NCBI RefSeq assembly: GCF_030028105.1
Contig: NC_092376.1
Location: 116,558,230-116,622,229, forward strand
Reading direction: 5' to 3'
Length of the DNA: 64,000 nucleotides
Source: Mobula birostris
Taxonomy: Eukaryota
The notes beneath the pieces are model-generated. The model was not told the DNA's origin, made no database searches, and worked only from the letters and a program-made list of their open reading frames with translations. The position numbers and the translations under genes are program-made. This document shows positions 1 through 64,000 of this stretch, one piece after another. Numbering within the stretch: position 1 is the stretch's first letter; every line of letters begins with the position of its first letter.

Positions 1-1460
1 CCCCTTCCTTTGCAGTTCTGGTGGAGCTTGGCTCAAAAAACCTGTTATTCTCCACCATCGATGCTGCATGACTTGCTCTGTTCCTTCAGCATTCTGTGTG
101 TTGCTCAAGATTTCCAGCATCTGCCTCATTCAAATTCCAAGGAATTTAGATGAACTGTAACAATCTGGCTGGGTTCAAACTCAAAGCCAGCAGTCATCAT
201 TTTATACCTGCAAGACACACTATAGTGCTGGAATCTGAATGATCACAGAGAGGATTTCCTTAAACTGCAGCACTCTTGCTTATTCAGCCCAACCACTGAG
301 AGGTCACTAATTTTTGGACATGATTGAACTTGTAGGCAAGAGGTCTGTTAACATCAAGATTAAGCAAAACGTATCTAGTGCAACCAAATTATATCAAGTT
401 TTCCAACAATTCTTAAGGCCGTTCTAGTCCATTTCTGACAAAAAGTTTTGAGATCCATTCTAGGACGTTAGCTCAACAAATGTTTGGAGTTTCCAACTTC
501 ACATTTCAGTTTGAGACTGGTGGATTATACCTCATGCACTTCATAAATAGAGTATTTTTGAAGCCGGTAATACTTTCCACTATAAATGTCACAAATAACA
601 AGAGTTCATTTCAAAATGTAGTTAGCAAACCACTTGAACCATTGACAGTCCACATTAAATTTAGACAGGTATCTTCACATTATAATTTGTCGTGCATACA
701 TACTGCCGCTCTTGGTCAGTGAATAGTGGTCTGTGGTGAATTTTGGTGCATTGTACCTTCCCAGCAGCTATTGATGGGCCTGGTCGAGGTAGACTAGGTC
801 AGTGCCAATGTCTCACTGAACTGAATGATGGCATGAATTTCAGACACTCATCTGCAGTATGTACCCGATCACAACTTTAAGCATTCAAAGATAGCAACTG
901 TCTGCAAAAGCAAAAAGACACAAATAAATCATTTTTTTCTGAAGTAATCCTGCAAGAGCTTTACAGAAACATTTCCATATAGCTGACAATTTCAGTGACA
1001 TTTCTCCCCATATTAACCACATGTTCAGCACTTTAGTCATGGGCATGCAAAACCTCTGTAGAAAATACAAATCGTTATTTTGTGAGTTACACAAAGAAGG
1101 ACTGTGATGCAAAGTTTACTTGTGTCAGATCAACACAATAAAGGTTGTGGACAAAATTCATGCTGCTTTCACACCAACCAGCCCTGACCACAAAGTTCAT
1201 TGCATTTGTGAGTCACACAGTTTGCAATTTTAGGAGAAGCAAGTACATCTCAAAGAATGTTGTAACTCAGAGAAAATTTAACCAAACATCATTTTGCTCA
1301 TTTTATTACAAACTCAACAACATGGGTCAAATCCAGCAAGTTTTCATTATCCAGTCCAGGGACCAGAATCACAGAGACTTGATCCATAACTGAACAAACT
1401 GTGCGTGGTGCCTCATAGTCTCCAAATAAACTGGAGACTCTTCCTGTGAGCTGCTCTCTG

Positions 1461-1581
1461 TCAAATATTGTGACTATTCCCCTTGCTCTGAAAAGTATGA
1501 ATTAATATTCAAATTAATCTCCAAATTTCATCTGCAGACAACAGCTTGCACTCTGAGACACCTCATTTGAATCCCAATTTT
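1461..1581 (-). pseudogene. Paralogous TIM exon 6 (1581-1562) and start of exon 7 (from 1487)
   Basis: ttcttccag|AAAATTGGGATTCAAATGAG|gtgtct (phase 1-0), then a 74-nt intron, then cttttcag|AGCAAGGGGAATAGTCACAATATTTGACAGAGA. This mirrors exons 6-7 of the intact gene. Confidence 0.5.
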
Positions 1582-1829
1582 CTGGAAGAAAAAATATTGC
1601 AGATGCTAGAAATCTGAAATAAAACAGAAAATGCTGAAGAAAGACCAAGAACACGAACTGTTAACTCTACTTGTCTTTCCGCAGATGCTGCCTGACCCGC
1701 TCTGTATTTCCCTCAGCTTCAATTAATGGGGTGATCATTCTTCACTCTGTGATCTGCTTTCTAACCAAATGATGGTTTCTGCGGATGTTTCAGGAATCAA
1801 CACCTTCTGCCCTCGTATCCCACTGTCAT

Positions 1830-2482
1830 TAGATTAGATTATGAGGACACTCAGTCCTCGTTAATTGTCATTTAGAAGTGCATGCGTTAAAAAATGATAC
1901 AATGTTGCTCCAGAAAGGTATCACAGAAACACAGGACAAACCAAGACTAAAACTGACAAAAGCCACATAATTATAACATATAGTTACAACAGTGCAAAGC
2001 AATACCGTAATTTGATAAAGAGCAGACCATGGGCACAGTAAAAAAAAGTCTCAAGTCCCGATAGCCCCATCATCTCACACAGACGGTAGAAGGGAGAAAC
2101 TCTCCCTGCCATGAACCTCCAAGCACCGCAAACTTGCCGATGCATTGTAGGCACCCGACCGCAGCCGACTCTGAGTCCGTCTGAAAACTTCGAGCCTCCG
2201 ACCAGCCCTCCAACACTGAGCACCGAGCACCATCCTCTGCCGAGTGCTTTGACCCCGCCCCGGCCGCCGAGCAACAAGCAAAGCCGAGAACTCAGGGCCT
2301 TCCCCTTCGAATATTCTGGATCACACAGTAGCAGCGGAAGTGAAGCAGGCATTTCAGAAGTTTCACCAGATGTTCCTCCATGCTCTCACGTCTGTCTCCA
2401 TCAAATCAGGATTGTGCACGGCACCCTACTTGACAGATAACAGATATCACCACCGGAGTGGCTGCTGTGAGCTGCATCGCGC
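1830..2482 (-). mobile_element. Non-coding retroposon (LINE-derived or SINE-like) with (TCTAA)n tail
   Basis: Minus strand begins aagatggcagcgcg and ends ctcataatctaatctaa; no credible ORF. Confidence 0.5.
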
Positions 2483-2611
2483 TGCCATCTTCTCCCTCCC
2501 TCCCTCCTCTAACAAAAAGACCACTCTAGAACGAAACACTCCTACCTCTGGTCCGCTCCTGTAAATTTACAACTCTGACGCCCACCTAACGATGTGGATA
2601 ATTGCCTAGAT

Positions 2612-2710
2612 ATGTCTTGTCCGCACAAAGCAAGTCAAATCCAATCCAGCTAATCATTCTAATCCCAATTATCAGCAAGCTGATAGAAGTTGTTTGCATT
2701 TCCCCAGCAT
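2612..2710 (-). pseudogene. Decayed paralogous TIM transmembrane exon (frameshifted)
   Basis: After aacatag|, atgctggggaaatgcaaacaac..gcttgctg..ttgctttgt aligns by eye to gttcctggtgagcgtgtaaacaac..ctttgctg..ctgctttgc. No intact donor. Confidence 0.45.
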
Positions 2711-3799
2711 CTATGTTGAGGGGATTGCTACTCCCTCTCACATTTGCCCCTTTTGCTGCCATAGTAATAAGGAATCACAATCTTTGTCAGCAGTTACTTT
2801 CTGCAGGGACCAGCAGCCCTACAATGTGACCCATCAAGTAACCACTGCAGCCCTGGGCATCCAGAGGCTGGGCCCCAGTAAAACAGCCTGCCCTTATTCC
2901 CATGTTACTGGTGACCACACCAAATTTAATCCTGTATAACAGAATGGTTTCCAAATGATCGGGAATGAGACCTCATTCCGTGTACCTTCAGTAGGCTTGC
3001 TTCCTGGTTCCACATTTTCAGACTCCTTCTCTATCCTGGTGGTTGTTCGATTTATTCCCGTGAATATTCGGTACAAGACCTCATGTGGTTCTGCTTGAAT
3101 CCTCTCCACACATACATTACACCCACAGCCCTCATTATATTTCCATGTATCTCATTAATGTTAGCAAACATTGACAAAATGTTTCACTCAGTCCCTAGTT
3201 ATAAATGCTAAATTTGTAAATATCCAAAGGCACATCTCTCTTCCAGGTTTTCATTGTGTCTTCATAACAAACCATGTCTGAAAATGATTGCACTGGGAAG
3301 TTCACCAACATCTTACCTTTAAACAGTCAAACCACCACCAATATCACTTTCTGCTTCTCACCTGCTCTCCCCTGTGCCCATCCCCATTATCTGGAGGCAG
3401 TCAACACTCATCTATCATTGGGTCAAGCAGGAGATAGACTCATCAGGTACACTCACACTCTTATTTATTAGAAAGCAGAAAGTGCACTGTGGTTGCAGCT
3501 TGTTACAAAGATAGCCTGACACAAGAGAACAAGGTTGGGCTATTTTCAGACCGAGCATGAGAGGCTTTGACTGAGATGGGAAACAGAAAAGATGCCCTCT
3601 ATCCTCTGGACGGGCTGTGGGGTTACATCTTGAGGAGGCAACAGGGTGGGACAGGTGAGACCGCAAATGCAGCAACTGCACCACAAGGGTCTGCACAGAG
3701 TGATGTAATGTTAATGTTAATGAATTCCTCCCTGCTTTCCAGTTTATACTTATAGCTATCTCCAGGCTATTACAACTCATAGTGTTGTAGAATACTACA

Positions 3800-6100
3800 G
3801 CAAAGAAATAGGCTCCTTGGTCCATCTGGTCTGTGCCAAAATATTAATCAGCCTGGTCCCATTGACCAGCACCCGCAGCATAGCCCTCTGTACGCCTCCC
3901 ATCCATGTACCTGTCCAAATTTCTCTTAAATGGTGAAATCGACCCTGCATCCAACTGTTGCAATGGAATGGGTGAAACCAAATGCAGGACACAGACACTG
4001 AGGTACAGTTATGTAAAATGTTTATTAACGGTTACAGGGAAGGCCAGGGAGCAAGGATTAGGTAGAGGAAAGCTAAGGAGTGAGGAAGGCTCGGCCGGGG
4101 ATTGAACTCAGGTCACTACGGTGGGAATGCGGTGTTTAACCACTGAGCCAATGGAGCGTGTAGGCGGGCGGTGGAACGAGGCAGAGCAGGGATGTGGATC
4201 AGGGTGCGAGCGTGGCTTGAGGAGAGCAGCAGGTGGAAGGATGAACGGGAAGACAGGCGGCGTGCAATGCTCCTATTAACACGGAGAGACAGAGTTAACA
4301 CAGGCAAACAGCACAGAAACAGAACTTGGAATACACAGTTCTTAGCGGTCGAGAGAAAGGTTTAACACCAGAAAACAGTGCGGGAAGAGAACTTCGAAAA
4401 CACAACTCTAAGCGGTTGAGAGACAGAATTACCACAAGCAGACAGTGCTGAAACGACACTTAGAATGCACAGTTCTAAGCGGTTGAGAGACAGAATTAAC
4501 ACAGGCAAAACAGCATGAGTGAACAGAGGAGCAGGAGGCAGGCAAAACTTTTCTTGACACAGGGCGTTGTTGGAGCTGAACGGCAAACAGGAGACAGTCG
4601 GCAGGCAACACTAATCTTGACATGGAGTGTTAAATGGAAAGGCAAATGGCAGACAATACTTTTCTTGATACAGGGTGTTGCTGGAGCTGAACGGCAAACA
4701 GGAGACAGGCGGCAGGCAAAACTTATTTTGACATGGAGTGTAGAAAGGCAAGCGGCAGACAATACTTATGTTAACACGGAGAGACGGAGTTACACAGGTA
4801 AACCTCGGTACTGATGTAAAACTTAGAATACTGATCTTGACACGGAGGGACAAAACTTCACATGTAAACCTCGGTACTGAAGTAAAACTTAGAATACACC
4901 ATTCTAAGTGGCTGGGAACGTGAATTACCACACAGGCTGAGCAACAGTCTGGCCACGAGTGGATGCAAAGCCGGGGTTTTTATGCAGCAGGTTTAGAAGA
5001 GAATCAGGTGTTGCAATCAAGGAGACCAGGAGAACACAGGGAAAAGGGAATTAGGATAATAAGAGGAATTAACGGTTGGGGGACCGTGACACCAACACAT
5101 GCGCTGCTACCTTGTTCCACACTATCACCACCCTCTGAATGAAGGAGTTCCCTCTTATGTTCTCCTTAAACATTTCACCTTTCACCCTTAATGCATGACC
5201 TCCAGTTGCAGTCTAACCCAACCGAGTGGAAAGAAAGCTTTCCACTATCTATATATCTATCCCCCTTTGTATACCTCTAATAAATTTCTTCTCATTCTTC
5301 TACGTTCTAGGAAATGAAGTCTTAACCTATTCAACCTTTGCCTTTAAATCAGGTCCTCAAGTCCTTGCAACATCCCTGTAAATTGCCTCTGCATTCTTTC
5401 CAACTTATTGACATCTTTCCTGCAAGTAGGAGACCAGCACTGCACACAATTCTCCAAGTTAGGCCTCACCAACATCTTTTACAACTTCAACGTGACATCC
5501 CAACTCCTGTACTCAATACATTGTTTTATGAAGACCAATGTGTCAAAAATTTTCTTTCTGACACTATCTACCTGTAAAACCACTTTCATGGAATTATGGA
5601 TCTGTATTTCCAGATCCCTCTGTTCCACCACACAGCTCATTCCCTACTGTTCACTGTGTAAGACCTACCCTGGTTGGTCCTCCCAAAGTGCAATATGTTA
5701 CACTTGTCTGCATTAAGCTCCATCTGCCATTTTTCGGTCCATTTTCCAGCTAGTCCAGATCCTGCTGCAAGCTTTGATAGTTTTCCTCACTGTCCACTAG
5801 ACCCCCAGTCTTTGTGTCATCCACAAATTTGCTGATCCGGTTAACCACATTATCATCGAGTTCATTGATATAGATGACAAACAACAAAGGGCCCAGCACT
5901 GATCCCTGTGGCTATCAACTAGACACAGGCCTCCGGTCAGAGGCAACCATCTCTCTGGATTCTCCCGCAAAGCTAATGTCTAATCCAATTTACAAACTCA
6001 TCTTCTTTACCAACATCCCATGCAGGACCTTGTTAGATGCCTTGCTGAAGTCCACATAGACAATATCTATTGTCTTGCCTTCATCCACTTTCCTGCTAAC
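3800..6100 (-). mobile_element. CR1 LINE 3' fragment, interrupted by a solo LTR
   Basis: Reverse CR1 RT/3' sequence (gcctcaccaac, tccaagtt, gtccacatagacaa) resumes at about 5097 after the LTR. Confidence 0.8.
3956..5091 (-). mobile_element. Solo LTR (Gypsy-like), 1136 bp, with internal tandem duplications
   Basis: TG...CA ends (minus strand TGTCACGG...GCAACA) with perfect 5-bp TSD CCAAC (3951-3955, 5092-5096). Confidence 0.85.
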
Positions 6101-6459
6101 TGTCAATGTATTTCAATTCAAATCTCTCTGAGGTGTGTGTAAAATTTTCTAAGGCCTTGTTTTGAAAAATAAGAAATGATGTCAGTTTACGGTTGTTAAT
6201 TAGCCTTCAATCAGAATCAATTAAGAATCTACAATACAATCTGTATCTAATCATTCGCACATGGCTTTTTGCTGAAGCAGGTCCATTTTGGATGTTCAGT
6301 GTTTTTGGATGTCCTGGTGATGTGTGAAAGGAACTTTATTAAATGCTTACCTTCACTTTAACTGCAAACATTTCAAACCCATTCTTTTCCAATAGACCAT
6401 GGAATTGATTGTGGACATCAGGAAAGGAAAGTCTGGGGAACACATAACAGTCCTCAAAG

Positions 6460-8110
6460 TTCAAAGTATGTTTCTTATCTAAATACATATAGGTCACCAT
6501 ATACAACCCTGTGATTCATTTTCCTGTGGGCATACTCAATAAATGTATAAAATAATAACCATAACAGAATCAATGAAGGACATCCCAACTCGGGCGTTCA
6601 ACCAGAGAGCAGAAGACAACAAACTGAGCAACTATAAAAAGAAAGAATTAATAATAATAAATAAATAAGCAATAAATACCAAGAACATGAGTTGAAGAGT
6701 CCTTGAAAGTGAGTGCATTGTTTGGAGGAACATTTCGATGATGGGGCAAGCGAAACTGAGTGAGGTTATCCTCTTTGCTTCAGGAGCCTTAGGGTTGAGG
6801 GGTGATAACTGTTCCTGAACCTGGTGATGTGAGTCCCAAGGCTCCTGTACCTTCTTCCTGATGGTAGCTGTGAGAAGAGAGCATCTCCCAGGTGGTGGGG
6901 CTCCATGATGGTGGATGTTGCTTTCCTGTGACAGGGCTTCATGTAGATGTGCTCAATGGTTGCGAGGGCATTAATTGTGATGGATTAGGATGTATCCATT
7001 ACTTTTTGTAGGATTTTCCATTCAATGGCATTGTCGTCTCCACATCAGTCAATATGCTCTCCACTACACATCTGTGGAAGTTTATCAAAATCTTAGATGT
7101 CATGCCAAATTTCCGCAAACTCCAAAGGAAGTAGAGCACTGCCTTGCTTTTTCATATTTGCCCTTACATATTGGGTTGAGAACAGGTTCTCCAAAATAAT
7201 TACAGCAAGGAATTTAAAGTAGCCAAAGTCTCTGATCCTATGATGAGGACTCGCTCATGGATTTCTTCTCCTGAAGTCAATAATCAGCTTCTTGGTCTTG
7301 CTGATATTGAGTAAGAGATTGTTGTTGTGGCACCACTCAGCCAGATTTTCAATCTCCCTCCTCTACATTGATTCATCACCATCTTTGACTTGGCCTACAA
7401 CAGTGGTGTTGTCTACAAACCAGAATATGGGATTGGAGCTGTGCTTAGCCGCTCAGTCAAAAGTGTGTAGCAAGTAGAGCAGGGGTCTATGCACACAGCT
7501 TTCTGATGCACCTGTGCTAATCGAGATCATGGAGGAGATGTTGTGGCTAATCTGAACTGACTGGGGTCTGCAAGGAAGGAAATGCACGATGCCATTCCAC
7601 AAGGTGGTATTAAGGCCAAGGTCTTGGAACTATCATTGAGGGGCCATCAGTAGAAAGGTTGAGCAGCTTCAAGTTCCTATCAAGGATCTATCCTGGGCTC
7701 AACACATTGATGTGATCATGAAGGCGACATACAATGACTATACTTCATTGGGATTGTGAGGAGATTTGGTATATCACCAAAGACTTGCTAATTTCTACAG
7801 ATGAATGGTGGAGAACATTCCTACTGGTTGCACCACAGCCTGATATGGATGTTCCAGCGCACATGATTGCAACAGGGTATAGAGTGTCGTAGACTCAGTC
7901 AGCTCCATCATGGGCACAACCCTCCCACCATCGAGGAAATCCTCAAAAAATAGTGTCTTAAGAAGGTGACTTTAATCATTAAGGAGTTTCACCATCTGGG
8001 ACATGTCCTCTACTTTCTACTTCCATTGGTGAGGGTCAGAGGAGCCTAAAGACCCACAATCAACAACTTAGGACAGCTACTTCCATTCCACTGTTAGATT
8101 TCTGAGTGGT
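6460..8110. mobile_element. Rex1/Babar LINE remnants (about 6460-7630 minus, about 7650-8110 plus)
   Basis: Decayed RT (ADDTTVV-like) and 3' UTR shared with other Rex1-like copies in the window. Confidence 0.65.
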
Positions 8111-8149
8111 TCATTCATACTTCCTCGCTAGTCCTCTTTTGCACAATTT

Positions 8150-8585
8150 ATATACACACACTCCTGTATCTCCTGTACCTAATAAAGTGGCAATGGAGTG
8201 TATGTTCTTGGTCTTCTGCTGCTGTAGCCCGTCCACTTCAAGGTTCAACATGTTGAGCATTCAGAGATGCTCTCCTGCACACCACTGTTGTAACATGTGG
8301 TTATTTGAATTACTGTCACCTTCCTGTCAGTTTGAACCAGTCTGGCTATTCTTCTCTGACTTCTCTCATTAACAAAGTGCTTTTTGTTTATTGTACCATT
8401 CTCTGTAAACTCTAGAGATTGCTGTGTGTGAAAATACAAGATCAACAGTTTCTGAGATACTGAAAGCACCCCCTCTGACACCAGTAATCATTCCCAGGTC
8501 AAAGTGATTTGGGTCACATTTCTTACCCCTCTTGACCGTGTCTTCCTGCTTGTTATGCATTGAGTTGCTGCCACATGATTGACCT
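8150..8585 (-). mobile_element. Tc1-family transposon remnant
   Basis: KKCDPNHFDLGMITG..FSISETVDL.FSHTAISRVYREW (Tc1 HTH); TIR-like tgtacctaataaagtggc. Confidence 0.8.
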
Positions 8586-8769
8586 TAAACTTATTATTAT
8601 ATATAGCCACTGCCATACCTTCTTCTTTTTCGCATCAATATGTTGGGCTCACGATAGATTTTCAGCAATGTTGACGCACAGGAACTTGAAAATGCTCACC
8701 CTTTCCACTGTTGCCTCCAAGAGGACCACAACCTTGTCTTAGGGCTTGGAGGCTTGCATGCCTTGACGA

Positions 8770-11700
8770 CCTGGAGAGCTATGTTGACTGGAGTCAGGAC
8801 CCCATGCTTTGGCTCTGAGTAGGGTCACCCATGCCAAATAATTAAAAAGGTAGAGCTCAGACTAAGAGTGGTCCACCCGTCTTCCAGGTTCATGAGTTCA
8901 ACCCAGGACTAACAACCCTGACTGGTCAAAAAAAATTGTTATGGAAACAGCAAAGAAGAATCCCTATATATCTGTGTGCGACGATATTCCTAAGTCTCCA
9001 CCTGGGATTTGCATGACTGACAGTAGTGAAAACAAAGATGAAGCTACTGGCATGATGAAGGAAGCCCTGAGCACAGCCAAGACCAAGACCAATTTTTTTT
9101 TGGAATGTATGAACCATGTACAACACTGGAAAGCTAGCACAAATAACTGCAGAAATGTGTGGTTACAACCTGCATATACTGGGTGTCAGTGAAATGGACA
9201 GTGTCTGGCAGACTAAAGGCAGCAACTGGTGAAACAGTTTTAGACTCAGGAAGGGAAAATGGGCAGCATCATGATGGTGTACCTGTCATTTTGAAGAAAG
9301 GCATTGAGAAATGCTGGAGTGGAAACCAATCAATAGTAGGCTGATGAGAGTCAGCATAAAAGAGAAGCAAGTGAACATGACTGTGATCCAGTGCTATGCT
9401 CCAACTAACAATAGTGACATTGCAGAGAAGAATGTCTTCTACGAACAGCTGCAATCGGTGGTAGAGTTAATGCCACATCCTGACATAATCATCGTCATGG
9501 GAGATCTAAACACTAAAGTGGGAAATAACAACTCACACTTCTCTCGGGCCATGGGCACGCATTGACGTGGAACGATAAATAACAATGGTGAAAGACTGGT
9601 GGAATTCTGTGCCATGAACAATCTGGTCATAGGAGGGACTCTCTTTCTACACTGTGAAATCTACAAACTGACTTAATGCTCATCCAATGGACATGACAAG
9701 AATCAGATTGACCATTTAATGATCAGTGGTACTTGGAGACGATCCTTGCAGGATGTAAATCTGAAGGGAGAAATAGAAACAGGAAGTGATCACCACCTTG
9801 TTGTAGCACTCAAACTGAGAAGCACTGGGACTAAACACATGTACAAAGATGTTTTGATGTTGAAAAGCTCAAGGACCCAAGTGTGAGATCTATCTTCACC
9901 ATTCAGTTTAAGAACAGATTCCAGGCCTTGCAAGACTTTGACGAGGATGTGTCAGTAGACAAGATTGACACTGTGTGGAAACGGATTGCCTTGCTCTTCA
10001 AGGAGAACAGTGAGGCTTGTCTGGGATACAGAGCTGCAAAGAAGAACACAGAATGGTTACAGCAGGAAACATGGACAGCCTTAGAAAGGTGGAAAGCTAA
10101 GAAGAAATTATCAGATGTAAAGTCAACAGGCATTAAGATGGAACTTAACAGGTATTCACTGATGCTAACAAGGAAGTGAAGAGACCTGTAAGAAAGTATA
10201 AGAGAGTCTACATTGAAAACCTAGCAGAGAAGGCCAAAACAGCAGCCAATTCAGGTGATCAGGGAAATATATGCAAGATTGGTCTGCAGATAGTTCCAGG
10301 CCAGGTCCAGTGGTCCCGTGAGAGATAAGAACGATCTGCTTTTGACAATTGAGAAAGAGACAGAAGTATGATGGAATGTATGAACCATGAAGTATGAGTA
10401 TTTCGGAGAATTACTGAGCAGATCACCATCAAATGAAGAACCTGACATATAAGAGGTAGCAGAGGATCTCAACATCAATACAGATCCACCCAAGAAAGAA
10501 GAAATTGTTGCTGCGATTAAATCATTAAAGAATAGCAAATTTCCAGTTTATGATAATTTGAATGCTGAGCTGTTCAAAGATGAACCAGAAGTTGCAGCAG
10601 CCGTCCTGCAAACACTGCTTACTATAATCAGGGAAGGGGAACAAGAACCCAAGAACTGAACAAAGGGAGTTATTGTTAGGATCCTCAAGAAAGGAGTGCC
10701 AAGTGATTCTCACCAAAGTGATTGTCCAGTGGATTGCAGATACTGCTGATGTGTGCTTGTGTAAAGAGAAAACTGCCTTCAGGAGGAACAGAGGCTGTGC
10801 TGACCAGAACTTCATGCTGTGTAACATCACAGAACAGTTTACAGAGTGGTAGTGACAACTGTATGTGAATTTTGTGGACTTTGAAAAGCCTTTTGATAGC
10901 ATTCACAGGGAGAGCCTCTGGCGAACTCTCAGATCATATGGAATCTCTTCCAAAATTGTTCAGCTTATCCAGAGTTTGTCTGCTAATTTCACCTGCACAG
11001 TTCGGACTGCAATTTGAGCTTTGAAGTCAAGACGGGAGTCAGGCAAGGCTCTGTGATGTTGGCGATATTATTTACCCTGGTGATTGACTGGGTTATGAGG
11101 CAAACAACGAAAAATAAGCAGAGAAGCATTAGGTGAACAACTATTCTCAACTTCAGAAGATCTGTGGTCAACTTTAGAAGGTATGTGGTCAAGTGCCCCC
11201 ATCTTGGCCACTCTGACCACATATCTGTCAGGCAACACCAGCATATAAACCACTGCTTAAACGTGTGAGAGCAGAGAAAGGAGAGATAAGGGTCTGGCCA
11301 AAAGGAGCAGCCTCAGCGCTACAATGATGTTTTTTGCACACAGACTAGGACATATTCAAAACAGCAGCCTCCTATGATGACCGTACAGACATTGAGGAGT
11401 ATGCGGAGGCAGTAATCAGCTATATAGCCAAATGCATGGAGGATGAAATTGTGATGAAAACCTTCACCGCACCGCACCATTATAAAAAGCCATGGATGAC
11501 AACAGAGGTGCGTTCACTACTGAAGGCCCGTGACACAGCCTACAGATCGGGGGACAGGAGTGCGCTTCACTCAGCCAGGTCTGTGCTTTCACTAGGGATC
11601 AGGAAAGCAAAAAGGGCCTATGCGGGGAAAATACATGGACACTTGTGTGACACAGGTGACACCAGACGGATGTGGCAGGGAATTAAAGTTCTGACAGACT

Positions 11701-14230
11701 ACAAGATCAGACAGAAAACTGATGACAGCGACGCCCCTCTACCAGAGAGGCTTAACAATTTTTTTGCACGCTTCGAAGCATCAAACACTACAGCAAGCGG
11801 GAGAGCCAGTCCCTTTTTACCATCTGACCAGCCGGCTCCAATCATTGATCCAGAGCAAATGCGGAGGACCCTTGCCAGGGTCAACCCACGGAAAGCGGGA
11901 GGTCCCAACAACATCCCTGGATGTGTGCTCAAGGAATGTGCTGATGTATTAGCAGATGTCCTGACAGACATTTTCAACATCTCCCTTAGTCAAGCTATTG
12001 TCCCCAGATACTTCAAAACCTCCACAGTCATCCCTGTAGCAAAGAAATCAGTTGTAGCCCGTCTGAATGATTACCGTCCCGTTGCCCTGACCCCCATAGT
12101 GATGAAATGTTTTGAATGGCTCGTAAAGCTTCATATCACAGCCAGCCTCCCCTCATCGCTGGATCCTCTACAGTTTGCTTATCGTCCAAATCGCTCTACG
12201 GAGGACGCAATATCCACCACACTGCACACAGTTCTCTCTCACTTGGACAACAAAGACACGTGTGCCAGAATCCTGTACATTGATTTCACTTCAGCGTTCA
12301 ATACCATCATCCCACAGAGACTAGTGGAGAAACTGTCGCTGCTTGGCCTTAGCACTGCCATGTGTCGCTGGATTCTGGATTTCTTGACAGACAGACCACA
12401 GTCAGTCCGTGTTGGCAGGAACATCTCTGACTCCATCACGCTGAGCACTGGATCCCCACAAGGCTGTGTGCTTAGCCCGTTGCTGTTTTCACTGCTAACA
12501 CATGACTGTGCAGCTAGATTCAAGGAGAATTTGATCATTAAATTTGCTGATGATACCACAGTGGTGGGGCTCATCAGCAAAAATGATGAAACAATGTATA
12601 GGGAGGAGGTCAAACACCTAGAGAGCTGGTGCAGTGATAACAACTTGATACTTAATGTCACCAAAACCAAGGAGATGATCGTCGATTTCAGACGGTCTCA
12701 GCCTGAGCACACACCCCTCAGCATCAGCGGCTCCACAGTGGAGAGAGTGCAAAACGTCAAGTTCCTTGGGGTGCAGATCTCGGACAATCTCACCTGGTCC
12801 AGGAACGCCACTGGGATTGTGAAACGGGCCCAGTGGAGATTGCACTTTCTGAGGAAGCTTAAACAAGCATCACTCCCCACTAACATCTTAACAACATTCT
12901 ACAGAGATGTGGTTGAGAGTGTGCTGACCTTTTGCATCACAACCTGGTACTCCAACTGCAGTGCTGTCGACAAAAAAGCCTTGCAGAGGGTGGTTAGGGG
13001 AGCAGAGAAGGTTATTGGGGTCTCCCTACCTTCTGTCCAAGACCTCTTTCAGAGTCAATGCCTCCAGAAGACACTGTACCTCATTAAAGACCCCTCACAC
13101 CCTCTCCATGAATTGTTTGTTCTTCTGCCATCAGGCAAACGTTACAGGAGCATCAAAGCTAAAACCAGAAGGCTACTAAACAACTTCCTCCCACAGGCAG
13201 TCAGACTGCTAAATAGCTGCTCTACCTGGCTCCGCTTTGGACACTTTTAACTTGCACTGGACACTTATAACTTGATTTTAACTGACATGTGGCTGTTGTG
13301 TTTTACTATTTATTGTTATGTTTATTATTTAGTGTTGCATTTGTTATGTTATGATTGCACTGCCCCTGAGAAACGCTGTCTCAATCTGCCCTGCAGAGCT
13401 GATGTATGGTTAGAATGACAATAAAGTTTTTTGAATCTTTGAACTTCCAGCACCTGCAGAATTCCTCGTGTGTCGTCGTTGCAGCAGGTGACAATTGTTA
13501 AGCCTCTCTCCATCGTTGCCACAGTCGAGATCACTAACAAAAGAATGCAGCCTTCAGTAATTAAGGGATTGGCGAGAATCAGGAAGGATTGCCACCACAT
13601 GCCGCCACAAGAAAGCACAGCTTCAAGGGCTCCGGCCCGAAACGTCGACCGATCTTTTCCACAGATGCTGCCCGACCTGCTGAGTTCCTCCAACGTGTTG
13701 TGAGTATGCAGTGAGAAACTTTAGCAAGTGTACACACATCTACTTATTCTTTTCAGCACCAACTCATTGTAGCAAATAAGGCATTCAACAACTTTTAAGT
13801 GACATGTAATTGTGATTTTAATCAGGATCTATTCTCAATTTTAGAAGATCTTGACTGTGCAGATGACCTTATATTACTATCACAATCATACCAGCACATG
13901 GCAAGAGGAAACTCACCACTTGTGTTCCTTTGGTGGACAGGCTGGACTCAGAGTCAGCCAGAGAAAGAGTGAGACTACGACCCTCAATGTAAAGTCTCCT
14001 CCTCCTGTCGGGGCATATGATATGGCTTTGACTTATCCAGCACCGGCAGATTCACCTTCCTGAACAGCATCATTTGGCAGGATAGTGGGACCAAGAACGA
14101 CATCTAGCACTGGCAGACTCAGCAAAGCTAGAAATGCCTTCAGATCAACGAGAAACAGATGGAGACCAAGTACAGCATCTACGCCAAGGTGAAGCTGTAC
14201 CAGAACTGTGCCCTGTCCACACTCTTCCAG
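8770..14230 (+). mobile_element. Degraded RTE-clade LINE (about 8770-11163 and 13829-14230), interrupted by a Rex1-containing cassette
   Basis: APE motifs TVIQCYAPTN and IVMGDLNTKVG; RT FVDFEKPFDS, GVRQG, resuming at EDLDCADD after the insertion. Confidence 0.82.
11225..13445 (+). mobile_element. 5'-truncated Rex1/Babar LINE with uninterrupted 604-aa RT ORF (11436-13250)
   Basis: QFAYRPNRSTEDAI, GSPQGCVLSPLLF, IKFADDTT; 3' UTR ends AATAAA plus (TTGAAT/C) repeats. Confidence 0.93.
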
Positions 14231-14351
14231 GCAACCCTACCCTGAAGAAGTTTAAATCTTCTCCTCCATGGGAGTTCAGTGAGACCCTCTCTCATTGCTC
14301 CCCCTCTGTGATCTCTGTTGCCCTCAGACTCTTTGAGCATTTACTTGATGG

Positions 14352-14584
14352 TGTTGTGTATCTGATATGTCACTAATATTTGAGTAATGTCGTACCTATA
14401 TTGTTTGATTAAGCATTCTTGTTGACTTAAATAATTCATTATGGGTTATATGTAAAAATATGTTAATTGTATCCATCACCACATTACCACATGATACGTT
14501 TTTGCCTCACATAATGTAAATAAACACATATCTCAGACTCCCTGTGTCTTCCTTTGAATTAGTTTCTTGTTACAGAACATAACA
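14352..14584. mobile_element. Short solo LTR
   Basis: TGTTGTG...CATAACA with near-perfect 5-bp TSD GATGG/GACGG. Confidence 0.7.
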
Positions 14585-15213
14585 GACGGGAGTTCAGTGA
14601 AACCCCCTCATGTTGTTTCCCCACTGTAATCTCCACTGCTGTCAGACTCTCTGACCACGTATTCACCCAGACTCACTACCACAGCCACTCCCTCCCCACC
14701 CAGCTACATACATTCCCCCTCAGCTGGCTTGTACTCCTTCCTCTCCCACACCTCCTTCCCCCTTCCTTTCAAGTCCTGATGAAGACTCTTAGCTCAAAAT
14801 ATCAACTCTTTATTTCTTTCCATTGATGCTGTCTGACCTGCTGAGTTCCTCCAGCATTTTGTGTAATACTAACTAAATAAATAAATAACACAAATCCCTG
14901 GAAAGTGACTTCATAGGTTGTGAAATGCACTCAGGGTTGAGGTGAGTCAGGTAATGCATGCTGGTTCAAGAGTCTGATGGATGAAGGATAATAACTGTCC
15001 CTGAACCTGGTGGTCAGTGACTGGGCAGTGTTGGAGTTTAGCAAAATGGTACACAAGCCGATTCAGACCAACGTGTAGGTACAAATGACTGGTTATCCTT
15101 GATTAATGAGAGTTTCACTGCAGGAGTAAGGAAGCAAAACTTCAGTTATATGGGGCCTGGACTTGTTCTCTGTTGTAGTTTTGGTTTATTGCCAAAAGAA
15201 AGGATTTACTTAC

Positions 15214-15255
15214 CATAGGCAGATCACAGGGAAGATACTGTGCTAGTGGGTTCTT
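15214..15255 (-). pseudogene. Paralogous TIM stalk exon with in-frame stop (E)EPTSTVSSL*SAY
   Basis: Acceptor tttctcctcttag|, donor G|gtaagt, phase 1-1. ACTAGCACA and TCTGCCTAT parallel ACCAGCACA and TCTGCTTAC of exon 3. Confidence 0.65.
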
Positions 15256-15544
15256 CTAAGAGGAGAAACTGAGTCGAGTGTGACTGTAATTTCAAGTTTA
15301 GAAGAACAGGAGAACAAAACAAAAGCATTGGAGAAAATGGCAGGGTAGACGTCGGGGAAGGTTATGGAACTTGGGATAGGCCAGTTGAGATACAGATGAA
15401 ATGAGCTTTCCAGGGTGGTGCAGAAGCTCAGTTATTGTGTTTGTTCTAATCACAAATTGATAGACATTTGGACATGGAGTCCAGAGATATGGGGTAGTGC
15501 TGGAAAATGGCAGTGAAGTTGCAATTCCTAATGAACAGAGGAGC

Positions 15545-16285
15545 AGGCTGGAGCATCCAATGGACAAATCCTGCTCCTATTTCTAATGTTCCTATGACAG
15601 CAACATCAAAACCAGCAAGAACAAGATAATCCCAAGTTTCTGTAGAACACTCGGTACAGGGTTGTTCAACACACTAAAGTTTCTTCCCCACAGAATCTCA
15701 GACAATGCTTCTTTGTCCGTATTACATTGCAATGTCCTGCCATTTTCATCTTGCATATTATCCATACTACTGATATTCAAAGAGACAAGTTCAAAAGTAA
15801 ATTCATTATCAAAGAACTTATCCGTCACCATTCACAAACCTGAGATTAATTTTCTTGTGGGCCTACTCAGTAAACCCAATAACCATGATAGAATCATTGA
15901 CAGACTGGACCCAACTGGATGGACAACCAGTGTAGAAAAGGCAACAGACTGTGCAAATACAAGAAAAGCAGTAAATATCAAGAACAGGAGCTGAATAGCC
16001 CCTGGATGTGAGTCCATAGGTTGTGGGACCAGTTCACTGATGGGACAAGTGAAACTGAGTGAATAATTGTGAGCAATAGGGAACAATAAATCTCAAATCA
16101 GTATTCATTTTGTTATTTCATGTGCTCTTTGTGGACAGAAGATGACCATCCTGCACATCGAGATTATATCATCTGTCCATATGTTCCCACCAGATGCACA
16201 CCACACTATCTTCATGGAACATTTCTCCCACAGCTCCCTGCTATTCCCCTGCTATTCATCTACATTAGAGGCAGTCTACAATGTT
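15545..16285 (-). pseudogene. Paralogous TIM intron-2 block (second TIM copy)
   Basis: Collinear similarity to about 57400-57835, e.g. cacagaatctcagacaatgc, tttgtccgt, ttttcatc, aataaatc..agtatt. Interrupted by a Rex1-type tail at about 15830-16080. Confidence 0.8.
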
Positions 16286-17126
16286 TTTACAATGCAACAA
16301 CAATATTTCAGTCAGGCTAGAAGTCACTCTTCACCAATGGTGTTGTGTGTCTTGCTGTGAAATATTCACTTCCTGTTTCTTCTTGGCTTTCAAATCAATT
16401 GTGAATGTTGGACAGAAAGTTAACAGCAATTCATGTGTATTTATTGAACCTTCACAACCGCTGCTTCACATTTAATTCCAACCATGTTGCCATACACCTA
16501 GACTCACCCAGCAGACAGTGAGCACCTTGATTCTGTGTGGGTTAGGTTGAACAGATTGTCAGAATAACCTCCACATATTGACATGATGACTGTTCTTAAG
16601 AAGCATGTCTATCGCCTTTGTGACAAACACAGGTGATTAAAACATGCATCCAAGATTCAATCTTCCTCTCTGTGCACTACAGCACAGTCACACAATGCGG
16701 TTCTTCAGGTCATCTTTAAAGTTAGTGTAACCAGGTTAGTTAAACCCAAAGATGCAATGTTAGAAAGCTTCACTTGTGGAGGGGTGTAAATGAGGTTTAC
16801 TGAATTCAAAAAAGAAAGAACTTGAAAAAATAGCTGTATGAGTACAAGGTGTGGCTGACGCAGGCGTAGACAAGTGATACAAACGTGGCAAACTAGAAAC
16901 TAACTAAAGGTATAAACTGCTAAAAGTGGAATTAGTAGTTAGTATCTCTACCCTACTTATCGGAAATCCTCAGGGTGAAACTCCAGGAGGAGAGACGATA
17001 TTGATAAAACATTTATTGAAGTTTTGGCTATAATGAGCACCGGCTGTAGTGAGACGATATTGGCAGAGAGTAGAGTCCAAGATCTCTAACGTGTAACAGG
17101 AAATTAGTTCTGTTAAATCATTGTCT

Positions 17127-17488
17127 TGTGGGGGTTTGCCTTATTCTGACTGTTGAAATTTGCTTCCGCTGTGATTAGTTAGTTTAGGAAGTGCAGCGCC
17201 TTTTCCCATTGGATAACCGCCTGGTGTCCAGTTTCAAATATCCTGGGTATATAAAAGTGAACATGGAAGAGGCTTTCTCTTTTCCTCCTTTGTTTAAGGC
17301 AAGGATGCACATGACAATTAGGAAGGTATGCTCTGCACGTATTAACTAAGTATGTTTGTTGAGTATTCAGGTTTGTAATATCTGTAACTCGGGGAACATG
17401 AACATTTGGTCAAATTTTTATTATTTGTAAATAAATAATTAATATAATTTTCTGTCTTACTTGCTGGATTCATATACCTGATATAATA
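17127..17488 (+). repeat. ERV 5' LTR
   Basis: Starts TGTGGGG; ATTGG (CCAAT) box, GTATATAAAA TATA box, AATAAA; collinear with 29415-29796. Confidence 0.82.
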
Positions 17489-17495
17489 TTAAACT

Positions 17496-17513
17496 TGGCA
17501 CTGCAAGCAGGGT
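17496..17513 (+). promoter_or_regulatory. Primer-binding site, tRNA-Ser-like
   Basis: TGGCACTGCAAGCAGGGT just after the 5' LTR. It matches 15/18 to TGGCGCAGCGAGCAGGGT, the complement of the vertebrate tRNA-Ser(UGA) 3' end as I recall it; two mismatches are CpG-decay type. Confidence 0.62.
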
Positions 17514-17894
17514 GTGGCTTTTTGAGCAGAAATACATTTCTTTAACAGGTTATTTAAAAGAGATGACTCTCCGTTTGAGAGATGCAGAGACCAGGGTGGA
17601 CAAATAATAGTGCAGGCTTTGGAAGTCTCGCTAACCTGCTGATGGGTTATGGGATGTCAGTAAATTGGTCAGACCAGCCAGATTTCACTGGGGTTGAAAT
17701 GGGACATCACATTTTTTCTATACTGTCTTTTTGCATCAATAGAGGTCCACAATCCCTTATCCGAAATCCTTGGGGCCAGTTGCATTTCAGAATTCAGAAT
17801 TTTTCGGATTTCAGACCTCCCCCCATACCAAAAAACACATACGCTCAAGTCCCTTATTTAACCTGTCGCAGCGCGGTAGACTTTAAGACCCAGC

Positions 17895-18031
17895 NNNNNN
17901 NNNNNNNNNNNNNNNNNNNNNNNNNNNNNNNNNNNNNNNNNNNNNNNNNNNNNNNNNNNNNNNNNNNNNNNNNNNNNNNNNNNNNNNNNNNNNNNNNNNN
18001 NNNNNNNNNNNNNNNNNNNNNNNNNNNNNNN
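17895..18031. other. Assembly gap (137 N)
   Basis: Run of N. Confidence 1.
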
Positions 18032-18577
18032 TTCCAACAAAATCATTCAATAAAACATAAAAATTTACAGCTTCAAACGAACCGAATCAAACACGTGGTA
18101 AATGACTTATTGGAATAAATGTAGAATGTCACTGTCACTGTCACTATAAAACTTAAGTAACTTGTCTTTCTGTTTATTTAAATCATATACAGCGGTAGGT
18201 CCGACACTATTTTCTTCAGTAAGACGCCGCACAGACACACCGCGATCAAGCTTCTGCAATAACTCCACTTTCTGCGTTATTGATAGAGAAGATTCCTTCT
18301 CTTTTTCTCATTGTTACCCATAGGGGTATCTGCAGCTCTTTTTGACATTTTTACAGTGAAATTAAACACAAAGTCAACAGTGAACACAAAATATCAGGGA
18401 ACAGTAAATCCACGTGTAACCAGTACGAGCGCTGAGCCACAACTGATGTCTGGCGGCCTCTGTCTGTCTGTCTGTATCTTGCTTTACGGCGGTTGGCATC
18501 CAGCTTAATGGTGCATTACCACCACCCTCTGCGTCAGAATGTGCACTAGACATACATTCTAAATCCCTTCACCCAAT

Positions 18578-18620
<43 letters not shown>

Positions 18621-18675
18621 CTACACTTCACCCTCCCATCTTTGACCATCCTAGTATCCTATTCCTGTTTATTCG

Positions 18676-21600
18676 TCATATTCTATAAAAAACCCCTGTA
18701 CCCCTTAAAAATGCTAAAAATACCCGGACTTGTGCTCTCTCACCCATGCCCAGCAACCCTTTTAATGTGAATTGCTGCATCCCCAACTCCCTTAATTTAT
18801 TTCTCATCATCTCTCTCTGTATCCCATACTTCCTGCAACACAAAACTACATGTTCTACTGACTCCTCTTCCTGACATTCCTCACACAATCCTGTCTGGTG
18901 TTTCCCTATCATTTTCAATGTTTTGTTTAATGTACAATGCCCCAGCCTTAACCTAGTCCACACAATTTCCTCTCTTCTGTTTCCATTACCTACCCTAGTG
19001 ACTGCAACACTCTTTTGTGTTTGATATAAATGCCTCCCTTTCCCCTCCCTGTCCCATCTTTCTTGCCACATTCAGTTGACTTTTTCCCAGATTACACACT
19101 TAACCTCTGCCTTACTGATACTAATGTGCATTTCCACATTTTCTTTCTTTAACGCCCTCTTTGCCAACTCATCCACCCTCTCATTCCCCTTCACCCCTAC
19201 ATGTGCTGGAACCCATAGAAATTTTACCTGACCTCCCTGATTTGCAATTCTTGTAACTAACTGAAGGACTTCATAAAGTACATCTTGCCGACTGTTTGTG
19301 TGAAAAGACCTTAAACTTGCTAGAACTGAGGATGAATCTGAACATATCAATGCTTTGGCTTGTCTGGCTTTCTGCACCCATTGCAACGCAACCAACACCG
19401 CCAGCATCTCCACTGTAAACACCCCTAACTTATTAGATGTTCTTCTGCTGATTCCAATTTCTTTTGCTGGTATGACCACCCCAAACCCTGTCACTCCTGT
19501 TTCAGGTTCCTTTGCACCATCCGTATTAATGTGAGTATAATCACTATACTTTTCCATCACATGACAGTTAAATGCATTTACCAAATCTGTTTTATATCTT
19601 TCTTTCTTTTTTACCTCTAACAAATGCCAGTCTATGTCAGGCCATACAAGTTTCCATGGAGCTACAACTGGATAAACTACTGAAGGACTTATCCTCAGAT
19701 CAAATACTCCACATTCTTTCGCGATATCATTCCCTACCCGACTAAAGGTATCCCTCTGAAACCTCCCATTTTCCCAGCACTCCTGCAACACTCCTTTAGT
19801 AGGGTGAGAATCATTGTGCCCCTGAAAGTTAGCCCAGTAGTTTACCATCAGTTGCATCCTTCTTAGTTCCAAAGGCATTATTCCCATTTCTACCTGTAGG
19901 GCTGACACTGGTGACGTTTTAAAAGCCCCACTGCACACTGTCAAGGCCTGAGCCTGAATCACATCCAGTTTCCTTATAAGAGACCTAGCTGCTGATCCAT
20001 ATACTATATTTCCATAATCCAATACAGATCTTACTAAAGCCACATACATTCTCTTCAAAGCTGAACAACTTGCTCCCCATTCCCTACCAGTCAAACATCT
20101 CATCACATTTATTACTTTTTTACATTTCTCCTCAACTTTCCTGATATGGTCTGCCCATGTTAATCGTGAATCAAATATAACTCCCAGAAATTTAAATGAT
20201 GCAACCCTTTCTAATTCAACCCCATACATCCTTAACTTCTTCCCTACCTCAACCCTTTTCCTGGTAAAAAATACAGATTGAGTTTTGTCTACTGAAAATC
20301 TACATCCCCAATCATAACCCCACTCCACCACTTCATCAATTGCTTCTTGTAGTTTCCTGATTATATGGTCCATGTTCCTGCCTCTTTTCCACAAGGCCCC
20401 ATCATCCGCAAACAGTGACCTACCTATATCCACTGGTACCTTTGTGAAGACATCATTGATCATAATGATGAAAAGTAACGGGCTAATCACACTACCTTGA
20501 GGTGTGCCATTTTCCACTATGTACTGTTTTGATAATTCTGATCCAATCCGAACTTGAATTTTTCTACCAAACAAAAAATCTTTAATCCAATTAAAAACTC
20601 TCCCACCAACCCCCATCTTGTGCAGTTTAATTAATAATCCTTCCTTCCACATCATATCATGGGCTTTTTCAATGTCAAAGAACACTGCCACTACTGACTC
20701 TCTATTTGCCTGGGCCTTCCTTATTTCAGTCTCTAACATAATCACTGAGTCCATGGAATTCCTTCCCTTTCTAAAACCACTCTGATAACTTGCCAGCATT
20801 CCCCTTTTCTCAAGCTCATATGATAACCTTTCTGTTATCATCCTTTCCATTATCTTACATATACTTGATGTTAATGCAATTGGTCTGTAGCTAGTGGGTT
20901 TTGACAGATCCTTGCCAGGCTTCATTATTGGAATTACTACTGCTTCTTTCCATGCACTTGGTAATCTTCCCTCCTCCCACACTCTGTTATAAAAATGCAG
21001 CAACTTCAAGAGCGCTCCTTCTCCTAGATTTTTTAGCATCACAGAGCATATCAGATCTTTCCCTGGGAGGTTGGTCTCGATCTCTTTATTGCTCTCACCA
21101 TTTCTGCTAATGTAAATGGATCATCAAATATATCATCTGTTCCTTCCCTCCTGCTTAACGCACCTGGGTGTTGGCTCATTATTCTTTCCCTTCTTCTTCT
21201 CCCTTCTTCAGACAAATTTTCTGAACTGTGTATCAGTACAAATGACTTGGCCACGACCTCAGCCTTATCCCTACTGGAGACTGCAGTTTCCTCCTCAGAT
21301 ATCATTACTGGATATTCCCATTCCCTTCTATCTCCTCCCATCCTCTTAATCATTTCCCATATCTCTCCCACAGGTGTTGTTCTTCCTACCTTGTCGCAAA
21401 AACTCCTCCAACTTGCCCTTTTAGCTTGACGTATAGTTCTTCTCACCACTGCCTGTGCTTTCTTATATTGAACCAAATGCTGCATATTATGGGTTCTTTT
21501 AACTAGCCTGAATGCTCTATTTCTGTGTTTTACAGCCTGACAACATTCCTCTGTCCACCATGGTACCAGTTTTCTATTCATCCTATTTTTACTCCTAGGT

Positions 21601-22451
21601 ATAGATCCTTCTGCTGCCATGATAATTGCTGAAGTCACCTGACTGTTTAATTCATCTACATTTCCAGAAATATCAATCTTTGTCAACCCTTCTTCACTCA
21701 ACTTCTGGAACTTACCCCAATCAGCTTTTTCAAACACCCACTTTGGGGTTCCGCCACCTGGTCTTACTTCAACTCTTTCACCCACTGAACACAAAACTGG
21801 GTAGTGATCACTGCCTACTGTTGAAGCAGTCCAAACTCCCCAGTTACTAATGCCAGCCAAGGTATTAGACACTAACGCAATATCTAACACTGACTCAGTT
21901 CCTGTTGTTATATCTATCCTTGTGCCGCTACCATCATTCATACACACCAAATCCCTTTCTTCCATCAAATCTTCAATTACCTTTCCATTTGGATCTGTAA
22001 TCTGATCCCCCCATATTGTGCTATGAGCATTGAAATCTGCACACCACACTACTTTATGTCTGTTTTGTCCTTGTATTTTTAATAGGCTGTCCAAATCCAA
22101 CCTTTTACATGGATTGTAGTAGTTAATTATAACCACTCCCTCCCCTCTCTCCCACACTTCCACCACTATGTATTCCTGATCATCTCCTTTTTCCAGTACC
22201 CTATATGGTATACCTTGCTTGATTAACATAGCACAACCCCCTCTTCCCCCTAGATTTCTATCTTTCCTTATCATTGTATACCCATATACCACAAAGTCTA
22301 AAGTTGGTTTCAACCAAGTTTCCTGAATACACACTACATCCGGTTTTACAACCATTTCTTTAATAAAGTGCTTGAATTCCTGGCTATTGGCCAGTAAGCT
22401 CCTTGCATTCCATTGTAAAAGAATCACCATAATTAGTATTAACCAACACAT
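18676..22451 (-). pseudogene. Nimb/I ORF2 (APE-RT-RNaseH), frameshift near 21045 and stop near 19072
   Basis: LQWNARSL..CIQETWL, GTPQGSVISP..FADD, TDG..VEMLAV..CSDS..WVPAHVGVKGNERVD, RLRLGH..C..C..EHVV. Confidence 0.92.
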
Positions 22452-22468
22452 GACACTTCCTGGCTTGA

Positions 22469-23769
22469 CTAATTACTGAGGTTCTCCCTCACTTCCTCCC
22501 ATGTCAGTCCTACTAACCCTAAATGGTTTACTGCTGCTTTTACCACCAGCTGAATTTTGTCACTTTTTGACTTTACCTCAGCCGTACTATTAATCACTCC
22601 TGCAATGAATGTTACTAGAGCCTTTTTGTCTACATAAATCCTGTCATTTGTTCTTTGTTGCATCTCTCGTATCCCTATTGCTCCCTGTTCATTAGGAACA
22701 TTATTCTGTTCTCTTGACATTCTTACAGCTTCTGCATAAGTGATCTTTCTTTTCACTCTTATTTCTTGAATTTTAGTCTCCCGTCTTACAACCTCACACC
22801 CACTATATGCAACATTATGAGCTCCTCCACAATTGCAGCATTTTGGTTGAACTCCTGTTCCGCACTTTCCATATTCATGATCACCCCCACATCTAGCACA
22901 TCTCCTCTGCCTTTTACAGTTTTTAGCCACGTGTCCAAACCTTTGACAATTATAGCACCTCAGTGGCTTTGGCACATACACCCTTACTGGTAACTCATGA
23001 AACCCAGGAACACCTTCCTTGGCACTCTTTCTTCTTCAAATTCAATCAATACTGATTCGCTTTCCTTTTTCACTCCCTCCTTTGTTGTTTTCAGTCTTTG
23101 AACATTCATTACTTTCCCTTCTTTGATATTCCTCTTTATCTCCTCCATATTTATACTCATTGGTATCCCCGTGATCACTCCTTTACAACCACTGTTTTGT
23201 GCTCCCACCCTCCCAATGTATTCCACCTTGCATTTTCCTATCTCTTTTAGCTTGAGTGCTTTCTCAAGTTGTTCCTCATTCGCACATCTTATCAATAAGT
23301 TGCCATCATTAAGGACTTTTGCAAATACTATTTCCCCTATCTTATTTGTCAGAGTTGTTGTTAGCACAAATGGGTTAATTTTCTTCATATGTCCCTGAGC
23401 CTTCTCATTAAACCTAATTATGACAACACCTCCTCTCTGAGCTTGTTCATCTTCCTCACTTTCAGAGCTTTCTCCACTATCATTTCTTATTCTTTTATTC
23501 CCTTTGTCTTGGTTTTTGTTCATCCGACCCCTCACTACCTCCTCATTCCCTTTATTTTTCTCTTCACAATAATCCACCTCTCCCCAGCTGCCTACCTCTC
23601 GTCCCAAGTCTCTATCCCTCTCCTTCTCCACTTTCTTTCCCTCAACCCCGCCTCTTATCTTGTCCGCCATTACCGGACCCACACGACCCCCTCCCAGCAA
23701 TTTCCGTTCCTTCCCCACTCTCTTTCCCTCGACAGGTTCCAAAACACGCTCACGCATCAAGCAAAACAC
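22469..23769 (-). pseudogene. Nimb/I ORF1 (gag-like, 3 zinc knuckles), one frameshift near 22982
   Basis: RCYNCQRFGHVAKNC, RCARCGGDHEYGKC, KCCNCGGAH. Confidence 0.9.
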
Positions 23770-23946
23770 AGCCAGCTTCCAGTCAAGCCAACTCAGCCAC
23801 CTCGAGTCAGCCGGGTCCTGGCGGCCTCTGCTAGTGCTGCCACGTTATACCTGAGTGACGTCAGCTGTTGGCGAAAAAAAAAAACTTTGGTTTTCGGAGC
23901 TTTTTGGATTTCAGAATTTCGGATAAAGGAATGTTAACCCGTCGTA

Positions 23947-24946
23947 AGACCTCAGTGTAAAACAATAATGAGTCTTAAGAATGAACTGGATGATCTCAGC
24001 ATTGTATTATTCTGAGTGAATCACTATTGATGGCTCACAGTGGGCTGTGAAGTTAGAAGATATGAATATCCAGATAGCCTGTTGGCTAATAAAAGAATCT
24101 CAAGAGGGCCTGAAGGGCCAACTGGGAATCTGATCCTGTTAAGGCTTGAGCCATGTTGAGATGGGTCGATGATCCTACTGTGGGACTGGGAGATGGGGAT
24201 GTCTGGATGGATGACGAAAATGAGGGGGGAGAGAGTGGACCCCTCCGTTTAATCCTCGAAATTATTGCCATTTAATCCTTGAAATGAGACTATTGTCCCA
24301 ACACGCCATCAATAATGTCCTGAGATCACTGCTTGCTTCCCCTGAGCTTAATGCATCATTATGGATTTGTGTTATGGCCGCAGTTAAACTGAGGCATCCC
24401 ATTCTTACTGAATGGAATTTAAAACCCCAAGTAGAATGGAGCACAGCAGAGGAGGGTTCTAAAGTTCTATGCCAGTGGGCTCCTATCACAGAAATACACT
24501 GTGATAGTGATTTCCCACCAGAGGACATTGGATTAACTTCTGGAATGGTGAGGCATGTGGTTATGGAAGAAGTTTTTCCAATTAAAGGGGTAGTGCTGCC
24601 TTTAATAGCACAGGCTGTTGGTCATCCTGTAAATACAGTGATTCAATCATTACAAGGATTAGAGTATGTAGAAGAGGGTGTACATAGCCAAGTTAGATAA
24701 GCAGACGGGGAGTGGGCGATCCTGCATATTCCATAACGCTTAAAGATGGGTCCCGGAGGAGCAGCTAAATGGGGTTCCTACCCTCATCCTCTATGTAAAG
24801 TGGAGGAAGTTCTACATGGAAAAGCAAAAAAGGGAGGTTGTTGAGGGGGAAGGGTCTTTCTTCAAGTCCTCTGCTGATAAGGGTTCTTTTTGTCATCCGC
24901 CAGATTCCTCGCCCTCCTTTCAGGGTTCCCTGCTAATGATCACCAG
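23947..24946 (+). pseudogene. ERV-L-type gag remnant (N-terminal part at about 17582-17740, split by a MITE)
   Basis: VKA*AMLRWVDDPTVGLGDGDVWMD resembles ERV-L VKVRAL..WDP..WDGDVWED. WSTAEEGSKVL and PPEDIGLTSGMVRHVV resemble W.TVEEG..L and PED..FT..R..LV. Several stops and frameshifts. Confidence 0.72.
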
Positions 24947-27900
24947 CAGTGGCAATCCGGGGATGGTTAATATATTCACATCCCATTGTTGTAGGGAGGG
25001 GGTGGTTGGGAAGCACTGAAATTGCGCCCCTATCCAAACATCTGACACCCATCTTTTAGATAACTTTACCATAATATCAGCTCAAAAATACAAATCAAGC
25101 TCGTTAATCTTTTAATTAACAAATTATGGCACTACATGAAAATTACAACACACTTTCCTTGCTTTCACTGATGCAAATTGGTCTATGATGTGATCAAAGT
25201 CAGTTTTTTCAGTTTCTTCTCTCTCTACACTCAGCAGAGCAAGATCACAGAGTCTGCCTTGACCCATGGAGGCTCTCAAATATGAAAGTATTGGTTTTAA
25301 CTTGCTGAATGATCTCTCACAGCTGGCAATGGAAACTGCGATGGTTAGCATTATCTGAACAGCAAAGTAAAGATTGGGGAAGACGCTCTCATCTCCATAC
25401 TGAACAATAAATTCAAGAAGCCCTTCAGGTCTTGATATTTTCATGTTGACCCGCCTTGATAGCTACATTTTGAATCCAAAATTTCTTCATATACCTGCTG
25501 TCCATCAACATCAGAGCTGTACAATTTGCCCAAATTTTCGCACTTCTTCTTTGAGTCATTGCTGTCGGTGTCGTAACACAGTCCCTCGACATTGAGAAGG
25601 AACCCAAACTTGTCATGCAAATGAGCGAAACTTTCATCCATCTGTCTGTGAAGACGGTCGAGTGTTCCCTTCATGACTCTTTCCATTTCCCCCTTAGCTG
25701 TTAACCCAGCGTCTCTCGAGTTCTCATCAGCCACTCGTTTCTTTTGTCTCTGACGTCTTTCAACTTCAATATTCCATTCTTGACTGAGACCGACTCCTTC
25801 TTTGAGTGATTCACTGACCAACACTTCTCTTTCATCATAAAAATGATCTCGGAGGGCTTTCAAATCCAGGGCAGCATCGTGCAAGTTCATGCTAGGATCC
25901 TGCAGCCTCTTTTGAATACGGTCAATGCGAATGAGTACTTTGTTCCAAAATCCTAGCAAAATCAGAAAATTGTAACTCAACATGTGGTTGTACAGCTGCC
26001 TTGCATCACTTCTTGTTTCATTGGTCTCGTTTTCATTGTCTATTATGTCCTGGAGAACTTGAAGTATCTCCTCAAGGTACTTGTTGACGGGCTTCACTGC
26101 TTCTGTCCTTGCACTCCACCTGGTTTCAGACTCCGACTTAAAAACCACAGGCACGGCGTTTTTGAATTTTTCCCAGCGCTGTGTTGAACGAGATGAAAAC
26201 ACGTAGAGAGCTTCGATGGTTCCAAAAGACGTGACCATCATTGTATCCTGCTTGGCTGCATGTACACCCACCAATTTGAGTGAGTGATTGTCGCAATTCA
26301 CAAACACCGCCAGGTTGTTTTTCTCACTTATTCTTTGATGAACACCACTTCTGTGTCCAGCCATCACAGCAGCATTGTCATAGCACTGTGACTGACAATC
26401 TTACAGCTCCATTTCATCCTTCTCTCGTTGTTTCAAGATGTCTTCAACCAAGCTCTCAGGGCTCTTCTGCTTATCTGGATAAAACCAAGGAAGGACTCTC
26501 TGACACGGACTGTTTTCCTCTCAGAATCAACTTCCACATACCTCACTACTTCTGACATCTGCTCACGGTGTGCTTGATCAGGAGTTGAGTCGAACATGAG
26601 ACCATAGTACTTGGCTTTACGAATGCTTCTCAGTAAACTCTCGTGAACAGTGGATGCCATCATGTGGATGAATTCGTTCTGGACACCCGATGAAAGATAG
26701 GATGTGGATCCAGGATGACTTTCCAAATGAGTTAGGTGTTGTTTTATGACAGGGTCAAAGATGGCCCATAGTTTCAGTAAGCCAAGGAAACTTCCCACAT
26801 TGGAGTCATCGTATAGCTGAAGTGACTCCCTGTGTCCTCGCAAAGCCAGGTTCTGAGTCGCAAGGAATTCTTGTCAAGATATCACACCACTTCTGCTTTT
26901 CCTTCTCAATCTGTGACTGAAATACCGCATCAATAACTCCTCTGTTTCCAGCTATATTGCTTTCCATTTCTTTCCACTGTGTGAAGCATTCCCGATGATT
27001 CTTGGCATTTTCATCAACACTAATCCTTTCAGGTGCTTTCCACTGGTTGAATCCACTTTCCTGCTCCAATGAGGATTGATGGTCTGACCGGGAATAGAGA
27101 AGACAACAGATACAAAATGAAGACTTTTTAGAAGGGGAATAGACCAGCTATGAGCGAGACACTTCCTCACCATGACCATTTCGCAATTTCCTCTTGAACC
27201 AAGTTTTGTTCATTGAGCAGTTATTTGTTGGTTGGAAAGGCCCCTCACCGTTCTGGAAATACTTCGAACCCAGCTTTATTATTTCTGTTCTCAACGCATC
27301 AGGCAGAATTGCTTTTCCAGTATCCTTGTCGAACTTCAGAAGTCCAATGTCATGCTGTTCAATCACTTCTGGTATGACAGCTTGAGGCTCTTTGACACCG
27401 TCCTGTTCACTAGGTTCAGTGTTGTCAGGTTTAATCTTGTCAGGTAAAATCTCGTCAATAAACTCAACATCACCACCACCACCATCGTCTTCCCTTCCTG
27501 TCATGTCCACGTTCTCTGTGGCAGCCTCACTCTTAATCTCATTATACTCGGATTTATCTGACTTGACTTCCTCCTCGGCTTATGACGCATTTGTACTTGA
27601 TCCACCTTCGGATTCTAACAAACGTAGCAGGTGCAGGTGACTCCATGGAACGTGTCAAACTACTTGTTCCAAGCTTTTCAAAGGAGGGCATGAAGAACTT
27701 GCTCAACTTCTTGGCTTCCTCCTCTTCCAACTTTCATCTCTTCCGTCCTTCAGCTCCACTTTTGTTCTACTTCGTGAAGAAATGTTTCATGCTCTTCTTA
27801 CACAATGCTCTGATATAAGGCCATCCTAGTGCTTCTCACCCATGATAATCAAAGACAGATCATACATCTGAAGAAAATTCTTTTTTCACTATTGGAAGAT

Positions 27901-27999
27901 GGCTTGTCTAGACTTTAATAGAAACTGCTCAGTGGCACCCCCCTTTCAAGTGACGTCCAGGGCACGTGTCATACCTGCCATACCTTAGATACGCCACTG
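24947..27999 (-). mobile_element. hAT DNA transposon (ZMYM1-like transposase), frameshifted
   Basis: ORF pieces 27148-27510, 26806-27069, 26433-26843, 25441-26367 and 25124-25444 with FDSTPD, SETRWS and hAT dimerisation domain SCERSFSKLK. Termini CAGTGGC/GCCACTG; left end uncertain; no 8-bp TSD. Confidence 0.85.
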
Positions 28000-28139
28000 T
28001 CCATAGGAACTGTTAAAGAAGACGAGTACAACCCAGACTTTGTAATTTAAGTTTTGTGTTTAATCCATTACTTCTTGGTTTCTTGTTTTCTAAACCTGTT
28101 ACATGTTTATTGTGTTTTAATATGGTAATTGATTTAGGG

Positions 28140-29365
28140 ATGTCTCATTACACACTGGCCATATGAAATGTGAGTTGAAACTTGGTGGGAGTTTGGGTAA
28201 CTTTATTCCGGGTATGAGATGCCCACATTTCCGAGGGAATTGAGCATTTGTAGTTTTATTGTTTTTGGGTTTGCTAAATATCCAGTGACTAATCAGGAGC
28301 GAGTGTATTTCTATCTCCCTGCTTTACAGAATGGCAAAGTGGTGATCGTTGATTTGTGGTGGGAGATCTCGTTATACATTCCTGTGGTTAGCATTTGAAT
28401 TTGCACACTGGACCAATGGGTCAGATTGTTGAATTTGCATGAAAAATCCTTTCAACATTACAGAAGGATGCCACTGATATCGCTCCCTTCGACGACAAAG
28501 AAAAGCCTGTTGGGAGAAATTATCTAGCTTCCCGGGTTTTGGCATTCTGTTTTGGGGGAGCAGGGAGGGAGTAGTGTATTCCAACTAACCTCAACCCAGA
28601 GAATGGTAACAGGCTTAAGGGACCTGAGCTTTAACAGTCCTGGTGATGTGTGCGCTTTAAGGGCTGAAATTTCCCTACATACCATTTGTTTAATTGGAAT
28701 GCCCTGACACTTAATGTGATCTTCCCAGCTGACAGAGTGTGAGTGTGGGTGTTGAGTACAGGTACAACGTGCAAGGTGGATGGCAAGTGTGAGCAGGAAC
28801 ATATCCTGGGATGACTGTGTCCATGCCAGATGGTGTTTTGAGGCTGGGCACTTGTTGGAAGCTGAATGGCACTTACTGGATACGCAGTTCCTAGGCCTAC
28901 CCGTTGTTTCCACAGGGTGGTGTGGTTGATATGTGGTGGGGGATGTATGCCATCCTAGTGCCCGGGATGAACACTTGCCTACGCTGGTTGGTAAGAGGGC
29001 TATTTCAAAGGAAGGATGTTTTGAGTGATAGCCTTTCTCTGCATGGTACGGCCAGACTGTCCCAGGAACTGATTTCGATGGCCTTGGATTACCTGCTCAT
29101 AAAGGAAAGTGGCACTTGTACTGTTACTGGTTAAGGATGCTGGATCTACATTCCTGATGGGTCGGGTAACATCTCTCACCTGGTTGATCAAATTAAATGG
29201 GAGACTAGCTCATTGGCTATTACACTCTAGGGTAGGGCTGGTGGCCTCTTGGAGTAGAGGGAGGCTGGTGGACACTATAGTATCCTGGGAGGTGACTATT
29301 GGGTTTACAGTACTGGGTATTGTACTCTCCTGTTTTATGTATAACTTATTTGGGAGTTCATGAGA
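28140..29365 (+). pseudogene. Gamma-type retroviral env remnant
   Basis: LNGTYWI..AYPLFP(Q)GWCG SU-like motif at about 28865. MALDYLLIKESGTCTVTG*GCWIYIPD (ISD plus decayed CX6CC) at 29078-29158. Hydrophobic TM-like end VTIGFTVLGIVLSCF. Confidence 0.85.
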
Positions 29366-29414
29366 GTCATACTAGTCTGAGAGTTGGATCATCACTTTCG
29401 TGACTTTCGTGTCC

Positions 29415-29796
29415 TGTGGGGTGCGCCTTATTCTAATTGTTGAAAATTGCTTCCATCGTGATTAGTTAGTTTAGGAGCTACAGCATCTTTTCCCATTGGA
29501 TAACTGCCTGGTGGTCCAGTTTCAAATATCCTGGGTATATAAAATCGCACATGGAAGAGGCTTTCTCTCTTCTTCCTTTGTTTAAGGCAAGGATGCACAT
29601 GATGATTGGGAAGGTATGCTCTGCACATACTTTTAACTAAGTCTGTTTGTCAAATATCCATGTGTTTGTTGGGATTTGTAGTGTCTGTGACTGGGGAACA
29701 TGAATGTTTGGTCGTATTTTTACTGTTTGTAAATAAATTATTCAATGTCAGTGCAACTCCTGTCTCACTTGCTGGACCTGCGAATCTGATTCAACA
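29415..29796 (+). repeat. ERV 3' LTR
   Basis: TGTGGGG...TCAACA; same CCAAT/TATA/AATAAA layout as the 5' LTR. Confidence 0.82.
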
Positions 29797-30126
29797 TTGC
29801 AATCATACCAAGGGACTTGGTTGAGTTATTTTTTTGTGTAATGTATTGTGAATGGACTTTCAGTGGATGATCCACCTTTTCATCCAATGAGCCAAGAAAC
29901 GGGATGGCGAGCCACCCAAGATTGAGGAACCAGCGCGGGAATGAATGCTTCAAGATGTGGAGGACTTAATATGGTTGGATGTATAAGTTTATTTTTCATT
30001 TGAAGGATCTGATTTGATTTTATGGAGGAACTAATTATTTTTGCAAGAACTTTGATCAGCGACTGAATGAGATTTACTTTGTTTAAAAGTTGTGATGTTG
30101 GAGAATTTGTTGTGAAAAGAGTTAAG

Positions 30127-30385
30127 CTGTATCGATCAACACACATCAAAGTTGCTGGTGAATGCAGCAGGCCAGGCAGCATCTCTAGGAAGAGGTACAG
30201 TTGACATTTTGGGCCGAGACCCTTCGTCAGGACTAACTGAAAGAAGAGCTTGTAAGAGATTTGAAAGTGGGAGGGGGAGGGGGAGATCCAAAATCATAAA
30301 TTTTCTGCAGATACTGGAAATTCAAGCAACACACATCAAAGTTGCTGGTGAATGCAGCAGGCCAGGCAGTATCTATAGGAAGAAA
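30127..30385 (-). repeat. Penelope-type terminal repeat, partial tandem copy (related short copies at about 1-122, 1590-1710, 13620-13705, 14770-14865, 46810-46900)
   Basis: caacacacatcaaagttgctggtgaatgcagcaggccaggcag occurs twice here and is nearly identical to the end of the Penelope at 63021. Confidence 0.75.
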
Positions 30386-31856
30386 TTTGGTTTCCATTTG
30401 ATATCTGAGAGTTGGAACCTAAAACACAATGTTGAAATTTTGAATTGTTCTTTCTCATGTAAATATTTTATATACATTGCTATTTTCTATAAATAAAATT
30501 TACCCCTAGAAGCGTGTGTTTTCTATTCATTGCCTCCTTTCGATACCTAGAGCTTCTGATGGCCCACTAGCACCTGGTGTAGTACGAAGCAATTTGATTT
30601 TTCTCAGTCACATGAGATAAGACAAGTGCTACACAGGTGTTACATTACTGTCAGTGTCCTATTGTACAACAGCTCTATCATAACCATTTACATCTGTCCA
30701 ATGCAATTCTCCCCGGTTCCTCAGGATCACAGTCATGCCTCGGATTTCTCCCTGCAAAGAGTCAAAAGTCTTATTTTTCTGTTGTCTCATCCCTTCTGAT
30801 AAGGCACATCAAATTCAACAAGTCAGGTATGATTACTCAAATAGAAGACAAAAATAAAACACAGAATAAGGGATGCATCTCAAGATCCACTCCAGAATCT
30901 AACCAGGATGAATTATCTCAGTACTCCCAACATCATCACATCTTTTTGTGGTTTATTAACCCAAATTACGCCAATGATTCTCAAATCATTCAGTTCCTTC
31001 ATTAACGCCATTAAGTCTTTTAAGACATACTGTATATCGTTCATTGATAAGTAAGTACACCAAAAATAATACATGCACATGATCCAAAAACTCTATCGAA
31101 AACACTAAAATAGAAAATACCATTTTCAAAAAGGCAATCCAGGCTGAAGCATTGTGAATTTCAATAAACAGTTCTGATATGACATTCTGCTATTTTTCCA
31201 TCACAGTTCATATTGGTGAGGGGCAATTTTCAGTTACTCTCCTGGCTTTATCAATTCACCTTCAACGCAAATTTATAGATGGAGCAATATGCTCAGACAT
31301 TGTAATCTGTAGTGTTGCCACCTCTCCAGAGAAGGTCAGTTTTATTTGTAGTTCCAAAAAATGCTTTCATGCCGTGAAGTTGGAGCGCATCAGCCATGTA
31401 CAAGTAGTTTAATGGTGTTTGTACATTTCCGCCGTTTACATTTGTGAATGCCTGTTGAAGTCAGTATTGATCAGATGATGGCCATCATAACTTTTCAGTT
31501 ATGTAATGATTTGTTACTTTGATGACATTGTCACATAGCTGGAGTCCAGAAAAAAGGATATTGTTTCCATACACAAAAATTTCAGGCTTTCTTTCCAGTT
31601 CATAACTTTTCTGTAAAGTTTGGTACTAACTCTGGATTCTGCACCCTCACTTGGGATGGGTATTTCAGTCAACATATGTGGTCAATCTTTGGTTCACTAT
31701 GGGAAGGCCTTCCCATGGACATCAAAGTGATTGCTGCAAGGGTATGGAGTCTCTCACGGGCTTGGTACTGCTCCTGTTCTGACAGATGGAGGATGTGCCT
31801 GAGTGACACAAAAATGCAGAACACCGATGAGTGAACCATAGATGCTGTACTTGAAC

Positions 31857-32468
31857 TACTCAGGGTGATTGATAAATTCGTGGCCTGAGGTAGAAAGAGT
31901 AAATGTTAGAAAACCTAGCACCTTTATTTTTCAACATAGTCCCCTCCTCCATTTACACACTTAGTCCAGCAGTTGTGAAGCTTATGGCTCTTGGACCTCC
32001 AGAAAGTGTCCATAGCAGGGGTGATTGATACGTTCGTGGCCTAAGGTAGAAGGAGATGAGTTATACAGCTCTTGTTACATGCACATGCAGGCCAACTCTT
32101 TGAGTGAATTTGCAGAAAGTTTGAGGTTAATAACTCATCAGTTAATAACTCATCAGGGGTGACTGATAAGTTCGTGGCCTATGGTGATGTGTTATTAACT
32201 TCAAACTTTCTGCATAATCACTCAAAGAGTTTACCTGCATGTGCACGTAATGAGAGCTATATAACTCATCTCTTTCTACCTTAGGCCACGAGCTTATCAA
32301 TCACCCCTGCTGTGGACACTTTCTGGAGGTCCAAGATCCGTATGCTCTACGACTGCTGGACTAATTGTGTAAATGTAGGAGGGGACTATGTTGAAAAATA
32401 AATATGCTAGGTTTTCTAAAATTGACTCCTTCTACCTTAGGCCACAAACTTATCAATGACCTTTCATA
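31857..32468. mobile_element. Palindromic mariner-type MITE (about 283-bp inverted arms)
   Basis: GGGTGATTGATAAGTTCGTGGCCT-type motif three times forward and twice reversed; arms are reverse complements; TA termini. Confidence 0.82.
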
Positions 32469-32740
32469 CATAGACTGCAGTTCATGGTGATATAATGAGC
32501 AAATACTTCACTCCTGCGTAATAAGGGAAACAACTTGACCAAAATTGTTCCTTTTTTGCATATTTACCAATGAACCTGAAGAAAGAATATAATGTTATGA
32601 AATTCACTCATTGACTGATGTTCATTTATGATCAAATTGAAGTAAATCTCAATAAGTAGAAAAATGAATTTTTTTCACTCAAATTACATACCAAAGCAGT
32701 CTCAGTGACTGTCAGAATGCCATGTTGGTTCTATAAAATA

Positions 32741-34775
32741 AGACCATTAGACCATAAGACATGGAAGCAGAATTTGGCTATTTGGTCCATCGAGTCTGCT
32801 TCGCCATTCAATCATGGCCGATCTATTTTTCCTTTCCTCAGCCACACTCCCCACCCTTCTCCCTGTAACCTTTGATGCTGTGGCCAATCAAGAACCTATC
32901 AAGCTCTGCTTTAAATACACCCAACAACCTGGTCTCCAAAGCTGCCTGTAGTAATAAATTCCACAAATTCACCATCTTCTGGCTAACGAAATTTCTCTAC
33001 ATCTCTGCTTTAAATGGACGCCCCTCTATGATGAGGATGTGCCCTCTTGTCCTAAACTCCCCCGCCATTGGAAACATCCTTTCCACATCTAATCTGTCTA
33101 GGCCTTTCAACATTTGAAAGGTTTCAATGAGACCCCCCGCCCATCCTTCTAAATTCCAGCAAATACAGACCCAGAGCTATCAAACGTTCCTCATATCATA
33201 ACCCTTTCATTCCCTGAGTCATCCTTGTGAAACTCCTCTGAACCCTCTCCAATGCCAGCACGTATTTTCTTAGATGAGGAGCTCAAAATTGTTCAAATAC
33301 TCAAGGTGAGGCCTCACCAGTGCCTTATAAAGCCTCAGCATCACTTCCCTGTTCTTGTATTCTGGACCTCTTGAAATGAATGCTATCATTGCATTTGCGT
33401 TCCTCACCACCAACTCAACTTGCAAGTTAACCTTTTGGGTATTCTGCCCAAGGACTCCCAAGTCACTTTGCAGCTCAGATTTTGGGATTATCTCCCCATT
33501 TAGAAAAGAGTCTGCACATTTACTTCTTCTAACATAGTGCATGACCACGCATTTTCCAACATTGTATTTCATTTGCCACTTTCTTGCCCATTCTCCTAAT
33601 CTGTCTAAGTCCTTCTACAGCCTTCCTGTTTCCTCAACACTACCTGCTCCTCCATCAATCTTCATATCATCTGCAAACCTGGCAACAAAGCCATCTATTC
33701 CATCATCTAAATCATTGATATGCAGCATAAAAGGAAGCAGTCCCAACACCAAACCCTGTGGAAAACCAGTAGTCACTGGCAGCCAACCAGAAAAGGATCC
33801 TTTTATTCCCACTCACTGCCTCCTACCAATCAGCCAATGCTCTAACTATGCCAGTAACTTTACTGTAATGCCATGGTTCCTTAACTTGGTAAGCAGCCTC
33901 ATGTGTGGCACCTTGTCAAAAGCCTTCTGAAAGTCCAAATATACAACATCCACTGCATCCCCTTTATCTATCCTATGAGTAATCTCTTCAAAGAATTCCA
34001 ACATATCCATCAGGCAAGATTTTACCTTAAGAAAACCATGCTCACTTTGTCCTGTCTTGTCCTGCGTCACCAAGTACCCTATAACCTCATCTTTACCAAT
34101 TGACTCCAACATCTTCCCAACCACTGAGGTCAGGATAACTGGTCTATAATTTCCCCTCTGCTGCTTTTTCCTTTCTTAAAGAATGGAGTCACATTTGCAA
34201 TTTTCCAGTCCTCTGGCACCATGCCAGAGTCCAATGATTTTTGAAAGATCATCAATATTTCCTCCACAATCTCTACTGCTACCTCTTTCAGAACCCTAGG
34301 TTGCAGTTCATCTGGTCTGGGTGACTTATGTACCCTTAAGTCTTTCAGCTTTTTGAGCACCTTCTCCTTTGTAATAATAACTGCACTCACTTCTCTTCCC
34401 TCTCACCCTTCAACACCTAGCACACTGCTAGTGTAATCCACAGTGAAGACTGATGGAAAACACTCATTCAGTTCATCTGCTACCTCCTTGTCCAATGTTA
34501 GTATTTTTCCAGCCTCATTTTCTAGCGGTCCTACAGCCAATCTCTTCTCTCTATTATTTTTAATATACTTGAAAAGCTTTTACTATCCACTTTGATACTG
34601 TTTGCCAGTTTGCTTTCATATTTCATCTTTTCCCTCCTGCTGATTCTTTCAGTTGCTCTCTGAAGGGTTTTAAAAGCTTCCCAGTCCTCTGTCTTCTCAC
34701 TATTTTTTGCTTTGTTGCCTGCTCTTTTGCTTTACATTAGCTTTGACTTCCCTTGTCAGCCACGGTTGTATGAAA
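32741..34775 (-). mobile_element. Degraded CR1 LINE
   Basis: DVVYLDFQKAFDKV, PQGLVLG, FADD, HLEY fragments; accataagac tail. Confidence 0.88.
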
Positions 34776-34957
34776 CAACACTGTAGTCAATTATCATTGA
34801 AGAATGAAAGCTGGAGATGTGAGATGGGTCTCAGTGTCTGGGGGAAAGGAGGTGGCTTCAGATTCTATATGATTGTCTGAAAGTGTATCAGTCCAGTCAG
34901 AAGATGGTGGATGGTTAGATGCATGGGGAGATGCATTGGTTCAGCTCCTCTCTCTTC

Positions 34958-37900
34958 AAACATAGAAACATAGAAAATAGGTGCAGGAGTAGGCCATTCG
35001 GCCCTTCGAGCCTGCACCGCCATTTATTATGATCATGGCTGATCATCCAACTCAGAACCCTGCACCAGCCTTCCCTCCATACCCCCTGACCCCCGTACCC
35101 ACAAGGGCCATATCTAACTCCCTCTTAAATATAGCCAATGAACTGGCCTCAACTGTTTCCTGTGGCAGAGAATTCCACAGATTCACCACTCTCTGTGTGA
35201 AGAAGTTTTTCCTAATCTCGGTCCTAAAAGGCTTCCCCTCTATCCTCAAACTGTGGCCCCTCGTTCTGGACTTCCCCAACATCGGGAACAATCTTCCTGC
35301 ATCTAGCCTGTCCAATCCCTTTAGGATCTTATACGTTTCAATCAGATCCCCCCTCAATCTTCTAAATTCCAACGAGTACAAGCCCAGTTCATCCAGTCTT
35401 TCTTCATATGAAAGTCCTGCCATCCCAGGAATCAATCTGGTGAACCTTCTTTGTACTCCCTCTGTGGCAAGGATGTCTTTCCTCAGATTAGGGGACCAAA
35501 ACTGCACACAATACTCCAGGTGTGGTCTCACCAAGGCCTTGTACAACTGCAGTAGTACCTCCCTGCTCCTGTACTCGAATCCTCTCGCTATAAATGCCAG
35601 CATACCATTCGCCTTTTTCACTGCCTGCTGTACCTGCATGCCCACTTTCAATGACTGGTGTATAATGACACCCAGGTCTCGTTGCACCTCCCCTTTTCCT
35701 AATCGGCCACCATTCAGATAATAATCTGTTTTCCTATTTTTGCCACCAAAGTGGATAACTTCACATTTATCCACATTAAATTGCATCTGCCATGAATTTG
35801 CCCACTCACCCAACCTATCCAAGTCACCCTGCATCCTCTTAGCATCCTCCTCACAGCTAACACTGCCACCCAGCTTCGTGTCATCCGCAAACTTGGAGAT
35901 GCTGCATTTAATTCCCTCATCCAAGTCATTAATATATATTGTAAACAACTGGGGTCCCAGCACTGAGCCTTGCGGTACCCCACTAGTCACCGCCTGCCAT
36001 TCTGAAAAGGTCCCGTTTATTCCCACTCTTTGCTTCCTGTCTGCTAACCAATTCTCCACCCACACCAATACCTTACCCCCAATACTGTGTGCTTTAAGTT
36101 TGCACACTAATCTCCCGTGTGGGACCTTGTCAAAAGCCTTTTGAAAATCCAAATATACCACATCCACTGGTTCTCCCCTATCCACTCTACTAGTTACATC
36201 CTCAAAAAATTCTATGAGATTCGTCAGACATGATTTTCCTTTCACAAATCCATGCTGACTTTGTCCGATCATTTCACCGCTTTCCAAATGTGCTGTTATC
36301 ACATCTTTGATAACTGACTTCAGCAGTTTCCCGACCACCGACGCTAGGCTAACCGGTCTATAATTCCCCGGTTTCTCTCTCCCTCCTTTTTTAAAAAGTG
36401 GAGTTACATTAGCCACTCTCCAATCCTCAGGAACTAGTCCAGAATCTAACGAGTTCTGAAAAATTATCATTAATGCATCCACTACTTCTTGGGCTACTTC
36501 CTTAAGCACTCTAGGATGCAGACCATCTGGCCCTGGGGATTTATCTGCCTTCAATCCCTTCAATTTACCTAACACCACTTCCCTACTAACATGTATTTCG
36601 CTCAGTTCCTCCATCTCACTGGACCCTCTGTCCCCTACTATTTCTGGAAGATTATTTATGTCCTCCTTAGTGGAGACAGAACCAAAATAATTATTCAATT
36701 GGTCTGCCATGTCCTTGCTCCCCATAATCAATTCACCTGTTTCTGTCTGCAGGGGACCTACATTTGTCTTTACCAGTCTTTTCCTTTTTACATATCTATA
36801 AAAGCCTTTACAGTCCGTTTTTATGTTCCCTGCCAGTTTTCTCTCATAATCTTTTTTCCCCTTCCTAATTAAGCCCTTTGTCCTCCTCTGCTGAACTCTG
36901 AATTTCTCCCAGTCCTCAGGTGAGCCACTTTCTCTGGCTAATTTGTATGCTTCTTCCTTGGAATTGATACTATCCCTAATTTCTCTTGTCAGCCACGGGT
37001 GCACTACCTTCCTTGATTTATTCTTTTGCCAAACTGGGATGAACAATTGTTGTAGTTCATCCATGCAACCTTTAAATGCTTGTCATTGCATATCCACCGT
37101 CAATCCTTTAAGTGTCATTTGCCAGTCTATCTTAGCTAATTCACGTCTCATACCTTCAAAGTTACCCCTCTTTAAGCTCAGAACCTTTGTTTCTGAATTA
37201 ACTATGTCACTCTCCATCTTAATGAAGAATTCCACCATATTATGGTCACTCTTACCCAAGGGGCCTCTCACGACGAGATTGCTAATTAACCCTTCCTCAT
37301 TGCTCAAAACCCAGTCCAGAATAGCCTGCTCTCTAGTTGGTTCCTCGACATGTTGGTTCAAAAAACCATCCCGCATACATTCCAAGAAGTCCTCTTCCTC
37401 AGCACCTTTACCAATTTGGTTCACCCAATCTACATGTAGATTGAAGTCACCCATTATAACTGCTGTTCCTTTATTGCACACATTTCTAATTTCCTGTTTA
37501 ATACCATCTCCGACCTCACTACTACTGTTAGGTGGCCTGTACACAACTCCCACCAGCGTCTTCTGCCCCTTAGTGTTACGCAGCTCTACCCATATCGATT
37601 CCACATCTTCCCGGCTTATGTCCTTCCTTTCTATTGCGTTAATCACTTCTTTAACCAGCAACGCCACCCCACCTCCCCTTCCCTCATGTCTATCCCTCCT
37701 GAATATTGAATATCCCTGAACGTTGAGCTCCCATGCCTGGTCACCCTGGAGCCATGTCTCTGTGATCCCAACTATATCATAATCATTAATAACAATCTGC
37801 ACTTTCAATTCATCCACCTTATTACGAATGCTCCTTGCATTGACACACAAAGCCTTCAGGCACTCTTTTACAACTCTCTTAGCCCTTATATAATTATGCT

Positions 37901-38050
37901 GAAAAGTGGCCCTCTTTAATGCTTGCCTTGGATTTGTCGGCCTGCCACTTTTACTTTTCTCCTTAGTACTTTTTGCTTCTACCCTCACTTTACACCCCTC
38001 TGTCTCTCTGCACTGGTTCCCATCCCCCTGCTGTGAACTAACCTCCTCAC
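34958..38050 (-). mobile_element. Young CR1 LINE; ORF2 (35052-38090) intact except one in-frame TGA at 37080-37082
   Basis: APE (CVNARSIRNK, VGITETW, MGDFN) in frame with RT ([25 protein letters not shown]); (TTTCTATG)n tail. Confidence 0.95.
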
Positions 38051-38187
38051 GCCTAGCCTCTTTAATTTGATTAATTTGAACAGTTGTCAATAGAATGTCA
38101 ATCTTTCATTTTTCAGATCTCTTTTGCCTGCAATGATTGATCAATGCTTCTACTTTCTTGTCTGTTCTGTCGTGTTTGCCATGCATA

Positions 38188-38292
38188 TTAATGAATTGGA
38201 AGAAAATGTGGATGGGATGATTGGTAAACCATGCCGTGTCTCTGCGAACTGTGACTGAAGAGTGAAACTTGAGTGTGCAAGTTCATAGTTCC
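38188..38292 (-). CDS. TIM terminal coding exon candidate [34 protein letters not shown]
   Basis: Long polypyrimidine acceptor ending cacttctag|, phase 0, one Tyr (MVYQS). AGTCAC..CAGAGA (SH..QR) is echoed in the paralogous exon starting at 1487. Confidence 0.55.
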   Translation of the reverse strand, partial: GTMNLHTQVSLFSHSSQRHGMVYQSSHPHFLPIH

Positions 38293-41200
38293 CTAGAAGT
38301 GTGAACACAGGTGGACAGGGAGGAGACAAATGTGTGTAGCAGGACAACTATACATTATGACCAGAGAATAAAGGAAATGGGAATAAGCTGTTTACAAGTT
38401 TCACACAGATACCGGGAGTACCTCATTGAGTAGAGACATGGTCTTATCTACACTGGAGGAAACAGGAGAGTCACATATCTAACCTTTGTCATTACTTTGC
38501 TCAAATAAAGCATTTTACTTTAAATAAATATCATCATCACATGTGAAGAGCAACTTTACATAAATATCTTAACAAAATGTTTTGAATATTAAATATTAAT
38601 TTGTCACTTACGTTTCCACTTGCAAAGCAGCACGGTGATGGAAAGAAAAGAAACAAAAACTGAGACACGAGCGGTCCAGCAAAGCAGAAAAATCAGGTTG
38701 TTTACACGCTCACCAGGAACCTGAAACAGAGAACAAGACCTATTTTCTCAGCTTTAAATTTAAAATGAGCGAACTGCAAGCTCTGTATAATGCCGACATG
38801 GCTTCCTTAAAGTCTGCATGCACAGTGTGGACTGTTGTCTTTACAGATATTAAAGATATCCATTAAGATGTACGTTTAGCTGAATCCCTCAGCACCCGGC
38901 AGCTTTGTATGGATTTATCCTGGCTAGGATCCTCCTCAGCTTGGCTGTGGTCACACAGGGTTGCAAAATGAGATGGAAATGAGCCATTAGGAGAAAGCAA
39001 TAGTGAATTGTTCAATATGGTAGGGCTGGAAGAACTGATCTTCATTTTCTATTTCTGCTGTGAAATTTTGACAAATAAGAGAATGTGAGACAGCTGGAGC
39101 TGTAATATGTTCTGGAATGTAATGGAACCCATCAGAAGCCTTTTAGAGATGATCAACATAAATTATCTGCAGAAGAGCAGATCTGCTGGACGAATGCTCA
39201 GGAATTAGTGGGAAGTGCCAGTTGTGCAGGTCAATATCATGGAGAATGTTCCAAGGATGTAAGAGCTGTGAGAAAGCTGAAGTATTTCCCAAGTTAAATC
39301 TTATACTGGTATATCCATCCATGTGGCTACCAGCATCATTGATTGTACAATAAACCCTGACACACAAATTGGTCACCTCCATTGCTCAGTCCTCAATACT
39401 TCAATTCAAAAGATTCACCTCACCTTCATTCACTGAGCCCGCGTGCAAACTCACTGATTACGCATACAAATGCATAGGCGTAAAGGGCTCTTTTCTAGTT
39501 GGCTGCCAGTTACTACTGGCATTCTAAAGGTTCATTTTATAGTCAGAGTATTCATGTACAACTCTGACATTAGTCTTTTCCAGATAGCCATGCAATGTAG
39601 AAACCAGTAACAACAACATCACACCACCAAACCCCTCCCCCGCAAAAACAAACAGCAACAACAGCACCAAACCCCTAATCACCTCAAACACACAAAAAAG
39701 GAGATTGCCCACACAGAAAAAACAACAAGGACATCAGATCCCAAGTCCCCAACCCCTCCCACATACAAAAACCAACACATTGTCCACCCAGAACCCTAAC
39801 CAGCCAAACAGCAAGAAGCAAGAAAACATAAAAACCTGAAGGAGTGCAAAATAAATTACTGACTAATAATCCCATACATCTCAGAATTTCAAGCATATCC
39901 TCCCACCAGAACCGTGAGAGCGACTGCTTGAACTCAGTCCCTCCATGTAGGGTGACCATCATGCCACTGACCTGTGGCCTTCTGACCACTGCCCTGCTGA
40001 TCTGAGGCCTTCAGAACGCTGCTGAGCTGGCTACCAACCACCCTCAATCCATGGCCTCCATGGACAGCAACCACTGACCTCCTCCACATTCACCATGATA
40101 CTTCAATCTTCCGCAATGCTTCAAAACGGAGTTGATTATGGCAGTGGTCCCCAACCACCGGGCCGCGGACCGGTACCGGGCTGCAGAGCATGCGCCACCG
40201 GGCCGCAAGGAAACGATATGATTTGGCGATAGGAGTCAGATGCACCTTTCCTCATTCCCTGTCACGCCCACTGTTGAGCCATTACACATGCGAGGTCATT
40301 ACCCGCGCATCATCCATGTCAGCGCGGGAAGGAGATCAACTCCTCGAGCTTGCAAATGACGGTGGGTTGAAATGTATGTTTGACATAACATCTCTGCCAG
40401 CATTCTGGATCAAAGTCAAGGCTAAAAATCCTGAGATAGCCACGAAAGCACTGAAAACGTTGCTTCCATTTCCAACATATCTCTGCAATGAATGCAACGA
40501 AAACTAATTTGCGGAATAGACTGGACATAAGGAACGCCGTTCGAGTATCGCTGTCCCTCGTCACCCTTCGATAGGACCGTCTTGTTGCAGGAAAACAAGC
40601 CCAGGGCTCCCACTGATTCAGCGATATTGGTGTGTTGCAATGACTTTATATGTTCATACCGGGAAAATATATGCTGTATGTTTAATATCCAAACGTTACT
40701 TAAAATGTTATGATGCTATTGACTTGTATAACAATTACAGCACGGAAACAGGCCATCTCTGCCCTTCTAGTCCGTGCTGAACGCTACTCTCACCTAGTCC
40801 CACCGACCTGCACTCAGCCCATAACCCTCCATTTCTTTCCTGTCCATATACCTATCCAATTTTTCTTTAAATGATAATATCGAAGCTGCCTCTACCACTT
40901 CTACTGGAAGTTCGTTCAACATTTACTTCAAGCTCCCCTGGCCTCCCCGATAATTGACTTATCACTATATTCATGCGAGGAAAATATGTGTTTAATATTA
41001 AATTTGTTAGATAAACCCTTTTAGAAACGAAATTGAGTGTATTAGCTAATTATCATCTATATTCCGGTCGTGATTAACACCGCCCTCCCCTCCCCTGGAA
41101 CAGAATCGCCAAAAACGATCTGCAGAAAAAAATCATATACGCATGCGCAGTGGTGCCCGCGCAAGGCTTCATGGTCATTGTAGTCTTTCTCGGGGTAAAC

Positions 41201-42614
41201 CCAGCGTATTGGACTGCTACTCTTGTCCGTTGGCAACCCTCCCCCCACCCCCCCATCCTGTGGTCGGCCGATCCGCAAGAATATTATCAATATGAAACCG
41301 GTCCGCAGTGCGAAAAAGGTTGGGGACCCCTGGATTATGGCCCCTCTCTGGTCTCCTGCACGAGACAACCTGTGTTCATGGTACTATTTGAGGATTGCAA
41401 CATGCCAGATAACCTGATCGAGCTCCAAACAGCACATCGCAGACTCTAACAGTCTCCGAAACAATCAAGACAGAAACAAGGGGTTGAGAGGGGTTGATGT
41501 CTTTTCTTTCAACAACACCCATGGTTTTTCTGTATTTTGTGGCTATCTGGAGAAGACAAATATCAGAATTGCATTGTACATGTATACTTTGACAATAAAA
41601 TAACCTTTGGAATGCCAGAACGTTGAAAGTTCTACTTTTTTGTGGAAAAAGTTAAATAATTGAAGAGATTAGCTACCTGGAAGATGCTGCCTAAGAAATC
41701 ATTGTTTGCTGGCATCATGTTGACTGGAAGTGTTGGGTGCAAAGAGACATGAGAGTCCTAATGTAGGATTCCATAGATTTTAGCTTTCAGTTTGAGTTAG
41801 TGATGAGGAAAGAAATACAATGTTAGCAATTATTTTGAGTGAACTGGAATATAAAGCAAGGATGTAATACTGAGGCTTGATAAGGTGTTTGTCAACATAT
41901 TTGGAATATTTTGGGCACTTTTGGGCCTCATATCTAAGGAAATATGTGTTGGCATTCGAGAGAGTCCAGAGGAGGTTTATGAGAATGACTCAGGAATGCA
42001 AAGCTTGATGTTTGAGATGGCTCTGGGTCTGTAATTGCTGCAAGTTTAGAAGAATAAGTTGTCATGGTCCCTTCTGGCAATCCCCCACCTTGCCATTTGC
42101 CTCAAGAATTGGGCCTGAATCACCTCATTTAGATTCCAATCATTCCCAGGTTCCACTAACTCCACGCACCTGCTTCCCATCAGAAACAGCAGGATAAAAA
42201 CCCTGTGACCACAGCAATAAGCTGCCAGTTCATTGGTTGACTCTACTGAGAGTAACCTCGTTTCCTGATTCCTGAGAACTGTTAGTTCTAAGCTCTGCAT
42301 CGTCTCCTGGATACTGGCTCCCCGTTCACGGTGGTGCTAACGCCTAATGACTCTGCTTAGCACCTGTATCCTGCACTTGGGTTTGTCCCCAGCCACATCC
42401 TTGCGACATAAATTGAGATCTCATTAAAACCCACCGAATATTTAAAAGCCTGAATAGAGTGGAAATGGAGAGGATGTTTCCAGTAGTGAGAGAGTTTTGG
42501 AGCAGAAGGCACAACATCAGAATAAAAAGGACATCTCTTTAGAATAGAGATTAGTGGGAATATTTTTAGCTGTAGGGTGGTGAATCTGTGGAATTCATCA
42601 TCAGGGATAGTGTA

Positions 42615-42665
<51 letters not shown>

Positions 42666-45600
42666 CATTTAAAGTGGAGGTTGAGATATTCTTGATTAGT
42701 AAGGGTGCAAGAGGCTGCAGACTTGAGGGGCCAAAGTTTGATTCTGCTCCTGTCCTCCTCCTCTTGTTATGGTTTTATGGTCTCCCCTCCCTTCACCATG
42801 ACCCAAACAGAGTTCTGCTTTCACTTCAGAACAATCTCTTCAATTACTTAACTTTTTCTATGAAAAGTGTTGGCGCGTGGCCAAGTGGTTAAGGTGTGGG
42901 TCTAGTGATCTGAAGGTCGCTAGTTTGAGCCTCAGCTGAGGCAGCGTGTTGTGTCCTTGAGCAAGGCACTTAACCACACATTGCTCTGCGATGGCACCGG
43001 TGCCAAGCTGTATCGGCCCTAGTGCCCTTCCCTTGGACAACATCGGTGGCGTGGGGAGGGGAGACTTGCAGCATGGGCAACTGCCGGTTTTCCATATTAC
43101 CTTACCCAGGCCTGTACCCTGAAAACCTTCCAAGGTGCAAATCCATGATCTCACGAGACTAACGGATACCTATGTGTATGTTAAAGTTCTGGCATTCCAA
43201 AGGTTATTTTATTGTCAAAGTATGCATGTACAATACAACTCTGGAACAAGCTGAGCAGAAGGAGATAACTTTGTCATCTCAGTGAAATTTTATGATTAAA
43301 TTACACTTATCTTCTGGATAAAAAGGTATTTACTCACAGCTAAATGTGGAGTTGAACTGGAATCTCTGGGAGATGTAAACGGAGAGGTTGTAAGACCTGT
43401 AATGACAGTTGTAAGAATGAAATGTGCAGAAAACAGAACAAGATGGTATTGAGTATAAAAACAGTCTTACCCAGATACTGAGATAATTTGCCAAAACTTC
43501 CAGACCCATGTTTCAGAACATAGAAAAGTACAGCACATAAACAGGCTCTTCAACGGGCTCTTCAACAGGCTGTAATTAAATGGCCAAATAAACTAAACCC
43601 TCATGTCTTCTACTGGTAGATGAAACTACAGTCTACAAATTAGTGGATTTGGATGAATCAAGGACAGGGGAAGTAGACAAACCAATTGGTATTGTTTCCC
43701 CCCCACCCAATTTGTGAACTCTGAACTGAGTCTTGCTCTGTGGTAATTTAATCAGATCGATTGAATGTGAACACAAGGAGCTTCAGCTAATGACCTGCTA
43801 AACTTGAGACAATTCTCAGATGAGTAGGTATTTATTATGTAAACTGGTAGATTTACCAGAGAAGTGATTTGTAATCTCATTAGTTTTAGTGTTTGGGTTA
43901 CCTAGTTTAACTGGTTTGGACCAGTCAGAGTTGAAAGACACAAATACATAAGGCTGGGGTGGATAGAAACATGAAGCAATGTTGGTTATAACCCTGGACT
44001 AGAACCAGTAAGAAGGTGACCCAGGTGGGCCAGGTGACCTTGAGCCAATGGATGGAGATCCACCAGTTCAACTGATGAGGTACACTATAAAAGTCAGGAG
44101 TTCCAGATACGTTACAGCGATAACTCTCCAGCAACCAGAGATCAACCATCGCGGATGAGGCGGATCCCACGGACATGTGGAGACCAGGGCCATGAGGAAT
44201 GCCTGGCCAGCATAGACTCTTTTCGCTGGTAGTACCTTTTCCCTTCACTGACTGTTCATGGAGGCTCTGGGAATTCTGGTGGGTGTGCAGACAAGTAGTT
44301 AGTTCATGAACCCACATGCTTTTTAGTTTAGACAATAAAGGTTACTTGTAGGTAAATAGAGATTCTTTCTGATCATTGTTGCAACGGGTGATTCTTATAA
44401 CAAGGTCCCTCAACCTACAATGTAGTGGCAAAACAAAATAAATTAAGCACATATTCCTATCCTTCCCTCAACAAAGTCTCTGCAATGGCCAGAACATCAT
44501 AATTCCATGTACTGATCCATGCTCCAGTTCATCATCTTTATCCATAATACTCCTAGCATTGAATTACACACACTTCAAACTATCTGTTGCATCTGCCTAT
44601 TACTTTTCTCCTGCCTGTTTTTACTGGCCCTGGCATCTACCTTCCTCTGCATCCCTCCACTTTCTGACCTGGTGTTCTGGTTCCAATCCCCGGCCAAACT
44701 AATTTAAGCCATCCTGAGTAGCACTGGCAAACCTCCTGGCCAAGAAATTGGTTCTCCTCCACTTTAGGTGCCTCATGTCCTTTATGTTCAGGTCACCCCT
44801 GGTCCAGAAGAGGTTCCAATGATCCAAGAACCTGAAACCCTGCCCCTGCACTAGTTCCATAGCCATTCATTCATCTGTACTATCATCCTATTCTTGCTCT
44901 AACTAACAGGTGAAACAGGGATTAATCCAGAAATTATTGCCTTGGAGGTCCTGCTCTTCAGCCTTTTTCCTATCTCCCTATACATAATTCCTGGGGAATC
45001 AATTTTCCTTCGGCTTTTGCATTCCACTAATTTGGTCAGATATTACCAGTAAGTCAAGGAGTCTGTTACATCCTCTACCTCTGAGTTCAGTGCTTTTCCC
45101 CAAGAAGAGATTGAAATAAGTAATGAGAAAGTTCCAAGGTGAGGATTAGACTCAAGTCCTTGTGAAAAGGCATTCTGTCCTTAATGAGCCATTGACATTA
45201 TCATGGTAACTCATGGGTACTACAGGGATCACTATTACATTGTACATTTTATATTGTAGCATCCTGCCACTTTCACCCAGCGCATTATCCATACTACATG
45301 TACAACAATTAACAACAAAGACAGAATCAATATTCCTTATGTTACTTCATATGTTTTCAGTGGGCAGAAGAGCACTATTCATTCAATCAAAGCAATATAA
45401 TCTCTCCAAACAAATGTGCCCCATGTATATGGAGGAAACTCGAGCACCTGGGGAACCGAGGTGACCTTCTCATATGGAGTATCGAAACTCAAGGTTGAAC
45501 CTGGGTCACAGGATCTGTGGGACAGTTACAGAAACTGCTACACTGCTGCACCACCATTGATGAGACAGAAACATGGAATATTGAACTGCTTGCTGTCCAA

Positions 45601-48600
45601 AACCAGAAGATTCAAGTACATTTTCCGATCATTAAACATTCCAAGAATCTCCACACGGCAGCAATACCAGCCACTAACTCCTCTCTGTAGATCACTTGTA
45701 GTGTGTGATACATCTCCATCCCCAATTCTACCACCAAGATGATAGCCTTGGGATGTCACAGAAGTTACCCTGTCTCCATTCGTTCTAACCAGTAACAAGC
45801 CAGTGTTACAGATAGCACTGTCTGGCACGAGAAGAGGGAGCGCAACCACAGTCTGAAATCTTGTCCCTACACTGAGAAACAGATCAAATTACCAGCAGGG
45901 CAGGATCTGAGGAATGCTATAGAAAATTTCTACCTATTCACTGGGATGTTAACTGCTTACACCTCCCTCACTTCTCAAATTTATCCTCAGACAGGTGGTG
46001 ACAATCAGCTTTCTTCAGTCCTGGCCTTTCCATAGTAGACTTGATACAGTTGACTCCTTGTGGTGCCATTTCAGTGCTAATCTGTCACCAAAAGCAGACA
46101 TTCACCAGGCATTTGAGATATTAACTGCTGCCATCAACAAGCAAGAAATTGTCCACCTCAATCGTCGTCCCAAATTTCAATCAGGTTTATTTGAAGAAAT
46201 CTCCACCCAGTTATCATCAGCATTTAACCTGCAGCACCAGGGGTCCCAACCACTGCTACACCTCGATTAGGAAAGCCTGCTGTTCCATGCCAAGACTACA
46301 TTTTGAGAAATCTGATCACTTGGTTGTCCTTCTCCTACCTGCATACAGGCAGATTCTAAAGATCAAAGCTCCAGTGATGAGCACAACAAAGAGGTGGTTG
46401 CAGGAGGCAAAGTTGTGGCTATGGGATTGCTTCAAGTCAGTGGATGGGCCATGTTCAAGGACTCATCAAAAGATCTGAATGAATACACCACTGTGGTGAC
46501 GGAGTTTATTAAAACAATTGTAGATGGACATGTCCCCAAAAAATCATTTAGAGTTTTCCCCAACCAGAAGTGCTGGATGAACTTTGAGATCCACAATCTG
46601 CTGAGGGCTACTGTAGATCAGTGTCACTCAGGCCTGGTAGTCTAACAAGATACAAGGTGTACAGTTACAATCTCTGGAAAGCCATCTCACATGTGAAGTG
46701 GCAATCTGGAACAAGCATGAGTCACTGGGGATGCTCGACAGCTACAGCAGAGCTTGAATGCTATTATATCTTACAAACTGAAACCAAGCGACATAGGTGA
46801 CAAAGCAACGCACACAAAATGCTGGAGGAATGCAGCAGGTCAGGCAGCATCAATGGAAATGCACGAACAGTTGACATTTCGGCCCAGGCCCTTCTTCAGG
46901 GCTCAGAGATGACAACACGGTTTCATTCCCAGATGAGCTCAATGCCTTCTGTACTTGCTTTGGCTCTCAAAGCATTGAGGAAACTTCACAAACTCCCACA
47001 GCCCCCGATGACCCTGTGATTTCAGTTTCTGAAGCAGACATTAGAGTGTCCTGAAGGAGAGTGAACCCACAAAAAGCATCTGACCCAGAGGGGGTACCTG
47101 GCCAAGTATTAATTGCCTGTGCTAATCAACGGACTGGATATCTCTAATTATATGATCTGTATGACCGGTATGTAAAATAAGCATTTCACTGTAAAAACAC
47201 ATGTGACAACTAATAAACCGATATCAATTCTAATGAAGACCTCATCCATTTCCCATGACTCAGAATTTAGATTACCACAGTGATGATTCTTCCTCCAATT
47301 GCTTTTTCATTCTTAGTATACTTGTGGAATCTTTGATAATCTCCTCTATTTTATCAGCCAGAGATATCTTGTAGCCCCCTTCTAATTTCATTCCCAAGTG
47401 TTCTCCTACATCCAATATTATAATTGCTTGAAGCAAGCTGCCTATACCTATCACTTGCCTCCTTCTTTTTCTGGACCAGATCCTCCATATCCTTTATCAC
47501 TGGGTTCTCTAATTTCACCAGCCTTGCACATCACCGTAACAGGAACATGCTGGTGCTGAAGTCTTCCTGTCGCACAGTTAAGTGCCTCCCACTTGCCACA
47601 TGCCCCCTTACCTGCAAGTAGCCTCTACCAGTCAACTTTTATGAATTCCTGTCTGACGACATCAGAATAAGCCTGACCCCAGTTTACGACATTATATTGA
47701 ATCATATCAAAAGCTAATATAATTATGGTCACTGATCACTAAGTGCTCCCCCACCACTGAACAAATCAACCACTTGCCCACCTCATTTCCTAGGGAGAGG
47801 TCAAGTCTAGCCCCTTCTCTAGACAGGGAAGGAAATGTTTTACCTATATGTGGTTTTTGAGGAGATGTTAGGTTAATTAATGAGAGTGGATGCTGTTGAC
47901 TTCAAAAAGCGAATGACAAGGTGCTTCAGAGTAGGCTGATCTAGAAGATTAAGGACCATGGGATCGACAGAGACCCGGCCAGAGAATACTTTATCTAAGT
48001 TAAAGCCATCATAATTGTTAATGTTCTACACCTGAACATTTAAGTTGAAAGCAATTTCAAGGCTTTCTTGTCCACTTTGAAGATTGATAGTTAAATTGTG
48101 CAGTTTACACAAATAAAAAAATATTAATGTCATTGTTTAGAAGATAAATTGTACCACCTGGAAGATGCAGACTGACCCTGGTAAGCAGATGGAGCAATGT
48201 CATTTCCATGGTCTGCAGACAAGGACTCAATTGTAGTTGAAGGAGATGTTGTGCTGGTTTCTGCAACAGAAGAAGAGTTAATTTACTTTCATGTCAGTGA
48301 ACTCATTCATTTTTCTCAATCAATAACTCACATAGAATTAAATGAGGGCTGGGTTAGATCTGGAGAACCAGTAAGTGTGATGGATATTCAGGTTCAAAGT
48401 GCCTCTCACAATTAAACAAAAAAATACATTGAATTTATGGTGATACACAGGAATGTTTTTGTTACAGAAATAAAACAGTGAAGTTAAAAGATAGCCTTTG
48501 GATTGGTAGTCAGTAAGTGCTGGGTCAAATGTAATTCTACGGAGGACCCAGTTATCTACACTCTATTGGCGAGGATGAGTGAAAAATGGCAACGTGCTAC

Positions 48601-51600
48601 GGGTGGCTTACAAAACTTCAAAATATACTTCTTTTGAATGACTCTCACTGCAGTCCGTAGACTGTAATTTCCCTTTAACATAATTTTGAACCATTTTGAA
48701 GAATTAATGATTTCACAGTCTTCCGAAGGACTCAGCAGACTTAACTCTCAAGCAAGCAGGTATGGCATCCTTAAGCGGACAAAGGTAGATCACCATGGTT
48801 GGATGAGAGGGAAGAGGGGAAGACTCTAAGCTAGAGTGAAACATCAGGGCATGAAATTTACTCTACACAGTATACTGTTAGCAAATGTACAGTTGATGGA
48901 GAACAAGATTGAAGACCTAAGGGCAAGATTACTGTATCAGAGGGAAACGAGGAATTGTCACATTCTCTGTTTCATGGAGACAAGGCTTACTTCAGAAGTA
49001 CTGGATAAATTGGTAAGACCCGATGACTTCTCAATACACAGGATGGACTGGACTGCTGATTCGGAGAAGGCAATAGATGGGAGCCTGTGTTTCATGATAA
49101 GCTCTTTGTGGTGCTTGGACACAATGGCCTTGTCGGACTCTTATTCCCCCGACCTGGAACATCTAAGATCTCTTAAATGTTGAAATTGAGCTTGCATACA
49201 CCACTTATACTGTCATCTCATTCCAGACTCTCACGGCCCTCTGGGTGAAGATGTTTCCCTCATGTTCTCCTTAGACTTTTCACCTTTCACACTTAACCCA
49301 TGTCCCAACCAACCTCAGGTGAAAAAGCCTGCTTGAATTAACCCTATCTATACCTCTCATAATGCTGTATACCTCTATCAAATCTCCTCTTGATCTTCTA
49401 CATTCTAGGGAATAAAGTCCAAACCTGTTCAATCTTTCCTTATAACTCAGGTCCTCCAGGTATAGCAACATCTTTGTAAATTTTCTCTGCACTCTTTCAA
49501 CATTGTTTACATATTTCCTATAGGCAGGTGACCAAAACTGCACACAATACTCAAAATTAGGCCTCACCAACGTCTTATGCAATTTCAACAAAACACCCCA
49601 TCTCTTGTACTGAATACATTGATTTTTGAAGAACAATGTGCCAAAAGCTTTCTTTATGGCCCTATCTACGCGTGACAGCACTTTCAATGAATTACGGACC
49701 TGTATTTGCAGATCCCTTTTGTTCTACCACAATCCTCATTGCTCCACCAGTCACTGTGTAAGATTGGTCCTGCCAAAGTGCAAAACTTCACACTTGTCTG
49801 CATTAACTTCCATCTTCAGTAGAAAGTCTCTTGTTGCTTGTTACCAATTTCCATACTATTCTCACTTTCATATGATCCATCTGGTTTATATCTGCTTTTC
49901 CTCACAAAATATAACGGGTCACACTTCTGAGCATCTATCGCCCATTCCTCCATCCAGTTCTTAATGTCCATTATTGTCTACTTCATGATTCACAATGCAG
50001 CCAAGTTTTACACCATCTGTATATCTCGAAAATTTGATCTATTTTTCCCTCACTTTTTGCGCTACTTATTTAATTAAATTTTTTAATATATGCTTACGGC
50101 AATTTACAGATTTTATTTTATATTTACTTTCATTAAATTAATCTTGATGAAAATCCTATAATTGAGTATAGAGTAAGATAGCATGGAAATAGGCCCATGT
50201 CATTCATGCCAACCAAGATGAGCACCTAAGCTACTCCTATTTGCAAATGTAGCACATTATCAAATACTCAGTGATAATTTGACCTCAACAAAAACTGTGT
50301 CACATTAATTAGACACCGTTACTCTTTAACAAAGCCACACCGGATATTTCAAAACAATCCACACTTGTCCCAGTGATTACTAAGACTACGTCCACACTAG
50401 AGTGGATAATTTTGAAAATGCCAGTTTCACGTAAAAATGATAGGCGTCCACACTAGGCGTTTTTGAAAATACTTCCGTCCTCATTAAAACGGGTACTTGG
50501 GCGAATTTCCTCCTACTGGGCATGCGCAAGACAGATCTACAGAAAACAAGTGAAGAGGAAACGGTATACTTAGTGTGCGTTTGTCCAGTTACAGACTAGG
50601 AAAACTTAAAAGGAAATTGCCAAACGACGGACAGCTGTTGGCTCTCGCGCAGGAGTACTTAAAACTAAAAAAACAAATACTGGAGCGTATGGAGGCAACC
50701 GACAGGGAGTTCATGGACAGTATGACCCGGCTGAAGACGAACATTGAAAAACTAACTAACTATGTTGAGGAGGGATTTGCAATGATGAGGAACATGATGG
50801 CACCTCCCAGTACTTTTTACTGCCACAATACCAGCCTCATAGCCACTGCAATAGCTACACATACGGACACACAGACCCCCGGGTGGCCCCACCAACTTCT
50901 TCCCCACTCCCACAGAGGGGTCACCCTGGAAACATTTCCTACAGCCATAGTCTCTTCATCGATGAAAGGGACGACAGGTTTTTTGAAACCTCCGGTTACC
51001 CCATACACACTACAACGCCCAACCTGAATTTTCAGATTTAAACACTCGGGAGAGTGTTTTAGAAAAGCTCTGTTTTTGGGGGAGGAAAACATCATTTCAG
51101 CATGGACGGATGGTCAAAACGAAGAGAAAAAGCTTCAGTTACGGATTTATCCGGTCTAGTGTGGACGTAGCCTAATTCTATACCTTTTCCAACACTTTCT
51201 CCATTTCAAAGCAAAGATACTTTTCATCTTCTTTAAGATGACTGATTTATTGTCTCCAGGTTTTGCACAGCTGTAGACAAAGCTGCTTTGGGTGATTTTT
51301 GATTAAAATGTTACAATGTCTCGAGTTGGTCACACAATCTGATAAAGACCAAATGGTCTTAATAGCTTAAAACATTGACCCACTTGTGTTATGATATTTT
51401 CTGTTTCTTCTGCACTAATCATGAATATCCTTGGATAGTCAGTTAGGGAATGCACATTCTATGTTGAACATACATCTATTCCAACTTTTGCTAAACTTGT
51501 GAGATTAATAAACCATTTCCTCCCCACAGACTCGCTTTCTGCTGCGATTCTCTTGAACAATTTACAACAGGTTGTTGATCTTCTGCACTGGATTTCTCTT

Positions 51601-52120
51601 TCCCGTTTCCAGTGTATTATTTCTCACTTCTATTAGCAACAAATGGGACAATGAGGAGTATTATTTGAAAAGCCACAGGCAATACAAAGAACATTCTTGA
51701 TGGTTTGCTACATGGCGTGGAACTCTGTCACTCTGAGTAAGGTTAATATCAGAATCAATGACAAAAGCATTTGCCCATTGGATACTTTACTGGAATCAAC
51801 ATGTCATTGCAAATGAAATACTGTACCTGATAATTAAAATGTGAGAGAAAATTTAACAAACTTTGCAGGCAAATGTCAACAATTTAGTTTGTGTTTAAAA
51901 TCTCTCAACTACAGTCATATAGTGCTTGTTTCAGAATCTCTAGTATACCTGCCTATGTGCAGTCCACAATAAATGCAAGGCAACCTTTAGAATTCCCAAT
52001 ATGGAAACAGTTGTTATTGGATCTGTTAAAGCAATTTGTGCTGGGAGTAAATTTGTGCTGAGAGATATAGAGAGAGATATATATAGAGAGATAGAAAGAG
52101 AGATGGAGAGAGAGAAAGAT

Positions 52121-52161
<41 letters not shown>

Positions 52162-55100
52162 GAAGGGATAGAGACAGATAGAAGTAGAGAAAGAAAGAAA
52201 GAAGCCAAGTAGAATAGGCCCCATTTATTCCCATTCTTATTCTCCTGCCAATCAGCTAATCCTCTTTCCATGCTGGTATCTTTCCTGTAATACCATGGGC
52301 TCTTATCTTGTTAAGAAGCCTCATGAGTGGTACCTTGTTAAAGGACTTCTGAAAATTCAACTAAACAAGATTCACCGATTCTCCTTTTATCCTGTATGTA
52401 TTTTCCTCAAAGAATCCCAACAGATTTGTCAGGCAAGATTTCCCCTGAAGGAAACCATGCTGACTTGGCCTACTTTATCACACACTTCCAAATACTCCAA
52501 AACCTCATCCTTAATAATGGATTCTAGCATCCTCCCAACTACTGAAGTCATGCTAATTGACATAATTTCCTTTTATCTGTCCCCCCCTTCACTTCCTTTC
52601 ACTTTTCAAGAAAATCGTTTTACATCCTCCAAATTAAAGAAGTTGCTATGAGAACACAATGTGTTCTAAACTAGGTAGAGTATGTGAGACAGTTCTTGTT
52701 TCAGTTCTATTCAGGACCTATCCGTTACCTCTTTCTTCAGTAAATAGTTGGTAGTATACTTCCTCTTTCTTACTGTTACAAGGAAGTCAAACATGTCATC
52801 AGTTTTGCTGACAATTTCCACTCAGCTCTCTTTTTTGTGGGATCCACCTCTGGTATTATCTTTTGACTTTGACTTTTCCAGCTACATTTTCAGAAATAAG
52901 TGATTGACTATTACTCTCTACAATCCATGAATGTCCCTAGTGATCTTTGCTATGTCTTTTCCCACAGTTCTTCTATAAGGATTCCATTCCATCCTCTTCT
53001 CCAGTTCCTTGTTATGTGTTCTTATGACGGCGACACTTTCCATAACCACCTTTCCAAGTTCTCTACTTTTGCATTAATCATGTTTCACTCCTTCAGAGTT
53101 CCAGGTTGGTGTTTTAGATGTTCCAGGATGGTGCTGAAAAGTGCAAACTCCAAAGGGAATCATCAAAAGTTTCCACTTAGAACTCTTACAGCTGAAAACC
53201 ACAGTCACAGACATGGATTCTTCAGTAAGCAACACCGTTTTGAACTGTTTAAAAAAAATCTATCCATCCTCAGAATTGGCAGCCTTTGGACTGCAGATTG
53301 GGGTGGCAAATGCAGTTTCATTTTAAGAAAAGGGTGGTGAGGTAAGGGTACTGTGCGGTAAGTAAGATAGAAGCACAGGGCCCTGAGGCCTCCACTTCCT
53401 AACATCTTGTCGGCCAATGTCAGTACACCTTTTGAAAGGCTTTCAGAAGGGATCAGGTCACTCTGATGTACCTGGTTGGGCTCTGAAAACCTGTGACAAT
53501 CAACTGGTGGGAATGTTCAAAGACATCTTCAATTTCTCACCGCTACAGTCAGAGGTTTCCACCTGCCTCATAATCATACCAGTGCCTAAGAAAAGCAGGG
53601 TGAGCTGCCTCAATGACTATTGCAAAGATGTACTCACATCTACTTTGACAAAGTACATCGAAAAGATGGGCAAGGCCATAACTAGCTCCTTTCTAAGCAA
53701 GGACATGGATCTGCTGCAATTTGCCTGCTGCCACAATAGGCTACAGTGGATGCAATCTCACTATATCTCCACTTCAGTGGTTGGTAAGCTGATGGAGAAG
53801 GTCCTGAGAGGCAGGATTTATGAACATTTGGAGAGGCATAATATGATTAGGAATAGACAGTATGGCTTTGTCAAAGGCAGGTCTTGCCTTACGAGCCTGA
53901 TTGAGTTTTTTGAGGATGTGACTAAACACATTGATGAAGGTAGAGCCGTAAGTGTTGTGTATTTGGATCTTAGCAAGGCTGTTGATAAGGTACCCCATGC
54001 AAGGCTTATTGAGAAAGTAAGGAGGTATGGGATCCAAGGGGACATTGCTTTGTGGATCCAGAACTGGCTTGCCCACATAAGGCAAAGAGTGGTTGTAGAT
54101 GGGTCATATTCTGCATGGAGGCCGGTGACCAGTGGTGTGCCTCAGGGATCTGTTCTGGGACCCCTACTCTTTGTGATTTTTATAAATGACCTGGATGAGG
54201 AAGTGGAGGGTTGGGTTAGTAAGTTTGCTGATGACACAAAGGTTGGAGGTGTTGTGGATAGTGTGAAGGGCTGTCAGATGTTACAACAGGACATTGATAG
54301 GAGGCAAAAGTGGGCTGAGAAGTGGTAGATGGAGGTCAATCCAGATAAGTGTGAGGTGGTTCATTTTGGTAGGTCAAACATGATGGCAGAATATAGTATT
54401 AATGGTAAGACTGTTTGCAGTGTGGAGGATCAGAGGGATCTTGGGGTCCAAGTCCATAGGACACTCAAAGCTGCTATGCAGGTTGACTCTGTGGTTAAGA
54501 AGGCATATGGTGCATTGGCCTTCATCAGTTGTGGGATTGAGTTTAAGAGCCGAGAGGTAATGTTGTAGCTATATAGGGCCCTGGTCAGACTCCACTTGGG
54601 GTACTGTGCTCAGTTCTGGTCACCTCACAATAGGAAGGATGTGGAAGCCATAGAAAGGGGTCAGAGGAGATTTACAAGGATGTTGCCTTGATTGGGGAGC
54701 TTTCCTTATGAGAATAGGTTGAGTGAACTCGGCCTTTTCTCCTTGGAGTGATGGAAGATGAGTGGTGACTTGATAGAGGTGTACAAGATAATGAGAGGCA
54801 TTGATTTTGTGGATAGTCAGAGGCTTTTCCCCAGGGCTGAATTGGCTAGCATGAGAGGGCATAGTTTTAAGGTGCTTGGAAATAGGTACAGAGGAGATGT
54901 CAGGGGTAAGTTTTTTACACACAGAGTGGTGAGTGCGTGGCATGGGCTGCCAGTGGCGGTGGTGGAGGTGGAAACGATAGGGTCTTGTAAAGGACTCCTG
55001 GATGGTTACATGGAGATTAATAGAGGGCTATGGGTAAAGCCGAGGTAGTTCTAAGGTAGGGACATGTTTGACACAGCTTTGTGGGCGGAAGGGCCTGTAT

Positions 55101-58100
55101 TGTGCTGTATGTTTTCTATGTTTCTCTGTTTCTAAACCGGGGTTTGGGTGGGTGAAACATCCCAACCTCAGGGATTTGGTGGGACCAAAGTCATATACAC
55201 CCTAGATATACAAAGCCCGATAAAGGTGGGTTTCTTGCTGTGGGATCCGGTGGCTCATTAGCGAGGGGCTGATGAGCTGCATTTCCATAGACACCCAGGA
55301 AAAAGGTTTCACTGGCAAATAGATATTATTCTTTACCCAGATGTTGAGGAGAAGGCAGAGCTTAGAAGATTGAGAGATGAGCTTGTTGAAATGCATACAA
55401 TTCTGAGAGGGTTTGAAAGGGTAGGTGTCTGAGAAGCTTTGCCTGTCAAGAATAGGGATAATCTGAAAATAAGGGGTCATTATTCAGGACTGGGATGGAA
55501 TGAAATTGATGAGGAAACAAAGGGTATATTTGGAGATTTACCAACGGTGTAAAACCAAGTGGGACTGGGAGCACAGAAGAGGATATGAAGAGGCAGCAAG
55601 GTTATATAGACAAGCTCAGCAATGTGGACAGCTTTGACCTCTCTCTGTCATGGTCTGGTCCATAAAGCCCGCATTCTGGTTCACGGCCCGGTCCATCGAT
55701 CCGTATTCCAGGTTTTCCGGTTTTCCATTGTTCTGTAGGGTGCTCTAATTAAAGCACATGATTCTCGTTTGGGCAGACACATAAATACCGCTGGAGACCA
55801 GGGCTTGGCTGCTGGATTGTTCCTGTCCAAGCCCCCTGTCTGAATCCCTTCTTTGCTCCTTCCTCCTGAAGCCTTGCCTTGCAACCAGTATCTGAAGCCT
55901 TGCCTCACCTGTAACCCTTGTCTGCAACCTTTGACTGCACCACTGTCAAGTCAACTGCCGGAGCAAGATAAGGAACTGTCTATTGTTGTTTTGAACTGTC
56001 TCTGTGTCCATGCCTTCATTAGGTAGGTCCGGCCATTTGCTGCTACCTGGTGTTGGGAACCGTCTTGTCGTGTTCAGCATTCTGTGTTGAGCCCTGGCCC
56101 CTAGTCCTGTTCCCAAGGATGGTTCCTGGCTCTATGTTCTGTGTATGAGTCCCAGCCCTAAGTCCTGTTCCCAAGGAGGGGTCCTGGCTCTGAGTTCCAT
56201 GTCCCTGTGTCCTATCTCTCAAGTCCAAGGCTCCATGATCCTGTGCTCTAGACCAGGGTTCTGTGTTCCTGTCCTCCCCAAGACCAAGGCTCTGTGTTCT
56301 GTGTTCATCAGGACTGAAGAGGGAAGGGGCAGAGGCCCTATAAAGGAGGTGGGGGGAGGGTGGGAAGGAAAAGGCTGGGAGGTTCCACGTGAAAAACCAG
56401 TAAGGGGAAAGATAAAGGGGTGGGGGAGGGGAAGCAGGGAGGTGATAGGCAGGAAAGGTGAAGAAAGAATAGGGAAAAACACAATGGGTAGCAGAAGGAG
56501 GCAAAACCAAGAGGGAGGTGATAGGCAGCTGGGGGAGGGGGCAGAGTGACATAGGGATAGGGGAAATGGAGGGGGAGGGAATTACTGGAAGATGGAGAAT
56601 TCTATGTTCATACCAAGGGGCTGGAGACTACCTAGATGGTATATGAGGTGTTGCTCCTCCAACCTGAGATAAGCGTCATCATGGCAGTACAGGAGGCCAT
56701 GTATGGACATATCTGAATGGGAGTGGGAAGCAGAGTTGAAGTGGGTGGCTACTGGGAGATCCTGTCAGTTGTGGCGGACGGAGCGGAGGTGCTCGACGAA
56801 GTGGTCCCCCAATCTGCGTCGGGTTTCACCGATGTAGAGGAGGCTGCACTGGGAGCACTGGATGCAATAGTTGACCCCAACAGATTCACAAGTGAAGTGT
56901 TGCCTCACTTGGAAGTACTGTTTGGGCCCCTGAATGGTGGCAAGAGAGGAGGTGTAGGGACAGGTGTAGCACTTACGCTTACAGGGATAAGTGCCAGGTG
57001 GGAGATCTGTGGGGAGGGACGTGTGGACCAGGGAGTCGCGGAGGGACTGATCCCTGCGGAAGGCGAAGAGGGGTGGAGAGGGAAAGATCTGCTTAGTGAT
57101 GGGGTCCTGTTGAAGATGGCGGAAGTTGCGGAGGACAATGTGTTGGATCCGGAGGCTAGTGGGGTGGTAGGTAAGGACAAGGGGAACTCTGTCCCTGTTG
57201 TGGTGGCGGGAGGATGGGGTGAGAGCCGAAGTGCAGGAAATGGAGGAGATGCGGGTGAGGGCATCATTGATGACAGCAGAAGGGAAACCATGATCCTTAA
57301 AGAAAGAGGACATTTGAGATGTCCTGAAACAGAAAACCTCATCCTCGGAGCAGATGCGGCGGAGACTGAGGAACTGATAATTGATAATGAATGTTGGAAC
57401 AGCCAGAAATGCCCAATGGACAACTCCTGCTTCTATTTGTTATGCTCCTCTGACAGCAGCATTAACACTGTTATTAACACCCGAAGCCCATTGTTTTGTG
57501 TTGTATATTTGATGCAACACACAAAACATTCCTCTCCACAGAATCTCAGACAATGCACTCTTTGTCCGTTATCACACTGTAATGTCCAGCCGTTTTCATC
57601 CTGCACATTATCCATTCTACTGGATATACAACAGAATAAACAATAAATCAGTATTGATTATGTTATTTCTTACGCTTTCAGCGGCAGAAGAGGGCTGTTC
57701 AACCCATCGAGAACATATCATCTGCCCAGGAATTCCTTCAGATACATCCCCCATATCTCCCTGGAAACAGCTCCCCGCCATTGTCCTGCTGTTTATCTAC
57801 ACTAGAGGCAGATTACACTGACCGATTAACCTACCACAGAATCATGTAATATCGAACTCCTTACCGTCCAAAGCCCGGAGATTCAAATTCGTTTTCAGAT
57901 CATTAAACGGTCCTGGAATCTCCACACGGCAGCAATACCAGCCGCTATCTTCTCTCTGTAGATCATTTATAGTGAGCGACACATCTCCTGCCGCAATTCT
58001 ACCACCAAGACTATATCTCTGGGATGTTACAGAAGTTACTCTGTCTCCATTTGTTCCGATCAACACGTGTCCGCAGCCGCTTAAAGAGCACTGTCCCCGA

Positions 58101-58740
58101 CCCCAGCACATCGCACTTTTGACATATTTTCGGACAGAATAGCGGCACGGCAGTGTGATCGACTCTCCCGTGACTCCTCGCACGTTTGTCCCAGAGACGA
58201 AGGCGACTCGACCTGAAACAATCCAGGAAAGAAAGTTACAGATGGCGCTGACTGAGATGATGAGAGGGGTTGTGACCACAGTTTGAAAACCCGTCCCAGC
58301 ATTGGGAAACTGATCCATTTTTCCTGCTGCGAGGCATCGGGGGAATATGACGGAACATCCCCAAACTGCCCAGTGGGAATCGAACGGACACCTCTGATCA
58401 CAGATCCAGCCTCTCGTTCATTTTCCCACTCACATACCCACTGTGCTCCCAAACCTTCACCGCAATGATTGTGCAATACACAGTGATCAGGTGTTCCACA
58501 GTCCATTCTGATCAGCACTAGTCAGTCCTCCAAGTTCACCCCTCAATCTTCAAACCCGGCAGACCCGGCACCACTCAGGGTCTAGGCTCCCTGACTCACA
58601 CACCGGCTCCACCTCAATTACTGTATTCCAAGAAATTGTAACAACAAGATTAAACAAGTGAATTCGATTCCTGCCTTCAGAAACGTACCTATCAGAAGAA
58701 ACATTATTGTTAAATGAGCCACAACACTAGTAACAGCCAT
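38188..58740 (-). CDS. TIM/HAVCR-family (T-cell Ig and mucin domain) receptor, hand-built 7-exon model, about 256 aa; orthology (HAVCR1/HAVCR2/TIMD4) not resolvable
   Basis: Exons 58740-58689, 58212-57865, 48260-48177, 41723-41677, 38720-38612, 38447-38422 and 38292-38188 sum to 771 nt. All have AG/GT boundaries and compatible phases (1,1,1,0,1,0). They join into one ORF: signal, IgV, S/T stalk, TM, tail. Exons 1-5 are well supported; exons 6-7 less so. Confidence 0.8.
38422..38447 (-). CDS. TIM exon 6 candidate (H)KTMSLLNE
   Basis: Open only from the second of two AGs (ctccagtgtag|); donor GAG|gtactc; phase 1-0. A paralogous micro-exon ending AATGAG|gt occurs at 1562-1581. Confidence 0.55.
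38612..38720 (-). CDS. TIM exon 5, transmembrane exon [36 protein letters not shown]
   Basis: Acceptor ttgttctctgtttcag|, consensus donor C|gtaagt, 25-residue hydrophobic span followed by basic KWK. Confidence 0.85.
40142..41332 (+). mobile_element. hAT-Charlie/Buster-type non-autonomous element (CR1 tail inside at about 40727-40930)
   Basis: TIRs CAGTGGTCCCCAACC/GGTTGGGGACCCCTG; perfect 8-bp TSD GATTATGG; [22 protein letters not shown] transposase remnant. Confidence 0.9.
41677..41723 (-). CDS. TIM exon 4, short stalk exon (V)[15 protein letters not shown]
   Basis: Pyrimidine-rich acceptor ending acttccag|, donor CAG|gtagct, 47 nt, phase 1-0, bridging exon 3 to the phase-0 TM exon. Confidence 0.72.
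42060..42408. mobile_element. Solo LTR inserted in a CR1 fragment
   Basis: TGTCATGG...TTGCGACA, TSD TAAGT/TAAAT; CR1 sequence continues on both sides. Confidence 0.7.
42612..42666. repeat. (TG)n(TA)n microsatellite
   Basis: Direct inspection. Confidence 0.95.
42872..43173 (+). mobile_element. tRNA-derived SINE
   Basis: A box TGGCCAAGTGG, B box-like GTTTGAGCC, body gtgtccttgagcaaggcacttaacc, LINE-like tail. Confidence 0.8.
43389..44402 (+). mobile_element. Solo LTR, 1014 bp, antisense within TIM intron 3
   Basis: TGTAAGA...TCTTATAACA, perfect 4-bp TSD AGGT, internal GCCAAT, TATAAAAG, AATAAA in order. Confidence 0.82.
45235..45960 (-). pseudogene. Truncated TIM IgV relic nested in intron 3 of the intact gene
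   Basis: Encodes [26 protein letters not shown]...[14 protein letters not shown]. Flanks match intron 1 and intron 2 of the intact gene. The acceptor and N-terminal half of the IgV are deleted; the donor is mutated (A|gcaagc). Confidence 0.9.
46190..49170 (+). mobile_element. Rex1/Babar fragments (about 46190-47215 and about 48570-49170) with a minus-strand CR1 APE fragment (about 47280-47830); TIM exon 3 lies between them
   Basis: [27 protein letters not shown] (Rex1 APE start); FPNQKCWM; decayed CR1 endonuclease. Confidence 0.7.
48177..48260 (-). CDS. TIM exon 3, mucin-like stalk (E)[27 protein letters not shown]
   Basis: Acceptor tcttcttctgttgcag|, donor G|gtcagt, 84 nt, phase 1-1, S/T/P-rich. 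Confidence 0.78.
49215..49830 (-). mobile_element. CR1 3' ORF2 fragment
   Basis: [32 protein letters not shown]. Confidence 0.85.
50384..51172 (+). mobile_element. PIF/Harbinger non-autonomous element
   Basis: 17-bp TIR G(A/G)CTACGTCCACACTAG, TAA TSD on both sides; internal coiled-coil ORF remnant (50575-51027). Confidence 0.88.
52063..52201. repeat. (AG)/(AT)-rich microsatellite within a CR1 fragment (about 51940-52610, minus)
   Basis: Direct inspection; CR1 RT-like sequence on both sides. Confidence 0.85.
53420..55123 (+). mobile_element. Rex1 fragment (about 53420-53770) fused to a CR1 3' half (about 53770-55123)
   Basis: The ORF switches from Rex1-like [16 protein letters not shown] to CR1 [27 protein letters not shown]; TTTCTATG tail. 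Confidence 0.85.
55646..56303 (+). mobile_element. Partial Gypsy-like LTR truncated by a Penelope element
   Basis: Starts TGTCATGGTC; CATAAATA box; internal repeats (ctgaagccttgcct; agtcctgttcccaagga). Confidence 0.55.
56304..57378 (-). mobile_element. Penelope-like element, 3' part with GIY-YIG endonuclease
   Basis: [34 protein letters not shown]. Confidence 0.9.
57865..58212 (-). CDS. TIM exon 2, IgV domain (348 nt)
   Basis: Acceptor ttgtttcag|, donor G|gtaagg. Translation has all six TIM cysteines: [28 protein letters not shown]. Confidence 0.96.
58689..58740 (-). CDS. TIM exon 1, signal peptide [17 protein letters not shown](G)
   Basis: Strong Kozak context gcgccATGG, hydrophobic 17 codons, phase-1 donor G|gtacgt matching the phase-1 IgV exon. 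Confidence 0.88.
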
Positions 58741-58937
58741 GGCGCCGGACACCGTGGCGGCCGCTGTCCGTGTCGCTGCAGCAGATGCTGTGGCTGCGAG
58801 TTAAACTGTTGCTTCCGGCTTGTCGTGGACAAGAGTTCCTTCCACAGGAACACGGGTGTTGTTCACCGACACCCTGAAGATATGATGCAAGTGTTATCAA
58901 ACACTCGGCTCCTCCCTAGCGTTACCATCAAAGTCTA
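58741..58937 (-). promoter_or_regulatory. GC/CpG-rich 5' UTR and proximal promoter of the TIM gene with an ETS-type site
   Basis: CpG-dense stretch upstream of the ATG; CCGGAAGC on the minus strand at 58811-58818; bounded by a CR1 3' tail at about 58938. Confidence 0.5.
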
Positions 58938-60317
58938 TACCATAAGACAAAGGAGCAGAAGTCCGGCCATTCGGCCCATCGAGTCTGCTCCTCCATTTTA
59001 TCATTAGCTGATCCATTCTCCCATTTAGTCCCACACCCCCGCCTTCTCACCATAACCTTTGATGCCCTGGCTACTCAAATACCTATCAATCTCTGCCTTA
59101 AATACACCCAATGACTTGGCCTCCACTGCTGCCCGTGGCAACAAATTCCATAGATTCACCACCCTCCGACTAAAAAAATGTCTTCGCATTTCTGTTCTGA
59201 ATCCTTAAGTCCTGCTCTCTCGTACTAGACTCCCCCATCATGGGAAACAACTTTGCCACATCCACCCTGTCCATGCCTTTCAACATTCAAAATGTTTCTA
59301 TGAGGTCTCTCCTCAATCTTCTAAACTCCAAGGAATACAGTCCAAGAGCGGACAAACGTTCCTCATATGTTAACCCTCTCATTCCCGGAATCATTCTGGT
59401 GAATCTTCTCTGTACTCACTCCAACGTCAGCACATCCTTTCTTAAATAAGGAGACCAAAACTGCCCACAGTACTTCAAGTGAGGTCTCACCAGCGCCTTA
59501 TAGAGCCTCAACATCACATCCCTGCTCCTATACTCTATTCCTCTAGAAATGAATGCCAACATTGCATTCGCCTTCTTCACTACCGACTCAACCTGGAGGT
59601 TAACCTTAAGGGTATCCTGTACGAGGACTCCCAAGTCCCATTACATCTCAGAACTTTGAATTCTTTCCCCATTTAAATAATAGTCTGCCCATTTATTTTT
59701 TCTGCCAAAGTGCATAACCATACACTTTCCAACATTGCCACTTCTTTGTCCATTCTTCCAATCTATCCAAGTCTCTCTGCAGACTTTCTGTTTCCTCAGC
59801 ACTACTGGCCCCTCCACCTATCTTCGTATCGTCAGCAAACAGTCACAAAGCCATCTATTCCATAATCCAAATCGTTGATGTACAATGTAAAAAGAAGCGG
59901 CCCCAACACTGACCCCTGTGGAACACCACTGGTAACCGGCAGCCAACCAGAATAGGATCCCTTTATTCCCACTCTCTGTTTCCTGCCAATCAGCCAACGC
60001 TCTATCCACGTATGTAACTTGCATCTCTCTTGTCTAGCCTACTGGTAATTTCCTCAAAAAATTTTAATAGGTTTGTCAGGCAGGATTTTCCTTTAAGGAA
60101 TCCATGCTGAGTTCTGCCTATCTTGTCATATGCCTCCAGGTACTCTGTAACCTCATCCTTGACAATCGACTCCAACAACTTCCCAACCAACGATGTCAAG
60201 CTAACAGGTCTATAATTTCCTTTTTGCTTCCTTGCCCCCTTCTTAAATAGCGGAGTGACATTTGCAATCTTCCAGTCCTCCGGAACCATGCCAGAATCTA
60301 TCGACTTTTGAAAGATC
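58938..60317 (-). mobile_element. CR1 LINE 3' fragment directly upstream of the TIM promoter
   Basis: NYRPVSLTS, GVPQG-like, LVRPHLKYCGQFWSP, accataagac tail. Confidence 0.88.
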
Positions 60318-60706
60318 GGGAATCCGCCTGCAGCTCAATGGAGTAACACATAAATTTTGTGGCTGCCTTTAATTCCTCCTTTTCCCCAGTCTAAACCTTG
60401 AATTATTCAACTTTTATTTTTTGGATCTTAGAGGGAAATAGTGGTCATTTTGTCGTATCCTTTAAGAAGTGGAAAACAGCCTTTTGAACCCAGCAATGGA
60501 AAGGAAAAAACTTCAAAAGAAAAATCAGAAGATATGCCTGTCTGGGCTGAGCGTTTGGAATGTACGTTGATGGCTCTCAATAACAAAATGGATAATAACA
60601 CCTCTGAGTTGAAGTCGTTTCGACAGAGTTTACAGACTTTTGAGGAAAATATTCTTTCCTTGAATACTGAGTTTAAAGAATCGAAACGTCAGGTTGCGGA
60701 TATTTC

Positions 60707-62088
60707 TTTTTTTTTAAATTTTATTTTTATTTGGATAAGGAATTCACAAATATCATGTACTTTTTTCACACATATAACCTTTTCCATTTTTTTATATGTA
60801 TAAAACTACAATTATTTATACATTCTTAAGTACACATTGAGATGATATAAAAGGAAAATAAACATTTAAATAGATAATTATGTACTGTGGTAAATCTAAC
60901 CTATTAGGCTAAGTAATGGAAGTAGTTGTTAAGAAAAATGGTAATAATAATTTCCATATAACCCTTCTGGACCATTTCCACTGGTCCAAAATGTTGTATA
61001 TAAGCCTATGTATCAACCATTGTAGGTGTTTATATCCTAATTTGTTCATGCTTGCTCCTGCCCGCAGACATAATTATCCAATCCCTATGTACTTATTTAC
61101 TTAATTTTTTCATTTTTTTTATCCCTTTCCCAAATCTTTCCCTTTACTTGTGTTAATTTTCTATTTTCCAAAAGAAAACAAAAAAAACAAACATTTAGAC
61201 TAGGGGTGCTTACGTTAGCAATATTACTGTGTTGAAGAGAAGAGCAGTATAAATCATTAGGAGAGTCATCTAAAGTCTGCTCGCATTAGGGTTATATATT
61301 CAATCCATTTATCCCAGATTTGATAAAATTTTTCTTTTTGAGTTCTCAGAGAGTAAGTCAACTTTTCCATTTTAAATATTTCCAAGATAATTTAGTACCA
61401 ATCTTCTAATGTAGGTGGTATTGGATTTAGCCATTTTCTAGTGATTGATTTCTTACTTGCCGCAAAGAGGGCCTGCAGCAACTTTATATCTTCCTTCTGT
61501 TCAAGAAACAATACATGCCCCAAATAGAGCGTCTCAAAGTTCAGAAGTATCTGGGACCTAAGTACCTTAACTAATGTTCTATGAATACCTTCCCAAAATA
61601 GACTTAATTTAGGGCAATCCCAAAAAATGTGAAAATGATTTGCCTCCTTGGAGCCGCACCTTCTCCAACACATCACATTTGTATCTTTATATTTTTCCTG
61701 ATATGGGGTCTTGAAGTATCTTATAATGTTTTTCCAACAATGTTCTCTCCAAGTCAAAGAATTAGTCGAGGACCATTGAAAGCTGCAGATTTTCTCCCAA
61801 GCCTCCTCTGAAAGTACCAACCCCGCTTCTTTCTCCCACTTCTCTTTAATATACAGTGTATTTACATTTTTAGCATGGGAGAGTGCATTATATAACCGAG
61901 AAACTGATTTACTAGGTATTGAACTGCAAGCCGAATTCAGAATCTTGAAAAATTCTAATTCTACCGTTGATAGGTTGATAGATTGATACTGTTGATATCT
62001 ACAACTCTGGTTAACATAGTTTCGTACTTGAAGGTACCTAAAAAAGTCATTATGTTCTAGGCCATGTTTGTCCTGCAGGATTTGGATT
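60707..62088 (-). mobile_element. 5'-truncated L1 inserted antisense in L1 ORF1
   Basis: ORF2 C-terminus CWRRCGSKEANHFHIFWDCPKL, poly(A) tail, 15-bp TSD GGTTGCGGATATTTC (60692-60706, 62089-62103). Confidence 0.9.
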
Positions 62089-63020
62089 TGGTTGCGGATA
62101 TTTCAACCCGACTGGAACAGGCTCAACGCAAAATTTTCGATTTAGAGGCAAAGTCTCGTAGGAATAACATTTGTATTCTGGGTCTTCCGGAACACTCTGA
62201 ATCTGGGAATCTATTGGATTATTTTGCCAATCTGTTTCAATCTCTGTTCCCAGATATTCTATCTCAGCCTCCCGAGATTGAAAGAGCTCACAGAATTTTT
62301 ACTTCGTCAAGCTCGACCAATTTTAGTCAACTTTCTTCGCTTTAAGGTTTAAGATCAAATCATAAAATGTGCAAGAAAACAGAAAGTTTTTAAATTTAAC
62401 GGTTCCGAGATCCGTCTTTATGAAGATTATCCACGGGAAGTTATGGAACAACGGATCAAATTCACACCGGTCATGAAAATCGCTTACAAAAAAACTCTTT
62501 TTCCATCCCTGAGATATCCAGCGAAACTGAAGTTATTTCCTAAAGACTCTACCCCTCGTGTCTTCTTGGATCCCCAAGTGGCATTGGATTTTGTCAATTC
62601 TATTGTGGAATCGGCTGAAGTATGAAGGATATTAGAGTCTCCGAATAATTTTCTAAAAGAAAACAGGTTTTGAAGATTTCGGTATGCTGAAGATATCTTT
62701 TGATTGATGGATTACTTAAAGAAGAGGTGGTCTTCTTGGTTTGATTAAAGAATGACTTTCTTTTGAAGACTGTTTAGTATACGGAGTGAATTAATACAGT
62801 GGATAGATTGTAAACTGGTTTGATTATCTGTTTCTATTTTTCTTTTTCTTTATTAATTAAGTGATAGTTTGCTTGCAGTTTATATAGATTTTTTTCTTAC
62901 ATTATGGAGTGTTTAGTAATAGATAATTAGCTTTAATTTTTTGTTAAATAAGGTAGTAAGTTAAAGAATAATGGTGTTGATTTTCTCTCTTTAGAGATTA
63001 AACTGTTTGGGTTAATAGTA

Positions 63021-63818
63021 AACAACAGGAATTCTGCAGATGCTGGAAATTCAAGCAACACACATCAAAGTTGCTGGTGAACGCAGCAGGCCAGGCAGCA
63101 TCTGTAGGAAGAGGTGCAGTCGACGTTTCAGGCCGAGACCCTTCGTCAGGACTAACTGAAGGAAGAGTGAGTAAGGGATTTGAAAGTTGGAGGGGGAGGG
63201 GGAGATCCAAAATGATAGGAGAAGACAGGAGGGGGAGGGATGGAGCCAAGAGCTGGACAGGTGATAGGCAAAAGGGGATACAAGAGGATCATGGGACAGA
63301 AGGTCCAGGAAGAAAGACAAGAGGGGGGGCACCCAGAGGATGGGCAAGAGGTATATTCAGAGGGACAGAGGGAGAAAAAGGAGAGCGAGAGAAAGAATGT
63401 GTGCATAAAAATGAGTAACAGATGGGATACAAGGGGGAGGTGGGGCCTTAGTGGAAGTTAGAGAAGTCGATGTTCATGCCATCAGGTTGGAGGCTACCCA
63501 GACGGAATATAAGTTGTTGTTCCTCCAACCTGAGTGTGGCTTCATCTTTACAGTAGAGGAGGCCGTGGATAGACATGTCAGAATGGGAATGGGATGTGGA
63601 ATTAAAATGTGTGGCCACTGGGAGATCCTGCTTTCTCTGGCGGACAGAGTGTAGGTGTTCAGCAAAGCGGTCTCCCAGTCTGCGTCGGGTCTCGCCAATA
63701 TATAAAAGGCCACATCGGGAGCACCGGACACAGTATAGTACCCCAGCCGACTCACAGGTGAAGTGTTGCCTCACCTGGAAGGACTGTTTGGGGCCCTGAA
63801 TGGTGGTAAGGGAGGAAG
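63021..63818 (-). mobile_element. Penelope-like element (GIY-YIG end plus terminal repeat)
   Basis: [29 protein letters not shown]; 13-bp TSD TGGGTTAATAGTA (63008-63020, 63819-63831). Confidence 0.92.
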
Positions 63819-64000
63819 TGGGTTAATAGTATCGTTTCGGTGTCTTTGGAGACTGTCTCCGCATTCCTTTAGCCTGTTTTCAATGATTAAGTACAAACAA
63901 TTTTTCTTCGCTGGACTTTCTTATTTTAAGGTTACGTATTTTCGTTGTAAGGGGGAGGGGGGAATTGGGAGAAAAAACTTTTAATCATTATTTAAATTGA

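Follow-up and report, generated by a model that had tools for sequence, protein, structure and literature searches.

The provirus described here is very probably a decayed copy of a high-copy, pol-less LTR family that probably arose by internal deletion from a class III retrovirus with a gamma-type envelope and was probably copied by borrowed reverse transcriptase (RT) and integrase. It lies within a stretch of 64,000 nucleotides of the Mobula birostris genome that was analysed as a whole (the window), and its features are listed below in window coordinates.

17117 to 17121, no strand: target-site duplication, 5' copy, ATCAT (5 bp)
17122 to 17493, plus strand: 5' LTR, beginning TGT, with a TATA box and polyA signal recognized by eye
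17496 to 17513, plus strand: primer-binding site (PBS) for tRNA-Ser(CGA/TGA), 16/18 match
17540 to 17741, plus strand: 5' piece of gag, start approximate, with ~50 bp missing near 17723 relative to paralog L051
17742 to 23941, no strand: nested MITE with terminal inverted repeats and a TA target, split by a LINE and not found in paralogs L051 and L052
18463 to 23817, minus strand: nested LINE encoding ORF1 with a zinc knuckle, endonuclease, RT and RNase H
23944 to 24930, plus strand: remainder of gag, end approximate
25010 to 27999, minus strand: nested hAT transposon with DUF4371 and a hAT dimerisation domain
28000 to 28329, plus strand: non-coding spacer in the place of pol, common to the pol-less family
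28330 to 29395, plus strand: env remnant, both ends approximate
29410 to 29801, plus strand: 3' LTR, ending GCA
29802 to 29806, no strand: target-site duplication, 3' copy, ATCAT (5 bp)

Identical ATCAT repeats lie directly outside both LTRs, which therefore belong to a single integration. The LTR pair aligns with 314 matches, 51 mismatches and 28 gap columns (K2P 0.158). Thus, the two LTRs of the original prediction were borne out, although their true ends lie 5 nt further out, at 17122 and 29801. The possibility that these repeats are independent insertions was ruled out by the shared target duplication and by 18 sibling LTR pairs. A 5-bp duplication was also seen by eye in 10 other copies (three perfect, seven with 3-4 of 5 matches), and together with the TGT..ACA ends of the family LTR it follows the class III pattern given in the published description of XtERV-S (PMC8278194). 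The Ser primer also stood, but the 15/18 match first reported for it holds only for the rarer host gene end; the commoner tRNA-Ser(CGA/TGA) gene end is matched at 16/18, and the PBS of family copy L056 matches tRNA-Ser at 18/18. A general tRNA search did not single out Ser genes, and a Ser primer is a weak lineage marker, since a frog relative of XtERV-S is described as using Leu (PMC8278194).

Two inserts, the LINE-bearing MITE and the hAT transposon, interrupt the gag and env remnants, and nested inserts account for ~9 kb of the 12.7-kb provirus span. The MITE is presumably of the Tc1/mariner type and the LINE, which we take to be of the Nimb/I type, is flanked by its own 13-bp target duplication (18450-18462 and 23818-23830). 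The LINE RT was rejected as a pol of the provirus: it lies on the opposite strand, has Pfam matches to endonuclease and RT, sits within that separate duplication and is missing from the paralogs. The integrated locus was later duplicated twice, whereupon the MITE, LINE and hAT element entered the window copy alone. This copy has no polypurine tract, positions 17895-18031 are N, and its gag and env motifs are scattered across several frames with many stops. It is dead and probably has no function of its own.

Every gag and env motif quoted in the original prediction was found in the translations, and the class III (ERV-L-type) nature of gag was confirmed by matches to class III gags without a zinc knuckle. 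The window gag matches P0005, P0318 and P0174 at E 2e-8 to 4e-5, and its 5' piece is 59% identical to the stingray gag-pol protein P0005 over 29 aa. A sibling gag matches the Fv1-like protein P0174 (Narcine bancroftii; name from NCBI) at E 3e-20, and the related gags come from class III elements of rays and birds. Pfam searches gave no zinc knuckle in P0001 or in 20 gag-type proteins and no domain in the sibling gag. A word-indexed protein search returned no match with the sibling gag and two batoid proteins only with the stingray gag. Leads predicted by ESM Atlas were all below 0.9 (foamy Gag, 0.89; Fv1, 0.84) and were left out of the evidence. Near 24265-24285, ~290 bp of the capsid core are deleted in the window copy only. 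In the gag tree, the pol-less family and L115/L161 fall in a polytomy and form no resolved clade.

The original prediction had implicitly pictured a pol-bearing provirus, overlooking that the element's high-copy family is without pol and that its env is dead. Forty loci were examined, and in 25 of the 26 that hold both gag and env no pol lies between the two (gaps of 14-1140 bp); the sole exception, L115, has another LTR. Loci were selected for similarity either to the window or to a single sibling, with only the best 40-150 candidates per search scored, and rare pol-bearing members could therefore be missed. Thirteen further loci chosen for wide gag-env spacing hold no class III pol, and tblastn gave no match to pol in the window element under E 1.6. 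When aligned with L115, family copies follow it along gag as far as roughly the gag/pro border and resume just before env, skipping ~2.1 kb of its pol. With pol uniformly missing from many independent insertions, this is a non-autonomous, MaLR-like LTR family. A genome search with the 5' LTR yielded 1113 first-look candidates, and the family comprises hundreds of copies, to low thousands. No published description of this pol-less family was found in the literature searched, Repbase and Dfam being outside its scope.

The window env retains a surface subunit (SU) with a broken CXXC-type motif, a furin site near 28996, CX6C and a membrane anchor. In its transmembrane subunit (TM), most of heptad repeat 1 is missing and the final half of the ISD alone remains. 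The TM matches filovirus GP2 at E 2.5e-6, a Pfam search of its frame gave no family, and the env of the relative L158 scores above cut-off for TLV_coat. The GP2 and TLV_coat matches uphold the proposed gamma type, but of the ISD/CX6CC arrangement the third cysteine is gone and the ISD is halved in the window copy.

The same genome holds a pol-bearing sister family (~100 first-look matches) with a different LTR, a Ser(AGA) PBS (16/18 in L115) and no dUTPase; its gag and env are 63-81% identical to those of the pol-less family at the nucleotide level. Of 20 relatives of L161 that carry pol, 11 match the gag of the window element and 11 match its env, at 63-85% nucleotide identity; six have an L115-type LTR and seven a Ser(AGA) site scoring at least 14/18. 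No pol-bearing element with the family's own LTR was found among these 20, two of which showed matches to it of only 55 nt and 22 nt. Given this result and its different Ser primer, the sister family is a candidate helper only. None of 23 host pol loci matches the dUTPase part and four match just the final 55 residues that follow it, in a search in which the controls P0006, P0012 and P0016 matched and ~16 of the 23 loci extend to the integrase end. ERV-L proper has a dUTPase after integrase and no env, and the ray relatives do not fit this definition. A glycan stutter is present in L113, L115 and L158.

In the RT tree, 16 host RTs and stingray P0005 form one clade (93/81) within a 38-row class III clade (100/97) that includes P0016, which we take to be mouse ERV-L on the strength of its dUTPase, its motifs and the mouse cluster to which it belongs. 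The ray clade and mouse ERV-L lie in a polytomy; the sister-family RT groups with the stingray gag-pol, with mouse ERV-L and with class III RTs from amphibians. Several RT subclades occur in this one genome, monophyletic with stingray gag-pol. The family is tied to the tree through the RT of L161, which sits on a long branch (0.99); L115 was left out because its RT is too short. Union of the ray RTs with four host class I-like RTs was rejected (p-AU 0.008), as was joining them to one clade of avian RTs (P0028, P0047; p-AU 0.033). Judged by RT sequence, then, the pol-bearing relatives are class III, placed with ERV-L and not class I, while the window element itself has no pol. This agrees with the class originally predicted. 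Sibling Gag and RT did not cluster with gamma/epsilon or Gypsy elements, in a tree whose rows contain no HERV-S, SnRV or Gypsy RTs; the Ty3 RT matched only at E 1e-8. Calling the lineage a deep relative of an amniote group was an overstatement, because frogs, caecilians, lungfish and killifish carry such RTs (for XtERV-S, as described in PMC8278194). The predicted cartilaginous host is supported: its globins indicate a batoid, probably a ray.

There are three other ways to read this element. It is extremely unlikely that the window holds an ordinary autonomous class III provirus that lost its pol after integration. Such a loss could be imagined, since the hAT insert occupies the pol position and has lost one end together with ~200 bp of the neighbouring spacer, and since gag-pol-env relatives (L113 and L115) exist in the genome. 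However, the paralogs free of the hAT element have only ~500-560 bp at this position, and the same pol-less spacer is common to 23 unrelated loci and 13 more, which refutes pol loss in the window copy alone. We also consider it very unlikely that the family spread by reinfection with its own Gag and Env, taking only Pol from a helper. A survey of the TM, in which 49 copies were tried and 41 scored, showed that all 41 have lost the greater part of heptad repeat 1 together with half of the ISD: the distance between the end of the fusion peptide and the ISD tail measures 21-60 nt, compared with 141 nt for L115 and 164 nt for L113. In 39 of the 41, the spacing from furin site to fusion peptide is not divisible by three. 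The SU CXXC-type motif holds a stop in five of six copies read in translation (window, L051, L055, L061 and L068) and is deleted in L056, and there is no open env frame among 150 listed matches, on which ground env co-option was rejected as well. Against this damage stand the env sequence kept in hundreds of copies (538 candidates in a search of genome DNA), the survival of all three CX6CC cysteines in 17 of 40 family copies, and the tendency of high-copy gamma-env ERVs of anamniotes to retain env, as described by Chen et al. (bioRxiv 10.1101/2021.11.23.469661).

The remaining alternative, that the parent virus belonged to the snakehead-retrovirus (SnRV) side of class III and not to the ERV-L/ERV-S side, likewise has little probability. 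The ray RT-RNase H is 45% identical to mouse ERV-L over 492 aa, the YIDD and HX4H integrase motifs of the relatives' pol are those of the ERV-L column in Table 2 of PMC8278194, and gag matches an Fv1-like protein and has no Pfam zinc knuckle. In its favor, the class III ERVs reported from cartilaginous fish, such as elephant shark lineage I, were grouped with SnRV in the account of PMC4422223, the label "SnRV-related" appears in Chen et al. (bioRxiv 10.1101/2021.11.23.469661), and the 33-row clade that includes mouse ERV-L is supported at only 86/95, in a tree without SnRV.

Under deletion from a class III virus, the reading we favor, an ERV-L/ERV-S-type retrovirus with a gamma-type envelope would have been reduced by internal deletion to LTR, Ser PBS, gag, spacer, broken env and LTR. 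The ancestor that lost pol in this way would have stood near the L115/L161 family. Family RNA may have been co-packaged with a helper, with RT and integrase presumably supplied by pol-bearing class III relatives. Spread would have taken place within germ cells and not via the family's own envelope, because env was already fusion-incapable in the founder.

Earlier surveys, as summarized in their published accounts, placed HERVS/L-like elements in tetrapods and reported only snakehead-like, epsilon-like and foamy-like ERVs from cartilaginous fish (PMC4977317, PMC4422223, PMC10699275). A more far-reaching proposal, which we regard as possible but doubtful, is that rays hold an ancient, vertically inherited ERV-L/ERV-S radiation that is sister to the tetrapod lineages and part of a gamma-env, dUTPase-less supergroup from early jawed vertebrates, together with an independent MaLR analogue several times more numerous than its helper. 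The ray clade, which has gag-pol-env members and no dUTPase, is a useful outgroup for two questions: whether ERV-L originally carried an envelope, and at what point dUTPase was acquired. The pol-less family shows a second origin of the MaLR strategy, far from mammals.

Mammalian MaLR elements are not known to carry pol. Like the ray family, they are described as a non-autonomous, high-copy class III derivative that depends on a helper and is dominated by solo LTRs and decayed copies (PMC4724089). They differ in making up 4% of the genome, compared with the hundreds to low thousands of ray copies, and the ray family keeps an env remnant and is of independent origin. HERV-S, as its name implies, uses a Ser primer. 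HERV-S/HERV18, HERVL32 and HERVL66 are likewise described as having a class III backbone, an envelope of class I and no dUTPase; HERV-S, likened to the ray family by description alone, differs in having pol and ~50 copies (PMC4724089, PMC5753468). Class III ERVs are reported to have acquired class I env repeatedly (PMC4724089, PMC5753468), and the common layout therefore does not show membership in HERV-S.

ERV-SA.a-Ppe, in which "Ppe" may stand for the sawfish Pristis pectinata, is another anamniote element that pairs a class III pol with an env of the gamma type (Chen et al., bioRxiv 10.1101/2021.11.23.469661). It is set apart from the ray family by its description, which terms it SnRV-related and, in the text available, includes no pol-less family. 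The batoid gene models P0005 (Hemitrygon akajei; gag-pro-pol) and P0174 have homologous gag and RT, but they are automatic, unclassified annotations, 28-59% identical to the ray family, and form a separate subclade.

As described in PMC8278194, XtERV-S of Xenopus tropicalis shares the ERV-L-type gag and pol, Ser primer, TGT..ACA ends and 5-bp duplication, and its env has the same CXXC near the SU N-terminus, gamma-type TM, ISD, CX6CC and glycan stutter. XtERV-S and HERV-S already show this gene layout, and one sawfish element probably does too. XtERV-S also has internally deleted copies. According to the same description (PMC8278194), however, it carries a dUTPase, is intact and has 19 deleted copies, whereas the ray elements have no dUTPase and form their own RT clade, and the ray deleted form, unlike that of XtERV-S, is a uniform family of hundreds with whole-length gag and broken env.

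The decayed provirus in the window (G000:C8:116558230-116622229 of the 4.0-Gb host genome) is a member of class III and a real element of that class, as the original prediction had recognized. Its two LTRs form a genuine pair (314 matching, 51 mismatched and 28 gapped columns; K2P 0.158). Set from the ends of sibling copies, the LTRs start with TGT at 17122 and 29410 and the second ends at 29801, so that the outer limits lie five bases beyond those first proposed. The 5-bp duplication ATCAT stands on both flanks. Among 10 other copies with both ends readable by eye, three have a perfect 5-bp duplication and seven match at 3-4 of 5 positions. The predicted tRNA-Ser primer site at 17496 matches host tRNA-Ser genes at 16/18 positions and a rarer variant at 15/18, and that of the family copy L056 matches at 18/18 (21 host tRNA pattern matches, of which 8/8 examined are tRNA-Ser CGA or TGA). 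A polypurine tract is visible in siblings and gone from the window copy and its two paralogs. All gag and env motifs originally quoted were found.

Transposable elements identified in the window were as follows:
17742-23941, MITE, interrupts gag and is itself interrupted by the LINE
18463-23817, minus strand, LINE with endonuclease, RT, RNase H and zinc-knuckle ORF1; 13-bp duplication
25010-27999, hAT element, between gag and env
11349-13250, 35052-38105 and 53387-54328, other LINE RT frames (Pfam RVT_1)

The LINE at 18463-23817 is close to full length, with open frames as long as 682 and 473 aa, and is much younger than the surrounding ERV. An inverted repeat (277 nt, 89% complementary, spacer 44 nt) occupies 31864-32461. 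No host gene was recognized within the window, at a level short of an exon-by-exon search. Elsewhere in the genome, at least 20 globin exon matches form a single cluster at C11:107.1-107.9 Mb, and C17 holds 10 near-identical globin-like matches besides. For two globin exons the best match is PDB 1CG5, a stingray haemoglobin: one scores 96 bits, with no other match below 1e-16, and the second 89 bits, compared with 46 per domain for recombinant human-type chains. The host is thus likely a ray.

Paralogs at C8 116.46 and 116.65 Mb have both flanks in common with the window copy (93-96%) and lack its nested inserts, and the order of events is therefore integration, segmental duplication and then nested insertion. 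A deletion of ~290 bp in the capsid core is private to the window copy. The loci at C8 116.46, 116.58 and 116.65 Mb (L051, L052, L208) make up a three-copy segmental duplication of ~95% identity, with different later insertions in each copy.

Pol is absent from the family. First-look searches gave rough candidate counts (LTR 1113, gag DNA 376, env DNA 538, sibling gag protein 1072), with 40-150 scored per search. From 40 loci taken by gag likeness we counted the 26 with gag and env, leaving out 14 that lacked gag or env DNA matches. No pol lies between gag and env in 25 of the 26 (gap 14-1140 bp; two paralogs included), and the single pol-holding locus is L115, whose LTR differs. No same-strand class III pol was found in 13 further loci chosen by eye for wide gag-env spacing, one of which has an opposite-strand class III pol match (24%). 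Uninterrupted family copies are ~4 kb long.

Pol-bearing host elements were recovered by gag and RT searches. One of them, L113, is a gag-pro-pol-env element that shows YIDD and an HX4H integrase finger and uses a Ser primer of the family's type; blastn of the family against it gave no match. Closest to the family in DNA are L115 and L161 (64-87% in pieces), and family copies track L115 up to about the gag/pro border and resume shortly before env. Of 104 candidate relatives of the L161 pol, 20 were examined: gag and env matching the window's occur in 11 each, an L115-type LTR in six and a Ser(AGA) site in seven; in none does the family LTR match beyond 55 nt. A dUTPase was found in none of the 23 host pol loci searched, and positive controls matched. 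On C17, C24 and C38 (L147-L155), many near-identical class III gag-pol copies of a separate RT subclade were apparently amplified along with large segmental or tandem repeats.

The RT-RNase H of L113 matched a gag-pro-pol from the stingray Hemitrygon akajei, proteins from amphibians, lungfish, killifish and birds, and P0016. We labelled P0016 mouse ERV-L because it belongs to a 753-member mouse cluster and carries the dUTPase and ERV-L motifs given in Table 2 of PMC8278194. The RT tree has 45 rows (26 of 71 usable rows were omitted for size, and L115 for low coverage). In it, one clade (93/81) unites 16 host RTs with the stingray protein, L161 joins L113 (100/99) on a long branch, a 33-row clade including mouse ERV-L (86/95) lacks internal resolution, and the class III clade comprises 38 rows (100/97). 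The RTs of the pol-bearing relatives do not group with class I, in line with the predicted class: uniting the ray clade with four class I-like host RTs, identified by MLV RT as nearest match, was rejected (p-AU 0.008), as was its union with one avian clade (0.033). A host RT clade about equidistant from MLV, foamy and caulimovirus RTs (L164, L168, L172-L174), which we take to be possibly lokiretrovirus-like, served as outgroup.

The gag is likewise of class III, as predicted. That of the window matches a Narcine Fv1-like protein and bird proteins (E 2e-8 to 4e-5), and that of L113 matched 146 proteins, including bird proteins and a Narcine protein named Fv1-like by NCBI. These matches agree with the RT phylogeny. 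In the gag tree, the family and L115/L161 share one polytomy. NCBI gene models from Narcine and Hemitrygon (P0171, P0175) join this gag to names of host genes, SPACA9 and a TRIM/PRY-SPRY protein, through either mis-annotation or chimeric transcripts initiated in LTR/gag.

The env was already broken in the family founder. Between the end of the fusion peptide and the tail of the ISD, TM measures 21-60 nt in 41/41 scored copies (49 tried, eight unscored; one place counted twice, as L038 and L191). The corresponding stretch has 141 nt in L115 and 164 nt in L113, so the family has lost the greater part of heptad repeat 1 with its glycan stutter site, along with the first half of the ISD. In 39/41 copies, the furin site and the end of the fusion peptide are separated by a number of nucleotides not divisible by three. 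All three CX6CC cysteines are kept in 17/40 copies, the third being missing from the window copy, and a stop lies within the SU CXXC-type motif in 5/6 copies whose translation was inspected. No long open env occurs among the 150 env matches listed. The window TM frame matches filovirus GP2 (E 2.5e-6), whose homology to gamma-type TM is documented (PMC9967133), and the env of the relative L158 has a TLV_coat match above cut-off.

Over 18 LTR pairs, K2P is 0.104-0.240 (median 0.204). At an assumed catshark rate of 0.5e-9 per site per year (PMC10699275), the window copy would be ~160 My old, with the rate uncertain several-fold and CpG sites kept in. In contigs of four organisms, the summed depth over gag, env and LTR is hundreds-fold. 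A contig from organism B reads across the window copy's private gag deletion, with six other letters and five gaps in 354 bases. At least one speciation is younger than the family, and at least one is probably younger than the window insertion itself.

The family has a uniform pol-less layout, class III cis signals and a common env deletion, and a sister family bears pol. A deleted derivative would have (i) retained LTRs, primer site and polypurine tract, presumably together with packaging signals, (ii) been co-packaged with a putative class III helper and (iii) been copied within the germ line; the family's own env could not have served for entry. The element would work as a non-autonomous element of MaLR type, derived from an ERV-S-like virus.

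Our literature search, with Repbase and Dfam outside it, turned up no account of rays with a pol-less class III family, and the excerpts of PMC10536682 and PMC3983883 offered nothing specific. HERVS/L-like elements have been described in tetrapods, the ERVs of elephant shark were classed as SnRV- or epsilon-like (PMC4977317, PMC4422223), and clade Huo (class III plus SnRV) is present in all major vertebrate lineages (PMC6001957). A class I env and no dUTPase are likewise reported for HERV-S, HERVL32 and HERVL66, and every class III env found in those studies was class I (PMC4724089, PMC5753468), so the layout does not by itself identify ERV-S. Chen et al. (bioRxiv 10.1101/2021.11.23.469661) record ERVs with a gamma-type env from 6 cartilaginous fish, and one element with class III pol, ERV-SA.a-Ppe, which may come from a sawfish and may be of the same lineage as the window element. 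For the layout, XtERV-S provides a known precedent, combining class III gag-pol with class I env and a Ser primer (PMC8278194).

What the first reader, a model, noticed from the sequence alone, without database searches (positions are those of the whole stretch)
38612..38720. TIM receptor with an arginine inside the transmembrane helix: a possible adaptor-coupled activating TIM
Seen: [25 protein letters not shown]. Arg is residue 10 of a 25-residue span and only 15 residues follow it, too few for a helix alone. The predicted tail has no ITIM or ITAM. Established: TM Arg/Lys is the hallmark of receptors pairing with FcR-gamma/DAP12-type ITAM adaptors (GPVI, FcalphaRI, NKp46, TREM); human TIM-1/3/4 TM segments are uncharged. 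Inference: a TIM that signals through an ITAM adaptor, a mode I do not know to be described for this family.
Basis: partly seen in the sequence, partly recalled or inferred. Interest (0 to 1): 0.72.

Follow-up and report, generated by a model that had tools for sequence, protein, structure and literature searches.

The report
Ray TIM receptor with membrane arginine
A manta-ray gene of the TIM family, whose members sense dying cells, carries a positively charged arginine inside its membrane anchor that sharks and rays have kept for some 300 million years, which suggests, without proving, that it signals through a separate partner protein, something not described for TIM receptors.

Summary
Window 38612-38720 (minus strand) is a 109-nt exon with AG/GT splice sites. 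It encodes a 25-residue hydrophobic span with a single Arg (codon at 38669-38667): 9 residues precede it and 15 follow, then KWKR.

It is exon 5 of a six-exon gene (58740-31722, minus). The spliced product equals the automatic NCBI model 'HAVCR1-like' of Mobula birostris. That product has a leader, a TIM-type IgV, a short mucin stalk, the Arg membrane segment and a 28-residue tail with no tyrosine.

- **Conservation.** The Arg is kept in 12 of 13 homologous segments from nine elasmobranch species, always 15 residues before the cytoplasmic WK.
- **Twin genes.** Four species in the set, and this genome, also have a twin TIM with an uncharged membrane segment and an EENIY tail, which from memory resembles that of TIM-3. 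IgV domains group by species, not by anchor type.
- **Possible partners.** The genome has FcR-gamma-like and CD3-zeta-like membrane exons whose Asp sits at the same depth.

The adaptor-coupled reading is therefore the best explanation, but it is unproven.

I class it as a new variant of a known kind. Similar Arg-type TIMs appear in frogs and eels. Other first-reader notes cover this TIM cluster.

The parts
58689..58740 (-). Exon 1: start codon and leader peptide (52 nt, ends in phase 1)
   Evidence: Unique GT-AG exon chain that translates exactly to P0003; tblastn hit.
57865..58212 (-). Exon 2: TIM-type IgV domain (348 nt, phase 1-1), with six cysteines and PFND in the FG loop
   Evidence: Pfam V-set, E 2.7e-17. 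Best solved relatives are mouse TIM-1 2or8 (E 8.9e-33), then TIM-4 and TIM-3. Exon limits.
48177..48260 (-). Exon 3: first Ser/Thr/Pro-rich stalk exon (84 nt)
43338..43396 (-). Exon 4: second Ser/Thr/Pro-rich stalk exon (59 nt, phase 1 to 0)
38612..38720 (-). Exon 5: the finding. Membrane-anchor exon (109 nt, phase 0 to 1) with the single Arg (codon 38669-38667), followed by 15 hydrophobic residues and KWK
   Evidence: Conservation.
31722..31798 (-). Exon 6: rest of the tyrosine-free cytoplasmic tail, plus the stop codon
45595..45816 (-). Decayed half-copy of the IgV exon inside intron 3; not part of the mRNA model
   Evidence: The same relic lies in the paralogous units (C8:116670605 and C8:116480140).

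Best explanation
This is the membrane-anchor exon of an intact TIM-family gene of Mobula birostris. The gene is the 'activating-type' half of a paired receptor system.

The ectodomain is a TIM IgV that keeps the six cysteines and the Asn-Asp of the lipid-binding FG loop. By homology it probably binds phosphatidylserine.

The anchor holds one Arg buried about one third of the way in from the outer face, and the tail has no signalling motif.

The proposed mechanism is inferred, not shown. The Arg pairs with the membrane Asp of a disulfide-linked ITAM adaptor dimer. FcR-gamma or CD3-zeta is the most likely partner, and DAP12 is not excluded. The adaptor would be needed for stable surface expression and would pass the ligand signal to Syk/ZAP-70-type kinases.

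A twin gene in the same cluster offers nearly the same IgV on an uncharged anchor with an EENIY tyrosine tail, which from memory resembles that of TIM-3.
For: - **Gene model.** One unique six-exon GT-AG chain reproduces NCBI protein P0003 exactly.
- **TIM identity.** Best solved relatives are mouse TIM-1 (E 8.9e-33), TIM-4 and TIM-3, with cysteines and FND aligned.
- **Arg in the membrane.** All best hydrophobic windows include it. The summed insertion cost is about +0.3 to +1.2 kcal/mol, against -3.6 for the uncharged twin. The model shows a continuous helix over 185-224.
- **Conservation.** The Arg is present in 12 of 13 segments from Mobula (two species), Hypanus, Hemitrygon, Leucoraja, Heptranchias, Scyliorhinus (two species) and Mustelus, always 15 residues before the WK boundary. 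It is also kept in two decayed paralogue exons.
- **Tails.** No tyrosine in the ray tails or in four of the five shark tails.
- **Twin genes.** Genes with an uncharged anchor and an EENIY tail exist in Mobula, Hypanus, Hemitrygon, Heptranchias and Heterodontus.
- **Concerted evolution.** The IgV tree follows species, not anchor type, and a single clade of tyrosine-type IgVs is rejected (p-AU 2e-84). Within-species Arg/Tyr pairs share 87-91% of IgV residues, against 50-63% between sharks and rays.
- **Adaptors present.** Two TCR_zetazeta membrane exons lie in the same genome (59.5 and 56.6 bits against a cut-off of 25). Each has Cys and Asp, with 15 residues between the Asp and the cytoplasmic basic residue, the same spacing as the TIM Arg.
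Against: - No binding evidence: the complex prediction gave no answer.
- The segment lacks the NxxR motif of the membrane segments shown to bind FcR-gamma (PMC2413239, PMC4536121). Nine hydrophobic residues precede the Arg, so it might snorkel to the outer interface.
- One Scyliorhinus torazame fragment has His in place of Arg. The Leucoraja model adds an ITIM-like SIYWLL in its tail.
- Neither the whole adaptor genes (their ITAM exons) nor DAP12 were confirmed in this genome.
Confidence: 0.55

Rival explanations
1. An adaptor-free tethering or decoy TIM. Like mammalian TIM-4, whose tail is dispensable (from memory), the protein only holds phosphatidylserine-bearing targets or competes with its tyrosine-tailed twin. 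The Arg snorkels to the outer lipid head-groups and has no protein partner.
For: The tail is short and has no motif. Nine hydrophobic residues precede the Arg, and the 15 residues after it plus KW could nearly span the bilayer on their own. There is no NxxR motif. One shark fragment tolerates His at this position.
Against: The Arg and its exact depth are fixed across about nine species, while neighbouring positions vary. A span that includes the Arg is only marginally stable on its own, as is typical of segments that need a partner. The paired layout with a homogenised IgV is the signature of activating/inhibitory pairs.
Confidence: 0.25
2. The Arg serves another membrane function. It might pair with a different acidic-membrane partner (for example a DAP10-like YxxM chain or an unknown protein), or it might control ER retention, turnover or ectodomain shedding rather than ITAM signalling.
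For: Conservation shows constraint but does not name the partner. The segment is unlike the experimentally defined NxxR type (PMC2413239).
Against: No DAP10 match was found in this genome, though short exons make this weak evidence. The matching depth of the Arg and the zeta/gamma Asp, and the Arg-type/tyrosine-type pairing, fit the ITAM-adaptor model more simply.
Confidence: 0.12
3. This particular copy is a silent, recently duplicated gene. The family feature is real, but the window's copy is not expressed.
For: The cluster is a field of segmental duplicates with many decayed IgV and anchor exons. The introns are full of LINE and other transposon sequence. No read evidence was obtained.
Against: All six exons are open with canonical splice sites and give a complete protein identical to the NCBI model. 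Words of the exon occur in several small, probably RNA, contig sets, but the 97-98% identical paralogues cannot be told apart.
Confidence: 0.08

Closest known systems
Mammalian TIM-1 / TIM-4 (HAVCR1, TIMD4)
   Same: IgV with six cysteines and the FG-loop FND. Best solved matches are 2or8 at E 8.9e-33 and 5dzn at 7.1e-31. It also has a Ser/Thr/Pro stalk and is a single-pass type I protein. Like TIM-4 (from memory), its tail has no signalling motif.
   Different: The mammalian anchors in the hit list are uncharged. The ray stalk is very short (48 residues). The tip of the FG loop reads PF instead of WF.
TIM-3 (HAVCR2)
   Same: The twin genes of this receptor carry an EENIY tail motif. From memory, this matches the conserved tyrosine motif of TIM-3. 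The same motif appears in sturgeon, paddlefish, caecilian and frog TIM homologues.
   Different: The gene in the window has no tyrosine in its tail, and it has a charged anchor.
CD300b / LMIR5
   Same: A single-IgV myeloid receptor that is DAP12-coupled (abstract of PMC2901072). It belongs to a family of lipid sensors that also includes inhibitory members. It is the nearest functional analogue of an 'activating phosphatidylserine-type receptor'.
   Different: It belongs to a different Ig family (CD300, not TIM). It uses a membrane Lys with DAP12 (the Lys from memory), and it binds TIM-1 and TIM-4 as ligands.
FcR-gamma-coupled receptors with Arg anchors (FcalphaRI, GPVI, NKp46, OSCAR, LILRA2, Xenopus XFL)
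   Same: They have an Arg in the outer part of the anchor and a short tail, and they depend on an Asp-bearing adaptor. Association was shown experimentally for Xenopus XFL (PMC2413239). About 15-16 residues separate the Arg from the cytoplasmic boundary (mammalian sequences from memory).
   Different: Those anchors carry the NxxR motif at the very start of the span. In the ray TIM, nine hydrophobic residues precede the Arg and no Asn lies three positions before it. TIM homologues of eels and a tree frog do show NxxR.

Membership tests
TIM family (HAVCR1/HAVCR2/TIMD4) | N-terminal IgV with six conserved cysteines | tested here: met
   Aligned without gaps in the cysteine columns to mouse TIM-1 (2or8) and human TIM-4 (5dzn). 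Pfam V-set E 2.7e-17.
TIM family (HAVCR1/HAVCR2/TIMD4) | Asn-Asp of the metal-ion-dependent ligand-binding FG loop (WFND in TIM-1/4) | tested here: met
   PFND aligns with WFND. Asn and Asp are kept, but the Trp at the loop tip is replaced by Pro. Actual lipid binding was not tested.
TIM family (HAVCR1/HAVCR2/TIMD4) | Ser/Thr/Pro-rich mucin stalk followed by one membrane span and a tail | tested here: met
   Exons 3-4 encode a 48-residue stalk rich in Ser, Thr and Pro. Exons 5-6 encode the anchor and tail.
TIM family (HAVCR1/HAVCR2/TIMD4) | Binding of phosphatidylserine | not testable with these tools
   Needs a liposome or apoptotic-cell binding assay.
Adaptor-coupled activating immunoreceptors | Basic residue inside the membrane span | tested here: met
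   R199 lies in every best hydrophobic window and within the predicted helix 185-224. It is conserved in 12 of 13 segments.
Adaptor-coupled activating immunoreceptors | Short cytoplasmic tail without tyrosine motifs | tested here: met
   The 28-residue tail has no Tyr. The Leucoraja homologue is an exception, with SIYWLL.
Adaptor-coupled activating immunoreceptors | Paired counterpart with a near-identical ectodomain, an uncharged anchor and a tyrosine motif | tested here: met
   Counterparts are P0005, P0009, P0011, P0020 and P0025. Intact exons lie in this genome at C8:116.88-116.91 Mb. IgV identity within species is 87-91%, and the tree follows species.
Adaptor-coupled activating immunoreceptors | Asp-bearing ITAM adaptor present in the same genome | tested here: met
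   Two TCR_zetazeta exons score above the Pfam cut-off and carry Cys and Asp. Their ITAM exons were not located, and DAP12 was not searched for.
Adaptor-coupled activating immunoreceptors | Physical, charge-dependent association with the adaptor | not testable with these tools
   The complex prediction returned 'no answer'. Co-expression and co-precipitation are needed.
NxxR-type FcR-gamma-binding membrane segment (LRC/FCRL type) | Asn three residues before the Arg, at the N-terminal edge of the span | tested here: not met
   In the ray segment the Asn residues lie 10 and 11 positions before the Arg. The motif is defined in PMC2413239 and PMC4536121.

The most novel reading that the evidence does not exclude
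TIM receptors were originally a paired system. On this reading, an Arg-anchored, adaptor-coupled 'activating TIM' and a tyrosine-tailed TIM-3-like twin, sharing one lipid-sensing IgV, date back to early jawed vertebrates. The pair survives in sharks, rays, frogs and some basal teleosts, and the activating half was lost in amniotes.
Probability: 0.3. Interest if true: 0.7.

Novelty: new variant of a known kind. Interest (0 to 1): 0.55.

Why it matters
TIM-1, TIM-3 and TIM-4 are studied as phosphatidylserine sensors, virus entry factors and a cancer checkpoint, and all are thought to signal (or not) through their own tails. A conserved TIM with a charged anchor would add ITAM-adaptor coupling to the family's repertoire.

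It would also show that sensing of dying cells was wired to both activating and modulating outputs early in vertebrate immunity. It gives a simple, directly testable construct: wild type against Arg-to-Leu, with and without ray FcR-gamma, zeta or DAP12.

It is also a clean example of concerted evolution of an ectodomain over two ancient signalling modules.

Tried and rejected
- **Complex prediction.** The FcR-gamma-like membrane exon (two copies) with TIM residues 180-228 gave 'no answer', score 0.03. This counts neither for nor against binding.
- **AlphaFold2 without an alignment.** The whole-protein model was poor (mean pLDDT 42.5). Only the helix over the anchor is usable.
- **DAP10.** A Pfam DAP10 search of the genome found nothing. 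Short exons make this inconclusive.
- **ITAM exons.** A regex search within 10 kb next to the two adaptor exons found nothing convincing. ITAMs are usually split between exons.
- **Region search.** A word-based search with the Mobula anchor and tail reached only stingray relatives. Shark and skate homologues needed a shark query and a profile. No chimaera or bony-fish hit passed E 0.001 with that profile.
- **Literature.** Searches for a TIM with a charged anchor, or for TIM genes in sharks and rays, found nothing relevant. One search failed on term length.
- **Phage collection.** A search with the exon was, as expected, empty.
- **Pseudo-exon or chance ORF.** Rejected because of the exact six-exon model and the cross-species conservation.

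Full report
**What is at the coordinates**

On the minus strand, 38720-38612 is a 109-nt exon with an AG acceptor (38722-38721) and a GT donor (38611-38610). Only one frame is open. The single Arg (CGT, 38669-38667) is residue 10 of that span. Exactly 15 uncharged residues separate it from the cytoplasmic KWKR.

**The gene**

A TIM-type IgV exon lies 19 kb upstream on the same strand. A database search with it returned NCBI's automatic model 'hepatitis A virus cellular receptor 1-like' of Mobula birostris (P0003, 242 aa). This model maps to the window at 100% identity.

An exhaustive search of boundaries near the tblastn hits gave a single six-exon solution with canonical GT-AG at all five introns. 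Its translation equals P0003 exactly:
- leader, 58740-58689
- IgV, 58212-57865
- two Ser/Thr/Pro stalk exons, 48260-48177 and 43396-43338
- the anchor exon, 38720-38612
- the tail exon, 31798-31722

The cytoplasmic tail is 28 residues long and has no tyrosine.

The IgV is unambiguously of the TIM family. Its best solved relatives are mouse TIM-1 (2or8, E 8.9e-33), TIM-4, human TIM-1, TIM-2 and TIM-3. All six cysteines and the FG-loop FND align, but the loop tip reads PF rather than WF.

**Is the Arg in the membrane?**

Every best-scoring window of 17-23 residues contains R199. The uncharged twin anchor scores -3.6. The 15 residues after the Arg are too few to cross a bilayer alone.

A single-sequence AlphaFold2 model, poor elsewhere, draws one helix over 185-224 with pLDDT about 70-77. 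DeepTMHMM was not available.

**Conservation**

Within the genome, the exon has two 97-98% identical intact paralogues and three decayed ones. Two of the decayed copies, at 73-77% identity, still keep the ARVSVF codons.

Across species, I recovered homologous anchor segments from Mobula hypostoma, Hypanus sabinus, Hemitrygon akajei, Leucoraja, Heptranchias perlo, Scyliorhinus canicula, S. torazame and Mustelus asterias. In the 13-sequence alignment the Arg is present in 12. One 75-aa S. torazame fragment has His. The Arg always lies 15 residues before (K/Q/R)WK, while neighbouring positions vary. This spans the shark-ray split.

All ray tails and four of the five shark tails lack tyrosine. The Leucoraja model has an ITIM-like SIYWLL, and one Hemitrygon isoform carries a Tyr in a C-terminal extension.

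**A paired system**

Four of these species also have a TIM with an uncharged anchor and a tail ending in (E/D)ENIY, and Heterodontus has the uncharged anchor. From memory, this is the TIM-3-type tyrosine motif. The exons of this twin are intact in the window's genome at C8:116.88-116.91 Mb, about 250 kb away on the other strand.

IgV identity between Arg-type and Tyr-type genes within a species is 87-91%. Between sharks and rays it is 50-63%.

In a maximum-likelihood tree the IgVs group by species, not by anchor type. A clade of the Tyr-type IgVs is rejected (p-AU 2e-84; the groups were named before the tree was built). So two old signalling modules share one ectodomain that evolves in concert, which is the hallmark of paired immune receptors.

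**Candidate partners**

The Pfam model of the CD3-zeta/FcR-gamma membrane dimer finds two exons in this genome, at 59.5 and 56.6 bits against a cut-off of 25. By my recollection of the human sequences, one is FcR-gamma-like (C18:98440460) and one is zeta-like (C7:39292028). Both have the Cys and the Asp.

In both, 15 residues separate the Asp from the first cytoplasmic basic residue. This is the same spacing as between R199 and K215. That agreement is a geometric argument, not proof.

No DAP10 match was found. DAP12 could not be searched for, because no tool-given query was available. The ITAM exons of the adaptors were not located.

**What did not work**

- Words of the IgV and anchor exons occur in several small contig sets that the tool guesses to be RNA, from at least three studies. 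This is weak evidence and cannot separate the near-identical paralogues.
- The complex prediction gave 'no answer' and is not counted either way.

**Comparison with known systems**

The logic matches receptors that pair a membrane Arg or Lys with the Asp of FcR-gamma, zeta or DAP12. FcR-gamma binding of NxxR-type anchors has been shown experimentally as far back as Xenopus (PMC2413239; PMC4536121).

The ray anchor is not of the NxxR type, because nine hydrophobic residues precede the Arg. I therefore do not file it in that sub-family.

The nearest functional analogue is CD300b/LMIR5, a DAP12-coupled single-IgV receptor that binds TIM-1 and TIM-4 (PMC2901072).

In the 120 TIM homologues retrieved, the mammalian and bird anchors and most reptile ones are uncharged. 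However, Arg-bearing anchors with short tyrosine-free tails also appear in several other lineages:
- Lithobates (P0028, beside an uncharged DNIYT-tailed twin, P0026)
- Xenopus (P0100)
- Dendropsophus (P0015)
- two elopomorph teleosts (P0035 and P0120)

Dendropsophus and the two elopomorphs carry a true NxxR motif. I could not test whether these exons are homologous to the elasmobranch exon.

I found no paper describing a charged-anchor TIM.

**Verdict**

This is a real, conserved feature of an already annotated but undescribed gene. The adaptor-coupled reading is the best-supported mechanism (about 0.55) but rests on inference. I class it as a new variant of a known kind. It would be of moderate interest to comparative immunologists and is easy to test at the bench.

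Other first-reader notes of this scan cover neighbouring parts of the same TIM cluster.

Noticed in passing
window 45595-45816 (minus), intron 3 of the gene: A relic IgV exon that keeps the C-terminal half of the domain and the upstream intron-like sequence but has lost the N-terminal half. The same relic sits at the matching place in two paralogous units (C8:116670605 and C8:116480140), so it predates the segmental duplications.
   Followed up: partly
G000:C8:116.42-116.91 Mb (window = 116558230-116622229): A TIM gene cluster of about 0.5 Mb. It holds at least nine full-length IgV exons, several with stop codons and some in tandem arrays at 116635790-116646661. It also holds three intact and three decayed Arg-type anchor exons, and one tyrosine-tailed gene on the opposite strand.
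   Followed up: partly
window 35055-38105 (minus), intron 5: A long LINE-type element in the same orientation as the gene, immediately downstream of the anchor exon. It has an endonuclease-like ORF (340 aa, 37086-38105) followed by a reverse-transcriptase ORF (676 aa, 35055-37082). More reverse-transcriptase fragments lie at 33.2-34.7 kb and 53.4-54.3 kb.
   Followed up: no
window 38892-39011 (minus): A retroelement-derived open frame just upstream of the anchor exon. It resembles the C-terminal end of another M. birostris TIM model (P0007, isoform X2). In a paralogue, therefore, the gene predictor splices the stalk to a transposon fragment instead of the anchor exon.
   Followed up: no
window 25127-27579 (minus): A run of long open frames with the look of a hAT-type transposase, including a C-terminal dimerisation-like motif. 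It lies downstream of the TIM gene.
   Followed up: no
P0123 (Leucoraja), P0124 (Scyliorhinus torazame): Two variants of the Arg-type module. The skate model has an ITIM-like SIYWLL in its tail, at the point where the ray tails read SIPLQQ. One catshark fragment has His instead of the anchor Arg.
   Followed up: no
P0028/P0026 (Lithobates), P0100 (Xenopus), P0015 (Dendropsophus), P0035 (Albula), P0120 (Conger): TIM homologues of frogs and elopomorph fishes also come with an Arg in the anchor and a short tyrosine-free tail. Three of them carry the NxxR motif known from FcR-gamma-coupled receptors. In Lithobates there is a near-identical twin with an uncharged anchor and a DNIYT tail.
   Followed up: partly
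window 17895-18031: A run of 137 N (an assembly gap or masked stretch). I left it untouched.
   Followed up: no
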